Positions 1 to 64,000 of a stretch of 64,000 bases of DNA are shown one piece after another. The DNA is from Glycera tridactyla (Eukaryota): the NCBI GenBank assembly GCA_965644265.1, contig OZ286459.1, forward strand, positions 50,840,001-50,904,000, read 5' to 3'. The notes beneath the pieces are model-generated. The model had not been told where the DNA came from. It searched no databases and saw only the letters and a program-made list of their open reading frames with translations. The translations under genes and the position numbers were made by a program. The stretch's first letter is position 1. Each line of letters begins with the position of its first letter.

Positions 1-377
1 TCTGCATCAGGAGAGCAGCAACATAGATCCTTGATAATTTGCACATTATATTGTTGTTGAAAATATATGAGAAGACCGCCACCACTAGATTTGCCAGAGT
101 CAAGTGTTGGGTCAGATCTAAAAAATTTGTAGTTAGGGATGAAGAGCTCATTATTATGGATAGAGTTATTAAGGAATGTTTCATTTAAGCAAAGTATATC
201 CAGTGAACTTCGAAGGAGAAGAGTTTCCAAGTCTTCATGTTTGCGAACTATGCTACATAGGTTTAGGCTACCTATTGAGATACCAGGAAGATTGGATAGA
301 CTCATGGTACTATGGTCAAAATTTGAGAAGTGCTCTTCAAGTGGGAAGGCATATTTGGGTTTTCTAGGGGGAGCCAT
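1..377 (-). mobile_element. CR1/L2-group LINE ORF2 N-terminus (APE endonuclease), runs off the window start
   Basis: Manual translation from ATG at 377 gives MAPPRKPKYAFPLEEHFSNFDHSTMSLSNLPGISIGSLNLCSIVRKHEDLETLLLRSSLDILCLNETFL...SGGGLLIYF. It is collinear with the APE ORF at 51272..50385. Confidence 0.85.
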
Positions 378-679
378 AATAACTAGTATAGGAAGGAGTA
401 TGGTATGGGTGGGAGAATGGGTTAGAGGTGATGATGTTGTGTAGGGTGAATCGGAGATATGGAGAGAGGGAAGGGAGTGGGATGTCAAATGAGGAGTGAT
501 GGGATGAGTGAGAGAAGAGTGACTTGAGTAGTGGTGTGTTGAGGGAGTTAGTGCGGTGAATAGTTGAATAAGGTAGGTAAGTCAGGTGAGAAAATGGCAA
601 TAAGAAATTTATTAAAACAGGGGGGGGCGGCGGGGGAGCAATCAGTTTGAAAATTTTGCAAGAAATGATCGATTTAATG

Positions 680-1762
680 AATAGTCAATAGATATCTAGA
701 ATTAGGAGAATAATCAGTATGGAGCTGGATGTTTGTTTAGCTTTGTTTTGCATTTACCTCAATGGCCAACGTAGTAAGGGCGATGGAGTAGAGTGCAAAT
801 GAGACTAGATCACAGTGTGCATGACCAAATGGGGGTCAGTTTAATAGTTATGAGATCAGTAGGACTGCATATGAGCTAGCTGAATGAGCAGATAGGATTC
901 AACGTGAACAAGCAAACAACATTGGAATATAATATACATGTAATAGAAACAACTAGATTACATGACTAATGACCATGAAGCGCAGGAACTACTTCAGGAC
1001 CATGAACCGAAACACCCGTATAACGATAATCTTGGTATATACATATATGATCTGATTAATAAATCTAATTTGTTAATTGGATAGCTTCAGTTGCAGAATG
1101 AAACAAGTGCAATGAAACAAGTACAAGGGGCAATGTTTGACAGCCTGATTTAAGGTCATGAAAGAAGTTCAAAGCATTAATGCTTTGGAGAGAAGAAAGT
1201 ACCAGCAAGAAAAGCACATTTGAGTGTAGAGTTGGATAAACTGCAATCTACAAACATCTCAGTAGCCAGCGTAGTGGAGGCGAAAGAGGTGGATGTTGAG
1301 AGCAGAGTGCATGGAAGTCTTAAGCACAATGAGTAAGACTAGTTGATTAACAATTTTAGGCAGAGCAGCAAGAAAAGAAAAGAAAAGAAAAGAAAATGAG
1401 TAGCTTGATTGATTAACTCCTCCTCCGGGCAGGCGAATGAGAATCATCAAGCCCATACACTGGCAAAAGAGATGAGTATAAAGAATAATGGTAGTTCATA
1501 ATGTACATGAAAAAGATTGAAAGTTGGTTTATGCTTCACAGTCACTCACCAGGTGGATCAGTCCGGAACTAAAGCTTCGGTAGCACTCCCATCAACCGCG
1601 ATCATTTCAGTAACTAATCAAGATGGCAATGTTGCACTCAATTCTACATTCGACGAGGAAATAAAACACAGTTCTCCTCGAATTTCACGGCAAGTACTGA
1701 TATTCACAGCATGCAAATCGAGAATATACATGTTAGATTAACTATTTGGCTGGATTCTATCA
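680..1762. repeat. First copy of a ~1.08 kb tandem duplication; the second copy is 1762-2038 plus 9158-~9957, split by DIRS element 1
   Basis: atagtcaatagatatctagaattaggag occurs at 681 and 1763. The sequence at 960-1760 recurs, diverged, at 9160-9957, and ORFs 1259..1456/9460..9654 and 1517..1741/9715..9933 are near-duplicates. Confidence 0.9.
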
Positions 1763-2038
1763 ATAGTCAATAGATATCTAGAATTAGGAGAATAATTAGT
1801 ATGGAGCTGGATGTTTGTTTAGCTTTGTTTTGCATTCACCTCAATGGCCAACGTAGTGAGGGCGATGGAGGAGAGTGCAAATGAGACTAGATCACAGTGT
1901 GCATGACCAAATGGAGGTCAGTTTAATATTTATGAGATCAGTAGGACTGCATATGGGCTAGCTGAATGAGCAGACAGGATTCAACGTGAACAAGCAAACA
2001 ACATTGGAATACAATATACATGCAATAGAACCGACTAG

Positions 2039-2230
2039 GTTAATACCGTACCTGTCTCTCCCTCAAATTTAGCATCCCCCATGCCTAATAACCTATACCG
2101 AATATTTCAAAACATATTGAAAGAATTCTCCCAGATGGACCTCCCGTCACTATCCGTCACTAGCACCGCCTAGTGCTAAATGCCGACATATTGACCTGCC
2201 GGTCACCGCGCATGCGCACGGCGTATTTTC
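2039..2230 (+). repeat. 5' ITR of DIRS element 1
   Basis: gttaataccgtacctgtctctccctcaaatttagcatc...gcgtattttc is the reverse complement of 8937-9126, with about 2 internal mismatches plus the terminal difference. Confidence 0.95.
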
Positions 2231-2675
2231 TTTATTCGGCCATTCAAAACGGTCAAAGAAAATTCCCCAGCGAAAATTTCTAATTTTCAGCCGTTTGGAT
2301 AGCCTATGCCGTTTGCGCGAGGATATATAGTGTATCGGAACTATCAGTGAACACATTCATGTAGGATTTGTTATCCCCATATTGTTTGTTCCCCTCGCGC
2401 GAGAAAAAATTTTGTAGCGCTGTGAAGCGCACGCTCACACGTTCGACATTGTCGAACGCTTGTTGTTGATCTAATAACGCGCAGTTGCGCGTACGCTCAC
2501 GTTCGACATTGTCGGACGCTTGCTGTATGTCTAGTACCAATGGACTCGCGCGAAATACAAACCTTTGAAATGTCCCCATTCATTGAATGCGGTGGCTGTG
2601 ATTTTCATATCGTGTATTGAATGTCCGAAGGTATTCTTTTGCAGCTGAAAAAATTGATTGATTGATTGTATCATT

Positions 2676-5600
2676 ATGTCACGTCAAGGTGCCTGTGGGC
2701 ACTTCCTTGCGGGTTGGGACCTCCATGAATTTTGCCCTTCATGCAGAGATTGTGGGAAGGGGCAAGACAATGGCGAGGAGGTAGTATGTGATACCTGTGA
2801 GTCCTGGACTGATGAGATGTGGCAGAAGCATTATTCCCGTAGGTCTTATAAGTCTAGGAAATATGCCCAGAAGAATGATTCATCTCCGTCCTCTTCCCAG
2901 AAAGAAGTTGAGAATGTGCAGAAGAGGTCACCTAGAGTATCCCTAAAGAAGCTTGAGGATAGTGATATTCCGTCGACCTCAAAAGTTGGGAAATCGTCTA
3001 GAGCTTCCCTGAAATCTTCTGGATCAGTAAAATCCTCACAGGCCACTGCTAAAACTGCGAAGCAACTAGATTCTGCTTCTATATCCTCTACAGAAGAGTT
3101 TGCTTTCAGGCCTCCGTTAGGTCCCACTAAACCTTCTCCAAAACCTAAAAGAAAGACCTTGTCAGTTCCTGGAGTAGGGAAGGTGGTAGCCAGTTCTGGG
3201 CAACCCATTAGTTCGCCTTCAGAATCAGAGCAGGTTCGGCTGGACCAGATTACTCCTTCCAGTAGCTCAATAGAGCATCCGGGCACCGGGCATCCGGGCA
3301 CCGGGCATCCGGGCACCGGGCATGCCATTAGTGAAAATGAGATGGTCACTGACTTCCTGGCAGATGAAGAGGTTGATCAGTCTCCATGTAATGTCAGTTA
3401 CTATGACGATGAGGAGGAGGAGCCAGAGGGGCCTGGGAAGTTTCACTCTAAGGGAGATGAAGCCCAGGTGACTCAGGAGTATCAGGTAGCTAATGCTAAC
3501 TATGAACAACCATCTCCTAGGGAGCATGATTCTCATACTAGCTCTACCAGTAAACAATTAATACACAAGGCTATGGTGCATAACGATGACAAGGGCCAAC
3601 ATAGGAGCTCCAGAAGCTCACATAAATCACACCGATCACAGAGCTCAGATCACAAAGCACCGGGCACCGGGCACCGGGCATCGGGCACCGGGCACCGGGC
3701 ATCAAGCACTGAGGGTAGTGATAGGTCCAAATCTGAGTCCAAGAGAACAGAGCACCGGTCATCAGATTCAAAGCAGCGATCATCGGGCACGAAAAGCAGG
3801 TCGGCATCTAAATCAAGTGTGAAATCAGATCCGTCCAAAAAGCATAGACAGTCTAGCTCGTCCAAATCACGGAAATCACATAGTACAGAGCATCGGGCAT
3901 CGGGCACCGGGCACACAGCATCAAGCACCGGGCACCGGGCACCCAGTACTGATTTCAGTGTAAAACCTCTTCCAAAGCCTACCACATCCACTCAATCTCA
4001 CTCTAGATCTAGAATGCAACCTCCCTTAGAAGTAGTTCATTCAGATAATGATATAATCATCAGCGAAGAGATTAGTGGAGATAGTAGCGATGAAAGAGAT
4101 TTACTTCCTACTGCCATTTTTGGGAATAAATCGAGCCCAGAATCAAACCCAGCAATGAAACTCGCCTCAGTATTATTTCGGGGCAACAGTAGGAGTAGTA
4201 GGATACCAGTGAGACAGGGCAATGGCTCTGGAACACAACAAGTATCAACCTCAGTGCAGAAGATTCCTCAGAGAATTTCTCAACCCCATCCTCTTCAGTC
4301 AATTCCTACACAACAAGGATGTAGGAAAAGGAAAATTACAAGGAGCTGGATTCCCGAATCTAACCCATCTACCCCGAAACAACAGAATACCCAAGGGGGG
4401 TGGTGGAATACTATGAGGAAGGCTAAGGCCTCAGCTACAGTATCTAGGGCTCCAGATGATGAGGATGATCCCTTAGTTAATGCTGACCTCAGACAACTAC
4501 CAGCGGTAGTTAGTAGCCTTCGTTCCGAATTAAATGACATGAAGCATGAACTTAGTTCAGCCAGAGATGCATTAGCAGCTGCCACATCGGCAGTGGATAG
4601 GGACAGACAGGGAGATGAGGATGATAATGAACGTCCTGCACATACACGCAGACTCCAGAAATTCAGGAGATTTGCGGTTGAAATCCTACCAGATTACATG
4701 GGACTCCCTGACCCCAATGATACTGATCCATGGGGAATAGGCCCGAAGGTGGGAGATACTTCTTTTGATGAAGATCATAGGTCGAAAGACATAGACAGGC
4801 TAGTGGACACAGCGCTTCCTCTTTCTCCAATGGTCCAAAATATTCATAAATTCCTCGACAGGAATTTACAGGGTAGAGAAAGACACCATCAGTCGATAGA
4901 AGATGATGCCAGCCTGAGTGAGTTTGTGGTGGGGAAAGGAGGACCCTCTGAGTCTTTAAATAGAACATTTAAAATGAATTACCCAGTAAGATTTGGTTGT
5001 AATTCTAGGGTCTACAAAATCAGACAATCTGGTGCTGTCCCAGATGATCAATTTGTTTCTCCACCTATAGTCGATAATGATTATTATCAGTTTGGAAAAT
5101 CTTCCAAGAATGACCTCAAACCTTCTCCAGAAGAGTCCATGCTGAGAGAAGCCCTGAAAGTTTTGTCATACACTGATGTGGCCTTTGGGGCAGGCATAAG
5201 ATCAACACAGCCTCATGTAACCAACATACCAGATCTGGAGGAGAGAGCAGAAATTGCCATGCAGGTTGGAATGAAGGCTGTGGAACATGCCACATATATA
5301 GTTTCGAAAGTGGCATGTAATATGCAGTTGAGCAGGAGAGATGCAGCACTCAAAACATGTGGGTTTGACGAAATAGCAAAGGCCCAACTTAGATCTTTAC
5401 CTCTTGGTAGAGAGCATCTCTTTTGCGGCAGACTAAATGAAGCCTCTACAGAAAGCCTCAAAAGATCCAAGATTCGCCGTAATCTAGACAAAGGATTAAG
5501 ATCTAGCTATACAACTCCCACCTCTTCAGCTGGCTTCAACCAATCATTCAAATCTCAGTCCAAGTCAGCATCGAGATCAAGGGGCAACTCTTGGAGGGGG

Positions 5601-5768
5601 AGGGGCAGGGGTAGAGGGTCAGCTCAAGTGACACCAGAACCCACAGAACAAAATCAGTTCAAACCCGCGGATCAGCCAGGTCAGAACCAAACACAGACCA
5701 GGGGCGGTAGAGGAAAGAGGCGATTCTCAGGCAGGCGTTCGGGCAGGGGGAGATATTCCCGGCCCTAG
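2676..5768 (+). CDS. DIRS ORF1 (gag-like): N-terminal Cys/His finger, S/T-G repeat-rich disordered middle, conserved helical C-terminal domain, RG-rich tail
   Basis: ORF track 2658..5768; first ATG at 2676 (MSRQGACGHFLAGWDLHEFCPSCRDCG). The C-terminal RR..L.....LRSLPLG..LF.GRL.EA motif is shared with the four other gag copies. Confidence 0.9.
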   Translation: MSRQGACGHFLAGWDLHEFCPSCRDCGKGQDNGEEVVCDTCESWTDEMWQKHYSRRSYKSRKYAQKNDSSPSSSQKEVENVQKRSPRVSLKKLEDSDIPSTSKVGKSSRASLKSSGSVKSSQATAKTAKQLDSASISSTEEFAFRPPLGPTKPSPKPKRKTLSVPGVGKVVASSGQPISSPSESEQVRLDQITPSSSSIEHPGTGHPGTGHPGTGHAISENEMVTDFLADEEVDQSPCNVSYYDDEEEEPEGPGKFHSKGDEAQVTQEYQVANANYEQPSPREHDSHTSSTSKQLIHKAMVHNDDKGQHRSSRSSHKSHRSQSSDHKAPGTGHRASGTGHRASSTEGSDRSKSESKRTEHRSSDSKQRSSGTKSRSASKSSVKSDPSKKHRQSSSSKSRKSHSTEHRASGTGHTASSTGHRAPSTDFSVKPLPKPTTSTQSHSRSRMQPPLEVVHSDNDIIISEEISGDSSDERDLLPTAIFGNKSSPESNPAMKLASVLFRGNSRSSRIPVRQGNGSGTQQVSTSVQKIPQRISQPHPLQSIPTQQGCRKRKITRSWIPESNPSTPKQQNTQGGWWNTMRKAKASATVSRAPDDEDDPLVNADLRQLPAVVSSLRSELNDMKHELSSARDALAAATSAVDRDRQGDEDDNERPAHTRRLQKFRRFAVEILPDYMGLPDPNDTDPWGIGPKVGDTSFDEDHRSKDIDRLVDTALPLSPMVQNIHKFLDRNLQGRERHHQSIEDDASLSEFVVGKGGPSESLNRTFKMNYPVRFGCNSRVYKIRQSGAVPDDQFVSPPIVDNDYYQFGKSSKNDLKPSPEESMLREALKVLSYTDVAFGAGIRSTQPHVTNIPDLEERAEIAMQVGMKAVEHATYIVSKVACNMQLSRRDAALKTCGFDEIAKAQLRSLPLGREHLFCGRLNEASTESLKRSKIRRNLDKGLRSSYTTPTSSAGFNQSFKSQSKSASRSRGNSWRGRGRGRGSAQVTPEPTEQNQFKPADQPGQNQTQTRGGRGKRRFSGRRSGRGRYSRP

Positions 5769-8768
5769 GGACTCGAGCGTCACTCTCTCATCAGATCGAG
5801 TGGGGGCAAGATTGGCGAGATTTCTTCCAGCTTGGGAGAATCTCACAAGCAACCGTTTCATTCTATCCATCATAGACCAAGGCCTAGTTATCAGGTTCGA
5901 AAGAAATCCAGTTCTATCAGCAAGCTTCTTACCCTTCTCAGGTCCAAGGGTAGGAAGCGTCAAACATCATGCGTTAGAACTGGAAATATCAAAAATGTTG
6001 GACAAAGGGGCTATAGTCCCCATAACGGAACAAAACGAACCAGGCTTCTACAGCAATCTTTTTCTGGTTACAAAAGCGTCGGGCGGTTTTCGCCCTATTA
6101 TAAACTTGAAGCCCCTAAATCGGTTTATCTACAACCAAAGCTTCAAGATGGAGACGGTTCGCTCTGTAGTGAAAGCAGTGCTTCCAGGGGATTGGTCAGT
6201 TTCGATAGATCTCCGGGATGCCTATTTTCACGTCCCCATCCACAAGGACCATCAGAAGTTTTTAAGATTCGCGGTGTCGGCAAGCAGGGCTTTTCAGTTC
6301 CGAGCTCTTCCTTTCGGACTCTGCTCGGCACCAAGAATCTTTACCATGGTCCTGAGAGAGATGGCGCACTATCTACACTCTCGAGGAATCAAGGTACACC
6401 TATATCTGGACGACTGGCTGATTCGACATCAGGATCAGTCAGTCCTCCGACAACATTTGCACATTGTGCTGGAGAAGGCGAAGGAGTTGGGCTGGCTGGT
6501 GAACGAGGAGAAATCCGAGTTAGTTCCCAGCCAGCAATTTGTATATCTAGGAGTGAGGTTCGATACCCAGAGTTCTCTTGTTTTTCCAACTCAAAAGAGG
6601 GTCGAGAAGTTAGAAGCATGCGTCAAATTGTTTCTGAGGAGGCCAGTTCAACCCGCAAGGGCAATTCTGAGACTATTGGGCCACATGTCCAGCCTGTCAG
6701 ACTACATCTGGTTGGGAAGACTCCATATGAGGCCAATTCAGTTGTGCCTTCTAGCTCAATGGAGTCCCCACCACGACAATCTAGAAGACATGCTGAGATT
6801 GACAACAGAAGTCAAGGACATGCTGGTCTGGTGGTCTCAGAGGGAGAACACACTGTCAGGAGTTCCCTTAGTTCTTCCAGATCCTCAGATAACAATAACA
6901 ACAGACGCATCTCTGACCGGATGGGGGGCTCACATAGTAGGTCCAGACATGAGAGACCAGGTAGCAGGGGATTGGCCAGAGAGTTACGAGGAGAGGTCAA
7001 TGAATTCCCTCGAACTGGAAGCGATTCTACTAGCCCTCCAGACCTTCCATCAATATATTGTAAATACTGTAGTACTAATACTCTCCGACAATGCTACCGC
7101 TGTTGCATATGTCAAAAATCAAGGGGGGACCCACAGTGCGCTTCTGTGCGGTCTTGCCTGGAAGATACACAGTCTTGCACATGCAAAGTCAGTCATGCTA
7201 AGGATTCGGCACATTCCAGGACAAAGAAACGTCCTAGCCGACTCCCTATCCCGGTCAAAACCCATCCCAACAGAATGGGAATTGTGTCAACAGACATTTT
7301 CTCAAGTCATAGATCTATTCGGAGTATCTCCTCTGATAGATCTAATGGCAACATTTGCCAACAGAAAACTACCGGTCTTTATCAGTCCCTTCCCCGACCC
7401 GGCAGCACTCGCAGTGGACGCCCTTTCCGTCCAGTGGAACCACTTCGGTGTCGCGTATGTTTTTCCTCCAACTGCACTGTTGAGGGATGTTCTAAACAAG
7501 ATCAGATACAGAGATCTTATCATAATATGCGTGGCACCGTGGTGGCCCAACCAGAGTTGGTTCCCCGATCTGTTGGAGCTATCAGTGACAGACCCGATCC
7601 AATTGCCAGAGACAAGGAATATTCTGACCCAGGTAGTGAAGGGGAAGAGGCTCAACCATTGGAGACCTCAAACCCTGAACCTTCACGCCTGGTGTTTATC
7701 AGGTATGCCCTTGTCTCCAAAGGCTACTCAAATCAGGCTGTCACTCGAATCTCGAAACCTACGAGAAGCTCCACAGAGAGGGTGTATAACTCCAGATGGG
7801 AAGTCTGGGACAGATTCTGTGGGGACAATCGGGTTGATCCGACCGAGGCTCCTCTAACTACAGTCCTAGATTTCTTCATGTTTCTGTGGGATCAGGGGAA
7901 GGGAATTAAGACTCTCAAAGGTTATAAGTCTGCAATGACTTCAGTGTTTATACACTATGACAATGTTACTCTTGAGTCACGGGATCTGAGATCTCTCTTG
8001 AGGAACATGTCGTTAGAACGGCCAGTAGCAAAGAAAGTTATCCCTGCTTGGAATCTTTCAGTTGTTCTAAAATTTTTACTGACCGACCAGTTTGAACCTT
8101 TAGAGAATAGTTCTCTAGAAAATCTGTCTAAGAAGACAATCTTTTTATTATCTTTGGCCTCAGGAAGACGAAGGAGTGAACTGCATGCACTCTCTGGTCT
8201 TCCTGGAGCAATCAGATTCACTCGTGATTTCTCTCGGGTTACATTATTATGTATCCCCGGCTTCCTTGCCAAGAATCAGACTCCTGACAAGGAAGCTCCT
8301 CTCATTGAGATTCCTGCCATCCCAAGAAAGGCTGGTAACTTGAACGATCAAAGATTATTGTGTCCAGTGCGTTGCCTGAAACATTACTTGGAGAGAGTAT
8401 CTTCTTTCAGGGGCACTAGGAGACGATTATTTATTCCTACTTCACAAAACTCTAGAATGGAACTTAGAGTAGATGCCATTACTAAATGTATCCAATCTTT
8501 GATCACGAAATCACATGAGGCAGTGGATGATGACTCTCTAACTGGAGAGAATGTCTCTTCTCATGAAGTGAGAGCTTTAGCCGCTTCGTGGAGACTTTTC
8601 AACAGATCATCCTCGATTGCCGACATTATGCAAGCGGCATATTGGAGGTCGGCAAATACTTTTGCCTCTTTCTATCTGAGAGATCTGTGTGGTCAGGCCA
8701 TGGACCTGTACTCACTGGGACCCTTAGTGGTCGGTCAGAGTGTGGTCTGTCCACCGGACAATGTTTAA
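5769..8768 (+). CDS. DIRS tyrosine recombinase ORF; YR domain ~7690-8768 with a ~640-codon N-terminal extension overlapping pol
   Basis: ORF track 5832..8768, manually extended stop-free back to 5769. Catalytic-type motifs SGRRRSELHAL, FLAKNQ, SHEVRALA, AAYWRS and TFASFYLRD. Confidence 0.92.
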   Translation, partial: GLERHSLIRSSGGKIGEISSSLGESHKQPFHSIHHRPRPSYQVRKKSSSISKLLTLLRSKGRKRQTSCVRTGNIKNVGQRGYSPHNGTKRTRLLQQSFSGYKSVGRFSPYYKLEAPKSVYLQPKLQDGDGSLCSESSASRGLVSFDRSPGCLFSRPHPQGPSEVFKIRGVGKQGFSVPSSSFRTLLGTKNLYHGPERDGALSTLSRNQGTPISGRLADSTSGSVSPPTTFAHCAGEGEGVGLAGERGEIRVSSQPAICISRSEVRYPEFSCFSNSKEGREVRSMRQIVSEEASSTRKGNSETIGPHVQPVRLHLVGKTPYEANSVVPSSSMESPPRQSRRHAEIDNRSQGHAGLVVSEGEHTVRSSLSSSRSSDNNNNRRISDRMGGSHSRSRHERPGSRGLARELRGEVNEFPRTGSDSTSPPDLPSIYCKYCSTNTLRQCYRCCICQKSRGDPQCASVRSCLEDTQSCTCKVSHAKDSAHSRTKKRPSRLPIPVKTHPNRMGIVSTDIFSSHRSIRSISSDRSNGNICQQKTTGLYQSLPRPGSTRSGRPFRPVEPLRCRVCFSSNCTVEGCSKQDQIQRSYHNMRGTVVAQPELVPRSVGAISDRPDPIARDKEYSDPGSEGEEAQPLETSNPEPSRLVFIRYALVSKGYSNQAVTRISKPTRSSTERVYNSRWEVWDRFCGDNRVDPTEAPLTTVLDFFMFLWDQGKGIKTLKGYKSAMTSVFIHYDNVTLESRDLRSLLRNMSLERPVAKKVIPAWNLSVVLKFLLTDQFEPLENSSLENLSKKTIFLLSLASGRRRSELHALSGLPGAIRFTRDFSRVTLLCIPGFLAKNQTPDKEAPLIEIPAIPRKAGNLNDQRLLCPVRCLKHYLERVSSFRGTRRRLFIPTSQNSRMELRVDAITKCIQSLITKSHEAVDDDSLTGENVSSHEVRALAASWRLFNRSSSIADIMQAAYWRSANTFASFYLRDLCGQAMDLYSLGPLVVGQSVVCPPDNV
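5800..7857 (+). CDS. DIRS pol: reverse transcriptase + RNase H + Dam-like methyltransferase domain (start uncertain; frame open from 5632)
   Basis: GFYSNLFLV.K..GGFRPIINLK, SIDLRDAYFHVP, LPFGL..APR.FT and YLDDWL (RT); TDAS..GWGA, LELEAI, SDNATAV and NVLADSLSR (RNase H); IDLMAT..N.KLP.F.SP and AYVFPP...APWWPNQSWFP (MT-like). Confidence 0.95.
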   Translation: MGARLARFLPAWENLTSNRFILSIIDQGLVIRFERNPVLSASFLPFSGPRVGSVKHHALELEISKMLDKGAIVPITEQNEPGFYSNLFLVTKASGGFRPIINLKPLNRFIYNQSFKMETVRSVVKAVLPGDWSVSIDLRDAYFHVPIHKDHQKFLRFAVSASRAFQFRALPFGLCSAPRIFTMVLREMAHYLHSRGIKVHLYLDDWLIRHQDQSVLRQHLHIVLEKAKELGWLVNEEKSELVPSQQFVYLGVRFDTQSSLVFPTQKRVEKLEACVKLFLRRPVQPARAILRLLGHMSSLSDYIWLGRLHMRPIQLCLLAQWSPHHDNLEDMLRLTTEVKDMLVWWSQRENTLSGVPLVLPDPQITITTDASLTGWGAHIVGPDMRDQVAGDWPESYEERSMNSLELEAILLALQTFHQYIVNTVVLILSDNATAVAYVKNQGGTHSALLCGLAWKIHSLAHAKSVMLRIRHIPGQRNVLADSLSRSKPIPTEWELCQQTFSQVIDLFGVSPLIDLMATFANRKLPVFISPFPDPAALAVDALSVQWNHFGVAYVFPPTALLRDVLNKIRYRDLIIICVAPWWPNQSWFPDLLELSVTDPIQLPETRNILTQVVKGKRLNHWRPQTLNLHAWCLSGMPLSPKATQIRLSLESRNLREAPQRGCITPDGKSGTDSVGTIGLIRPRLL

Positions 8769-8806
8769 ATATATAAAGAATTATCCCTCCATCCGTGATA
8801 TATGCG

Positions 8807-8901
8807 GATGCTAAATTTGAGGGAGAGACAGGTACGGTATTAACTACCCCCAGGTTGTTTACTTAACCTGGATGTTAATACCTACCTGTCTCTCCCTCAA
8901 A
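8807..8901 (+). repeat. Internal complementary region (ICR) of element 1
   Basis: The left half is the reverse complement of the 5' terminus and the right half is the reverse complement of the 3' terminus, so together they spell the circle junction ...cctgggggta-gttaatacc... Confidence 0.95.
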
Positions 8902-8936
8902 GATGTACCCTCCCATCCGTCCCCGCTAATTGTTGT

Positions 8937-9157
8937 GAAAATACGCCGTGCGCATGCGCGGTGACCGGCAGGTCAATATGTCGGCATTTAGCACTAGGTG
9001 GTGCTAGTGACGGATAGTGACGGGAGGTCCATCTTGGAGAATTCTTTCAATATGTTTTGAAATATTCGGTATAGGTTATTAGGCATGGGGGATGCTAAAT
9101 TTGAGGGAGAGACAGGTAGGTATTAACATCCAGGTTAAGTAAACAACCTGGGGGTAA
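8937..9157 (-). repeat. 3' ITR plus ~30-bp terminal extension of element 1
   Basis: Inverted copy of 2039-2230 followed by atccaggttaagtaaacaacctgggggta. Confidence 0.95.
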
Positions 9158-10144
9158 TTACATGACTCATGACCATGAAGCACAGGAACTACTTCAGGAC
9201 CATGAACCCAAACACCTGTATAACGATAATCTTGGTATATACATATATGATCTGATTAATAAATCTAATTTGTTGATTGGGTAGCTTCAGTTGCAGAATG
9301 AAACAAGTGCAATGAAACAAGTACAAGGGGCAATGTTTGACAGCCTGATTTAAGGTCACAAAAGAAGTTCAAAGCATTAATGCTATGGAGAGAAGATAGT
9401 ACCAGCAAGGAAAAGCACATTTGAGTGTAGAGTTGGATAAACTGCAATCTACAAACATCTCAGTAGCCAGCGTAGTGGAGGCAAAAGAGGTGGATGTTGA
9501 GAGCAGAGTGCATGGAAGTCTTAAGCACAATGAGTAGGACTAGTTGATTAACAATTTTAGGCAGAGCAGCAAGAAAAGAAAAGAAAAGAAAAGAAAATGA
9601 GTAGCTTGATTGATTAACTCCTCCGGACAGGTGAATGAGAATAATTAAGCCCATACACTGGCAAAAGAGATGAGTATAAAGGATGATGGTAGTTCATAAT
9701 GTACATGAAAAAGATTGAAAGTTGATTTATGCTTCATATTCGCTCACCTGGTGGATCAGTCCGGAACTAAAGCATCGGTGGCGCCCCCATCAACCGCGGT
9801 CATTTTTGTAACTAATCAAGATGGCGATGTTGCGCTCAACTCTGCATTCGACGAGGAAATAAAACACATCTCTACGAATTTCACGGCAAGTACCGATATT
9901 CGCAGCACGCGAATCGAGAATATAGGTGTTTGATTAACTATTTGGCCGGATTCTATCGTTGTATTACATTCGCGGAGCTTTTTCACGGCCAATCTTTCGA
10001 GAAAACTCATATTATCGCCCAGCGACACGTGGTACATTTGACCAACGACAGTTTACCCTTCATACGCAAGAATAAAACAGTTCCCGTGTACTACGTGGTA
10101 CATTCGTTATTAGATTTACTCGAGATTTGTCTCGAGTATCTTTG

Positions 10145-10435
10145 ATTGGAGAACCTGGCTTTTTAGCCAAAAACCAGAAACCGGATAGGTTGTCTCCTAT
10201 CATTGATATACCAGCTTTGTCTGGTATGCAAGGTGTCTCTCAGGAAGATCTGTCCTTGTGTCCTGTTAGATGCCTTGAATGTTATCTGAGACGTATTGCT
10301 TCTGTTCGGGGAAACTGAAAGAAGTTATTTGTTGATCCATCTGCCTCTTCAGAGAAGGAGATCAGATTGGATCGCTTGTCCAGATGGGTCCGTGAGAAAG
10401 TGAAGAAGGCTCATTCTTCTGCTGAGGATTCAGTG
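10145..10435 (+). pseudogene. DIRS YR fragment
   Basis: EPGFLAKNQKPDRLSPIIDIPAL...LCPVRCLECYLRR...IRLDRLSRWV, homologous to the YRs of elements 1, 3 and 5; contains a stop. Confidence 0.85.
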
Positions 10436-13231
10436 TCTGTGGAAGGCTCCAGTTATCTCTGGCTCGATCCAATCCATATGCTCATCATCTGAGGGAGCTA
10501 CTGACACCCTAGATGAGGCTTTGGTATTCCTCATCTTACTCCACCAGTCTGGTGGTGCCCTTTTCTTGATCGCAGAAGGTGACCCCGCCTGACTGTACTC
10601 CCCAGACAACTTCCTCTTCCTGTGAGTCTGCAACCGAGTGGTGTTCTTAGTCCCAATGAGACCATAGTGTACCTCAGAAACCATCCTGTGTCCCTGCTGT
10701 ACATTTATCTTCATCGGACCCGCTCTCCCATGCAGCATTGACGCTAACCTCTGTGAAGGGTTGTCCTCTGCCCTGGCCTCAGAACCTGATCTGAAAATGG
10801 CAGCAGGTAATTTTCTTGGTTCATAGTGACTACTGTCATCTGATTCAGGATTCTCGCCACCTTCTGAAGATGACTAAACCACCTTATGCCTGTATCTGAT
10901 GCCCTGACTGGTGAATAGTCATGACTGCTCATATTCCTAACTTGAGTCTCACAGTGATGTCCGGTGCCCCAGACTCTACCAGATGATTGACTGAACTCAG
11001 GCCGTTTATGGCTACTCTCTCTAGAGTGGCTGGATCCCTGAGCACTGTGTTTGGCCTTCTTATATTTATGTGCACTGGGATTGCTCTCTGAAGACTGCCC
11101 CGTGCCCCGTACCTTGTCTGATACATGCCTGTGACTGCCAGACCCCGAAAAACTCTCAAAAGAGTGCCCGGTGTCATGTGCCATCGCTTGAACATGTACA
11201 GGGCCCCGAACCTCTGAACTAACATCAATATGCTGCCCGAGCCTGGCGCCCTGTCAGACACACTCCTGGTGCCCTGAGCCTCAGGACCGCCCTCAATAGA
11301 GCACCCCGAGCCAGGTGCCCCCACAGAAGCTCGTCCTGGACCTAGACCATCAGGACCGCCTTCACTAGAGCGCCCCGTGCCTGGTGTCCCGACCGAAGCT
11401 TTTGGGCGCCCTGAGCCCCAGGACCACCCTCAATAGAGTGCCCTGTGCCCAACACCCTGGCAGAAGCTTGTCCCACACCCAGAGCATCAGGATCGCCCTC
11501 AATAGAGCGCGCCGTGCCCCGTGCCCTGACCAAAGCTTTGGCACCCTGAGCCCCAGGACAACTCTCAAAAGAGTGCCTGGTGCCCGGTGCCCTGCCCTGA
11601 GTGAGTTCTGAACTCTGTGACTCTGTCCCAGTGCCCTGTGCCCAGACAGAATGACCGGTGCCTGGCGACCTGACAGAGATGTGTTCAGCACCCTTAGCAT
11701 CCCGGGTACCCTCAACAGAATGTCATGTGCCCGGTGCCCTGACAGAACTATGTTTTGAACCCCTAGGTTCCTGGGTATGCCCTGCAGAACTATGTGGGAT
11801 AGGCTCTGTTTGTTTGGACTTCTTAGAAGCCCGAGTGTCCTTCTTGGAGTGTTTCTTTGGGTCATCAACAGGAAGACTCTGGGCTGACTTTGTACTTCTC
11901 TGATTTGTAGAAGAACTAGCTGTTTTAACCCCTGGCTCACTATGCTGGCCTACCCTCAGTTTAGCCTTGAACACAAGGGAGTCTGAGGCTTGCGATTGAC
12001 CTAATGGTGGCCTAAAGGATATTCTTCCATATGGGGTGACTACCGATGTGGCCTGATGCGTCTTCTCTGTGTCTGCAATGGATGACCTACTTCAAGAAGA
12101 TTTTGGAGAAATCTTAGCCGACTTAGTAGAACTCACTATCTTTCTACTAGACTGGGCCATGTCTCCTGGCAACTCAAGGATTGGCAACAAAACTCGTGGT
12201 GACCTGTTCAGGATCCGATCTGATGCACCCTGAACTACAGAGGAGCGAACTGAAGGGGAAGATATGGACTCTTGCTTTTTGTGAACATACCTCCGAGATT
12301 TGTATGAACGGCGAGCATAGTGACGCTTCCATTCAGCATCAGTCCATGCCTCGCAGACAACACATTCTTCCCCACTCTCACTCTCCCCATGCCAACAGTC
12401 TCTACACAAGGGACAGTTGTCATGTCTATCCCATCCCCCGAGGAAATGCCCACACATCCCTTTACGTGAACCTTGAGACATGATTCAAACACAATGTGTG
12501 TGTAACAACCTTTATTTCTGGTGTGTCATGGATCTTTGAGGCCTTGTAAGAGATATGAAAATCACAGACACTCAATGAGCGTCGTTTCAGGGTGTGTGCG
12601 TGTAACGTGCGTAACAATGCAACTCAATGAGGTGCCCGGTGACACCCGCGAGGTATCTTATCAATGCAATCCAGTGACAGTCAGATCAGCGCTGGTAGAC
12701 AACACACAATACCTGCGAGTGACACGAATCAGAGCACGTCAGCGCTAAGAGCGCCGGTGAGCGAAATCAAGAGCCTGGGCGGAGCGCAACATGGAGCGCC
12801 CGGAGACGCACTGGCCTCTCGTTCCGCGCACTGCCTTTCCGGCAGAACATGCAATGGTAACATGCCGTGTAACAAAACTGTGCTGCGCAAATATTTTCAA
12901 ACACTACGAATTGCGCAATGTGCAACTGAAACGGTCTCTAAATCGTAGTGAAAGTACCCACACACGCGAAACAGACGTAGGCTAAGTGCTAAGCTGAAAA
13001 TCGTAGATTTTCTACGGGAATTTTCTCTCTCAAAACCTTTACAAATGGCCGAAAAAAGAAAATACGAAGTGCGCATGCACACAATTCGCCTGGTTTGCAA
13101 TATTTGCGATAGATGGTGATGTCACGGTGGCGGGAGGATGCATGCCGCTGAAAAATCTTCCATATGTTGGAAGTTCGGAGGTAGGCATGGGGGATGCAGA
13201 ATCTGAGTGAGAGACAGGTACGGTATTTAAC
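10436..13231 (-). mobile_element. 3'-truncated, decayed DIRS element 2 (5' ITR, 5' UTR and 5' half of gag)
   Basis: The minus strand begins gttaaataccgtacctgtctctc at 13231. The gag N-terminus is at 12481 (MSQGSRKGMCGHFLGGWDRHDNCPLCRDC), followed by broken repeat-rich gag. No pol or 3' ITR found. Confidence 0.85.
11215..11600. repeat. ~66-69 bp minisatellite (5-6 diverged units) inside element 2 gag
   Basis: Recurring caggac(c/a)rccctcaatagagygccc...gaagct...ctgagccc units. Confidence 0.8.
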
Positions 13232-13239
13232 CCGGGTGT

Positions 13240-13770
13240 TATAACCTTTCAATGTCTCTAGATCATTATTCTGATCCCAGTTCAGCATTGAAACCAAGGG
13301 TGCCGAGGTTAGACTAATCCTATTGTCCCGACAACACTGGGCCCAGACTTCCCATCCGGCATTGTATACCCGCTTTGTGGAGCTTCCGGTAGATTTAGCG
13401 ACTCAAAGGATCACCTGAGCTGAATAGCCCTTGGCGACAAGGGCCTCCCTGATATGCACCATGTGTAAAGATTCAGGTTCACTAACTGGATCAGGATGTC
13501 CCTCGAGTCTGGCAGTTGAATAGGATTCATCACTGCCAGCTCAAACAGATCTGGGAACCATGATTGGTTCGGCCACCATGGCACCACTCATACTAGTATC
13601 ATATCTAGATCTCGCTTTTAATGCAGTCGGAGGAAACACGTATACTACCTCGATTTGATCCAAGGGTTTCGATATTGTTGACTGACAATGCGTAGGGATC
13701 CAGAAATGGACTGATGAACACTGGCAGTCGTTTGTTGGCGAACTTTGCAATTAGATCGACCAGGGAAGAC
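13240..13770 (-). pseudogene. Decayed DIRS pol C-terminus (MT-like domain) / YR start
   Basis: VDLIAKFANKRLPVFISPFLDPYALSV, VYVFPPTAL and APWWPNQSWFPDL in shifting frames. Confidence 0.8.
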
Positions 13771-14199
13771 ACTCTGGACTCTGGAGTTGGTCCTATTCTC
13801 ACCTGGTGGCGACTAACTGAACGTGACTCCTCCGTGGCTGCCACCAACCAGAACGAACACCTGGCGGTATCCAGAACGAATGCTACGTGCCGCCAAGCAA
13901 CCATGCCACAGGTGCACTTATACACACTTATCTATCAGTGCCACAGGTGAAACCTACTAGGCGACACCTGGCGGCAGCCAGTTGAATGTGCTTCCATCAG
14001 CGGTGCCACCAAACATAGAGGAAACCATATATGCCAACAACCCATCGCAAGTGCACCATCGGCTCTGAATGAGGACACTCGCTGCCACGACCAGATTGCC
14101 ACCAAATTACCACCTGAAGTGAACATACGGGTCTCGTAGTGACGCAAAACACCCTCACTTGGCTCATAGGAACAGTAGCAATCAGATACACCATGCACA

Positions 14200-14234
14200 C
14201 GCACTCACACACATACATCCACATGCATACACAG

Positions 14235-14305
<71 letters not shown>

Positions 14306-14620
14306 CACACACACCTCGACTCATAGAAACAGGAGCAATCAGGCGCACTTGTACACACGGACCACGCCCACACACGCGCAGGAACTCACTGACACACCCA
14401 CATGCACACACCCACACACACCCCAACTAAGATGAACAGTGGCAACCAGCCACAAACATATGCACGAACTCACACACACACCACCCACATGCACACATTC
14501 ACGCATGCACATGCACACACCTGCGCACATACAAACACACATGGTTTCGAACTAATGCAAACACACACCTACACAACCACAAACACGCACCCACGAGTAC
14601 ACACTCATAAACAAATCGAA
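14200..14620. repeat. (CA)n microsatellite and degenerate CA-rich tract
   Basis: Pure (ca)n at about 14237-14300 within CA-rich flanks; explains the VCVC/HTHT ORFs. Confidence 0.95.
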
Positions 14621-15529
14621 CACATGCCACTAGCACAGTCACACCCATGTAGGCATGCTCAATCACAAGGCTGTCAAATATGAAAATGAGGACTCTAAGC
14701 TACTTCCATAAGCTCTATTTGATTGACACGATGAGAATCACATACTGTCTGATACAGCTTTTGTCTATTGGCGCACTTCAATCATTCGTTTACTTATCGG
14801 TCATACATTTATCATTCATTTACTACTCACCTTGTCATCAATTTATACTCAGACTCGTTCATTCACTCATTCATGCATCTCATTCATTAATTTATTCATC
14901 AATTGGCTGACCACCTATACAATGCTATTTGTACTCGTATTTGTGACTATACCTGTAACGTGGTAGGAGTGACCCAAAACCTCTCTGTTGCACCCATGAA
15001 TGAAAGATGGCACCAATGGATCTTGGCACATCATCCTGAACAGTGGCATACACATACGCACAGGTATACACTCATACACAGGCACACATATGTCACACAC
15101 ACCGACACTGTCGATCTGTATACTTTATACTGTGTGCTGCAGATGGTAAAAATAACCGTATTCTATGTGCCTATGTGCGACTCAGAAGCTTACCTACGTC
15201 TTACTTACACGTTGACACGCATTCCTCTTTGCTGTAAATACCAGTCATGCACCACTTCACACATCGCCTCATATCGCCTCATACCAATATGAACCCATGT
15301 AAATAGGCATTAATAATTACAGGGACTGTAACTTGCTGTAAGACTCCCTACCACAACTACTGCATTCACAAGGTACTAGAATCAAGAATAATCGCTTCTG
15401 CTAAGCACTGACAATACCCTTGACCCACTTGACAAGTCGACTCTGGAATACTTTCATCGATCCACACACGCAAGCCAAGCCATGCAACCCAAATACAAAC
15501 ACTAAGAAATTTCTATTCTCACCAATTTT

Positions 15530-16200
15530 ATGAATCAACGAAGAGAAACACATATATTTCCAACTGAACATGCCCTATCTGACATCGATTATAGCATAGC
15601 ATCTCTTTCCAATTTACCAGGCATAAGTTTTGCCGGCTTGAATGTTCAGAGTTTTACGCGAAAAGTAGATGAGATACGGTTGCTACTAACGAAAAGCGGA
15701 CTTGACTTTCTGTCACTAACTGAAACCTTCCTTAATGATTGCATCTGCGATGATGAATTCGAGATACCGGGATATAACTTTATCAGATCAGACCGGACCG
15801 CAGCAGGCGGCAAATCTGGAGGAGGTGGCTGCTTACTCTATTTTGGCGCGCAATATAACATAACAGAATTAAGCGACCTCCAGACATGTGATTCTAACAT
15901 AGAGGGCGTTTGGTCCCTTCTCAAACTCAGAACTTGCCGGCCATTGGTAGTGGGAGAAGTCTACCGCCCACTTGATGGTAATATTGAGGATGCCATAGCT
16001 TACCTCAATTTGTGCATCAGTAACTTGGGCGAAAGCCTGCCAGCCCATGACATCATCATCTTGGGAGATTTAACATCGATATATCCTCCCCCAGAGACGC
16101 AAAGACTAGAAGATACAACTCCTTCCTCAAAGATTATGCTCTCACGCAATTGAATAATACGCCAACCAGAATAGGAACCACCAGCTCTACTACTATTGAC
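15530..16200 (+). pseudogene. CR1/L2-group LINE APE endonuclease fragment
   Basis: SLSNLPGISFAGLNVQS...DFLSLTETFL...RSDR...GGGCLLY...YRP...IILGD, ending near a ..IDH motif. Confidence 0.85.
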
Positions 16201-16204
16201 CATT

Positions 16205-17326
16205 GAGCAACCGCGGAGATTCGCATGGATTGTATTTCCATGGGGATCCAGCAACTGGTGAAAGAGGCATCTGAGTCATTCCAGGAGTCTCTGACTCAAG
16301 ACTCAGTGTCAGCACATGAGATCAGGGTCATTTCAACATCTTGGTGGTCACTGAATCACTCATGCCGTGGATGACCTAATGAGGGCTGTGTACTGGAGGT
16401 CCAGCAATACATTTGCTAAGTTTTACCACCGTGACATGTGCGGTCAAGCTCTTGACCTTTATCACTAGCCCCTATTGTCTCTGCTAAGGCTGTTATTCAG
16501 CCTCCTTCCGATGCTTAAATTTTGTTTTATGGGTTATTGATGTATTGTATATAGTGTTCATTGCTGTGTATATATCAATAGTAGTCGCTGTGAAGTCTCA
16601 GAGTGATCTAATTTTTTTTTACCTTCTCAAAGGTATCAGACCTGAGAAAAATGGCGTGTTGGCTCTAAGCCCTCCATCCATGTTTTATTCTATGCTTGAT
16701 TTGAGGGAGAAATGGTACAGTAGTTGAACCTCCCCAGGTTTGTTTATCTGAACTGGGGTTCAATACTTACCCATTCCTCCCTCAAATTGGATTTCCCCTC
16801 CCGTCCGCCCCGCTATAGAGCTGTTATTATATAAAGTTGGTGAATGGCTCGTTGAAAATACGACGATAATAGAGGCAAAGGTATCAGACCTGAGAAAAAT
16901 GGCGTGTTGGCTCTAAGCCCTCCATCCATGTTTTATTCTATGCTTGATTTGAGGGAGAAATGGTACAGTAGTTGAACCTCCCCAGGTTTGTTTATCTAAA
17001 CTGGGGTTCAATACTTACCCATTCCTCCCTCAAATTGGATTTCCCCTCCCGTCCGCCCCGCTATAGAGCTGTTATTATATAAAGTTGGTGAATGGCTCGT
17101 TGAAAATACGACGATAATAGAGGCACAGGAAACGGCCTCATGGCAGTAGCCACCTGGTGTAAATATATGGCGGCGGCAGAGGTTTCAGTCCACCAATTTT
17201 CATTTGTGTAGTTATATTGTTCGCACGTAGGCAATTCAGTCTGGGGAATGCTCAATTTGAGAGAGAAATGGGTAAGTATTGAACCCCAGGTTAGATAAAC
17301 GAATCGTTGGGGGGGGGGGGGGGGGT
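16205..17326 (+). mobile_element. 3' remnant of a family-B-related DIRS (YR C-terminus, duplicated ICR, 3' ITR)
   Basis: VSAHEIRVISTSW...YWRSSNTFAKFYHRDMCGQ; ICR tttgagggagaaatggtacag...ccaggttt...atacttaccc; the 3' ITR resembles that of element 3 and ends in poly-G. Confidence 0.88.
16629..17124 (+). repeat. 248-bp near-perfect tandem duplication covering the ICR
   Basis: aaaggtatcagacctgag...gataatagaggc occurs twice (16629-16876 and 16877-17124); I saw one mismatch (tatctgaac vs tatctaaac). Confidence 0.92.
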
Positions 17327-17343
17327 CAATGAAAATACATGTT

Positions 17344-17380
17344 TTAAGGGAAATTTCACCCGAAAATGAAAAGATTGACT
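17344..17380 (+). mobile_element. Possible Kolobok/TTAA-type DNA-transposon terminus (single end only)
   Basis: ttaagggaaatttcacccgaaaatgaaa resembles TTAA-flanked AGGG..TTCACCC.AAAATGAAA termini as I recall them; no partner end found. Confidence 0.25.
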
Positions 17381-20249
17381 GGATCTCTTTTCCAATGATT
17401 GGGAAAGCTAAGAAAAACAGATCAGCTGTGTGTGCTATTCATGAGACCCGCAGCAAAAGTTCACCTGAGTGGTGACCTGATAAGTACACATGACATCGAG
17501 CTGCTATTGTTATACCGAGCCAGCAATGTTGGTTTCCACTGTCCTCACATGGACTGGGCTGAGTTGTCAGGGTCAAAACACACAGATTCTGAGAGAAAAA
17601 AAACTGCTGTTTCTGTCTATATTTCAACTGGAAATGATCTTACAGAAATATTTCTCTCACATATGTATCCCTATTGGAATTATCTGTGTAAATATTTGAA
17701 TTTTGAATGATTCAAATAATTTAGGAGACCTAAGAAAACTTAGGATAATTATCAACAGTTTAAATCTGATATATTGGTGCTATATTGAGACGTTCATACA
17801 CACAGCTTCCTTCACCCGGCAGATTCAGTGAGTCCTAGCGAAAAATACACTTTATACCAGCTCCTGCTTAGCCCAGTTCCACCCATACTGGCGTACTGTA
17901 CCAGGAATATGGCCTACTTCCACGCAGTTCCACTGTTCCCACATTGTTCCACATTGTTCCACGATCACCAAAACAGCACAGGAAATTTACAGAAGCAACT
18001 TAGACTGCCATAAATAGTGTAAATTATCAGCTAAAAATGGATCTAAAAGGCATTTTGAAAGCAAAATACCTAGCATCAAAAATCATCCAAAAACATGCAA
18101 AATTAAGATTTTTAGACCGTGTATGCTTGACGATCAGTGCATTCAAAACAAAGCATGGAAGATCCGATGACATGAAATGGCATGATACTAAAATGGCCAG
18201 TGGAGCAAGTATGGACAATGACTCCTAAAAAAACCTCCTAAATGATCCTAAAACAGCTGCTAATCATGTCAAAACTTACATGAATCACATATAGCTGTTT
18301 TCAGTGGATGGAGTTCATGGCAAAGTCCAAGGCAGCGAACTTGGAGGGGACACAGATGGCAAAATCCCTGACTCCTACAGCTCCGATGCGTACTCTTCAG
18401 GACATAATTTTCAAGTGCCAGAGAATCTAGGGTCCGAACACTTTTATGTAACTGCCCTGGAGAGCTAGAATGATTGGGAACTGTGCGCGGGAAAGAAGAT
18501 GCCAACTTCTCCAAGTCAGATACGCTGAATGTATCTACTTCTAGCTAAAAAGATCTATTTCAGTCAAGTTTTCGGAGAAAGCATGTCACTATCATGTCAA
18601 TTTCCACCGACTCGACTCCGAGCTCGCCAACTCTGGGAAGCGTTCACCACACTGTGTGATCAAAACTGATGATGAGAATTTGCTCGAAAACGGACTTTAC
18701 CTCGTGCTAACTTTTTTGCCTCAAAAGATATCTTTCCCATCTTCGGTATATCTTTAGCCCATATCAGATACATATTGTATTAAAATATAGCCTTCCTACG
18801 TTCATTATCCACTGAGATATCCCAGATTTCCTATGGGACTCCTAGAAACACTGCAAGCAGGGCGCATTCCGAGTACTGCGAGTCTGCCGCGAGTTACTTG
18901 AGCTCTAGTTGCCATGTCAACGGTCTTTCGAATATATAATCCCAAAACTAGAAACTAACAGGGTCACATACAAAAAGCAGTCTTTATATGTGAAAATACC
19001 TCCCAGGATGGGAAACTAGTGCCGCAGGCCTCAAAAGGAAATACAGCGAACTTCACTAATTGAAATCCCTATATTGTTCATGTTTATTTAACTAACGTCA
19101 TGGCATGCAAAAACGTGGCGTTACAATAATATGTAATGTGGAAGTGAAATAGTATATATTCGGTTGCGATGGACGGGGTCATGTGTTCGCTCATAAACAG
19201 CAATTTGCCCAAATCAAACTAGTTACTAGCATTCTAATACAAATATGTGCTGTCAGGTAGATGGAGGGCAAATTGGATTTGTCCGGATACAACAATGCCC
19301 GGCTATTAGGCCCAAATAAACGTTGTACCTTCGTCGAAAATCGCCGACAGGATATTACATTTGCGGATTTGATGGAGTCTCGACGCACTGACAGAAATGT
19401 ATTGTCTTCGGTGTTCATGCATGTCTCCCGTGTCTAACACTGCATAACTCACCTAATCCCACCTTTAATATCGCATGCATCAACACTTTCTTTATGGGAT
19501 CTACACTGACGTACAGACACATGCACATGTCCCACTGCGTTATATGTATACTCCCGGATTGGCCTCCTTCATTTCCAGATGGATAGAACATTCATGAGTA
19601 ATTTCGGAATGCCTGGGCCGTAGAGAGTTGACATATTCCATACTGTGTATTGACTTGGGATATTGCAAGAAAATCATTCATTTGAAGAAATTGCGTGTCA
19701 TTCTTCTCCGTCGAACCTGCCTTTTCGGAGGCTTGTCGTTCTACTATGCCCTGCTTTCTCTGGAGTATCAGAGTATTATAGTATTCAGTCAGTACAGTGT
19801 TTTTAGGTCATAGCAGTAAATAATGACCGGAAGAAAAGTGGCATGGATGGAAAGCTGAATGTGAAAGAAATAAATATTGTCAATCTCACGTGGTAGCTCG
19901 TCATTGTGTGGGTAGCAGCATTGGTTTCACCGGCATCATAACAATGCGACGGTAGCAGACACGTCAATTTGGCCGATGATCCGGACAAAGTTGTTGTCGG
20001 TCTCGTGTCAACATATACGTATGCTCTTCTGTTCCTTTGTTGGTTTAGCATTGACGCTCATACGTGATAGCATTGCCCCGCAGCGTCATCATCAGAATTT
20101 GCGTCAAGCCTCGGAGTACTACCATGTTTCACGTCAGACTTTTTGTTGCTTTTGGACTTACGCCGAGATTTTTCTTGAAATTGAAGCTCAACATCCAAGG
20201 CTTCTACCACGACCAGATCTCGTAACCAGGCTTCAAAGGCTTCAAAGGG

Positions 20250-20420
20250 CATTTCTATACCCACAAACTGCTGCTAGTTCAAGTCCTGATTCAGAAAGCT
20301 GAATAAGAAAGTCTGCCACCTCTGGAGTTGAGAGGTTCCCAAGATCCACCCTGGGCTCCCTACACCAGGAGTACCCTTTCTTCAATCGGCTGTTGTTTAA
20401 TCGATTGCTCAAGGTGAAAT
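20250..20420 (-). pseudogene. DIRS YR N-terminal fragment
   Basis: YSWCREPRVDLGNLSTPEVADFLIQLSESGLELAAVCGYRNAL aligns with FYWCQSNRVDCKNPLAPQVVEFFLSLFDAGLKPATIWGYRNAL of element 3. Confidence 0.75.
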
Positions 20421-20490
20421 ATTCTAAGTGAGTTTTTATACTCAGTCAAGTAAATGGTGAAGTCTCCTAGTGCCCAAACATCGGCCTAAC

Positions 20491-20676
20491 TTATAACATC
20501 TCAAAGGCGTTGTCAATACTTCCATCGGGCGGTCTATAGATGAAGCCTATGTAAGTTGCCCTCGTATGTGGTAGGTCCAGTCTACACCAGGACATTCCGA
20601 TATCTCTATTGATCAGATTCCACTGATGTTCAAGGCTAAAAATGTTGTGGTCTCGACAATAAATGCAAATACCCAC
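20491..20676 (-). pseudogene. LINE APE fragment
   Basis: WCRLDLPHTRATYIGFIYRPPDGSIDNAF (APE YRPP motif). Confidence 0.7.
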
Positions 20677-21399
20677 CCCCTCCGAGAGCTTCCCAGTGTC
20701 ACGAGTTCTATCTCACCTATACAAAGTATAATTTGGAATTTGAGATATTATCAGTGAGGAAAGTTTCAACAAATCCAATGCAATCAAGTTCACTTTGCTG
20801 CATTGGAATCGAAAAAAAGTCAAAACACAAAGAACCTCGCAAATAGAATTATTTTTTTTGCCTCAATTCCCACCCTTGGGATAGGTTGCTGAGAACCCAA
20901 TGTCTGCTTTTCTGGTTAATGGATACATATGACATCTCCCTTGACGTGGAATTCTACCTTCTCACTACAATATTCTCATAGATCATTGAAATGTACCAAG
21001 AACATTGCAAATGAAATTATTTTTCTTGTCTCAATTCATACTCTTCGAAAGTGCTGCTAAGGGACTTTTTCTTGTCCTTGTAGCCAGCCATAACAGTCCA
21101 AGTTGTCTTCGCAGATTGTGAGTCGTATCAGCCAATACGATTCCTGCATGAGGATGATTCTAAGGGGCCTTCGGAGCGACTAATAACAGAAGAGTCGAGG
21201 ACTCCTTTGTCTGAAAAGGACCGTCCCAATCGATAGGACAGTTCTGTTTGGATGGCGTGATGCCATCTGCATTTCTTCGAGCCACAGTCATATGCTTCAA
21301 TCATCCTCAACGTTGACGTCGGGTTCTTCGGTGTATTGTAAAACTTCCTACATGTTTTTCGGTTAACCGGCAGTGGACCTAGCCAAACTCACAGCTGTT

Positions 21400-22130
21400 T
21401 GTTATCATGAACATACTTTTATATGATTCGCTGCTACAGTCTGGAATGATTGGTCTCCCAGGGGGCATCTTGTCTTGAACTGGCCAATTATTATGAGTTT
21501 TATGAATTTTGGGCAGTAAGTATAGCTGCCTGGGCCTCAGATCTGATGGTGGTAACAGATAGGAGAGCTGTTTCTGAGTGATGAATTTTTGTTCATGAAG
21601 TTCAGACAGAATGTGCTTTTTTTCTTCTGCTGTATCTGGAAAAATTGGCACATCCAGTTTTCTATAGTGAGTGGCATTGTTCAATTGACGGTAGCCCTCA
21701 GCTATGTATAAGTCTCTATCCATGATGACACTTTCTTAGCCCTTGTCAGCTGGTTTTATCACAATTTCCGGATCATTCCTTAATGAATGTATAGCCTGAA
21801 ATTCTTCCTTGGTCATATTCCTGACCTTTTGTTTTGGAATAGGAATATTACTAATATCATCATGGATTGCTTTGATTGTGTCCAATACATCATTAGAGAT
21901 GTTTTTGTCTGAAGGTGTCCATTCTGATTTTGCAGTGAACTTCATTTTGTGAAATTTAGTGAGGTCAGATTTCCTAAAGTGGTAGGCCAGTTTGAGACGA
22001 CGCCCAAAGTCAGTAGCAGCTCTCAAGATAGGTGTGTGGGATGAGACACGAGGAGTTGGAATGAAGTCCCCGGTCAAGGATGAAATACTCGGTCTGGTTG
22101 AGTTCCACACTAGATAGGTTCACGACAGTA
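21400..22130 (-). mobile_element. Penelope-like element (PLE) RT N-terminal region, decayed and truncated
   Basis: NTVVNLSSVEL...FIPTP, FGRRLKLAYHF, IVIKPADKG, LYLLPKIHK and PGRPII are hallmark PLE RT N-terminal motifs. Confidence 0.88.
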
Positions 22131-22169
22131 TTACCATGAGTGGGTCCGGGTTACTGGTTTCCTCGGTAC

Positions 22170-22555
22170 AATTTAGGTGAAATGCTGGAAAATGTGTTGA
22201 ATAGTTGAGTTTGCACATTGCTCTGTCCAATGGATATTATCCCTTCTGACTTCAAATTTGGAAAAGTTAATTTGAGAAATGAACTCAACACATTCCTTCT
22301 TACTGCATACTGCAGGAAAGAGTGATGCTTTCATTCATTCTTCTGAGAGCATTCTTCTCGCTCGATTTAAGTCGATCTGAAAATTGGTTGTGTAGCAAGA
22401 AAATCTTGCTACCCACAAAGATTTCTGATAACTTGTTCACCACCTTTTCCAGGTTGATCTCATTGGTCGCGGGAGAGTTCCCCTCGATCATTGAGACCAG
22501 CAGAAATAACAATTTTGCTACGCTTCAAACCTGGATCCTGGAAACTAGGTCCATA
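22170..22555 (-). pseudogene. C-terminal half of an SGNH-hydrolase (esterase) domain of the PLE
   Basis: Manual translation gives KIVISAGLNDR (block III GxND) ... frameshifts ... RRDNIHWTEQCAN (block V DxxH), lying directly 5' of the PLE RT. Confidence 0.7.
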
Positions 22556-22929
22556 TTTAGATAGAGATAGATAGATAGATAAGATACTTCATTGAACAAA
22601 AGACATGTGACCACAGGGGTCGTGTTACATGCTGATGTTACAAAGCAATAATTTTCAAATGTAAACATGTGCTCAAGGAAGTTTAGGAACATGAACAAGA
22701 AACTGGAAAGTAGAAGCAAAATTCACAAATTTGATGTAGTATGATATGAAGGAATGAGAGAGGATGAGATCTAAAAAGTGAAGGAAAGAAAGAGAGGAAG
22801 AAAGAAAGAAAGAAAGAAAGGAAAAGAAAAGAAAGAAATAAAGAAAGAGAGAAAGTATAAATATTTGTGTGAGGGAGATATATATATATATATAAACAAA
22901 TGAGATCAAAGGTAAGTAGGGACTAAAGA
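22556..22929 (-). mobile_element. 3' end of LINE X with (TATC)n tail (piece 3 of 3)
   Basis: aacaaaagacatgtgaccacaggg..ttacatgctgatgtt is shared with the 3' end of the LINE at about 47600-47660; microsatellite tail; pyrimidine-rich 3' UTR on the minus strand. Confidence 0.7.
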
Positions 22930-23497
22930 GATCTATCTGTACCATTTCTCCCTCAAATTTAGCATTCCCCGGGCCGATAGGCCTACGTGCGAACATAACA
23001 ACAACACGAATAATAATTCGTGGACTGAAACCCTGCCGCCGTACCCTAACGCTAGGTGGCTTTGCACACCGCGTTGCTTCCGTATTCCCCGAATATCGCC
23101 GTATTTTTCAACTTCGCCATATTGGAAGGTTGTCAAATACCGGGCTCTCGAGAAATTCAATAATTATTGTGTTTTTCTAGCGCCTACGACTTTGAGGTGA
23201 AGTTTATCGAGCGCGCGCCGTGTGTCCGCATCTGTCGGACTGCCCGTCGAGCGCAGCTTGTTTGTTTACCTTGAAATATTGCGAACTGAATATTGTGTTT
23301 GTCAACCACGCGTTGCGTGGTGCCGATCCGTACCCGTTTGAAATAGCGCCGTGTCAGTGCGTTGCACTGTACGGCGTTTGTGATTTTCATATCTCTGTGT
23401 GTACCAATTAGTGTTATTGTACCAACTCTGATAAAGAGAGAATTTAACACGAGTTACGCTTAGGCGTCGGGACCCTGAGGTGTGATTACGGGTAGGG

Positions 23498-26400
23498 TTG
23501 GTTATGTCGACCATGTCACAAAAACGGGGGGGGTGTGGCCATTTCATGGCAATCTGGGATGGTCACACTAAGTGTCCATCATGTAGACCTTGCGGGAAGG
23601 CCACTAATCCTAGTGTGACAGGAGAGACCGTTTGTACAGTTTGTTCAGAATGGTCACCAGAATTGTGGGCTCGTCATTACAGCCGTAGGACCTCTGTTTC
23701 AAAGAAAGGAAAGAAACGAGCTTCTGATCCTGGGGGGGTGGTTAGGGTGGCATCTGTGGTGTCACAATCGTCCCTAAAATCAGGTCAGACTGAACCTATA
23801 GCGAAAGCCCCTAAGATTTGCTCTCCTGTCCGTTGTCCCCGTTCAGATGATGGGTCGGTGTCAGTGACTTCTAAAAGTTGGGAGGAACAATTTTCATTGC
23901 GTCCTAAGCTGTTCAAAATGTTGAAGCAGAATCGAGCTGAAAAGAAGTCATCTGTGAGTGAGGCGTCAAAAGAGATCACATCAACTTTCACTAGGAGTAG
24001 AAAATCGACTAAGCAAAGTCCAAAATCTAGCTCTAAGAAGAGATATAAAGTGATTTCTCCTTTGCAGAAGCCTCCTTGGCCTTGTTCTAGGCAATCTGAT
24101 CAAGTGTGTGAGGAGTCAGTGGATGAAGCCCCGGTGTGTCCGGAGTCGGACGTGTCCGGCAATGAGTCTGGTCCGGGGAGCGAGGATCGCTCAGTGTCCG
24201 GTGTCTCTCTTTCTCCTGGGATGGGAGTTAAAGTGGTTTCCCCCGGGAATACTACGGATGTGAGAGACAGGCAAGACTCAGATGGCTTGTCCGGAGAGGC
24301 TAGGTCCGATACTGAAATGCTGCCGAATGCCCATATTGATTCGTATAGTGTGTGCTCGGGGGAGTGTGATTCCGTCCGTTTCGGGGACAGAGAGGATGAG
24401 CATCATACTCCTTGTCCGGTGGTCCCGTCCGGGAGCCGGTCGTCTGATACACGCAATTCAGATCAGGGTGTCCGGTCCGGTGTCCGGTCTGGTGTCCGGT
24501 CCGGTGGACTGTCTGGTGACCGGTCTGGTGAACGGTCTGGTGGTCTGTCCGGTGACCGGTCCGGTGATCGATCTGGTGATCGGTCTGGTGGTATGTCCTG
24601 TGACCGGTCTGGTGATCGGTCTGGTGGACTGTCCGGTGACCGGTCTGGTGGAGTGTCCGGTGACCGAGCTGGTGAGCGGTCCGGTGGACTGTCCGGTGAC
24701 CGGTCCGGTGGACGATCTGGTGAACGGTCCGGTGGTCTGTCCGGTGTCCGGTCCGGTGGCATGTCCGGTGTCCGGTCCGGTGGCCTGTCCGGTGTCCGGT
24801 CCGGTGGACTGTCCGGTGACCAGTCCGGTGGTCTGTCCGGTGACCAGTCCGGTGGTCTGTCCGGTGACCAGTCCGGTGGTCTGTCCGGTGACCGGTCCGG
24901 TGGTCGGTCCGGTGGTCTGTCCGGTGACCGGTCCGGTGGACATTCTGGTGAACGGTCTGGTGAGCGATCAGGTGGCCGATCAGGTGAATTGTCCGGTGAC
25001 CGGTCAGGTGGACTGTCTGGTGAATGGTCCGGTGGACGGTCCGGTGACCAATCTGGTGGTCGTTTAGCTCAGAATAAGACCCTCAGTGTCCGTTCTTCTG
25101 GTAGTCGAGCAGAGCGTGAGCTATTGTCTAACTTGAATGTGTCTCCAGTCAGGAGTACTGTCCGCCAGGACGCACGTACTGGGGCAGTTTGCAGGAAGAG
25201 GGATGACAGTAGTATAGGTGTACAAGCTAAACGCAGGAAAATACCATCATCCTCAGTTGGAGAGAATTCTCTGTCAACTCGGTCTAAACCTGTGTCTAGT
25301 GACAAATATTTGCCTAAAAAGGTTAGACAGTCAAAATCTTCGGTCCAGGATAGTGGTCAGGTGTTTGTAAAACGTCTGGATCCGGCAGTGTTTGGCTCAG
25401 ATTCTCCGAAGTCCAGTCTGGATCTCAAGCTGGAGAGGATGGCTAGTCAGCGTAAAATGTTGGAGGACCGTTTAGGTGACATTAGACTTATGATGCATGA
25501 TCTAGCCACAGGAGTTCAATCCAGTAGAGAACCTTCTCGTCCTTCTTCTGTTCCTAAGTCTCCAGATACAGTGAGTAGTATGGAGAGTGCGGTTGACCCT
25601 CCAATTCCAGTGAGTAGTACGGGGTCTTCCCATGGGGGCAGTTCTGGGGGACGTCCTAATGTCCCTCACACAGCAGCTGCTCCAGACCAGGAGGCAGTGA
25701 TGGGGCCGCGTAGAAATGAGTCTGGGGAATGGCAGGAATTCAGAAGGCCAGAAGACGTTCAACAGAATGCTCAAATGAGGGCGATGCAGGAACGCATCAA
25801 TGAGCTGATTGCTAGGGCTGACAGGAGAGACGAGGAATCGAGAAATAGGGATGTTTCGGGAGAGGATTCAGATAACGATGAACACCCTATTGTGACGAAG
25901 CGTCTTAGGACGTTCCGTAAGTTTGCTGTGGAAGCCCTGCCCTCTGACGTTCCTTTGCCTCAACCCACTGATTTACCGAGTTGGAGTGTGGTTAGGAGGA
26001 ATGTGAATATTCCTCAGGATGAGGGCAGACATGATAGAGAGGTATCAAGAATGGTGGAGTCAGCGCTACCCTTGTCCTCGCTACTGATCAATGCCCAAGA
26101 GGTATTGGATAGAAGTCTGCAGGGTTTGGAGAAAGAAGATCCTGTACAGGCTGTGTCTGTTCCATTTGAGGATTTTGTGATTGGTCAAGGTGGTATGTTT
26201 GAGGCCAATGCTCGTTACTTCAAGTCCAATCAGCCTAAAGTTTACGGGTGTAACCCGCGTTCTTACGCTATTAGGAAGAACCCTCACAAGCCTAAGGGCT
26301 ATCTGGTGGAAACGCCTAAGGTTGATGGGGACTATGCCCAGTATGGAAAGGCCTCTAAGGCAGACCTTAAGCCTAGCAATGACGAGGTGACGCTGAGGGA

Positions 26401-26965
26401 GGTGTTGAAAATGCTCAGCTACACCGACATATCTTTAGCTGCAGGTTTAGGAGCGGCAGACTTGACCGACAGTCATATTCCGGACGTTAAAACCAAGGCG
26501 AGGGAGGCTATAGGCATTGGTCTCTTAGCTTTGGAACATGTAGCTCTGATGGTTCTCAAGGTGGTGGGTAATATGGAGCTGGCGCGCCGTACCACTGCCT
26601 TGAAAACAATCAACTTTGATGAGGAGACGAAGGCCAAGCTCCGAGTGTTGCCGCTTGGACAACCCTTTCTATTTGGCGGCAAGCTTGATGAGGCCTCTAC
26701 TAGAGCAGGCGAGGTAGGAAGGAGGACACGGGAGTTGGACCATGATTTCAAACCGAAACCGGATAGATCCTCTTCTAATCAGTCCAAATCCTCTCAGAAA
26801 TCGTCGAAAGCGTCCAAATCTAGGGGGAAGGGTCGAGGCAATCGGGGAAAGGGCCGTGGTAAAGGCTCGTCCCAGAAGCAAGGCTCTCAGGATAAGTCTT
26901 CTCCTACAGAGTTCAAGGTGACGTTCCCTAAATCTAAGGGTAGGGGGAAACAGCACCAGCCCTAG
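23498..26965 (+). CDS. DIRS ORF1 (gag-like), 1155 aa with long SGDRSGG repeat
   Basis: [22 protein letters not shown]...CTVCSEW finger; C-terminal [12 protein letters not shown]...[16 protein letters not shown]; RG-rich tail. Confidence 0.9.
24460..25065 (+). repeat. CCGG-rich 12/24-bp-based coding tandem repeat (SGDRSGG[L]) in element 3 gag
   Basis: Repeated ccggtgaccggt / ccggtggtctgt units; several overlapping frames are stop-free. Confidence 0.92.
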
Positions 26966-29944
26966 GGCTTTGTGCGCCACACCGAAGAAGTCGCAGATCG
27001 TGGGAGCTCGTCTCCTTCAATTCCTTCCCGCTTGGAAGGACCTCACATCAAACCGCTTTGTTTTGGACATAGTGGGGATGGGCCTCTCGTTGTCCTTTCG
27101 GGAGCAGCCGCCACTTTCGAAAACTTTCTTGCCCTTTACTCTTCCGAAAGGGCAACAGAAGAGAGAGGCGCTGCTCTCGGAGATCAGAAGCATGGTAGAC
27201 AAGCATGCGGTGGTCCCAGTAGATCTTTCAGATCAAGAAGGGTTCTACTGCAACCTGTTTCTGGTCGCCAAGGCGACGGGAGGCTTCAGACCCGTGATAA
27301 ACTTAAAACCGTTAAACGCATACGTTTACAACCAGAAGTTCAAGATGGAGACGGCCGCGTCAGTTGTCAAGTCAGTGGCTTTGAACGACTGGACCGTCTC
27401 CATCGACCTCAAGGATGCATACTTTCACATCCCGATGCATCCTCGTTATCAGAAATATCTGCGATTTGCCGTGTCTCCAAAGGAGGCTTATCAATTTCGA
27501 GCTCTCCCTTTCGGACTGAACACGGCACCACGGGTGTTCACCATGGTTCTTCGGGAAGTGGCGCACCACTTACACGAGCAGGGGATCAAAGTCCACTTCT
27601 ACCTGGACGATTGGCTCCTGAGACACCAGAATCCGTCGGTTTTACAGAATCAGTTGGAGTACGTCCTTCGTCTGGCGGCCAGGCTGGGGTGGGTGGTCAA
27701 CAAGGAAAAGTCGGATTTGATTCCCAGCCAGACTTTTACTTATCTGGGAATAGAATTCGACACCCACGCCGGTCTGGTCAGACCAGCAATCAAGAGGGTG
27801 GAAAAGATGATTCTTTGCACAAGGCTGTTTCTGCGCAGACCTTGTCAACCGGCGCGAGCGGTGCTCAGGTTGCTAGGCCATATGTCCAGTATGGCGGGCT
27901 TTGTGAACCTGGGTCGTTTGTATATGAGACCGATTCAAATGGCCTTACTCTCACAGTGGAGGCCGTTTATGGATCATCTGGAGATGATGGTCTCTATGCC
28001 CTCAGAAGTCATGGGGATCCTGACTTGGTGGGGGGATCGATCCAATCTGTACAAAGGGGTTCCTTTGGTTCCTCCTCGACCGACTATGACATTGGTCACG
28101 GATGCTTCTCTCGATGGTTGGGGGGCGCATCTGTCAAAGGGGGAGAGCATGTGGCAGGCTTCGGGCACATGGCCTCAGTCGCGTCAGGACCACTCCATCA
28201 ATGTGTTGGAGTTAGAGACGATTTTTCTGGCACTGGAGGAGTTCTCTTCCAGAATTCAGAACCAGGTTCTTCTGGTATTATGCGACAATGTAACGGCTGT
28301 GTCTTATTTGTCGAAGCAGGGAGGCACCCATTCATCCCTGCTTTGCGGGTTGGCTTGGAGGATCTTCATGCTAACTCGGGGGTTGGGTGTCTCTCTAAAG
28401 GTCCGACATATTCCGGGCAAGCGCAATGTGCTTGCGGATGCTCTCTCCCGTTCGAAGCCGATCAACACGGAATGGGAACTGGACGAAGGGGTTTTTCACC
28501 AGGTCGTGGACTGTTTCAAACTATGTCCGTTGATAGATCTCATGGCAACCCCGTTGAACGCGAAACTTCCGGTGTTTGTATCTCCATTCCCGGACCAAAG
28601 GGCGTTCGCGGTAGACGCTCTGTCCTTGCCGTGGAATCAGTTCGGAGTGGCGTATATTTTCCCTCCGACGGCACTGATTCGGGAGGTTCTCAATGCTCTA
28701 AGAGGTCAGGAAACCACGCTGATTTGCATAGCCCCTTGGTGGCCAAATCAGTCGTGGTTTCCGGACCTTCTGGAGATGTCTATCGATCTCCCAAGAGAGT
28801 TACCTCCTATCGCGTCTCTCCTAACCCAAGTGGTGAATCGGAGAAGACTACATCATTTCAGACCCCAGGTCATGAATCTGACCGCATGGTGTTTGTCCGG
28901 AGTGCCCTCTCCAGCAGGGGTTACTCGGCAGAGGCAACGAAGCGGATCGCTTCATCTGTCCGTTCATCCTCAGCGCGCATCTATGACTCCAGATGGAAGA
29001 GGTGGTTTTACTGGTGCCAGTCCAACAGGGTGGATTGTAAGAATCCCCTTGCACCACAAGTAGTGGAATTCTTCCTCTCTCTTTTTGACGCCGGTCTGAA
29101 GCCGGCTACCATCTGGGGTTATAGAAATGCGCTCCAATCTGTATTCGTTTATACGGATTGCTCTGTTTTGGATGGTCGTGTTATGAAGGCTCTGCAGAGT
29201 AACTTTGCGCTGGAGAGGCCAGTGTCCAACAGACCCACTCCTCAGTGGAATCTTGCCGTGGTTTTGCGTTTTCTGTCATCTCAGCGTTTTACGCTCTCTC
29301 CAACTATTTCGTTGGTCGATTTGACAAGAAAGACGGCCTTTCTGTTGACACTGGCTTCGGGCAGACGCCGGAGTGAGGTTCGTGCCTTTTCTGGGTCTGA
29401 AGGATCCGTGATCTTTGCGGCTGACAGATCTTCTGTTAAGCTGTTTTCGGTTCCTGGGTTTTTGGCTAAAGGCCAGAAGCCTTCCAAACGATCTCCTACT
29501 GTGACTATTCCCGCTATTCCTCCTGGTAGAGGAAATGAGACACTGTGTCCGGTTCGCAATCTGGAATACTACCTGAGGGTGGTTTCTGAATTCAGAGGTA
29601 ACCGGGTAAGACTTTTTGTGCCACCTAATCGTTTCACGTCAGCAGAGATTAGGGTGGATCGCTTGTCCTGCTGGATTCAGCAGGTAGTGCGTTTGGCCTA
29701 TGATTGTTCTGATCAGGTCATGCGGGATGAATCAGTCTCTGCCCATGAGGTCAGGGCTATTTCGACCTCTTGGAGATCACTGAACCACGCGTGTCCTGTT
29801 GAGGACCTAATGCAGGCCGCTTATTGGAGGTCTTCCAATACCTTCCTCTCGTTCTATCTGAGAGACATGTGCGGCCAGGCTGGGGATCTATACTCCTTGG
29901 GCCCGATCGTGGCGGCCCAATCTCTGGTAGACCCAGCCGACTAG
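26966..29944 (+). CDS. DIRS YR ORF with long N-terminal extension overlapping pol; YR domain from ~28885
   Basis: ORF track 26972..29944, open from 26966; SGRRRSEVRAF, FLAKGQ, AHEVRAIS, AAYWRS and TFLSFYLRD. Confidence 0.92.
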   Translation, partial: GFVRHTEEVADRGSSSPSIPSRLEGPHIKPLCFGHSGDGPLVVLSGAAATFENFLALYSSERATEERGAALGDQKHGRQACGGPSRSFRSRRVLLQPVSGRQGDGRLQTRDKLKTVKRIRLQPEVQDGDGRVSCQVSGFERLDRLHRPQGCILSHPDASSLSEISAICRVSKGGLSISSSPFRTEHGTTGVHHGSSGSGAPLTRAGDQSPLLPGRLAPETPESVGFTESVGVRPSSGGQAGVGGQQGKVGFDSQPDFYLSGNRIRHPRRSGQTSNQEGGKDDSLHKAVSAQTLSTGASGAQVARPYVQYGGLCEPGSFVYETDSNGLTLTVEAVYGSSGDDGLYALRSHGDPDLVGGSIQSVQRGSFGSSSTDYDIGHGCFSRWLGGASVKGGEHVAGFGHMASVASGPLHQCVGVRDDFSGTGGVLFQNSEPGSSGIMRQCNGCVLFVEAGRHPFIPALRVGLEDLHANSGVGCLSKGPTYSGQAQCACGCSLPFEADQHGMGTGRRGFSPGRGLFQTMSVDRSHGNPVERETSGVCISIPGPKGVRGRRSVLAVESVRSGVYFPSDGTDSGGSQCSKRSGNHADLHSPLVAKSVVVSGPSGDVYRSPKRVTSYRVSPNPSGESEKTTSFQTPGHESDRMVFVRSALSSRGYSAEATKRIASSVRSSSARIYDSRWKRWFYWCQSNRVDCKNPLAPQVVEFFLSLFDAGLKPATIWGYRNALQSVFVYTDCSVLDGRVMKALQSNFALERPVSNRPTPQWNLAVVLRFLSSQRFTLSPTISLVDLTRKTAFLLTLASGRRRSEVRAFSGSEGSVIFAADRSSVKLFSVPGFLAKGQKPSKRSPTVTIPAIPPGRGNETLCPVRNLEYYLRVVSEFRGNRVRLFVPPNRFTSAEIRVDRLSCWIQQVVRLAYDCSDQVMRDESVSAHEVRAISTSWRSLNHACPVEDLMQAAYWRSSNTFLSFYLRDMCGQAGDLYSLGPIVAAQSLVDPAD
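26970..29063 (+). CDS. DIRS pol (RT + RNase H + MT-like); start uncertain
   Basis: SIDLKDAYFHIP, FYLDDWLL, TDASLDGWGA, LELETI, CDNVTAV, NVLADALSR and AYIFPP. Confidence 0.95.
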   Translation: MCATPKKSQIVGARLLQFLPAWKDLTSNRFVLDIVGMGLSLSFREQPPLSKTFLPFTLPKGQQKREALLSEIRSMVDKHAVVPVDLSDQEGFYCNLFLVAKATGGFRPVINLKPLNAYVYNQKFKMETAASVVKSVALNDWTVSIDLKDAYFHIPMHPRYQKYLRFAVSPKEAYQFRALPFGLNTAPRVFTMVLREVAHHLHEQGIKVHFYLDDWLLRHQNPSVLQNQLEYVLRLAARLGWVVNKEKSDLIPSQTFTYLGIEFDTHAGLVRPAIKRVEKMILCTRLFLRRPCQPARAVLRLLGHMSSMAGFVNLGRLYMRPIQMALLSQWRPFMDHLEMMVSMPSEVMGILTWWGDRSNLYKGVPLVPPRPTMTLVTDASLDGWGAHLSKGESMWQASGTWPQSRQDHSINVLELETIFLALEEFSSRIQNQVLLVLCDNVTAVSYLSKQGGTHSSLLCGLAWRIFMLTRGLGVSLKVRHIPGKRNVLADALSRSKPINTEWELDEGVFHQVVDCFKLCPLIDLMATPLNAKLPVFVSPFPDQRAFAVDALSLPWNQFGVAYIFPPTALIREVLNALRGQETTLICIAPWWPNQSWFPDLLEMSIDLPRELPPIASLLTQVVNRRRLHHFRPQVMNLTAWCLSGVPSPAGVTRQRQRSGSLHLSVHPQRASMTPDGRGGFTGASPTGWIVRIPLHHK

Positions 29945-30136
29945 GTGGTTCATGTTATATTGTATATGATATCTGGGGGGTTTTGATATTGTTATTTGTG
30001 TACATATCAATACTGTATATATCAATAGTATGCTGTAGAATACTCGGATGATTTGGTTTTTATTTTACCTTTTAGAAGGTATTTGTTTCCGAGAGACACG
30101 GCGTAGGATTTTATACCCTCCATCCTTGTCATATGC

Positions 30137-30230
30137 GATGCTAAATTTGAGGGAGAAATGGTACAGATAGATCCCCCCCCAGGTTTATTTATTTAACCTG
30201 GGGATCTATACTTACCATTTCTCCCTCAAA
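30137..30230 (+). repeat. ICR of element 3
   Basis: Complementary to both termini; junction cctgggggggg-atctatctgtacc. Confidence 0.95.
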
Positions 30231-30502
30231 TTGGATTATCCCTCCCGTCCGTCCCCATAAATAAAATCAGTTGAACCCTGAATTGACTAGTTGAAAAATA
30301 CGGCGATATTCGGGGAATACGGAAGCAACGCGGTGTGCAAAGCCACCTAGCGTTAGGGTACGGCGGCAGGGTTTCAGTCCACGAATTATTATTCGTGTTG
30401 TTGTTATGTTCGCACGTAGGCCTATCGGCCCGGGGAATGCTAAATTTGAGGGAGAAATGGTAAGTATAGATCCCCAGGTTAAATAAATAAACCTGGGGGG
30501 GG

Positions 30503-32635
30503 TTTTGAAGGAAGGGAGGAAATTGGAATGAGAAGAGGGAAAAAGTGAGAGCGGAGGAGGCGTTGAAATATGAGGACAGGATAGGATGGGGAAAGTAAAG
30601 AAAGCAGAAAGTTTTAAGTAGGGGCAAGATAATGATCAAAAGGAATGTGGGTTACATGATACAATATAGTACACAACATAAAAGCAATAAAAGCAGCATT
30701 TGAAAGAAGCATGCAGGCTATCAGAAATATCAGAAATATTATGTATACAAGTAGACAAAAGATCAGATCAGGCAGAACAAAAAGAGAGAAGAAGAGACAG
30801 GAGCCATATGACAATAAAATTGTGCGCAAATGGTGAGAGAGTCTCAAGTCAAATGGCGGTTTGACCAACTCAGGGCATGATTTGAATTTGGGAGGATTCT
30901 GATTAAAAGAGATATAATGTCCAGGAAGGGAAATGGTGCTCTATATGAGTCAGATAAACAGAATTCAGTGGAATTCACTGAAGTGGTTGAGCAAGGATTT
31001 TTTGAAAGAGGGGGGACTGGGAGAATGAAAAATTTCTTCGGGTAGTGATTTCCAGAGAGATACTCCCCTTGATCTGATATTGCGATCTGGGAAGGCAAGA
31101 TGATTATGGGGATAAGTTAGTAACATGCAGTTATTGGCAAAGGATCTTGTGGGGATACGAGAGGGAAAGCATCGAATGGAAAAAAGGTATCTGAAATCAG
31201 GTGGGGAGAAACCATGAAGTGCCTTGTAGATTTCAGGGAGGGTAGACAAAGTCCTCATGGTCTCTAACTTCTCCATACCGAGTTCTTGCCTGAGAGAGGT
31301 TGCAGAATAGTTCCAGCCAGTCTGCTTGATCGTGGTTAGGCAGCGGTTATGAGCTACTTGGAGTCTGGCACTGTCACCAGAGTAGCAGCCATCATGAATA
31401 TGATCACAATAGGTGAAGACCGGTTTAATGAGCAAGTTATATCGGAAAATAGCCATGTTTTCATTTATTGATGGACGTAGGAAGAATAAGGCACGTTTAC
31501 GGAGGGTAATTTTCTCGATAATTTTTTTGATATGTGCCGTGAAGTTTAAGGTGGGATCTAGAGTAATACCAAGGTATTTGAATGATTTCACGTCAGAGAT
31601 TTTCGAATTTGCATGAGTAGGACAGAGGGAGGGTAATTGGTGATTTGTACCAAAGAGCATAGAACAAGATTTGTTGGTGTTAAGGGTTAATTTAGACTCG
31701 TGAAACCAGTCAGCAGTAGTAGCTAAATCAATATTCAATTTATATTCAATATCATGAACATTAGAACCACAGTAGCATAAGGCAGTATCATCAGCATACA
31801 AAAATACATCATTGAAGCAAATATTGGCGTACATGTCATTTGTATACAATATGGATAAGAAGGGCCCTAATATAGATCCCTGAGGAACACCAAAATCAAC
31901 ATTTATGAAGGAAGAAATCTGATTATTAATTTTCACAGCTTGATTCCTGCCACTAAGATAAGAACAAAACCACAATATACAGTTTTTTCATGAAAGCCAT
32001 AAGAACTTATTTTTTTCAGCAAAAGTTCATGACACACCGTATCAAAGGCCTTCTTTAAGTCCAGGAAGAGAACCCCAGTGAGACAGCCCCTCTCCGCCCC
32101 CCTGATAAATTCTATCAAGGAGCCCAGCAAGGCATGTCCCAGTGGAGTGTCGTAAGTTTGAGAATGGATCAGTCTTTCAAAAACTTTTCCAAGGACCGGC
32201 AGGATAGAAATGGGACGAAAGTTGCCAAAGTCAGTGGTTGGGCTGGATTTGTGTATCAAGGTGACAACTACCTTTTTCCAAACGGCTGGAAATACACTTT
32301 TGTCAATAGCAAGGTTGAAGATACCAGTTAGTATAAAGGTACAATCTTCTGGGAGGAGTTAAGAAATATAAGAAGATAAGCCATCTGGTCCTGTGGCTCC
32401 TGAAGAGCTTAGATTTTTTATACTATTTTTGACATCAATGGGTGTGAGGTGGGTGAAATTAAAGAAGGGCTCGACCGGAGGGGGAGGAGCTAAAACATTT
32501 TTGAGGTGTTCATTGTTAAATTGGTCATAAAGATTTTTGCCTATGTTGGCAAAATATGAGTTGGCTTGTTCAACCAATGGAGTAGAAAAATTTCCTGAGT
32601 TAGTGTCGAGAGAGGGAGTGATGGGGGATTTTTGT
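30503..32635 (-). mobile_element. LINE X RT region and 3' UTR (piece 2 of 3), decayed
   Basis: ANSYFANIG, GPDG, NFRPISILPVLGKVFE, GVLFLDLKKAFDTV, GVPQGSILGP, YADDT and KYLGITLD; homologous to 48503..49999. Confidence 0.92.
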
Positions 32636-33083
32636 GTTAATACAGTCCCTGTCTCTCCCTGAAATTTAGCATCCCCCATGCCTAACCACCTTCGCTCGAA
32701 CTTTACAACAAGTAAGAATTATCCCTAGATGGACCCCTTATCCGTCGTCGGCGTCGTTTTGCCATCTAGCGTATCTCGACGCCACTGTTTACATTCCACA
32801 TTTCGCGCATGCGCACATCATATTTTCTCGTTTCGACCAGCCATAACGGTCGTGAGAAAATTCCCTGGAACTAAATTAGTTCATTTGCCTAGTTAGATAC
32901 ACCTTCGTGGCACCGCGTCAGTCGGAATACGTTTACGATATCCTTATCTCACTTCTGAAGTCCCTTCTAAAACTAGAAGTCGAAGAGCAAAGAGAGGCAA
33001 GAGTTCTCCTTCTTTCTCATGTAAAGAGGCTGAGGTTAGGCTAGTTAGAGTGTCATCAGTACAACAGGACTCTAACCGGGCTA

Positions 33084-33270
33084 GTTAATACCGTACCTGT
33101 CTCTCCCTCAAATTCTGCATCCCCCATGCTAAACTACCTACGCTCAAACTTCACAACAATAAATAGAAAATCTATTTAGAGTCTTGGACCCGGCCATCGC
33201 GCATATCGCCACCTAGCGTATCTACCGCGAACCAGGTGAACTGCGCGCATGCACTCTTGGTATTTTCTTG
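33084..33270 (+). repeat. Extra DIRS 5' ITR of a different subfamily inside the element 4 5' UTR
   Basis: ctaGTTaataccgtacctgtctctccctcaaattctgcatc...gcgcatgcac..tattttc; does not match the element 4 ICR or 3' ITR. Confidence 0.88.
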
Positions 33271-33836
33271 TTTCGGCCATTTGTCATAGCCTGAAGTGAA
33301 AATTCCCCACGGTTTTTCGCTGAAAACTGAGCTTCACGTATACCTACGCAAGTCGCTACAGTGAGAATAGTTTCATGTTTCTATATAGATTGTTTGTGCT
33401 GAGTGCAAGCGTTGTGGAATTATTCCTCGCTTCTTAGTGGCGAATTTAACTTCGTTGTGCGGACGTGCATTCGCGCGTGCTGACGTGCGTCAGCGCTGTT
33501 GTTCAATTTGCGACAACATTCCGTCTCCGTTGACGTGTTGTTCAATTTGCAACTACGTGCATGCTGTAATCCAGCGTTGACAGTTGACGGCTGCCGGTGT
33601 TCAATTTGCAACTACATTGAGCGTGAAGCGTGGCTGTGTGGCATACCCTGTCGTCTCTAGTATTGACGTGTATGCCGGTTTTGTTCAGCACTCTCCACTC
33701 ACATTGTCATCTGTCTGTGTTGTTCGATTGGAACAACAGCATCAGTATATACCAGAACATAGATTGTGTTGTTCAGGTGAAATGGTCACTGTACAGTGAT
33801 CTGTGATTTTCATAGCATACAGTTGTATCTCTATTA

Positions 33837-36800
33837 TGTCAGCCAAGGGCCCGACTAGAGGTGATTGCGGGCATTGTTATGCGGCCTGGGACAATCATAG
33901 ATTGTGCCCCTCCTGCAGGGACTGTGGTAAAGGACGCGATCAGTTCGGCGAGGAGGTGGTTTGTGAGATGTGTGGACTGGCCGTCAGCCACATGGAAGTG
34001 GCACTATGAAAGAAGAGTATATCCTACTCGGAAATATGCGCTGTCTCATGCTTCCTCAGGTTCTGGACCTGCGTCTCGTTCGGCAAGTGTCCGGAGGGCG
34101 GGGGAGTCGATTGTCAGTAGAGCCCCTCATATCATGAGGGTGGCTTCTCCTCAGGCTGCTAGCTTTCAAGTGGCTCCTGCTTCGTGTTCTGAGAAATTGA
34201 TGTCAAGTTTGCGCCTAAGTTTGCCAAAATCTATCAAATCTGAGTCTACTAAGAAACTGTCAGTACAGGTAAAGAGGTTTGTTCTGTCTCCTACCAAGAG
34301 TAGTTGTGAGTCAGTTGGCGAATCTGAGACAGAATTCGCATTCAGGCCTCCATTAGGTCCCTTGCCCGAGAAGCCCAAAGTTGCTAGTAAGAAGCCTGTG
34401 ATTCCAGATCCTCCTATTGAGTTTGAGGAGGAGGTTGAGGATGAGCTGGATTATGATGAATTGCCCTCGGATGAATCAGTAGACCATTTAGAACCTGAAT
34501 TGCTGACTCATGATATTTCAGGGGAGATGGATTTTCGGATGAGAATACTCCCTTGATTCAGACCGGGAAGGTAGATGCTCCAGTAATGACTGGTAGTGCT
34601 TCCTTGCCCCGTCATATGACAGAAATATGTGGTCCCAATCAGTCTTCAGTCATTCATAAGTCAGATGAAGCTGTGAGTTCTGCAGAGACCCTCCGGGATA
34701 CCGGCTAGTACACAGGATCAGAGTGCACCGGGCGACTGGGCAATGAATATTCACTCAGTCATTGATCAGCATAAAGCCTTCGATCAGGTGAACCGAGACA
34801 TACCTTTACTAGAGAGTGACAAGGTTGATCTCCGGGCGTTAAAGTCTCAACAGGTATCACAAGAGGCATTGTTTGCGGGTGATGCTCCATCAGAATTGAT
34901 TCAGGCAGGTGGAAAGTTTCAGATGGCACCCTGTGCAGAAAACATTTCCACCGGGCAACAGGTATCCACCGGGCAACGGGTGCAGATTAACACCATTGAA
35001 CTGCATAGGGATGTCACGGGCAAAGATATTGCTGTAGACACCGGGCACCAGGCATTGATTGCTTGCCCAGAGAAAATGAGCACCAGGAGCAATTGCTGAG
35101 TACAGAAGTGCACTATGGTGACTCACCGGGCACCAGGCACGGGCCATCAGTTGGAGCATGATACAACTAAGGTTGCTTCAGATATTGATGATGATTCCTC
35201 AGATGATTTGGAAGTGGTTTCTGAATATATAGTACCAAAAGTCAAACAATCAGGTATTATTAGAAGAACTGCACCAGCTAGAACTACAGTTCCTCCTTCA
35301 GCAGTAGTTCAGGTGGGCAAGGATAAATTTACACTACAAGAGGAGAAACCAGGAGTGTTCAAAATAATTGAGAAAATAACTCCTCCTGCCTTACTGTCCC
35401 GAATTTTAGGTTCTGACTCAGTTAAGTCTAATACCGGGCATACCGGGCATACCAGGCATACAGGGCATTCCGGGCATACCAAGCATACGCATATGCCATC
35501 ACAAGTCTCTTCCCAGAAGATATCCCAGGAGAATCCAGTGTACTGAAAGAGGAAAATTGATTGTGTAGTTGATTCAGTGGGGGTGGGTTCCCTCAAGGAT
35601 ACTAGAAGCTGGTTCGAGAGGCTCAAGAAACAGAAGATACCAGAAACTGTTTCTAGACCAACCGAAGAAGTAGTTCCACCCACTAGGGAAGACATGGCAG
35701 ACTCAGATAATGAGGAATGGACAGTTGAAGATAGGAAAGCCACTTTAGCTTTAGTCAGAAGCATGAGATCTGAGATGAAGGCTTCAAGAGAGGAGGTGAA
35801 GATCTCTAGAGAACAGAGTGCTGCGCATATTGAGCTTCTAGAAAATCAAAATGATGATACTGAAAACCCTGTAAAGTCTCAGAGAATGAGAACGTTCAGG
35901 AGATACGCAGCTGAGGTTTTACCAACCTATATGGAGCAACCAGATCCATCCTTACTTAATACTGCAGGCATGGCTGGTGATGCTATGAGATCTTCATATG
36001 ATGCAGAAAGTAGTGAGAGAGAGGTCCAATGTCTTATTGATTACACCTTACCATTGTCTCCCATGGTGTCTAACATGCAGAAGCTTTTAGACAGAACAAT
36101 TCAAGGTAGGGAGAAGTATCAGTCAGTCATAGACATGGATGCTCCTCTTTCATCGTTTGTGAGTGGCAAAAAAGGGGGTGATGCATAAGCCCTCAAACGT
36201 GCATTCAAACAAAATTTTCCTCCAATGCCTGGCTGCAATGCCCGAGTTCACAAAATGAGACCAACATCAGATGGTACTGAGAGCTATTGTGTTGTTTCCC
36301 CTGAGGTAGATGCAGATTATTATGCCTATGAGAAGACAGCCAAATCAGAGTTAACACCTACTCCTGAGGAAGTCATAGTTAGAGAAGCCTTGAAGGTACT
36401 CTCTTATGTTGATGTAGCCTTGGCTGCAGGCCTCAGATTCACTCATAAGGATCTTGAGGGTGTTCAGGACGTGGAGGAGAAAGCTGAAATGGCTATAGAG
36501 ATAGGGCTAAAGGCCATGGAACATGCAACATTCATTGTTGCTAAAGTGGCAGGTAACATGGAGCTGTCACGAAGGACAGCTGCCCTGAGAACAGTCTCCC
36601 TTGATGACCAAGCCAGAGCACAGTTGAGGTCTCTACCTCTCGGACAGGATTATCTTTTTGGTGGCAGACTGGAGGAGGCCTCCGATCAATCCTGGGAGAG
36701 AATGAAGAAGAGAAAGAATATGGATGAGGACTGCAGGGCAGGCTCATCAAGGTTTAGGCCAGGATTCTCTTTGACAGGACAAGGCTCTCAGTCTTGTTCA

Positions 36801-37004
36801 TCGACGGGTTACAGAGGTAACTCAACGAGAGGTAGAGGCAGAGGTAGGGGATTTGGTTCACACAAGCAAGATGAGGAGGGACAAACATCTTTCCAATCAC
36901 AATCCTAGACTCAAAATGCCAATCAAGGTCAAAATCAGTCATCAAGAGGGGATAGAAGACCGTTCGGTAAAAGAAGGGGTCGCGGTAGGGGGCGTCGGCC
37001 CCAG
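33837..37004 (+). pseudogene. Element 4 gag-like ORF1, disrupted
   Basis: MSAKGPTRGDCGHCYAAWDNHRLCPSCRDCG; fragments 33861..34556, 35115..35546, 35577..36188 and 36225..36908 carry the conserved C-terminal domain. Confidence 0.88.
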
Positions 37005-39025
37005 GATGAGGGGCGTCACCTCTCAGACTCCGGCAGTGGGAGCCAGACTCGCCCAACTTTTGCCAGCCTGGCAGGACCTGACAGAAAACAGATTTATTCT
37101 GAGTATAGTAGAAGAAGGTTAGGATTCGTCAAACAGCCAAGCCTATCTCAAGAGTTATTACCCTTCTCAGGGCCAAAAGAGGGAAGTCTAAAACACCTCG
37201 CCTTTAGATCTGAACAGTCCACCAGGGTTTTACAGCAATTTGTTCCTGGTGGAGAAAGCTTCAGGGGGTTTTTGCCCATCCGTTGGTTTCACAATCAATG
37301 GTTCAAGATGAAGACAGTCAGGTCCGTGGTGAAGGCAGTCCTTCCCAACGATTGGTCTGTATCAATAGACCTGAGGGATGCCTATTTCCACATCCCAATT
37401 TACAAGGACCATCAGAGGTATCTGAGATTTGCTGTGTCAAAAGAAGTTGCGTACCAGTTCAGAGCGCTTCCTTTTGGCCTGTGCACAGCTCCTCGGATAT
37501 TTACTATGGTTCTCCGGGACATGGCGCAGCATTTGCATCTGAAGGCCATCAAGGTTCACCTTTTTTTGGATGATTGGCTGATTCTTCATCAGTGTCCAAG
37601 AACCTTGATGTCCCAACTGAATTATGTGACTCCGTTAGCAACCAATTTAGGTTGGCTTATCAATCAAGAGAAATCGGAGATGACCCCCCAGGCAACAGTT
37701 TTCTTATCTGGGAGTCTTCTTCGATACAGCCAATCAGATTGTTCTCCCAACCAAGCAGAGAGTCGAGAAGCTGAAAGGTTGTCTGAGACTATCTATTCGA
37801 AAACCTTTTAACCGGCAAGGGCAGTCCTCAGGATATTAGGACACATGTCCAGCCTGTCAGATCTGATTATTCTAGGAAGGCTTCACATGAGGCCTCTACA
37901 GTTATGTCTCTTGTCCCAATGGCGTCCTCATTCAGACAGTCTGGAGAGCATGATCTCCATCTATCCCGAGGTGATCTCAATCCTAAAATGGTGGCAAGAC
38001 AGAGCGAACACCCTGGGAGGAGTTCCCTTGTCGCCAAAAGAATCTCAGTTGACGATCACCACGGATGCTTCCCTGGAGGGGTGGGGAGCGCATATATCAG
38101 GGGACAACATAAGAGATCGGATTTCAGGAGAATGGCCAGACAGTTACAGGAAGAGGTCCATCAACTTCCTGGAGCTGGAAGCTATTTTTCTGGCCTTGGA
38201 GAACTTCCTTGAATATATCAGGAAGAAGATCATTCTTATCCTGTCAGACAACGTGACAGCGATAGCTCATGTTCAAAACCAAGGTGGAACACACAGCTCG
38301 TGTCTGTGTGGTCTGGCTTGGCAGATTCTGACTCTGACAAACAGCTTGGAAACAGTAGTAAGGGTTCACCATATACCGGGCAAGAGGAACATGCTAGCAG
38401 AGGCACTATCACGTTCCCAATCCATTCAAACAGAATGGGAACTTCATCCCGAGATCTCCCAACATATTTTGGACAGATTCATGATTTCACCAACAGTGGA
38501 CCTGATGGCCACACATCTGAATACCAGACTACCGGTATTCATCAGTCCTTTTCCTGACCAGTCAGCCTTGGGGTGGATGCTCTCTCGATAAGTTGGGCTC
38601 AGTTTCAGACAGCGAATATGTATCCTCCAACAGCTCTTATCAGGGACATCCTAAACAAATTGAGGGGTCTTAACCTGATTCTAGTGTGCATCGCACCATA
38701 TTGGCCAAATCAGGCCTGGTTCCCAGGTTTGATGGAGCTCTCAATCAAGAACCCTCTGGAGTTACCTGTCCTGAGGGACCTATTGACCCAGGTCATGAAG
38801 GGGAAGAGACCGAACCACAGGCGTCCACAAGTTCTCAACCTTCACGCCTGGTGTCTATCAGGCAAGCCCTTGAGGGCAGGAACTTCCCATATGATGCAAT
38901 CATCAGAATTTCCCAGCCAACAAGATCATCAACAGCCAGGATGTATGATGCCAGATGGGAGATATGGTACCAACAATGCAGAAATAACAACATTTTGGCA
39001 ACCAATCCCCCTCTCTCCTACCTGA
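37005..39025 (+). pseudogene. Element 4 pol, disrupted
   Basis: AVGARLAQLLPAW, SIDLRDAYFHIP, FLDDWL, TDASLEGWGA and NMYPP in several frames. Confidence 0.92.
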
Positions 39026-39921
39026 TTATGTTTTTCATGGGTCTCTGGGATCAGGGACTGTCTATCGATACTCTGAAGGGTTACCGATCAGCTTTGAACT
39101 CGGTATTATGTTTTTATGACGATTCAGGTCTGAAGTCCAAGGAGCTGAAGGATTTGTTCAGAAACTTGGCTATGGAATGCCCTGTACAGAAGAAATTAGT
39201 ACCAGCGTGGAATTTACCGTTGGTACTTAAGTTTTTGTCTAGTGATCAATTTGAGCCTCTTTATGATATTTCGTTGTTGTTACTAACATGGAAGACAGTT
39301 TTCTTGATTGCGTTGCCGAGTGGAAGGAGGCGCAGTGAGTTGAGGGCCTTATCAGGAGAATCTAAGGCAATTAGATTCACGGGGAACTTCTCTAAGGTTA
39401 AGTTAACCTAAAGGGATGGCTTTGTGGCAAAGAATCAGCCTAATGATACGGAATGTCCATTTATCACAATTCCTGCTTTACCCAAGAATGATGATACTGA
39501 CACCAGTCTTTGTCCTGTTACAGTCCTCGAGTGCTATCTGAGGAGAACTCAGGAGCTGAGAGGTAATAGGAGATCTCTCTTTATTCTTTTATCAAGGAAT
39601 ACAGAGTCAGAAATCAGAGCTGACACGATTTCCAACTGGATTAAATCTGTAGTTCTGAAAGCTTATGAAGAGAGTCCAGAGGAGGAGTTGCCAGATGGAG
39701 TTTCGGCCCACGAGACTAGAGCACTGGCATCATCATGGAGTTTTTTCAATAGAGCTGCCTCTGTAGGGGAAATTATGCAAGCAGCCTATTGGAGATCTGG
39801 CAGCACATTTTTCTTTAACTATCTTAGAGACATGTTTGGCCAAGCAGCAGACCTATATTCGTTAGGTCCAATAGTTGCAGGTCAGACAGTTGTCAGGCCT
39901 CCACATGATCAAAATAGTTAG
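38855..39921 (+). pseudogene. Element 4 YR with one in-frame stop (39409-39411)
   Basis: ORFs 38686..39411 and 39424..39921 are in the same frame; SGRRRSELRAL, AHETRALA, AAYWRS and FNYLRD. Confidence 0.92.
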
Positions 39922-40307
39922 ATACTTCAATTATCCCACCATCCGGGTTTCATTCGAATGCTAAATTTGAGGGAGAGACAGGGACGGTATTAACTTCACC
40001 CAGGTTTTGTTTAACCTGGTTGTTAATACCTACCTGTCTCTCCCTCAAATGATGGACCCTCCCATCCATCCCTGCTGATTGTTGTGAAAATACGACGCGC
40101 GCATGTGCAAAATGCGGAATGTAAACAGTGGCGTCGAGATACGCTAGATGGCGAAACGACTCCCAACGACGGATAAGGGGTCAATCTAGGGATAATTCTT
40201 ACTTGTTGTAAAGTCCAAGCAAAGGTAGTTAGGCATGGGGGATGCTAAATTTGAGGGAGAGACAGGTAGGTATTAACAACCAGGTTAAACAAAACCTGGG
40301 TGAAGTT

Positions 40308-41261
40308 AGTGGCCAAATGTTTTTAATTTGTTTCCACAATTTCTTGGGGTCATCCTTGTGTTTGTCTAATAATTCCGAGACATAAGATTTTTTGAGATTA
40401 CGTGATCTCAAACGAAGGGCTTCTCGTTTGAGTTCTAGATTAAGATCAGAAGGATTATTGAAGAATTTTTTACTTAGATATTCAGCTAAGTCGATGGGAC
40501 TAATGTAATCAAAATTGACCCACGGCTGACTTTTCTCATGAATGGGCATGGACTTGAGGGGGGCTAGCTTGTCAAGTACTCGAACTATAATATCTTGGAA
40601 TTGCCAAGCTGCAATGTCCAGGTCAGAGGTAGAGATTTCAATTTCCTGAAGTAATTTCCTTGAGAAGAATCAAATTGCTGGGTTTTGAGGTTGCGAAAGG
40701 ATCTAATCTGATGAAAGGTTGAATTTTTGGAGAGTTTATGTCGGTGACGGGTAGTGTAAATGAGTTGATGATCACTCAGAGCTGGGTCTACTGTGCCCCA
40801 TTTTGAGTAATATTCAGGTCTATTAGTCAGAATATGGTCAAAAATAGTGGAAGGCCCACCATTTTGTTCTGAGAAGTCAATATTGGTGTCACCAAGAATC
40901 AAAACGTCAGCAGGGTTTTTCAGTGATTCACTTTCTAAAGTGTTCCCAAGAGAATCAAGAAATTTATTTATAGACCCACTGGGGGGCCTATTAACACAAA
41001 AAATATAAGTGGGTCTTGCCTTGGTCAGATTTAGACGCACAGCTAAAATTTCAGCATCAGGGGAGCAGGAGCACAGGTTGTCCATAATAGAGAGATCCTA
41101 CTGCTGCCGGTAGTAAACCAGGAGACCGCCACCTCCACTCTTACCGGAGGCAGCAGTACGATCAAAACGATGGAAATAATAACCAGGGATAAAGAGTTCA
41201 TTGTCATGAATTGCATTATTGAGGAAGGACTCATCAATGCAAAAAACATCAAGTGAACTGC
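40308..41261 (-). mobile_element. LINE X 5'-truncated APE/linker region (piece 1 of 3)
   Basis: SSLDVFCIDESFLNN...RFDRTAASGKSGGGGLL...RPP...ILGDTNID...FDHILTN...KHKDDPKKLWKQIKNIWPLT, which continues in frame as QKSP at 32635. Confidence 0.92.
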
Positions 41262-41400
41262 AAAGCCCTGCAAGCGTTGCAGCAGTTAATCCAGCTTGAG
41301 GCCCAGATAGCTAACTACCTGGGCGTCAGGCCGTTTCACCTGTGTGACTCTGGACAAATTTGAGGTACCCAGAATCTTGGTGTCAAATTTCTATCTAACA
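41262..41400 (-). pseudogene. N-terminal half of the PLE SGNH domain
   Basis: DTKILGTSNLSRV...DAQVVSYLGLKLD*LLQRLQGF (blocks I and II); joins in frame to KYGPSFQDPG at 22555. Confidence 0.65.
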
Positions 41401-42299
41401 CACTGATAGAGGTCTACAAGGCACACTTTGGTAGCGAGGCTCATAGGGCACCACTACGACATATGTTTTCTGCAGCCACCGCCAGGCGGCAGGGACCAAG
41501 AACGAGAGGCACATCTTCGCTGACCAATACAAAACTTCTCTCTGTGGGTAGAACGCGCTTGCATTTTAGTGATAGGAACCTCCGTATCAGAGGCGCCACC
41601 TAATGGAATAATGCTAACCCTGCCATTCGCCACACTGAGTCACTAGGGGAACTCAAATCACGCCTGCGTAGGTGATCGAGTTCTGCATTTTCTGTGTCAT
41701 TGATGTAATGTTTGAATTTAATAAATAGTGTTGTTCACAGAAAAGGCAGTTGATAGTACCCCAGACTTGTACATTGCATGTGTGTGAGTGTGTTGCATGA
41801 TCGTGTGAAAATGATGCCAAAGTTGTGTGTGTATGCATGTGTGTTGAGTCGAAAATGCCTGTATGAATGAATTTTCGATGTTAGACTATACTGCCTGATC
41901 TTGTATCAACTGTCTTAATATGTACTACATTTATCTCTATTCAATTATTACTGTCAATGTTGTATTTGTCTATCACGAATTTTGTACCTATGTTGCATGT
42001 GCATGTAATACGACCAATTGGTCTCGTGTAAATATGTTGTGATCATTTGCATAGGTGGCTGGGCGGCTAGTTAGGGGAGCCTATTGTCCACTGGGTTTCG
42101 GAGCATTAGAAGGACTAATCCGTGATTTCTAAGCTCAATCTATCAACCAAATTCCCTCAACCCTCAATATCCAGGGGTAATTTTGTATGAGGGTCCTATG
42201 TATATATGTTTTGATCATTTTTTGGACAGGGGGTAAGTGTGGAATCAGGGGTTGTGAAGGGTCATTTTCACTCAGATCAAGCATATCATTCAAACCATA

Positions 42300-42430
42300 A
42301 CAGTCAGACAGACAGACAGACAGACAGATCACATCAGACAAACCATAACAGTCGGACAGACAGACAGACAGATCACATCAGACACACAAGCAGACAGACA
42401 GACAGACCACATCAGACAGGCAGACAGACA
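42300..42430. repeat. (GACA)n compound microsatellite
   Basis: cagacagacaga arrays; another at about 42745-42770. Confidence 0.9.
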
Positions 42431-44268
42431 AACGGTGATCATACCAGACAGAGCTGTAACATCATGATTTTTCCCATCCAAATGGCATATAATGGCTATT
42501 TTTTGGTCAATTTCTATGAAAGTCAGGGTCCCAATTTGATCCCAGTCTGTTCAGGGTGATTTCAATTGACCAAAATGTGATGTTTTGAGAGAATAAAGAA
42601 TTTTCATGTGGTAGGTCCCAGTTTTTTTGTGTTTGTATAATTCAGGGACACTAGTATGACATGAAATGTGACCTCTGCCCACCATGATAGCAACTGGGGG
42701 TACCTACTTTCTGAATGTGGATGTACTCTGTGATGGTTGACCTGTTCAGACAGACAGACAGACAGACAGTCATCATACCCAACAGAGCTCCACCATCATG
42801 ATTTTTCCATTCCAAATGGGTAACATCCTGCTGCATTTTCGGCTATTGACTCTTCATCACTGCACATCAAAGGCCATTGTTCCACCAGATCTCGCAGCAA
42901 TTGCTACAGTCCATGTGATCTCACACCAGCATAACTACCAGATAATCACACCATAACTGGAGAATGAATTGCATTACTGTAGTTCTTGCCGGGGTGGAGT
43001 CATTAAGATAACATCCTGCTGCAATTCCTGCAATTTATGCATTTTCTGCAACCAACTTTGCCTGTTTTCCACCGTCTGATCATCAGGATGCTGAGGTACT
43101 TTAGAGTTATTGCTGTTTTTGAAGTTAAGAGGATGTCACCTTTGTAGCAACTTCCGCTATCCAGATATGCCATCTCACCGCTTTTTGACTACTCCACAAT
43201 ACCACATTCTTAATAACTGCCAGCTGGAATATCGCAGTCAAGAACAAGTCCATCATGGTAGTGTCATTGCCAGAGTTGAGTCATCAGGATGACACTCTGC
43301 TGCAGTGACTACTATCTTGATGTCCAACTTCAGCACCTCTCTTCTAGGCCAGATCTACATTCTAGGCCTCCTGTCCAGAAAGTCTACCCAAACGACTGTA
43401 TATGAAGATGAACTGCTCAAAATAGTAGTTTGGCCACTACTGCAACAAATTGTCTGAATACAAATTTCTTTTTCTCTGCCACATCATCAGTAGTGTCAAC
43501 ATCTTAACATATGTTAGCAAATGTTTATCACTTTATAGGTGTGCTCGCAGAATGCACTAGACTCTTCAAAGTTTATACTGTGTTAGTAAAATATATGTAC
43601 ACTTGAACATTTAGAGGACACCATGTCTGAGTTGGATGTGCATTCTAATTGTCTAGTGTTTTATGTTTTATGTTGTTCTGATTATTGCTCTAACTACTGC
43701 TCTTTTGTCCAAGTTCAGGAGAATTACGATTGCTCAGTGTGACCCTGCCTATTCATTTGTCTACCTGTCCTATTGTTTATTGGCAACATCTGCAAATGGT
43801 CTTATTGATCTACATATTATGACTTATCCTGCAACTATGTAATAGTCTGTTGTGGTGCTGAATCTCTGTTTTGCACGCACACACACCCACACAGTCGGAA
43901 ACATCAACGAGTCGTTTCCATTTTATGGCTGTGAGCCACACTCAACAATCCAGTCATGCATAAAGTGCTGATAGTGGTCCTGGTGTCATAATTACACGTG
44001 GCATTAGGTTAGCAGCACCATCTCGTGTTGCATGTTCAACCCGCAACCCACACCCAACAATTTGCACCTTCTCTCAGCTTCCTTTTTCCAGAAGGCTGGC
44101 TATTCTTATTTCCTGTCAAACTCATCCTGGTGGAAGATTTTACCATACCGCTTACACTCGAAAAACTCCCATCGAAATCTTAATATAAAATTTGAATCGA
44201 ATTTGTTCTCTCTGCAATATAATATTCCTTCCACATCAAATTCATAAATAAGAATTCTCATATCACAT

Positions 44269-46850
44269 ATGCAATCCAATAGACGTGAAGACACCCATGT
44301 CTTTCCTAGTTCCTCTCCCCTTTATGATCTCGACTACTCATCAGCATCTTTATCCAACTTACCTGGCATTAGTTATGGATCTCTTAATGTTCAAAGTGTC
44401 ACATGCAAAACAGATGAAGTACATCACTTATTGAAACATAGTAAACTTGACTTCCTGTCACTATCAAAGACCTTTTTGAATCGATCCTAGCATTGCCAAC
44501 AATGAATAATCATCCCTGGTTATTCATTCGTTCAGCAAGACAGAAATGCTAACAGTGGTGAAACAGTGGAGGGGGGGCTCATTCTCTATCATGCCTCTCA
44601 CCTTGAAAACCATCTTGAAATTCCTGACATCTCAGTTTGCACGCCAGATGTATTGCATAAGTGTGGACCACTGTTCTTGGGCTCACTGTATCGCCCTCCT
44701 GATGGCTCAATAAGCAACTTTGTTGATTACTTCGTTGGAACACTAGCATGGATACTATAGATTAATCATTTCCAGTGCATGATCTTCTATTTCTAGGAGC
44801 TACCAATATAGATGTCATCAAAGGATGCAACAATAGGAATAGAGAATATCTGAACTGCCTTAAATCAAGAGCATTGTTGCAATTAATTAGCCAACCAACA
44901 AGAACCACAACCAGATCCTCTAGCCTCATTGATCATATCGTGATCTCTAATCCGAGCTTCTACCAACAATTCGGTGTTGTTGATCCTGGTCAAAGCAACC
45001 ATTGCCTGGTCTATGTAGCAAGAAAACGTCTTAAAACCAAGAGGCAGAAGGTTACATACAAATTTCGTAGTTATCGCAATCTTAGCAGTGAACAATTTGT
45101 CTATGACCAAAATAAACTTGACCTACCTAAAATTTACCAAGCACAAACAGCAGATGATGCAGCATATGAGCTAAATAGAATTTTAGAAGGGTGTATTGAT
45201 TTTCACCTGCCAATCAAAAAACGTCTCTTCAGTGATAGAGACCTGCCATGGATCAATAGCGAGTACCCTGGTCATATCGACCTGTGTGAACACCGTGCAT
45301 ACCTATTCAATAAATACCCTACTTTTCTTAATGAAGCATTAAGAATAGAAGCTTTGCTCCAGAAAAAGAGCCTAAAAGAGGAACCTATCCGGGAATATGT
45401 GGAAAATACTGTGGAATCTCACTCTTAAGACCCAAAACAGTTGTGGAAAGGTATTAAGAAGATCTGGCCCCTTTATAAATCAGATACCAAATCACCCACC
45501 CTTTCCTCAACAGACGTAATATGCCAGTCGAATGAGATCAATGAATTCTTTGTCAGTGTAGGTAGCACCCTGGCGGGAAAAATACCTGACATGGAGGCTC
45601 CACCTGGTGTCTCACTGTCGACCTGTATTTGAATCGCGTAGTATCACCCCTGCGACAGTAGCTGAAATCATAAAAAAGACCAACAACTTGTCGTCCGCAG
45701 CAGTTGATGGAATTTCTAATCAACTTCTCAGATATTTTCCCCTTCATATCATGTGCCATTACCCATGTTTTCAATAAATCTATGAGTATGTCAGTTTTTC
45801 TGACTATCTGGAAGACCAGTAATGTCACTATTCTACATGAAGGCGGAGGGGATACTACTGTTAATAATATTCGTTCCAATTTCCATCGTTCCATGTATTG
45901 GCAAACTCATGGAAAGGATTGTGCATTGTCAAATTATTACCTACCTCGCCAGCCACGATATTCTCACAGATGCCCAATTTGGATTCAGGGAGGGGTGCTC
46001 GACTGGGACGTGTCTGGTCAGCTTCCTTGATAATATTTATCATGAGGCTGACCGGTCATGTCCCACTGGAGTCCTATTCCTGGATCTGAAAAAGGCATTT
46101 GATACAGTTGATCATCCTAAATTGGTACAGCGCCTGACTGGAGAAGGCTTCATGTATTCTGCTACAGCTTGGATGGGATCGTATCTAACTGGGCGCTCTC
46201 AAAGAGTGAAATATAGTAATGTTCTCTCTGACTGCCTTGAAATATCTCATGGGGTTCCCCAAGGCTCAATTTGGGGCCCTTTATTATTTCTTCTTTATGT
46301 AATCTGCATGCCAGCAGTTCTCAAACATACCTCCTGCTTTCTTTATGCTGATGACAGGGCGATATGTGCGAGTGGCAAATCTGAGGCTGAAATTACCTCC
46401 AACCTGGAAGAAGACCTTGTCGCCCTCCGGAGTTGGTTTGCATTCATGAAACTCACTCTAAATATTGACAAATCAGGAGTTATGTTCTTTGGGACTCGGC
46501 CAAAACCACCGTGAATATGTATTGAGAAGAGTTATAACCAGAAGAAGTGCTCTTACCCACATTAGGCCATTTATTTGTGAAAAAGGAGCTTTATCTATCT
46601 ATCACGCGCTTATACAGACTTTATTATGTTTTAATAATTATGTCTGTATGGCATGAATGCAAAATCCAGAGTGAGACTACAATGTTGTCAAAACTAGAAA
46701 TCAGACACTGTAGAACTCAATTTGCTAATGGTCCTAATATCCCGCAAGGGATTAAGCTTTGGAACTCCATTCCCAACAATATCAGAACCACGAATAACGT
46801 TGCTACCTTCAAGAAACATGTCAAATCACTGCTCAATATATAAATATCTA
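44269..46850 (+). mobile_element. Decayed CR1/L2-group LINE (APE + RT)
   Basis: SLSNLPGISYGSLNVQS, YRPPDG, SLIDHI, LPWIN, GFREG, GVLFLDLKKAFDTV, GVPQGSIWGP and YADD across several frames. Confidence 0.92.
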
Positions 46851-46999
46851 ATATAGTTACTCTTTTGGAGTAAGTCGGTTGATCATCAATTTATCTGACA
46901 GATAACAAGAAGGTTCTTGGGTTTCGGTTTTTTGGTTATGAGTTGGCTTGAATGTTGATGTCATACCCAAGAAGCATTTAATTCACTATATGAAAATTT

Positions 47000-47345
47000 C
47001 AACATCTTATGTAACCTCTAAATATTTTCTGAATTATTATGACTAGTTTTGAATGAATTTGGTTTATTCATTTATCCATTTTTTTGGTCAAGAACATGTC
47101 TGTTTGTTTATTATAATGTTCTACTGTGTATATATTGAGCTAGGCACTATCATGGAGACACAGTTTGGTACATCAGATACATCTTACGTAACCTCTAAGT
47201 ATTCCCTGAATCAACATGATTAGTTTTTGAAGGAATTTGATTTGTTTCTCATTTAATTTTGGTCGAGAATATATCTGTTTATATATTATAATGTTTACCT
47301 GCGTATGTATTGAGAACGCACTATCATGGATGCACAGTTGGGTAT
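47000..47345 (+). repeat. Two units of a ~160-177 bp AT-rich repeat; two more at ~54530-54831
   Basis: acatctta.gtaacctctaag.attt.ctgaatca..atga.tag...tgaat...ggtcgagaa...tctgttt...tattataatgtt...attgagctaggcac recurs four times. Confidence 0.75.
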
Positions 47346-47579
47346 ACCAAGATTGGGTTGACCGTAGGTCTTATTGGTCATCCTGATTTGACAAAATTCA
47401 AAACAACATACATCTCCAAAGAAAAAAATGTCAGGAACTAAGAGATAGTCTTAGGCGTAATTATATAGACAAAAAAGTTATGGGAGCCGGAAACAACTCC
47501 CAAAAATTGTGGAAGGTCTTCAGGTCTCTCTGGCCTAAGTCAAATGTCGACTCAAGCAATATTATTAGTAGAGACAACT

Positions 47580-50500
47580 GTGATAAGATAAGATAAGATA
47601 AGATAAACTTTATTAAACAAAAGACATGTGACCACAGGGTCATATTACATGCTGATGTTCCAGTGCAAGAAATAAACAAACCTGCAGCTTATAAACCAGG
47701 AACAGCAATACTAACATTTGGAGAAAAGACAGTCAAGTGGACAGTAGGTGAGTAACTGAATTGATATGAGGGTGATCTGGAGGGAGGTAGGAAGAGAGAA
47801 AGAAAAGAGAGAAAAGAAAGAGTAAGGGAAGAGAGAAGAAAGTAAAAAAAGCGTGAGAGAAAAGGAGGAAGAAAGAAGAGATGAGATAAAAATAGTGGCA
47901 GATAGATTTAACATAAAGGACAATGCAAATGTAGAAGATCAGTACTCAGACAAATAGGTACATGAGTATACAAGGTAATAAGTGAGAGTGAGAGTGACAA
48001 GAGACAATGAATAACAATTTTAAAATTTTAAAATTTCAGGCAGGAATCAGGATGGAGATGATGGAGATGGAGATGGAGGTGAGAAAAAGGAGAGTCTGTG
48101 AAACTGTAGGGGAAACTGAGGGGATATGAGGAAGTTGAGGGGATTAGGTTATTTCAGGAGAAAGGAGGTCAGAAAATTCATGAAAGTGGAGGTGTGGGAG
48201 TGGGGGTGTGAAATTTTGAATTTGAATTTGAATTGAATGAAAAATGAGGAGAGCTAGAATCTGGAAATAGAATTCAGAAGATGGTCAAATGGCGGTTTGA
48301 CATTGTGTTGAAGCTTGGATCAAAGAAAAAACTCAGAAGGTTTCAGATGTTTACTGAAATTCACTGAGAAAGAGGAATGAAGCATGTTTGAAAGACGAGA
48401 TAGTGGGAGAAGATCTGATGTCGGAGGGAAGAGAGTTCCAGAGAGGGGCACCTCTGAATCTGATGTTGCGGTCTGGGAAAACAAGACGGTTGTGTGGGAA
48501 GGTTAAAAGTAAATTACTTTGAGCTGCAGATCTGGTGAGTATATGGGTGGGGGAATTTTCAGGGTGAAGAGATTTCTGAGTTCAGGGGGAGAGATGCCGT
48601 GTATCGCTTTAAAGATTTCGACACCAGTGGAGAAAGTCCTCATAGTTTCTAATTTCTCCATCCTGAGTTCCTGTCTAAGAAGTGTGGCAGAATAATGCCA
48701 TCCAAGTTGTTTTATGGTACTCAGGCAGCGGTTATGAGCAACTTGGAGTCTTGTGCTGTCAGCAGTGTTACAACCATCATATATATAATCACAATAACTG
48801 AAGACTGGCTCAATGAGTGAATTGAAAAGATAAATGGCCATTTTCTCATCTATAGAAGGGCGGAGGAAAAAAAGAGCACGTCTACGGAGAGTGACTTCAT
48901 TGATGAGTTTACAAATGTGCTCAGAAAAATTAAGCGTGGGGTCAAGTGTGATACCAAGGTATTTGTAAGAATTTACAGTAGAGATTTCAGAGTTTCCATA
49001 GGTTAGATTGATGGTTGGCGATAGATGAAGTCGGCGATGCGTACCAAAAAGCATAGAACAGGACTTAGCGGTGTTAAGGGTCAATTTCGACTCCCTAAAC
49101 CAGTCTGCAATAGTAGCTAGATCAGAGTTCAACTTGTGTTCAATGTCAATGACATCACAGCTGGTGTAACAAAGAGCAGTATCATCGGCATATAAGAAGA
49201 CATCACAAAATTGAATATTGGTGTACAAATCATTGGTATACAGAATGAACAGTAAAGGTCCTAAAATGGAACCTTGCGGAACACCAAAATCAACATTGGC
49301 GAAGGAGGAGACTTCGTTTTGAATTTTTACTGCCTGACTTCTACCACTGAGGTAGGAGCCAAACCAGGAAACACAGTTTTCATGGAAGAGCAATTTGTGA
49401 CATACGGGATCAAAGGCCTTCTTTATGTCCAGGAACAGCACCCCAGTGAGACAGCCCCCCTCAGCCCCTTGATAGATTTTATCAAGTAGCCCAGTGAGGC
49501 ATGTCCCAGTGGAGTGGCCCTCCCTGAATCTGAATTGCCTGTGATACAGTATGTCACGAGACGCGACAAATTTATAGGTCTGTGAGTGAATAAGTCTCTC
49601 AAAAACCTTACCGAGGACAGGCAATATAGAAATTGGACGAAAGTTTCCAAAGTCAGTGGTAGCACCACCTTTGTGAATCAAGGTAACTATGGCTTTTTTC
49701 CAGACAGCAGGAAAAATACAATTATCGATGGACAGGTCAAAAATACATGTCAATATAAAGATGATATCATCAGGTAGAAGTTTAGTAATGTAAGATGACA
49801 GCCCATCAGGTCCCGTAGCTCCAGATGAACTCAAATTTAGTATACTGGATTTGACATCACTTATTGTGAAACGGTTGAATTCAAAACTAGGTTGGATAGC
49901 AGGTAGATGTACCAGATGTTTTTTTTCTGCATTTTTGCTCAATTTGTCAAAGAGATTTTTACCTATATTAGCGAAATAAGAATTTGCTTTTTCGACCAAG
50001 GGAATGTTTAAGTTTTTGGAGTCATCATCGTGAGAGGGAGAGATGGGTGATTTTTGAGTTAAAGGCCAAAGGTTCTTGATTTGTTTTCATAATTTCTTGG
50101 GGTCATCTTTGTGTTTATTCAATAGATCAGAGATATAGGATCTTTTCAGAGCACGTTTCAGACGAGCTCTTAAGCGGAGGAATTCATGTTTAAGTTCGAG
50201 ATTGAGAGCTGAGGGACTGTCATTGAACTTTTTGCTACGATAGTTGGATAGGTCTGCTAGACTAATATAGTCAAAATTGAACCAAGGTTGACTTGTTTCA
50301 CAGATAGGCATGTACTTGAGAGGCGCAAAATTGTCCAGAACTTTGATAATAATATCTTGAAGCTGCGAGGCCGCAAGTTCTGGATCAACATGGGAGATAT
50401 CTGCTTCCTGAAAGTTGCGCCTTAAAGATGATTCGAAGTTTTTTAGTTTTAAGCTTGCGAAGGGATCGAATTGAGTGGAAGGAGGAGATTTTGGGTAGCT

Positions 50501-51272
50501 TCTGTCTATGTTGAGTGGTGTAGATGAGCTGGTGGTCACTTAAGGAGGGGTCAAGAGTGCCACATCTGGAATAATATTCTGGTCTGTTTGTGAGTAGATG
50601 GTCAATGAGACTGGAAGAGGTTGGAGTGACCCAGGTTGGTGACGAAATGATTTGAGTGAGGGCATGATTTTTTAGGAAGTCGGAGTAGTTTTTTGGAGGC
50701 CCTCCATTTTCGGCTACATAATCTATATTGGTGTCACTGAGGATTAGGATATCGGCAGGATGTTTCAATGATTCATGTTCAAGGAGAGTCTCCATTTCAT
50801 CTAGAAAATTCAAGATGGAGCTATTTGGGGGTCTATAGACACAGAATATGTAGATAGGTCTAGCCTTTGTAAGATTGAGGCAAACTGACAAGATCTCAGC
50901 ATGAGGTGAACACGAGCACATATCTTTCATAATTGAGAGATTATACTGCTGCTGAAAGTGAATGAGGAGACCGCCACCTCCAACCTTACCTGAAGCAGCA
51001 GTACGGTCGAAACGATGAAAGTTATAGCCTGGGATGAATAGTTCATCATTGTGTATTGAGTCATTTAGAAAGGTCTCATTGATATAGAGGAAATCAAGTG
51101 AACTTTGTACTAGAAGAGTCTCTAGGTCTTCCCATTTCCTGATGATACTACGTAGATTAAGGGAAGCGCAAGAGATGCCAGGAAGATTTGAGAGACTCAT
51201 AGAGCTGTATTCAAGATTTGATGGGGGAGTTTCAAGGGGAAAGACATATTTAGGTTTCCTAGGGGGAGGCAT
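47580..51272 (-). mobile_element. Near-complete CR1/L2-group LINE ORF2 (APE-RT) with frameshifts, 3' UTR and (TTATC)n tail
   Basis: ORFs 51272..50385 (APE), 50539..50087 (linker) and 49999..48503 (RT: YADDT, GVPQGSILGP); (gataa)n at about 47580-47605. Confidence 0.93.
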
Positions 51273-52299
51273 TCTAAAGAAAGGGGAGCTGAAGGGGGAG
51301 AAAAAAGTTGAAGAATTGAGGAGAGAGAAGGAAGAATGACAGGGGATGTATGAATGAGAGGTAGAGATGAACGTGAATGAGTGAAAAGATGAGGACAGAT
51401 AAGAGGTATGAGAAGTAGAAGTGAGTGAGTCTGAAATGTAAGATTGGCAGTCTAAGTGAGATCACTAAAATGTTGGTGAAGGAGATGGTGGAGACGGTGG
51501 TGGGGGGGGGGGGGCAATCAGTAATAATATATAGCAGTACAAGTACAAGATTCGGATCTAAGCTGTGAGTACAGGTAGCTATTGAGATGAACATTGGTGC
51601 AATAGTACAGAGTGACAAAAATTAGCATCAGATTACAGGATACAACAAGATACAGGATGCTGGAGGAAACAGATAGTTTATCATGTGAGAGTGTAAGGGA
51701 TTTTCAAAGGAGCAAAGACTATATATGCAAGGACATCGAGTCTAGGTTCATTGACCAACGTTGTGATGGCGAATGAGTCCAGAGTGATGTAGGTTTAGGG
51801 ATTATTCTTAGTGGTGGCGTGCCTAATAAATTTAATGAAATGAATAAGAATATGCGATGAGTATGAGGCAGGTATCATATAGGGTAGCAGGTTGCTTCTT
51901 AGATCAATGGCCTACGTAGCGTAGACGAATGAAGTAAGAAGAGGTGAGATTTGGTGAGATTCGAGAATGCAGTGGGGAAAAAAGATTTACATGAGAAATA
52001 TAAACTTCCAGAATATAACAGTGGGCAACAAGTTAAGATGACTTTGGGATGTGGTAATATGAAAAACTGACAACTCCGCAAAGATATACATAAATATATA
52101 CAAATTGTAACAATCATTCATAATTGGCGATAGTGGTCTATATTGAGAAGGTGGTTTAGATGTGAGGCACTGGGGGGGGGGGGAGGATTGTTGGAAAATA
52201 TAATTTGATTCGAAATTTTGGGAACATTTTGAAAGAAGAAGGGAGATATCGGAAACTCTGACAAAAAGCCAGTTCTTAGATAAAGTGTGAAACAGATGA

Positions 52300-53945
52300 G
52301 ATAAAAGCGAACAGTTTGAATAACTATTTCACTCATATCGGACCCCAACTTGCGTCAGCCATTACCTACTCAGAACCACTTGAGACAACCTATTCTCACA
52401 ACTCTGTATTTACCCTCAAAGACACAAATATAGTGACTCTCTCTAGTGTAATATCAAACAAGAAGTCCAGTACCGCCCGTGCGGCAGATAGTGTGAGCAA
52501 CAATCTATTGAAACTGTCATCTAGTGATATAACAAATACGTTAACAACAATTGTAAATGACTCAATCAAGAAAGGAATCTTCCAGGAATCTTGGAAGAGA
52601 GGGGTGATTACCCCCCCTACCTAAGACAAGGGAAGCATCCACGATTAAAGATTACAGACCCATTTCAGTGTTGCCTTGTCTGGGTAAACTCGCTGAGCGA
52701 CTTGTACATGATCAGTGCACTGCTTTTTTGGATGCAAATAAGATCGTGTCGAGGGCTCAGTCTGGGTTCAGGAAGCACCACTCCACCGTCACTTGTCTGG
52801 CGAGTTTTGAAGAATATATTTACAAGTCTATGGACCATGGAGAAATAGTTGGGGTGGTGTTCCTGGACTTGGCTAAAGCCTTCGACACGGTCGACCATGT
52901 TTTGTCACTACATGATTTGAATAATATGGGTTTTGATCAACACTCAATCAACTGGGTAACGAGTTACCTGGGTAACCGCCAACAAGCTACCAGAGTTAAT
53001 TAGACAGGGTCTAGTTTTACTATTGCTCGATGCAGAGTCCCACAAGGGTCAATCTTGGGACCATTATTTTTCACCCTGTATGTTGAAATACTCAAAAACA
53101 TCAATGTACGCAGATGATACTGCGATCTATAATGTCAGGGAAGGATTTACCCACTATCTGTGAACACTTAAAACATGACCTTGACCAACTTGAAACTTTC
53201 TTCAGATCGAAGAAACTGAGTCTTGATATGACGAAATCAAACTGCATGCTCTTTGGGATACCTCAACGCCTGAATCAAAGCAAAAACGAAACATGTCAAC
53301 TTGGTACACACTTGAATCTAGAACAAGTAGAAACAACGAAATATCTAGGCCTACTACTAGACGAAACTTTATCATTCAAACCGCATATAAATAAAATCGT
53401 GAATGGCCTGAAAGCACGGACCTCGCAGCTGAGGTGTAGTCGTAGACTAATGAGCCTTGACTGTGCCCGCAGACTGGCAACCTCAGATATACTCAGCCCG
53501 CTGAACTATGGAAACATTATTTAAAGGGTGCAAGTGAGAGCACGTTAAATAGCCTTGAGAAAGCGTACTGTTAACTATTAAGGACCATTGCTATGGCTGA
53601 CTACTCAGCTTCCCGGTCTGAACTGCAGGACATGTGCAGTCTTATTTCCCTGAATGAGAACAGACAACGTTATCTTCTTATGGAATTATTCAAAATCCGC
53701 AATGGACTTACATCTCATGACATGTTTGATGCGGTTGGCAAGTATATGCATGCGGAATCGCGCAGGGACACTAGAGCAACCTCTAAAAATAATATGATAT
53801 TGCCTTTCCATCAAACTGAATCCGGAGAGCACTCCTTTATCACTTGAGCAATAAAAACCTGGAACGCCAGGCCGGACAAACTCTAGGATGCTCCGTCAGT
53901 ATCTGCATATAAGCTTGCACTCAAAAAACACTTCTCGATGTGAAA
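52300..53945 (+). mobile_element. 5'-truncated decayed LINE RT
   Basis: NNYFTHIG, GFRKHHST, GVVFLDLAKAFDTVDH, vpQGSILGP and KYLGLLLD. Confidence 0.88.
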
Positions 53946-54831
53946 TGGGTAAATTAGTATAGGCATCCAATACCCATTGATAAATTTGTAATATCTATAT
54001 TTGTTTACATATTGCTTGCATATTGTTTGTATGTTATCTATCAATCCTAGTAATCAGTTGGTTGTCTGATTGTCCTACCTGTCTTATGAAATCAATGTAC
54101 GAATATAAATATATCATAATACTGTGTAAGTTTTTTTTGATCTAGTAACTAGCAAGTTTGTATATAAATTGTTTGAACTGCCCAAACGAAAGAGTGAATG
54201 ATTTGTGCAGATTTTGCTGAAACGACGTAATTAGCCTTATTGATGATACAGTTGAATAGTCTCTTTGCATGTATATTCAAATATTGCCACACTTTATTGA
54301 ATGTTTTCCTCGAACGTTTTCTTTCTCCGTGTTTCTCTGTTCCATCTATCAGGGCATATTGTATATTGGTATAATAACTGGGATGAAAGCCAAGATTGGT
54401 GTAAAGTGGGAGTATTTTGGTGTATTATCTGTCAGCATTGATTTCAATGAAGCTCGAGCGCAGATAGTATAGGCCTCCGTCGTTGTGAGAGATCTTAAAT
54501 AAAACACTGTTATCTGTTATGTGTTATTAGATACATCATTGTAACCTCTAAGAATTTTCTGAATCAATATGAGTAGCTTTGGAATGAATTTGATTGATTT
54601 ATTTATCTGTTTGGTCGAGAATAAGTCTGTTTGTATATTATAATGTTCACCTGTGCATATATTGAGCTAAGCAATATCACTGAGACACCAGATACATCTT
54701 AAGCAACCTCTAAGTATTTTTCTAAATCAATATGATTAATTTTGAATGAATTTGATCTATTCATTTTTTGGGGGGGGGGGGAGAGAAAATGTCTGTTTGT
54801 GTATTACAATGTACATATTAAGCTAGGCACA

Positions 54832-54975
54832 GTTGAATACCGTACCTGTCTCTCCCTCAAATTCTGCATCCCCAATGCTCAACTACCTACGTCCGAACTT
54901 CCCAACATATGGAAGATTTATTTAGAGGCATGCACCCTTTCGCCACCGCGACACCGCCATCTACTGCAATTATGA
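54832..54975 (+). mobile_element. Solo DIRS 5' ITR fragment (element 2 subfamily)
   Basis: GTTgaataccgtacctgtctctccctcaaattctgcatc...ccgaacttcccaacatatggaagatt matches the element 2 terminus. Confidence 0.85.
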
Positions 54976-56716
54976 CGAACTGTAATCCAACGACGACTTG
55001 AGCGCTCGATAAGTGGCCACTATGGACAGCTGGAATCAAAACCTAGTCAAAGACACTGTGTCTAGATAGTTAGTGCACTGTAGAATTAATGACTTAAAAG
55101 TCAGGGTTAAAGACCCACGATGAAGTATCGAACTTTAAAGTTAATAATAATGGTGGCCACCTAGATGCATGTGTGATGACCACGGATGTGACATGCATGT
55201 TCAGCTGATAGTGGGGTGTAGTGATCACTAGAACGCGTATAAGACGTCGATGGATGAAAATAGAGGATTATTCCATTCCTCTAAGAAAACGTATCCAGAT
55301 CCATAATGCCGGACAAACCCATCTCACCGTATAAGGCAATCAACTCCCACACATCAGCGGTGGAGTAAGTGTGCCCGTCACACTATCTTCTTGGCAGTTA
55401 AAGCATATCGTAGACTTTACAAGTCTTCAAATAGCTGCATCCGTGAGCCGGGATAGGCGACAAGGGATAAGAGTGGCCTGAAGAGTACGCACCTCTCCAG
55501 TTATGACATCTCAGACACGATGGTCGCTGCAAGAAGACAGAAAAAAATCTCCTACCAAAATGTCCAAGTATCATAAAAAGAAAAATTCCATTTAATATAA
55601 TATCTTTAAACAACTCTAAAATGTTTTTTTTTGTTTGTTGCGTGCACTCAGTTACGTTGCAGTTGCCAGATCTATTATAGTGGGAAGGCAGGATCCCACT
55701 TTATTCCCCACTGACTAAATAGCGCAAGAATTTAAGCTACAAGTTACCAATGACCAAGTTACTCCAAATATTTCAACAATCAGTTCTGAAGATTGTCAAA
55801 GACAATCAGCAAGTATCACCGTTGAAAAGAAATCTCAATGCACTAAGCCATTATCAACGGAGCAAACTAAGTTAATCAATTGATGAATAAGGCATTAAAA
55901 TATCATCAGCTGTATCAGAGAGAGCTAAGTTCATGGGGAATGAACTAGAAAGGTGAATACACCAAGTTTTCTCTCAGTCAGCTGGGATCATGATGCAGCA
56001 GCAATACAGCGAAAAAGTTGGAGTCCAACTGTCTGCGTGAAAAGAGCAAGCACGCATTTCAAAATCAAAATAGTTGAGATCGCATCAAATTAAATTCAAA
56101 AATTTGAATAAATTCCAATTTAAGATTTTTAAATAGAGAAATTAATCTATCCATAACAGGTGGTCTCTATAGACAGAGTCAGATAAAGATACCACTCACC
56201 GAAGCAAGGGGCAAGATCTGAAAACAACACAAGTTAACACACAACCTGGTTTCTCCATCAAATTATGCATTCATTCTCATTGAATCGCCCACTTCGAACT
56301 TTAATACAATTAAAAATCTTCTCTCAGGTGTCACCCCTACACCATCCGATATCGCAGCGCTCCCCGTGCAAACCGGTGGAACTACGCTTGCCACGTAAAC
56401 AAACTCGCGCAAGCGCAACTCGTTTTTTTCCGTTTCGCTTCGCGATAACGGAGCTTTTGATTTTCTCACTGGTTTTTGCCAAACTATCTAGGTAAAACAG
56501 TTTCGCCCGCTTTCGAGCTTCACCGTACCGTTAGTTCGGTATCTTAGCACTGTTCCGCCTTGCCCGGCAAGCGTGCTAGATAATTGTTGTTCTTGTTTCA
56601 GAAGATTATTGTGCATGACAGCTTTGGTGACCTTATATGACCTCTTGAAATGACCTGACCGGACTGTCCGGCCAAGGGTCTGTGATTTTCATATCATTGT
56701 CATTTACCTATGCACC

Positions 56717-59700
56717 ATGTCTTCCAAGAACCAGAAAAGAGGCCTATGTGGCCACTATGTTGCCTGTTGGGATGACCACCCTCTCTGTCCCTCTTGCCGT
56801 CCGTGTGGGCAGTCCACGGGGGACTATCAGTCAGATGAGGTATTTTGCAATATCTGTTCGGTATGGTCTAGCAATCAATGGGATAGACACGCAGCTAGGA
56901 GAACCTACAAGTCCAAAAAGAAATCAGATTCTACTAGGTGTGCTACTGTGTCTAGACCTCAAGCTGAGTTTAGTCCCCTTGCTAGGATAGACAGCTCTAG
57001 ACCTGCGTCTGATACGAGAGAGGTTGTGGGGCCCAAATCATTGAAATTGTCTAAGGGTAAGAGTAGAGGCCATTCTTCCTCTAGTTTGGAATCTGCTTCA
57101 GGAGTTCCCTTAGTGGGTAGTCCGGCTGCCCGTCCGATCGAGAGTCCCTTTAAGGACCGCGGTAGGACAGCTGGAAGGACAACACCCGTTACTTTGAGTG
57201 ACCAGTCGATTGAGAAGTTCTCTCCTAGTCATTCGGAGAAGTTGTCCGAGGCACATGTCCGTGCTGGCAGTTCAGTCAGGTCCGGTAGCCATCTTAGCGA
57301 GTCCGGGAAGATATCGGCCCTTCCAGAGATAACGGGTCAGCTAGCTAGTGAGGATAGTGCTCAGCCTAAAAAGACACTTCAGGTCCTTCTCAAGAGATCG
57401 TCTAAGGCTACGTCTCTCTTGTCAGGGAAATCTGGGATTATTGAGACTGGAGTAGCTGTGCGGAAGGTGTCCGGTGTGTCCGGTGTGTCCGGTAGTGCTG
57501 GCATGTCCGGTGGAGTTAGCGGGTCCGGTCAGGGTGATTTGTCCGGTGGCGCTAAGATTTCCGTTACTCAAGCCCAGTCCGATAGGAAATCCGGTTTGTC
57601 TGGAGCGTCCAGTGCGTCTGGCGAGTCTGGTGTGTCCGGTGCATCCGGCAAGTCCGGTGTGCCCAGAGTGTCCAGCAAGACTGGCAAGTTCGGCAAGTCC
57701 GGTGTGTCCGGTGTGTCCGGCAAGTCTGGCAAGTCCGGTGTGTCCGGCGTGTCCGGCAAGTCTGGCAAGTCCGGCGTGTCCGGCGTGTCCGGCGTGTCCG
57801 GTGTGTCCGGCAAGTCCGGCAAGTTCGGCAAGTCAGGTGTGTCCGGTGTGTCTGGCGTGTCTGGAGTGTCCGGCGTGTCCGGTAGGTCACCGGTGGGATC
57901 AGAGTTAACACAAGCTGGAAGTTCTCGGTCCCATGGGTCTCTGTCTGTCCGTCAGGTAGTAACCACGTCCCTTAAACAAGTATCTGATTCACATAAGGGT
58001 GAAGGTTAGAGATTCTCCCGTCAGTCGGAAATCTTCTTCTATCAGATCAGGAAGAGATTCATCTGCAGGGTCTAAGATAGATTCACAAGGGTTCAGGATT
58101 CCTGCAATGTCTAAGAGTAGATCTCAGGAGGCCAGTACTAGTAAACAGTTACTAGGTTCAGACTCGACTGAGTCCAATGTTCAAGGTGATTTGACTCAAG
58201 GTTATGCAAACGCATACATTATTCCTTCTGCTCTTCTTCCAGGGCAGCAGCACATTCAGGTGATTGCTGCTCCTGGTTTATCTGTAGATGATGCTAAGAG
58301 TCTAGCAGTTCCAGCATCTCATGGTGTTGCTGACTCAGTAGAAGCCAGAGAGATATTTGCTAGTTTTGGCAGACAGAGTTCTTCAGAGGAAGAAGTTAGA
58401 AGGAAGGCTTCTTCTCTTTCAGAAAGGTTCACTCCTATTGTAGTTGATCCTTAAGAACATATTATTTCTGAAGTAGTTAATAATTGTTTCGCAATGGAGA
58501 AACTTTCGAAAGAAGTCTTTGGTGACAATTCGGAGTCAAGTCAGACTCAGGTTAAGTTCAGAGTGACGTTTAATGATTCTGTTGTGTCACCATTATCTGT
58601 CAAGGACGGCGCAGCTGCAGCTGTAGAGGTTTCGCCTAAGGTTTCCGAGTCTCAACACCTTATAATTCCTCATTATCTGCCTACTAGGTCAGTTAGTGAT
58701 AGAGGTAGCATTCAATCTGGTTTTTCTCAGAATGACTGCCATGGGGTGGCATTGGGTCCAAATGGAGCAGGAGATAATTATACTGTTGCTTCAGATCATA
58801 GTACGGTTGCTTCAGCTATGAGTATGGATATATCTATTCAAGATGGGGATGACTTGGATTCGAAGTCGGAAGAGTCCTTTGGTCATTCTTTACCTAAGTC
58901 GTCTCATGTGGTAGTAGATCCCCAAACAAGATCTCCACCGGTGGATATTATGGATTGGTGGAAAACCAAAGGGCAGTTTCAGAGAAGAATTTCTCCTATT
59001 AGACCTCCAACTACAGGGAGAAGAAATATTCCTCATACCGCTACTTTGTCACAACCTGTGGTTATGAGGGAAAATGTCCAGGTTGCTCCTTCCCTTCCTC
59101 AGCGAACCTTAGTGGCTCAACAAGATACTGGTATATTAGCTCAGGTTGAGTCACTATGGGAGGAGGTCAGAATTCTCAAGGAGAAGGAGAATAGAGATTC
59201 AAGGAAGAGAAGTCATGATGAGAGTCAGTCTATTATGTCTGCTGATTCTGAGGAAGAGGACAGGCCGGATATGAAGAGGAGAATGATCTCCTTTAGAAGG
59301 TTTGCCCATGAGACCCTGAATAAAGATCCAGATCCGGTTTCTAGAGAGGAAATTGGTATTGGTTCAGGCAAGTTCGACACATCTTTTGCAGCATTCAAGA
59401 GGAGCAAGGATATTGAGTTCCTCATTGATCCTACCCTCCCCATATCTCCTATTGTCTCGAATGTCCAGAAGATCATGAATCGAGCATTACAAGGGAGGGA
59501 TGAAAAAGAACAGCCACAAGCTGCTGATGTGTCTCTTGCAGATTTCAAGATAGGGAAAGGTGGTAGAGCTGAATCTCTGTCTAGATCATTTAAGGGCGCC
59601 TTTCCGAGAATATATGGGTGTAACGCCCTTGTTTATAAGCTTCGCCCTTCTGATGATAAAACTAATTTCTCTGTTGTGCCACCTCAGATCGATCCAGATT

Positions 59701-60374
59701 ATTTCGATCATGGCAATGCCTCGAAAGCTGACCTGAAGCCCTCTCAGGAGGAGATAATCCTTAGGGACAGTCTTAAGGTTCTCTCATACACTGATGTTGC
59801 CCTGGCCACTGGTTTGACAGGTGCTGAGGGAGTAGACAAATCAGCCGAAACCCAGGAGAAGGCTAGGGAAGCCATCAGGGTGGGGTTACATGCAGTAGAA
59901 CATGTTGCCATTATGGTTGCCAAGGTTCTAGGCAATCTGGAATTGTCTAGGCGTTCCACGGCCCTCAAGTCTATGAAGTTTGATGATGACGTGAGAGCCA
60001 AATTGAGGACCCTTCCTTTGGGCCAGGAGTTGCTTTTTGGTGGGAAGCTAGATGAGGCAGTAGACTTGGCTTCAGAGAAAGCTCTGAGAAGGAGGAATAT
60101 AGAGTTTGAGTTTAATTCCTCCTCTAGGGACAAAGCTAGAGAGGCTAGATCTCAATATAGTTCCCAGCCGTCTGCCAGTCAAGGTCGTGGTAGAGGCAAG
60201 AAGAAGAGAGGTTCTTCCTCCAGAGGTAGGGGAAGAGGTCGTGGTCAGAGCACCCCTCAAGATTCTACTCCCCAGGCTCAAGGGCCAGTGACTGCTCCCG
60301 GGAAAGCAGGACAGAAAGATCAGGGGAGACAGTTCTTCAAGAAAAGGGGGAGGGGTCGCGCAGCCCAGCTCTAG
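56717..60374 (+). pseudogene. Element 5 gag-like ORF1 (frameshift at ~58005, stop at 58452)
   Basis: [24 protein letters not shown]; SGVSGKSGK repeats at 57465-57885; conserved C-terminal domain in 58494..60374. Confidence 0.9.
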
Positions 60375-60393
60375 GGGTGCGTGCGTCACTTCT

Positions 60394-62437
60394 GTGCCCA
60401 TTGTGGGGGCGAGACTGAGTGCTTTTGTCAAGGCTTGGCAGAATCTGACAGAGAACAGGTTTGTTCTGAATATCATAGAAACAGGTCTATCTTGGGTGTT
60501 TCGGGCGAACCCGATTCTTTCTCCGAAATGTCTCCCCTTTTCTCTTCCGAAGGAAGAGAATCCGAAGAGGGTAGCGTTATTAAAGGAGATCCAGTCTATG
60601 CTGGATAAAGGGGCTGTTATTCCCCTCACCCAGGACGGGTTGGCAGGGTATTACAGCAGAATATTTTTGGTAACAAAGGCAACAGGGGGCTATCGACTGA
60701 TTATCAATTTGAAACCTCTGAATCAACACATTTACAATCAGAGGTTCAAAATGGGACAACGAGGTCGATAGTGAAAGCTGTCTCTTCGGGCGATTGGACA
60801 GTATCCATCGACCTGAAGGACGCCTACTTTCATGTACCCATCAATCCGGAGTTCCAAAAATTTCTGAGGTTTGCCCTGTCTCCCAAGGAGATTTTTCAGT
60901 TCAGGGCTCTCCCTTTTGGTCTTTGTACGGCACCTCACATTTTCACGATGTTAGTAAGGGAAGTGGCGCAGCATTTGCATGCGAGGGGAGTGAAATTTCA
61001 CTATTACCTCGATGACTGGCTGCTCAGAAATCAGAATCCAGAGACGCTAGTATCCCAGCTCCAATATACTCTGAAGTTGGCACGCCAGCTGGGATGGATA
61101 ATCAACGAAAAGAAGTCGGACTTGGTTCCCAGCCAACAATTTGTATACCTGGGGATCGAGTTCGACACAGAATTGTCTGTTGTCCGTCCCACGCTAACCA
61201 GAGTGGAAAGGATGGAAGGGTGGGTACGGGTGTTTTGAAGGGTTCTGCGGCAGCCAGCTCGGTCAGTCCTGAAGATATTGGGACATATGTCCAGCCTCTC
61301 GGACACAGTATATCTTGGTCGTCTCCACATGAGACCAATTCAGATGGCTCTTTTGAGTCAGTGGAGACCATTCTCCGACAATCCAGATCAGTTAGTCACG
61401 CTTCCAGAACGAGGAGAGGTGTCCCACTGTCCCCTCCAGAACCTTCGGTAAATCTTCTGACAGACGCGTCTCTGGAGGGTATGGCAGCACATTTGGTGAT
61501 AGGAGATCAAAGATTTCAGCTCTCGGGAACTTGGCCTCACAGTTATCGGGGCCGTTCGATAAACACTCTGGAGCTAGAAGCGGTGCTTCTGGCTCTCCAA
61601 GGGTTCTCAGAGCATCTCTTTCACGAAGTTGTTCTCCTCCTTTCAGACAATGCTACGGCAATAGCTTACATCCAGAACCAAGGGGGAACACATTCCAGTC
61701 TCCTCTGCGGTTTAGCGTGGCAGATATTTTCTCTAGCACAAAGCCTAAACATGTCGTTGAGAGCAAGGCATATTCCAGGGAAACAGAATGTCCTGGCAGA
61801 CTCGTTATCTCGTCAGTCTCCAGTTCAGACAGAATGGGAACTACTGCAATCGGTTTTCCAGGGAGTAGTAGAACATTTCAACCTGTCTCCAACAGTCGAT
61901 CTCATGGCCACACCTCACAACAGCAAGCTTCCGGTGTTCGCGTACCCGTTTCTGGACCCATCTGCTCTCGAAGTGGACGCTCTCTCCATGTCTTGGAGGG
62001 GTCTCGGGACGGCATATGTTTACCCACCAACAGCTTTAGTGAGGGATGTGGTCAACAAACTGAGAGGACTGGAGATGGTTCTGATTTGCATAGCTCCCTG
62101 GTGGCCTAACCAATCTTGGTTCCCAGACCATCTGGAATTGTCCATAGATCTTGCAGTGGAGCTGCCTCTCCCTCGGGACCTGTTAATTCAGAAGATCAGA
62201 GGGAAGGTAGTCAACCACTGGAAGCCCCAAGTGCTCTCTCTACACGCTTGGTGTCTGTGCGGTCAGCCCTCAGCCGCCAGGGTTTTTCAGCAAAGGCGGC
62301 TGAGCGGATCTCTGGATCTACCAGACCATCCACTACCAAAGTCTACGACACCGGATGGGCCAGATGGGAATCTTGGTGCTCTACCCACTTGGTGGATAAA
62401 GAGCGTCCCTCTATGGCCCAACTGGGAGATTTCCTGA
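60394..62437 (+). pseudogene. Element 5 pol, disrupted
   Basis: IVGARLSAFVKAW, SIDLKDAYFHVP, YYLDDWLL, TDASLEG and AYVYPP, in three pieces. Confidence 0.92.
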
Positions 62438-63323
62438 TTGAGTTATGGGAATCTGGTCTCGCTCTTGAGACCGTTAAAGGCTACCGCTCGGCTATAGGCT
62501 CAGTACTATCCCGTCATGGTATTAAGATTTCTGATTCTAGTGAAATTTCTGACCTTTTCAGAAATTTTGCTCTCGAGAGACCTGTTACTCCGAAAGTGGT
62601 TCCTCAATGGAATTTACCTTTAGTTTTAAGGTATTTGAAGGGTGCTCCCTTTGAACCATTGGAGGAAGGCACTCTTTTGAATGTAGCCAAGAAGTCAGTG
62701 TTCTTGGTCGCTCTTGCTACAGGTCGTAGAAGGAGTGAGCTTCATGCATTGTCTGGTTTATCCAATGCTGTTCGTTTCACTCGTGATTTATCTAAAGTTT
62801 CCAAGGTATGTGAACCTGGCTTCTTAGCCAAGAACCAGGCGCCAGACAAATTATCTCTTATCATTGAGCTTCCGGCCTTATCAGGGGTTCCTGATATTTC
62901 GTAAGACGATTCAAGTCTTTGTCCAGTTAGAGCATTAGAGACGTTTTTGCGTAGATCTACTACTCTTAGGGGCTCTAGGAGGAGGTTATTTTTTGATCCC
63001 TCTTCTATTTCTCAAAAGGAGATGAGAGCTGCGGTCCTATCTAAGTGGATTATGGACATTGTAAAGGGCGCATACCTCCAGGCTGATAGAGAGGATGAGT
63101 TGGCAGAACATATATCCGCTCATGAGCTCAGAGCTCTCTCTGCATCCTGGAGAATGTTCAACAGGTCTTGTTCTGTTGGAGATATCATGCGTTCTGGCGT
63201 TCAAGTCATACTTTTGGGAACTATCATTTACGGGATATGTGTGGGCAGGCTATGGATTCGTATTCACTGGGTCCTATTGTGGCTGGACAAGCAGTGGTTT
63301 TTCCACCTGCCCTCACTGATTAG
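62250..63323 (+). pseudogene. Element 5 YR (stop at 62902, frameshift at ~63195)
   Basis: TGRRRSELHAL, FLAKNQ and AHELRALS. Confidence 0.9.
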
Positions 63324-63803
63324 TTATTTCTTCTCTCTAACCCAATATCCGTGGTATATGCATATGCATAATTTGATGGAGAAACCAGGTTGTGTGTTAA
63401 CCCCCCCCCCCCCAGGTTTGCTTGCTAGCCTGGGAGTTAACACTTACCTGTTTCTCCATCAAATGGGATTTTCCCTCCCATCCTCCCCTATGTGTGTATA
63501 TAGTGTATATTGTTGTTATTTACGAGTTGCGCTTGCGCTAGTTTGTTTACGTGGCGAGCGCAGTTCCATCGGTTTGCACGGGGAGCGCTGCGATATCGGA
63601 TGGTGTAGGGGTGACACCTGAGAGAAGATTTTTAATTGTATTAAAGTTCGAAGTGGGCGATTCAATGAGAATGAATGCATAATTTGATGGAGAAACAGGT
63701 AAGTGTTAACTCCCAGGTTAGCAAGCAAACCTTGGGGGGGGGGGGTTCCCTCCTCCCAATCACTGTGAGTATGACCTACCTAACATAGACCGGAACGCAC
63801 TAA

Positions 63804-64000
63804 GTTAATACCGTACCTGTCTCTCCCTCAAATTCTGCATCCCTGATGCCTAACAACCTTCGCTCGAACTTAACAACAAATAGATGGAAAATCCATCTAG
63901 AGTCATGAACCTGAACCCTTATCCGCCATCTAGCGTATCCGAGCGTCAACTCAGACGTGTCACGTCAGCTTACGTCGCATTTTCTCGTTTCGACATTGAG
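63804..64000 (+). mobile_element. 5' ITR of a further family-A DIRS, running off the window end
   Basis: taaGTTaataccgtacctgtctctccctcaaattctgcatc..., only 56 bp after the end of element 5. Confidence 0.9.

Follow-up and report, generated by a model that had tools for sequence, protein, structure and literature searches.

How does a retrotransposon make its second and third proteins when its gag-like frame closes on a stop codon, its pol lies in +1 and its recombinase follows in the frame of gag? The window, by which we mean the whole 64-kb stretch of DNA analysed here, holds four plus-strand elements of this kind, each with inverted terminal repeats (ITRs). Their coding content is a gag-like ORF, a reverse transcriptase (RT) with RNase H and a tyrosine recombinase (YR).

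Three ORFs with a long overlap have been described for such elements (PMC3266345, PMC5633606, PMC3783388, PMC9210276, PMC6681497, PMC7192593), and the accessible portions of the same six papers give no route to pol or to YR. Likewise, the portions of the literature surveyed do not address how Pol and YR are expressed in DIRS elements, or why half of these elements carry a 2-kb overlap between ORFs. A review of frameshifting (PMC5009743) does not mention DIRS in the first 300,000 of its 449,034 characters, and the accessible part of bioRxiv 2021.04.08.439009 holds nothing relevant. We found no published account of readthrough or +1 shifting in DIRS1 elements in the literature searched; Goodwin and Poulter 2001, Poulter and Butler 2015 and Gao et al. 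2003 may raise it. Our analysis reduces the expression question to a site of 7 nt.

Elements of the window

The elements of the window are DIRS1-like tyrosine-recombinase retrotransposons. This class assignment follows from the combination of RT/RNase H and a YR with its R-H-R-Y residues with ITRs as well as an ICR (internal complementary region). RT and RNase H are related to Ty3/Gypsy (Pfam RVT_1, E 3.7e-25, and RT_RNaseH, E 2e-4, in the pol of element 1), and the top PDB matches of element 1 pol are to Ty3 RT and Gag-Pol. A tyrosine recombinase stands in place of a DDE integrase. Its residues R112, H243, R246 and Y280 are kept in at least 90% of 23 aligned rows, and a profile built from 23 YR domains matches Cre (E 5.5e-5). 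Single YR sequences matched Phage_integrase of Pfam only below the cut-off, and a PDB search with a single YR-domain sequence gave nothing useful. The C-terminal 185 aa of pol are conserved among families, and no Pfam match was found there when a methyltransferase-like domain was sought.

Elements 1 and 3 have three intact frames, and elements 4 and 5 are decayed. On the plus strand, element 1 opens with its left terminus and ITR at 2039..2230, the two 182-nt arms (2049-2230 and 8937-9118) being 99% complementary, and closes with the right ITR and a right extension at 8937..9160. Its ICR at 8806..8901 is complementary to both element ends, with 8806-8844 pairing to 2039-2077, and these repeats are not split direct repeats. 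The gag-like ORF1 runs from its first ATG at 2676 to a TAG (2676..5768), and carries a Cys/His motif near the N-terminus and an RGG-rich tail. It matched no Pfam family, and the label "gag-like" comes from its position and its likeness to ORF1 of other elements. The junction heptamer CCC TAG G, a candidate site of +1 shifting and readthrough, occupies 5763..5769, with the gag stop at 5766-5768. The pol frame, encoding RT and RNase H, is open over 5632..7857 in +1 to gag; its VGARL motif is at 5800 and its first AUG comes only at codon 122. The YR frame (5769..8768) is the frame of gag, and consists of a stop-free, unconserved bridge of ~640 codons over pol and then the YR domain at ~7689-8765. 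Element 3, also on the plus strand, repeats this layout with a gag-like ORF at 23504..26965, the junction CCC TAG G at 26960..26966, a +1 pol frame at 26922..29063 that opens only 14 codons before the gag stop, and a YR frame of 992 codons at 26966..29944, in frame with gag. The plus-strand junctions of the two decayed copies carry private changes, CCC CAG G in element 4 (36999..37005) and CTC TAG G in element 5 (60369..60375).

Much of what the initial annotation had read from the letters holds in these elements. This includes the junction codons (CCC TAG GGA at 5763, CCC TAG GGC at 26960, CCC CAG GAT at 36999 and CTC TAG GGG at 60369), the frame past the gag stop that stays open (for 999 codons in the case of element 1, for 992 in that of element 3), and a pol frame in +1 that opens at 5632, 26922 and 60292. 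No AUG precedes VGARL in elements 1 and 3, or in the junction translation of element 5; the register of stop-x-x-x-R-H is kept, and the YR domain starts with L in element 1 and M in element 3.

Several further features of the window were observed. All five window elements (2597, 23379, 33802 and 56681 on the plus strand, 12566 on the minus strand) share a 13-nt motif, TGTGAYTTTCATA, in their 5' leaders, and it recurs in 31 of 42 full-length stretches. At the element ends (9073-9143, 13175-13245, 17229-17299, 30418-30488, 40223-40293, 63656-63726) there is a strong splice-donor-like G/GTAAGT or CAG/GTAGGT, conserved across families, which may serve as a U1 site or belong to the recombinase site. 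Gag ORFs contain expanding tandem repeats of 12 nt, 9 nt and 7/14 nt that encode low-complexity Ser/Gly-rich stretches (24347-25070, 57469-57910, 3601-3952). DIRS elements and fragments are nested in one another or follow directly behind one another (10100-17300, and L121 200-1511, where the end of the YR ORF just precedes the next element), and a minus-strand element interrupts another DIRS element at its YR start near 13235. In locus L131 (1057-2876) gag is broken by another coding insertion, whose ORFs resemble a different RT element. Minus-strand remnants of LINE-like endonuclease/RT, together with one more RT fragment that is on the plus strand, are found at 30965-32500, 40585-41253, 48503-51461 and 44766-46514.

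The gag stop in the host genome

To collect copies from the host genome, elements 1, 3, 4 and 5 and two distant relatives supplied the queries. The 200 loci obtained are the best-scoring candidates only, not de-duplicated by place; 194 of them could be anchored on the VGxRL motif, which is independent of the junction, and they form 24 clusters at 88% nucleotide identity. CCC TAG G is present in 180 of the 194 anchored loci (176 in register, 4 with an indel further on), and 14 deviate from it by scattered changes. CCC precedes the stop in 22 of the 24 clusters. Twenty additional full-length stretches, all anchored, have TAG-G in register in every case, after CCC in 19 and CCT in one. Isolated copies have TGG, TAC or TAA at the gag-stop codon. 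The stop context is thus conserved when the site is aligned across genomic copies, and the conserved signal, CCC TAG G, is sharper than the YAG|G consensus claimed before.

The initial annotation had also seen an interchange of TAG and CAG, and had taken it to fit both Gln readthrough and a splice acceptor. Among the relatives of element 4, 23 of the 27 anchored loci read CCCTAGG, 4 have other TAG/TAA variants and none has CAG (2 of 29 were unanchored and left out of the count); among those of element 5, CCCTAGG is found in 27 of 28 anchored loci and CTC in none. The change from TAG to CAG in element 4 is decay, in a copy with 10 stops in its best gag frame. As CAG and CTC occur in none of these relatives, there is no such interchange, and the argument from CAG to Gln or to an acceptor fails because CAG is private to a single decayed copy.

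In gag tails 59 of the 268 Pro codons are CCC, and in pol 202 of the 451 AGR codons are AGG. At the junction both are fixed in 22 family representatives, which were chosen as motif-bearing (the two clusters without a representative are single copies), and the residue after the stop varies between G, D, E and A. Since CCC and AGG are fixed here despite mixed codon use elsewhere in gag tails and pol, the constraint lies on the nucleotides. A separate observation in the otherwise unconserved RGG tail is a peptide [KNH]VTF, often F[KN]VTF, 13-16 codons before the gag stop (window 26912-26926; L133, L137, L243, L248, L250, L275, L279, L301 and L302); it resembles the PP1-docking RVxF motif.

Behind the stop, a motif G-N-G-C-G-Y-C-A-C lies at a fixed distance (5775..5783 on the plus strand in element 1, from position counts in the 22 family representatives). 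It encodes R-H in the YR frame and V/A-T in the pol frame, and may reflect a protein constraint in two frames or a stimulator acting through its primary sequence. Folding of the downstream RNA, which had been suggested along with the earlier reading, gave neither a pseudoknot of the gammaretroviral type nor a conserved stem-loop: the mean folding z is +0.06 over 22 families, and the consensus folding energy of 20 aligned families is -1.7 kcal/mol. No shared first stem was found behind the stop by the programs used, whose scope ends short of pseudoknots, and the compact 3' structure ~8 nt after the stop that marks a type III signal is absent by folding in 20-22 families. Rfam (E up to 1) gave four matches over element 1, all below the gathering score and none at the junction. 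A candidate hairpin, CGYCAC/GTGG, was rejected, with the Val codon appearing as GTG, GTA or GTT without compensation and no folding signal.

Frames and stop signals across lineages

Of 8000 candidates scored in a protein search, 1273 proved to be relatives, and an alignment of 31 pol proteins led to 80 metagenome and 21 genome-collection loci; viral contigs yielded one distant locus, which was excluded from the counts. With 22 elements of the host's own genome included, 121 of 123 loci were anchored and form 78 clusters at 80% pol identity. The genome-collection loci bear the labels of bacterial metagenome bins, and the DIRS contigs filed there (MAGs of Sedimenticola, Breoghania, Brevinema and others; L221, L223-L241) are probably animal host DNA. 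First-pass counts use the 56 of 78 clusters picked for intact frames. The key point is repeated in an unselected test, in which the gag stop was placed by a gag-core profile and pol by the VG of its conserved motif; 67 clusters were testable, nearly all from organisms other than the host, and 11 were not. Since the lineages are related, P values that assume independence would overstate the case.

Pol is in +1 in 59 of the 67 testable clusters, and all but one of these 59 (58) have just one stop and then 300 or more open codons. In frames 0, +1 and +2 of the 59 clusters, stops number 0, 0 and 13 over codons 1-5 after the gag stop, 1, 0 and 8 over codons 6-10, and 0, 0 and 24 over codons 11-20, giving 1, 0 and 45 over the first 20 codons and 2, 0 and 1160 over 300. 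The +1 frame is open by selection downstream of VG, but the linker from the stop to VG is not so selected, and it has no pol-frame stop in 1026 codons, where 10.6-25.8 are expected. These statistics place the architecture that was first noticed in the window beyond chance. Upstream of the gag stop, pol-frame stops occur in every bin at the rate expected from the gag residues, the nearest lying 13-14 codons before it. An entry into pol far upstream within gag is rejected because pol-frame stops there match expectation. The upstream stops near 13 codons and the open linker therefore confine pol entry to a stretch from ~13 codons before the stop to the first codons after it. The YR frame is entered at or just after the gag stop. 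Taken together, entry to both frames very probably takes place at the gag stop or within a few codons of it.

Initiation codons are not conserved. The open pol frame has no AUG before VG in 29 of the 56 intact lineages, and in the YR frame the position of the first AUG ranges widely, from codon 9 to codon 543. A GUG start at the Val of VGARL was considered and ruled out, as this codon varies between GTG, GTA, GTC and GTT and is GTG in only 21 of 56.

The bridge between the gag stop and the YR domain is conserved as an open frame and not as a protein. Across 15 families its peptide shows no higher conservation than the third frame, which is non-coding. Over 360 codons in 56 lineages it has no stops where ~720 are expected from the pol residues, and the third frame has stops as expected; this count used representatives chosen for their open frame, and the 67-cluster test is unselected. 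Both bridge and motif might be by-products of codon use in pol under a protein constraint in two frames, and a Pro at the end of gag with Pro-Arg in the pol frame would together fix CCC TAG. The missing stops of the bridge, beside a third frame with its expected number, speak against this, as does the codon after CCT, which is always AGG and never AGA though the residue after the stop varies; we give this possibility hardly any credence.

The stop codon and the codon before it carry signals of their own. The gag stop is TGA in 30, TAG in 25 and TAA in 1 of the 56 intact lineages (in the unselected set, TAA in 1 of 59 +1 lineages), whereas the YR stop of the same elements is TAA in 15 of 45. 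TGA-C, TAG-C or TAG-G is found at 47 of 56 gag stops against 11 of 45 YR stops. UGA-C (type II) and UAG-G (type III) are readthrough contexts (PMC3159437), and the type III context UAG-G is present at the junction. The last gag codon has identical second and third positions, the minimum for re-pairing in +1, in 36 of 56 lineages against 14.9 expected from the preceding 40 codons; the same is seen at 9 of 45 YR stops and in 10-23 at neighbouring offsets. This excess persists after collapse at 55% identity (~18 of 29 against 7.8 expected). Five last codons, CCC, TCC, AAA, TTT and GTT, account for 28 of 56, against 6.5 expected. An AAA-stop is a site of +1 shifting in euplotids. In antizyme mRNAs, a stop preceded by CCC, UCC, UUU or GUU serves as a +1 site (PMC1874602). 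CCC TAG G itself appears in separate parts of the pol tree (quick method, midpoint root). A single codon thus bears both a leaky-stop and a shift-prone signature. In 20 of 56 lineages (GAT, AGA, AAG, CAG, TAC and others) the last codon is unable to re-pair in +1, and the pol route may differ there for this reason. A -2 slip was ruled out, because re-pairing on AGC/GGC/GTC would be needed.

We suggest from these patterns that three products probably arise at one codon. Termination at CCC UAG G would give Gag; a predicted +1 slip, with CCC UAG G re-read as CCU AGG, would give Gag-Pol; and predicted readthrough of the gag stop would give Gag-linker-YR. Slow termination at UAG-G could leave tRNA-Pro long enough to re-pair one base forward, or give a near-cognate tRNA the chance of reading UAG instead, and the ~640-codon bridge would be translated only as the passage to the YR domain. 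We judge the +1 shift to be a good candidate for the route to pol in the clade of the host genome, and readthrough a reasonably good one for the route to YR; that all three outcomes share the codon we favour only slightly. The recoding branch of the initial annotation, readthrough together with the re-reading as CCU AGG, fits every comparative test, and it is from comparison that we infer it.

Two other ways of using the same stop have to be weighed against this three-product reading. In one, ribosomes would terminate and then, no more than a few codons away, start again without an AUG, in +1 for Pol and in 0 for YR, with no Gag fusions. LINE-1 ORF2 is a precedent for such re-initiation. It would explain the avoidance of stops in two frames from the stop onward equally well and would cover the 20 of 56 lineages with a last codon that does not re-pair. 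In 4 of 22 host families the pol frame has an AUG directly behind the stop, and 7 of 56 lineages have one somewhere from the stop to VG. It predicts neither the avoidance of TAA nor the leaky +4 base nor the re-pairing bias of the last codon, and conservation of a start codon is lacking, also at the Val of VG; we therefore consider it improbable, with a small share of the weight.

In the other, only one event would take place at the stop, for example a +1 shift to pol with a later -1 shift to YR out of the pol frame a few codons on, or readthrough to YR with a shift to pol just after. The stop counts bound entry only to ~5-10 codons, and a -1 shift into YR has been proposed for Ngaro elements (Poulter and Butler 2015, quoted in PMC13003380). 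Other frame relations also exist among the 8 of 67 clusters in which pol is not in +1: in L165 and L198/L202 gag, stop and pol are in frame (TGA-C, TAA-C) with YR in -1, and in L200, outside the testable set, YR is in +1 and pol in -1 after TTT TAG C. These may be decayed copies or real variants; L139, L159, L176 and L237 look decayed or like anchor errors, and L170 and L219/L220 are members of a clade that shows splice-like signals. Leaky context and re-pairing codon are however both centred on the stop, and no slippery run after it is conserved in 20 aligned families, which leaves a single event at the stop an unlikely account.

Splicing, recoding and known systems

The initial annotation had offered a second branch, in which TAG|G itself is the 3' splice site of subgenomic pol/YR mRNAs. 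The minimal form of such an acceptor is present in all 22 family representatives. It comes without a pyrimidine tract, as the 17 nt upstream are purine-rich (mean 37% pyrimidine, almost no T), and with other AGs at most 27 nt upstream in 22 of 22, including a CAG six bases upstream in 15. On a crude in-house scale its median acceptor score is -4.1, against -0.8 for ordinary YAG in pol. An acceptor does not require the C at -4 and the G at +1 that are invariant here, and the CAG copy (element 4) is private. Moreover, 30 of 56 lineages of the same architecture end gag in TGA, and these cannot splice at the gag stop because TGA cannot be an acceptor. This branch therefore falls away almost entirely, and we regard it as very improbable.

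A different kind of splicing deserves more attention, in which pol and YR would come from RNA spliced to acceptors 15-45 nt past the stop, with TGA-C as a branch point, or from a short intron that removes the stop. In L170, L176, L219 and L220, a branch-like TAAC or TGAC is followed by a pyrimidine tract and, 20-26 nt behind the stop, by a CAG, with the same phase throughout (phase 1 to pol). These four are the members with the gag end in view of a well-supported clade (L170, L176, L177, L219, L220) whose YR frame has stops up to 107-299 nt past VG, and the sequences suggest that this clade likely makes pol by splicing. They show what an acceptor looks like in such elements, and the TAG|G of the host genome is unlike it; they also keep a downstream acceptor alive for some TGA-C lineages. 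Within 45 nt, ~20 of 56 bridge lineages have an acceptor that scores fairly on a crude in-house scale, element 1 types have an acceptor-like stretch at 5780-5794, and several families have GTGAC or GTAAC ~45 nt before the stop. Against this, bridge lineages are stop-free in both frames already at codons 1-10, where the third frame is not, the first AG of TGA lineages falls evenly over the phases (9/13/8), the upstream region has no strong donor in common, and the types of elements 3 and 5 have no such stretch. The upstream GT sites coincide with the F[KN]VTF peptide and match the donor consensus weakly. None of 187 copies has gag replaced at a site near the stop. For the bridge lineages we find a spliced origin unlikely, with a chance no better than that of a single event at the stop.

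Processed (spliced) copies were sought among the same 187 in a test that is weak. Six copies lose likeness to their relatives within 400 nt upstream of VG, and they were rejected as candidates, their breakpoints being unshared and 143-372 nt from VG. Run X1 covers element 1 evenly, with peaks on the termini and a longest contig of 15.4 kb, which suggests low-coverage DNA with no bearing on expression; no GT..AG joint on element 1 was found in this run. Two observations in run X1 concern another part of the element. Depth is about six-fold higher at the pol end and YR start (7581-7827), and five contig joints lead from there to the ICR (7711-7730 to 8775-8784). They may hint at abundant derivatives without a YR domain, but the joints have short sides and are perhaps chance matches of other families.

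What can be read directly from the sequences is the architecture, the invariant heptamer, the avoidance of stops in two frames, the lack of conserved AUGs and a bridge protein that is not conserved. A wider generalisation of the three-product reading is tentative, and we would put its chances at somewhat under even: in animal DIRS1-like elements one stop might serve as a three-way switch that sets the ratio of Gag, RT and recombinase without RNA structure, the overlap would only carry ribosomes to the recombinase, and one clade would have swapped the switch for a splice acceptor close behind that stop. If true, readthrough and a +1 shift utilised at the same stop would make an unusual recoding element. 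Annotations in which Pol or YR begins with the first AUG are probably in error, and natural codon-stop variants are available by the dozen for the study of termination and frame maintenance.

Among LTR-related retroelements, Ty1 and Ty3 have pol in +1 to gag and reach it by a +1 gag-pol frameshift. Ty1 and Ty3 shift at sense codons inside the overlap, whereas the signals here point to the stop codon itself. In gammaretroviruses a single stop likewise lies between gag and an in-frame enzyme ORF, with type III UAG-G at the gag-pol junction and UGA-C as type II (PMC3159437). Unlike there, the in-frame product here is a recombinase and not RT, behind ~640 unconserved codons, and the type III readthrough of gammaretroviruses depends on a pseudoknot, whereas folding finds no conserved RNA structure at the DIRS junctions. 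Antizyme mRNAs provide the other comparison, as there, too, ribosomes enter the +1 ORF from the final sense codon ahead of the stop, and the same P-site codons are enriched here. Antizyme sites are UGA in ~97% (PMC1874602), whereas the elements of the host genome have UAG. In further contrast to antizyme, no 3' pseudoknot or stem-loop was found here, and a second product lies in frame 0 behind the same stop. The closest relatives are other DIRS1-like elements such as Dictyostelium DIRS-1, with which the long ORF overlap is shared (Piednoel et al. 2011, PMC3266345). This overlap was already known, and the new element is the constrained gag stop as a putative recoding site: unlike in the description of PMC3266345, as far as its accessible portions go, the overlap here begins exactly at that stop.
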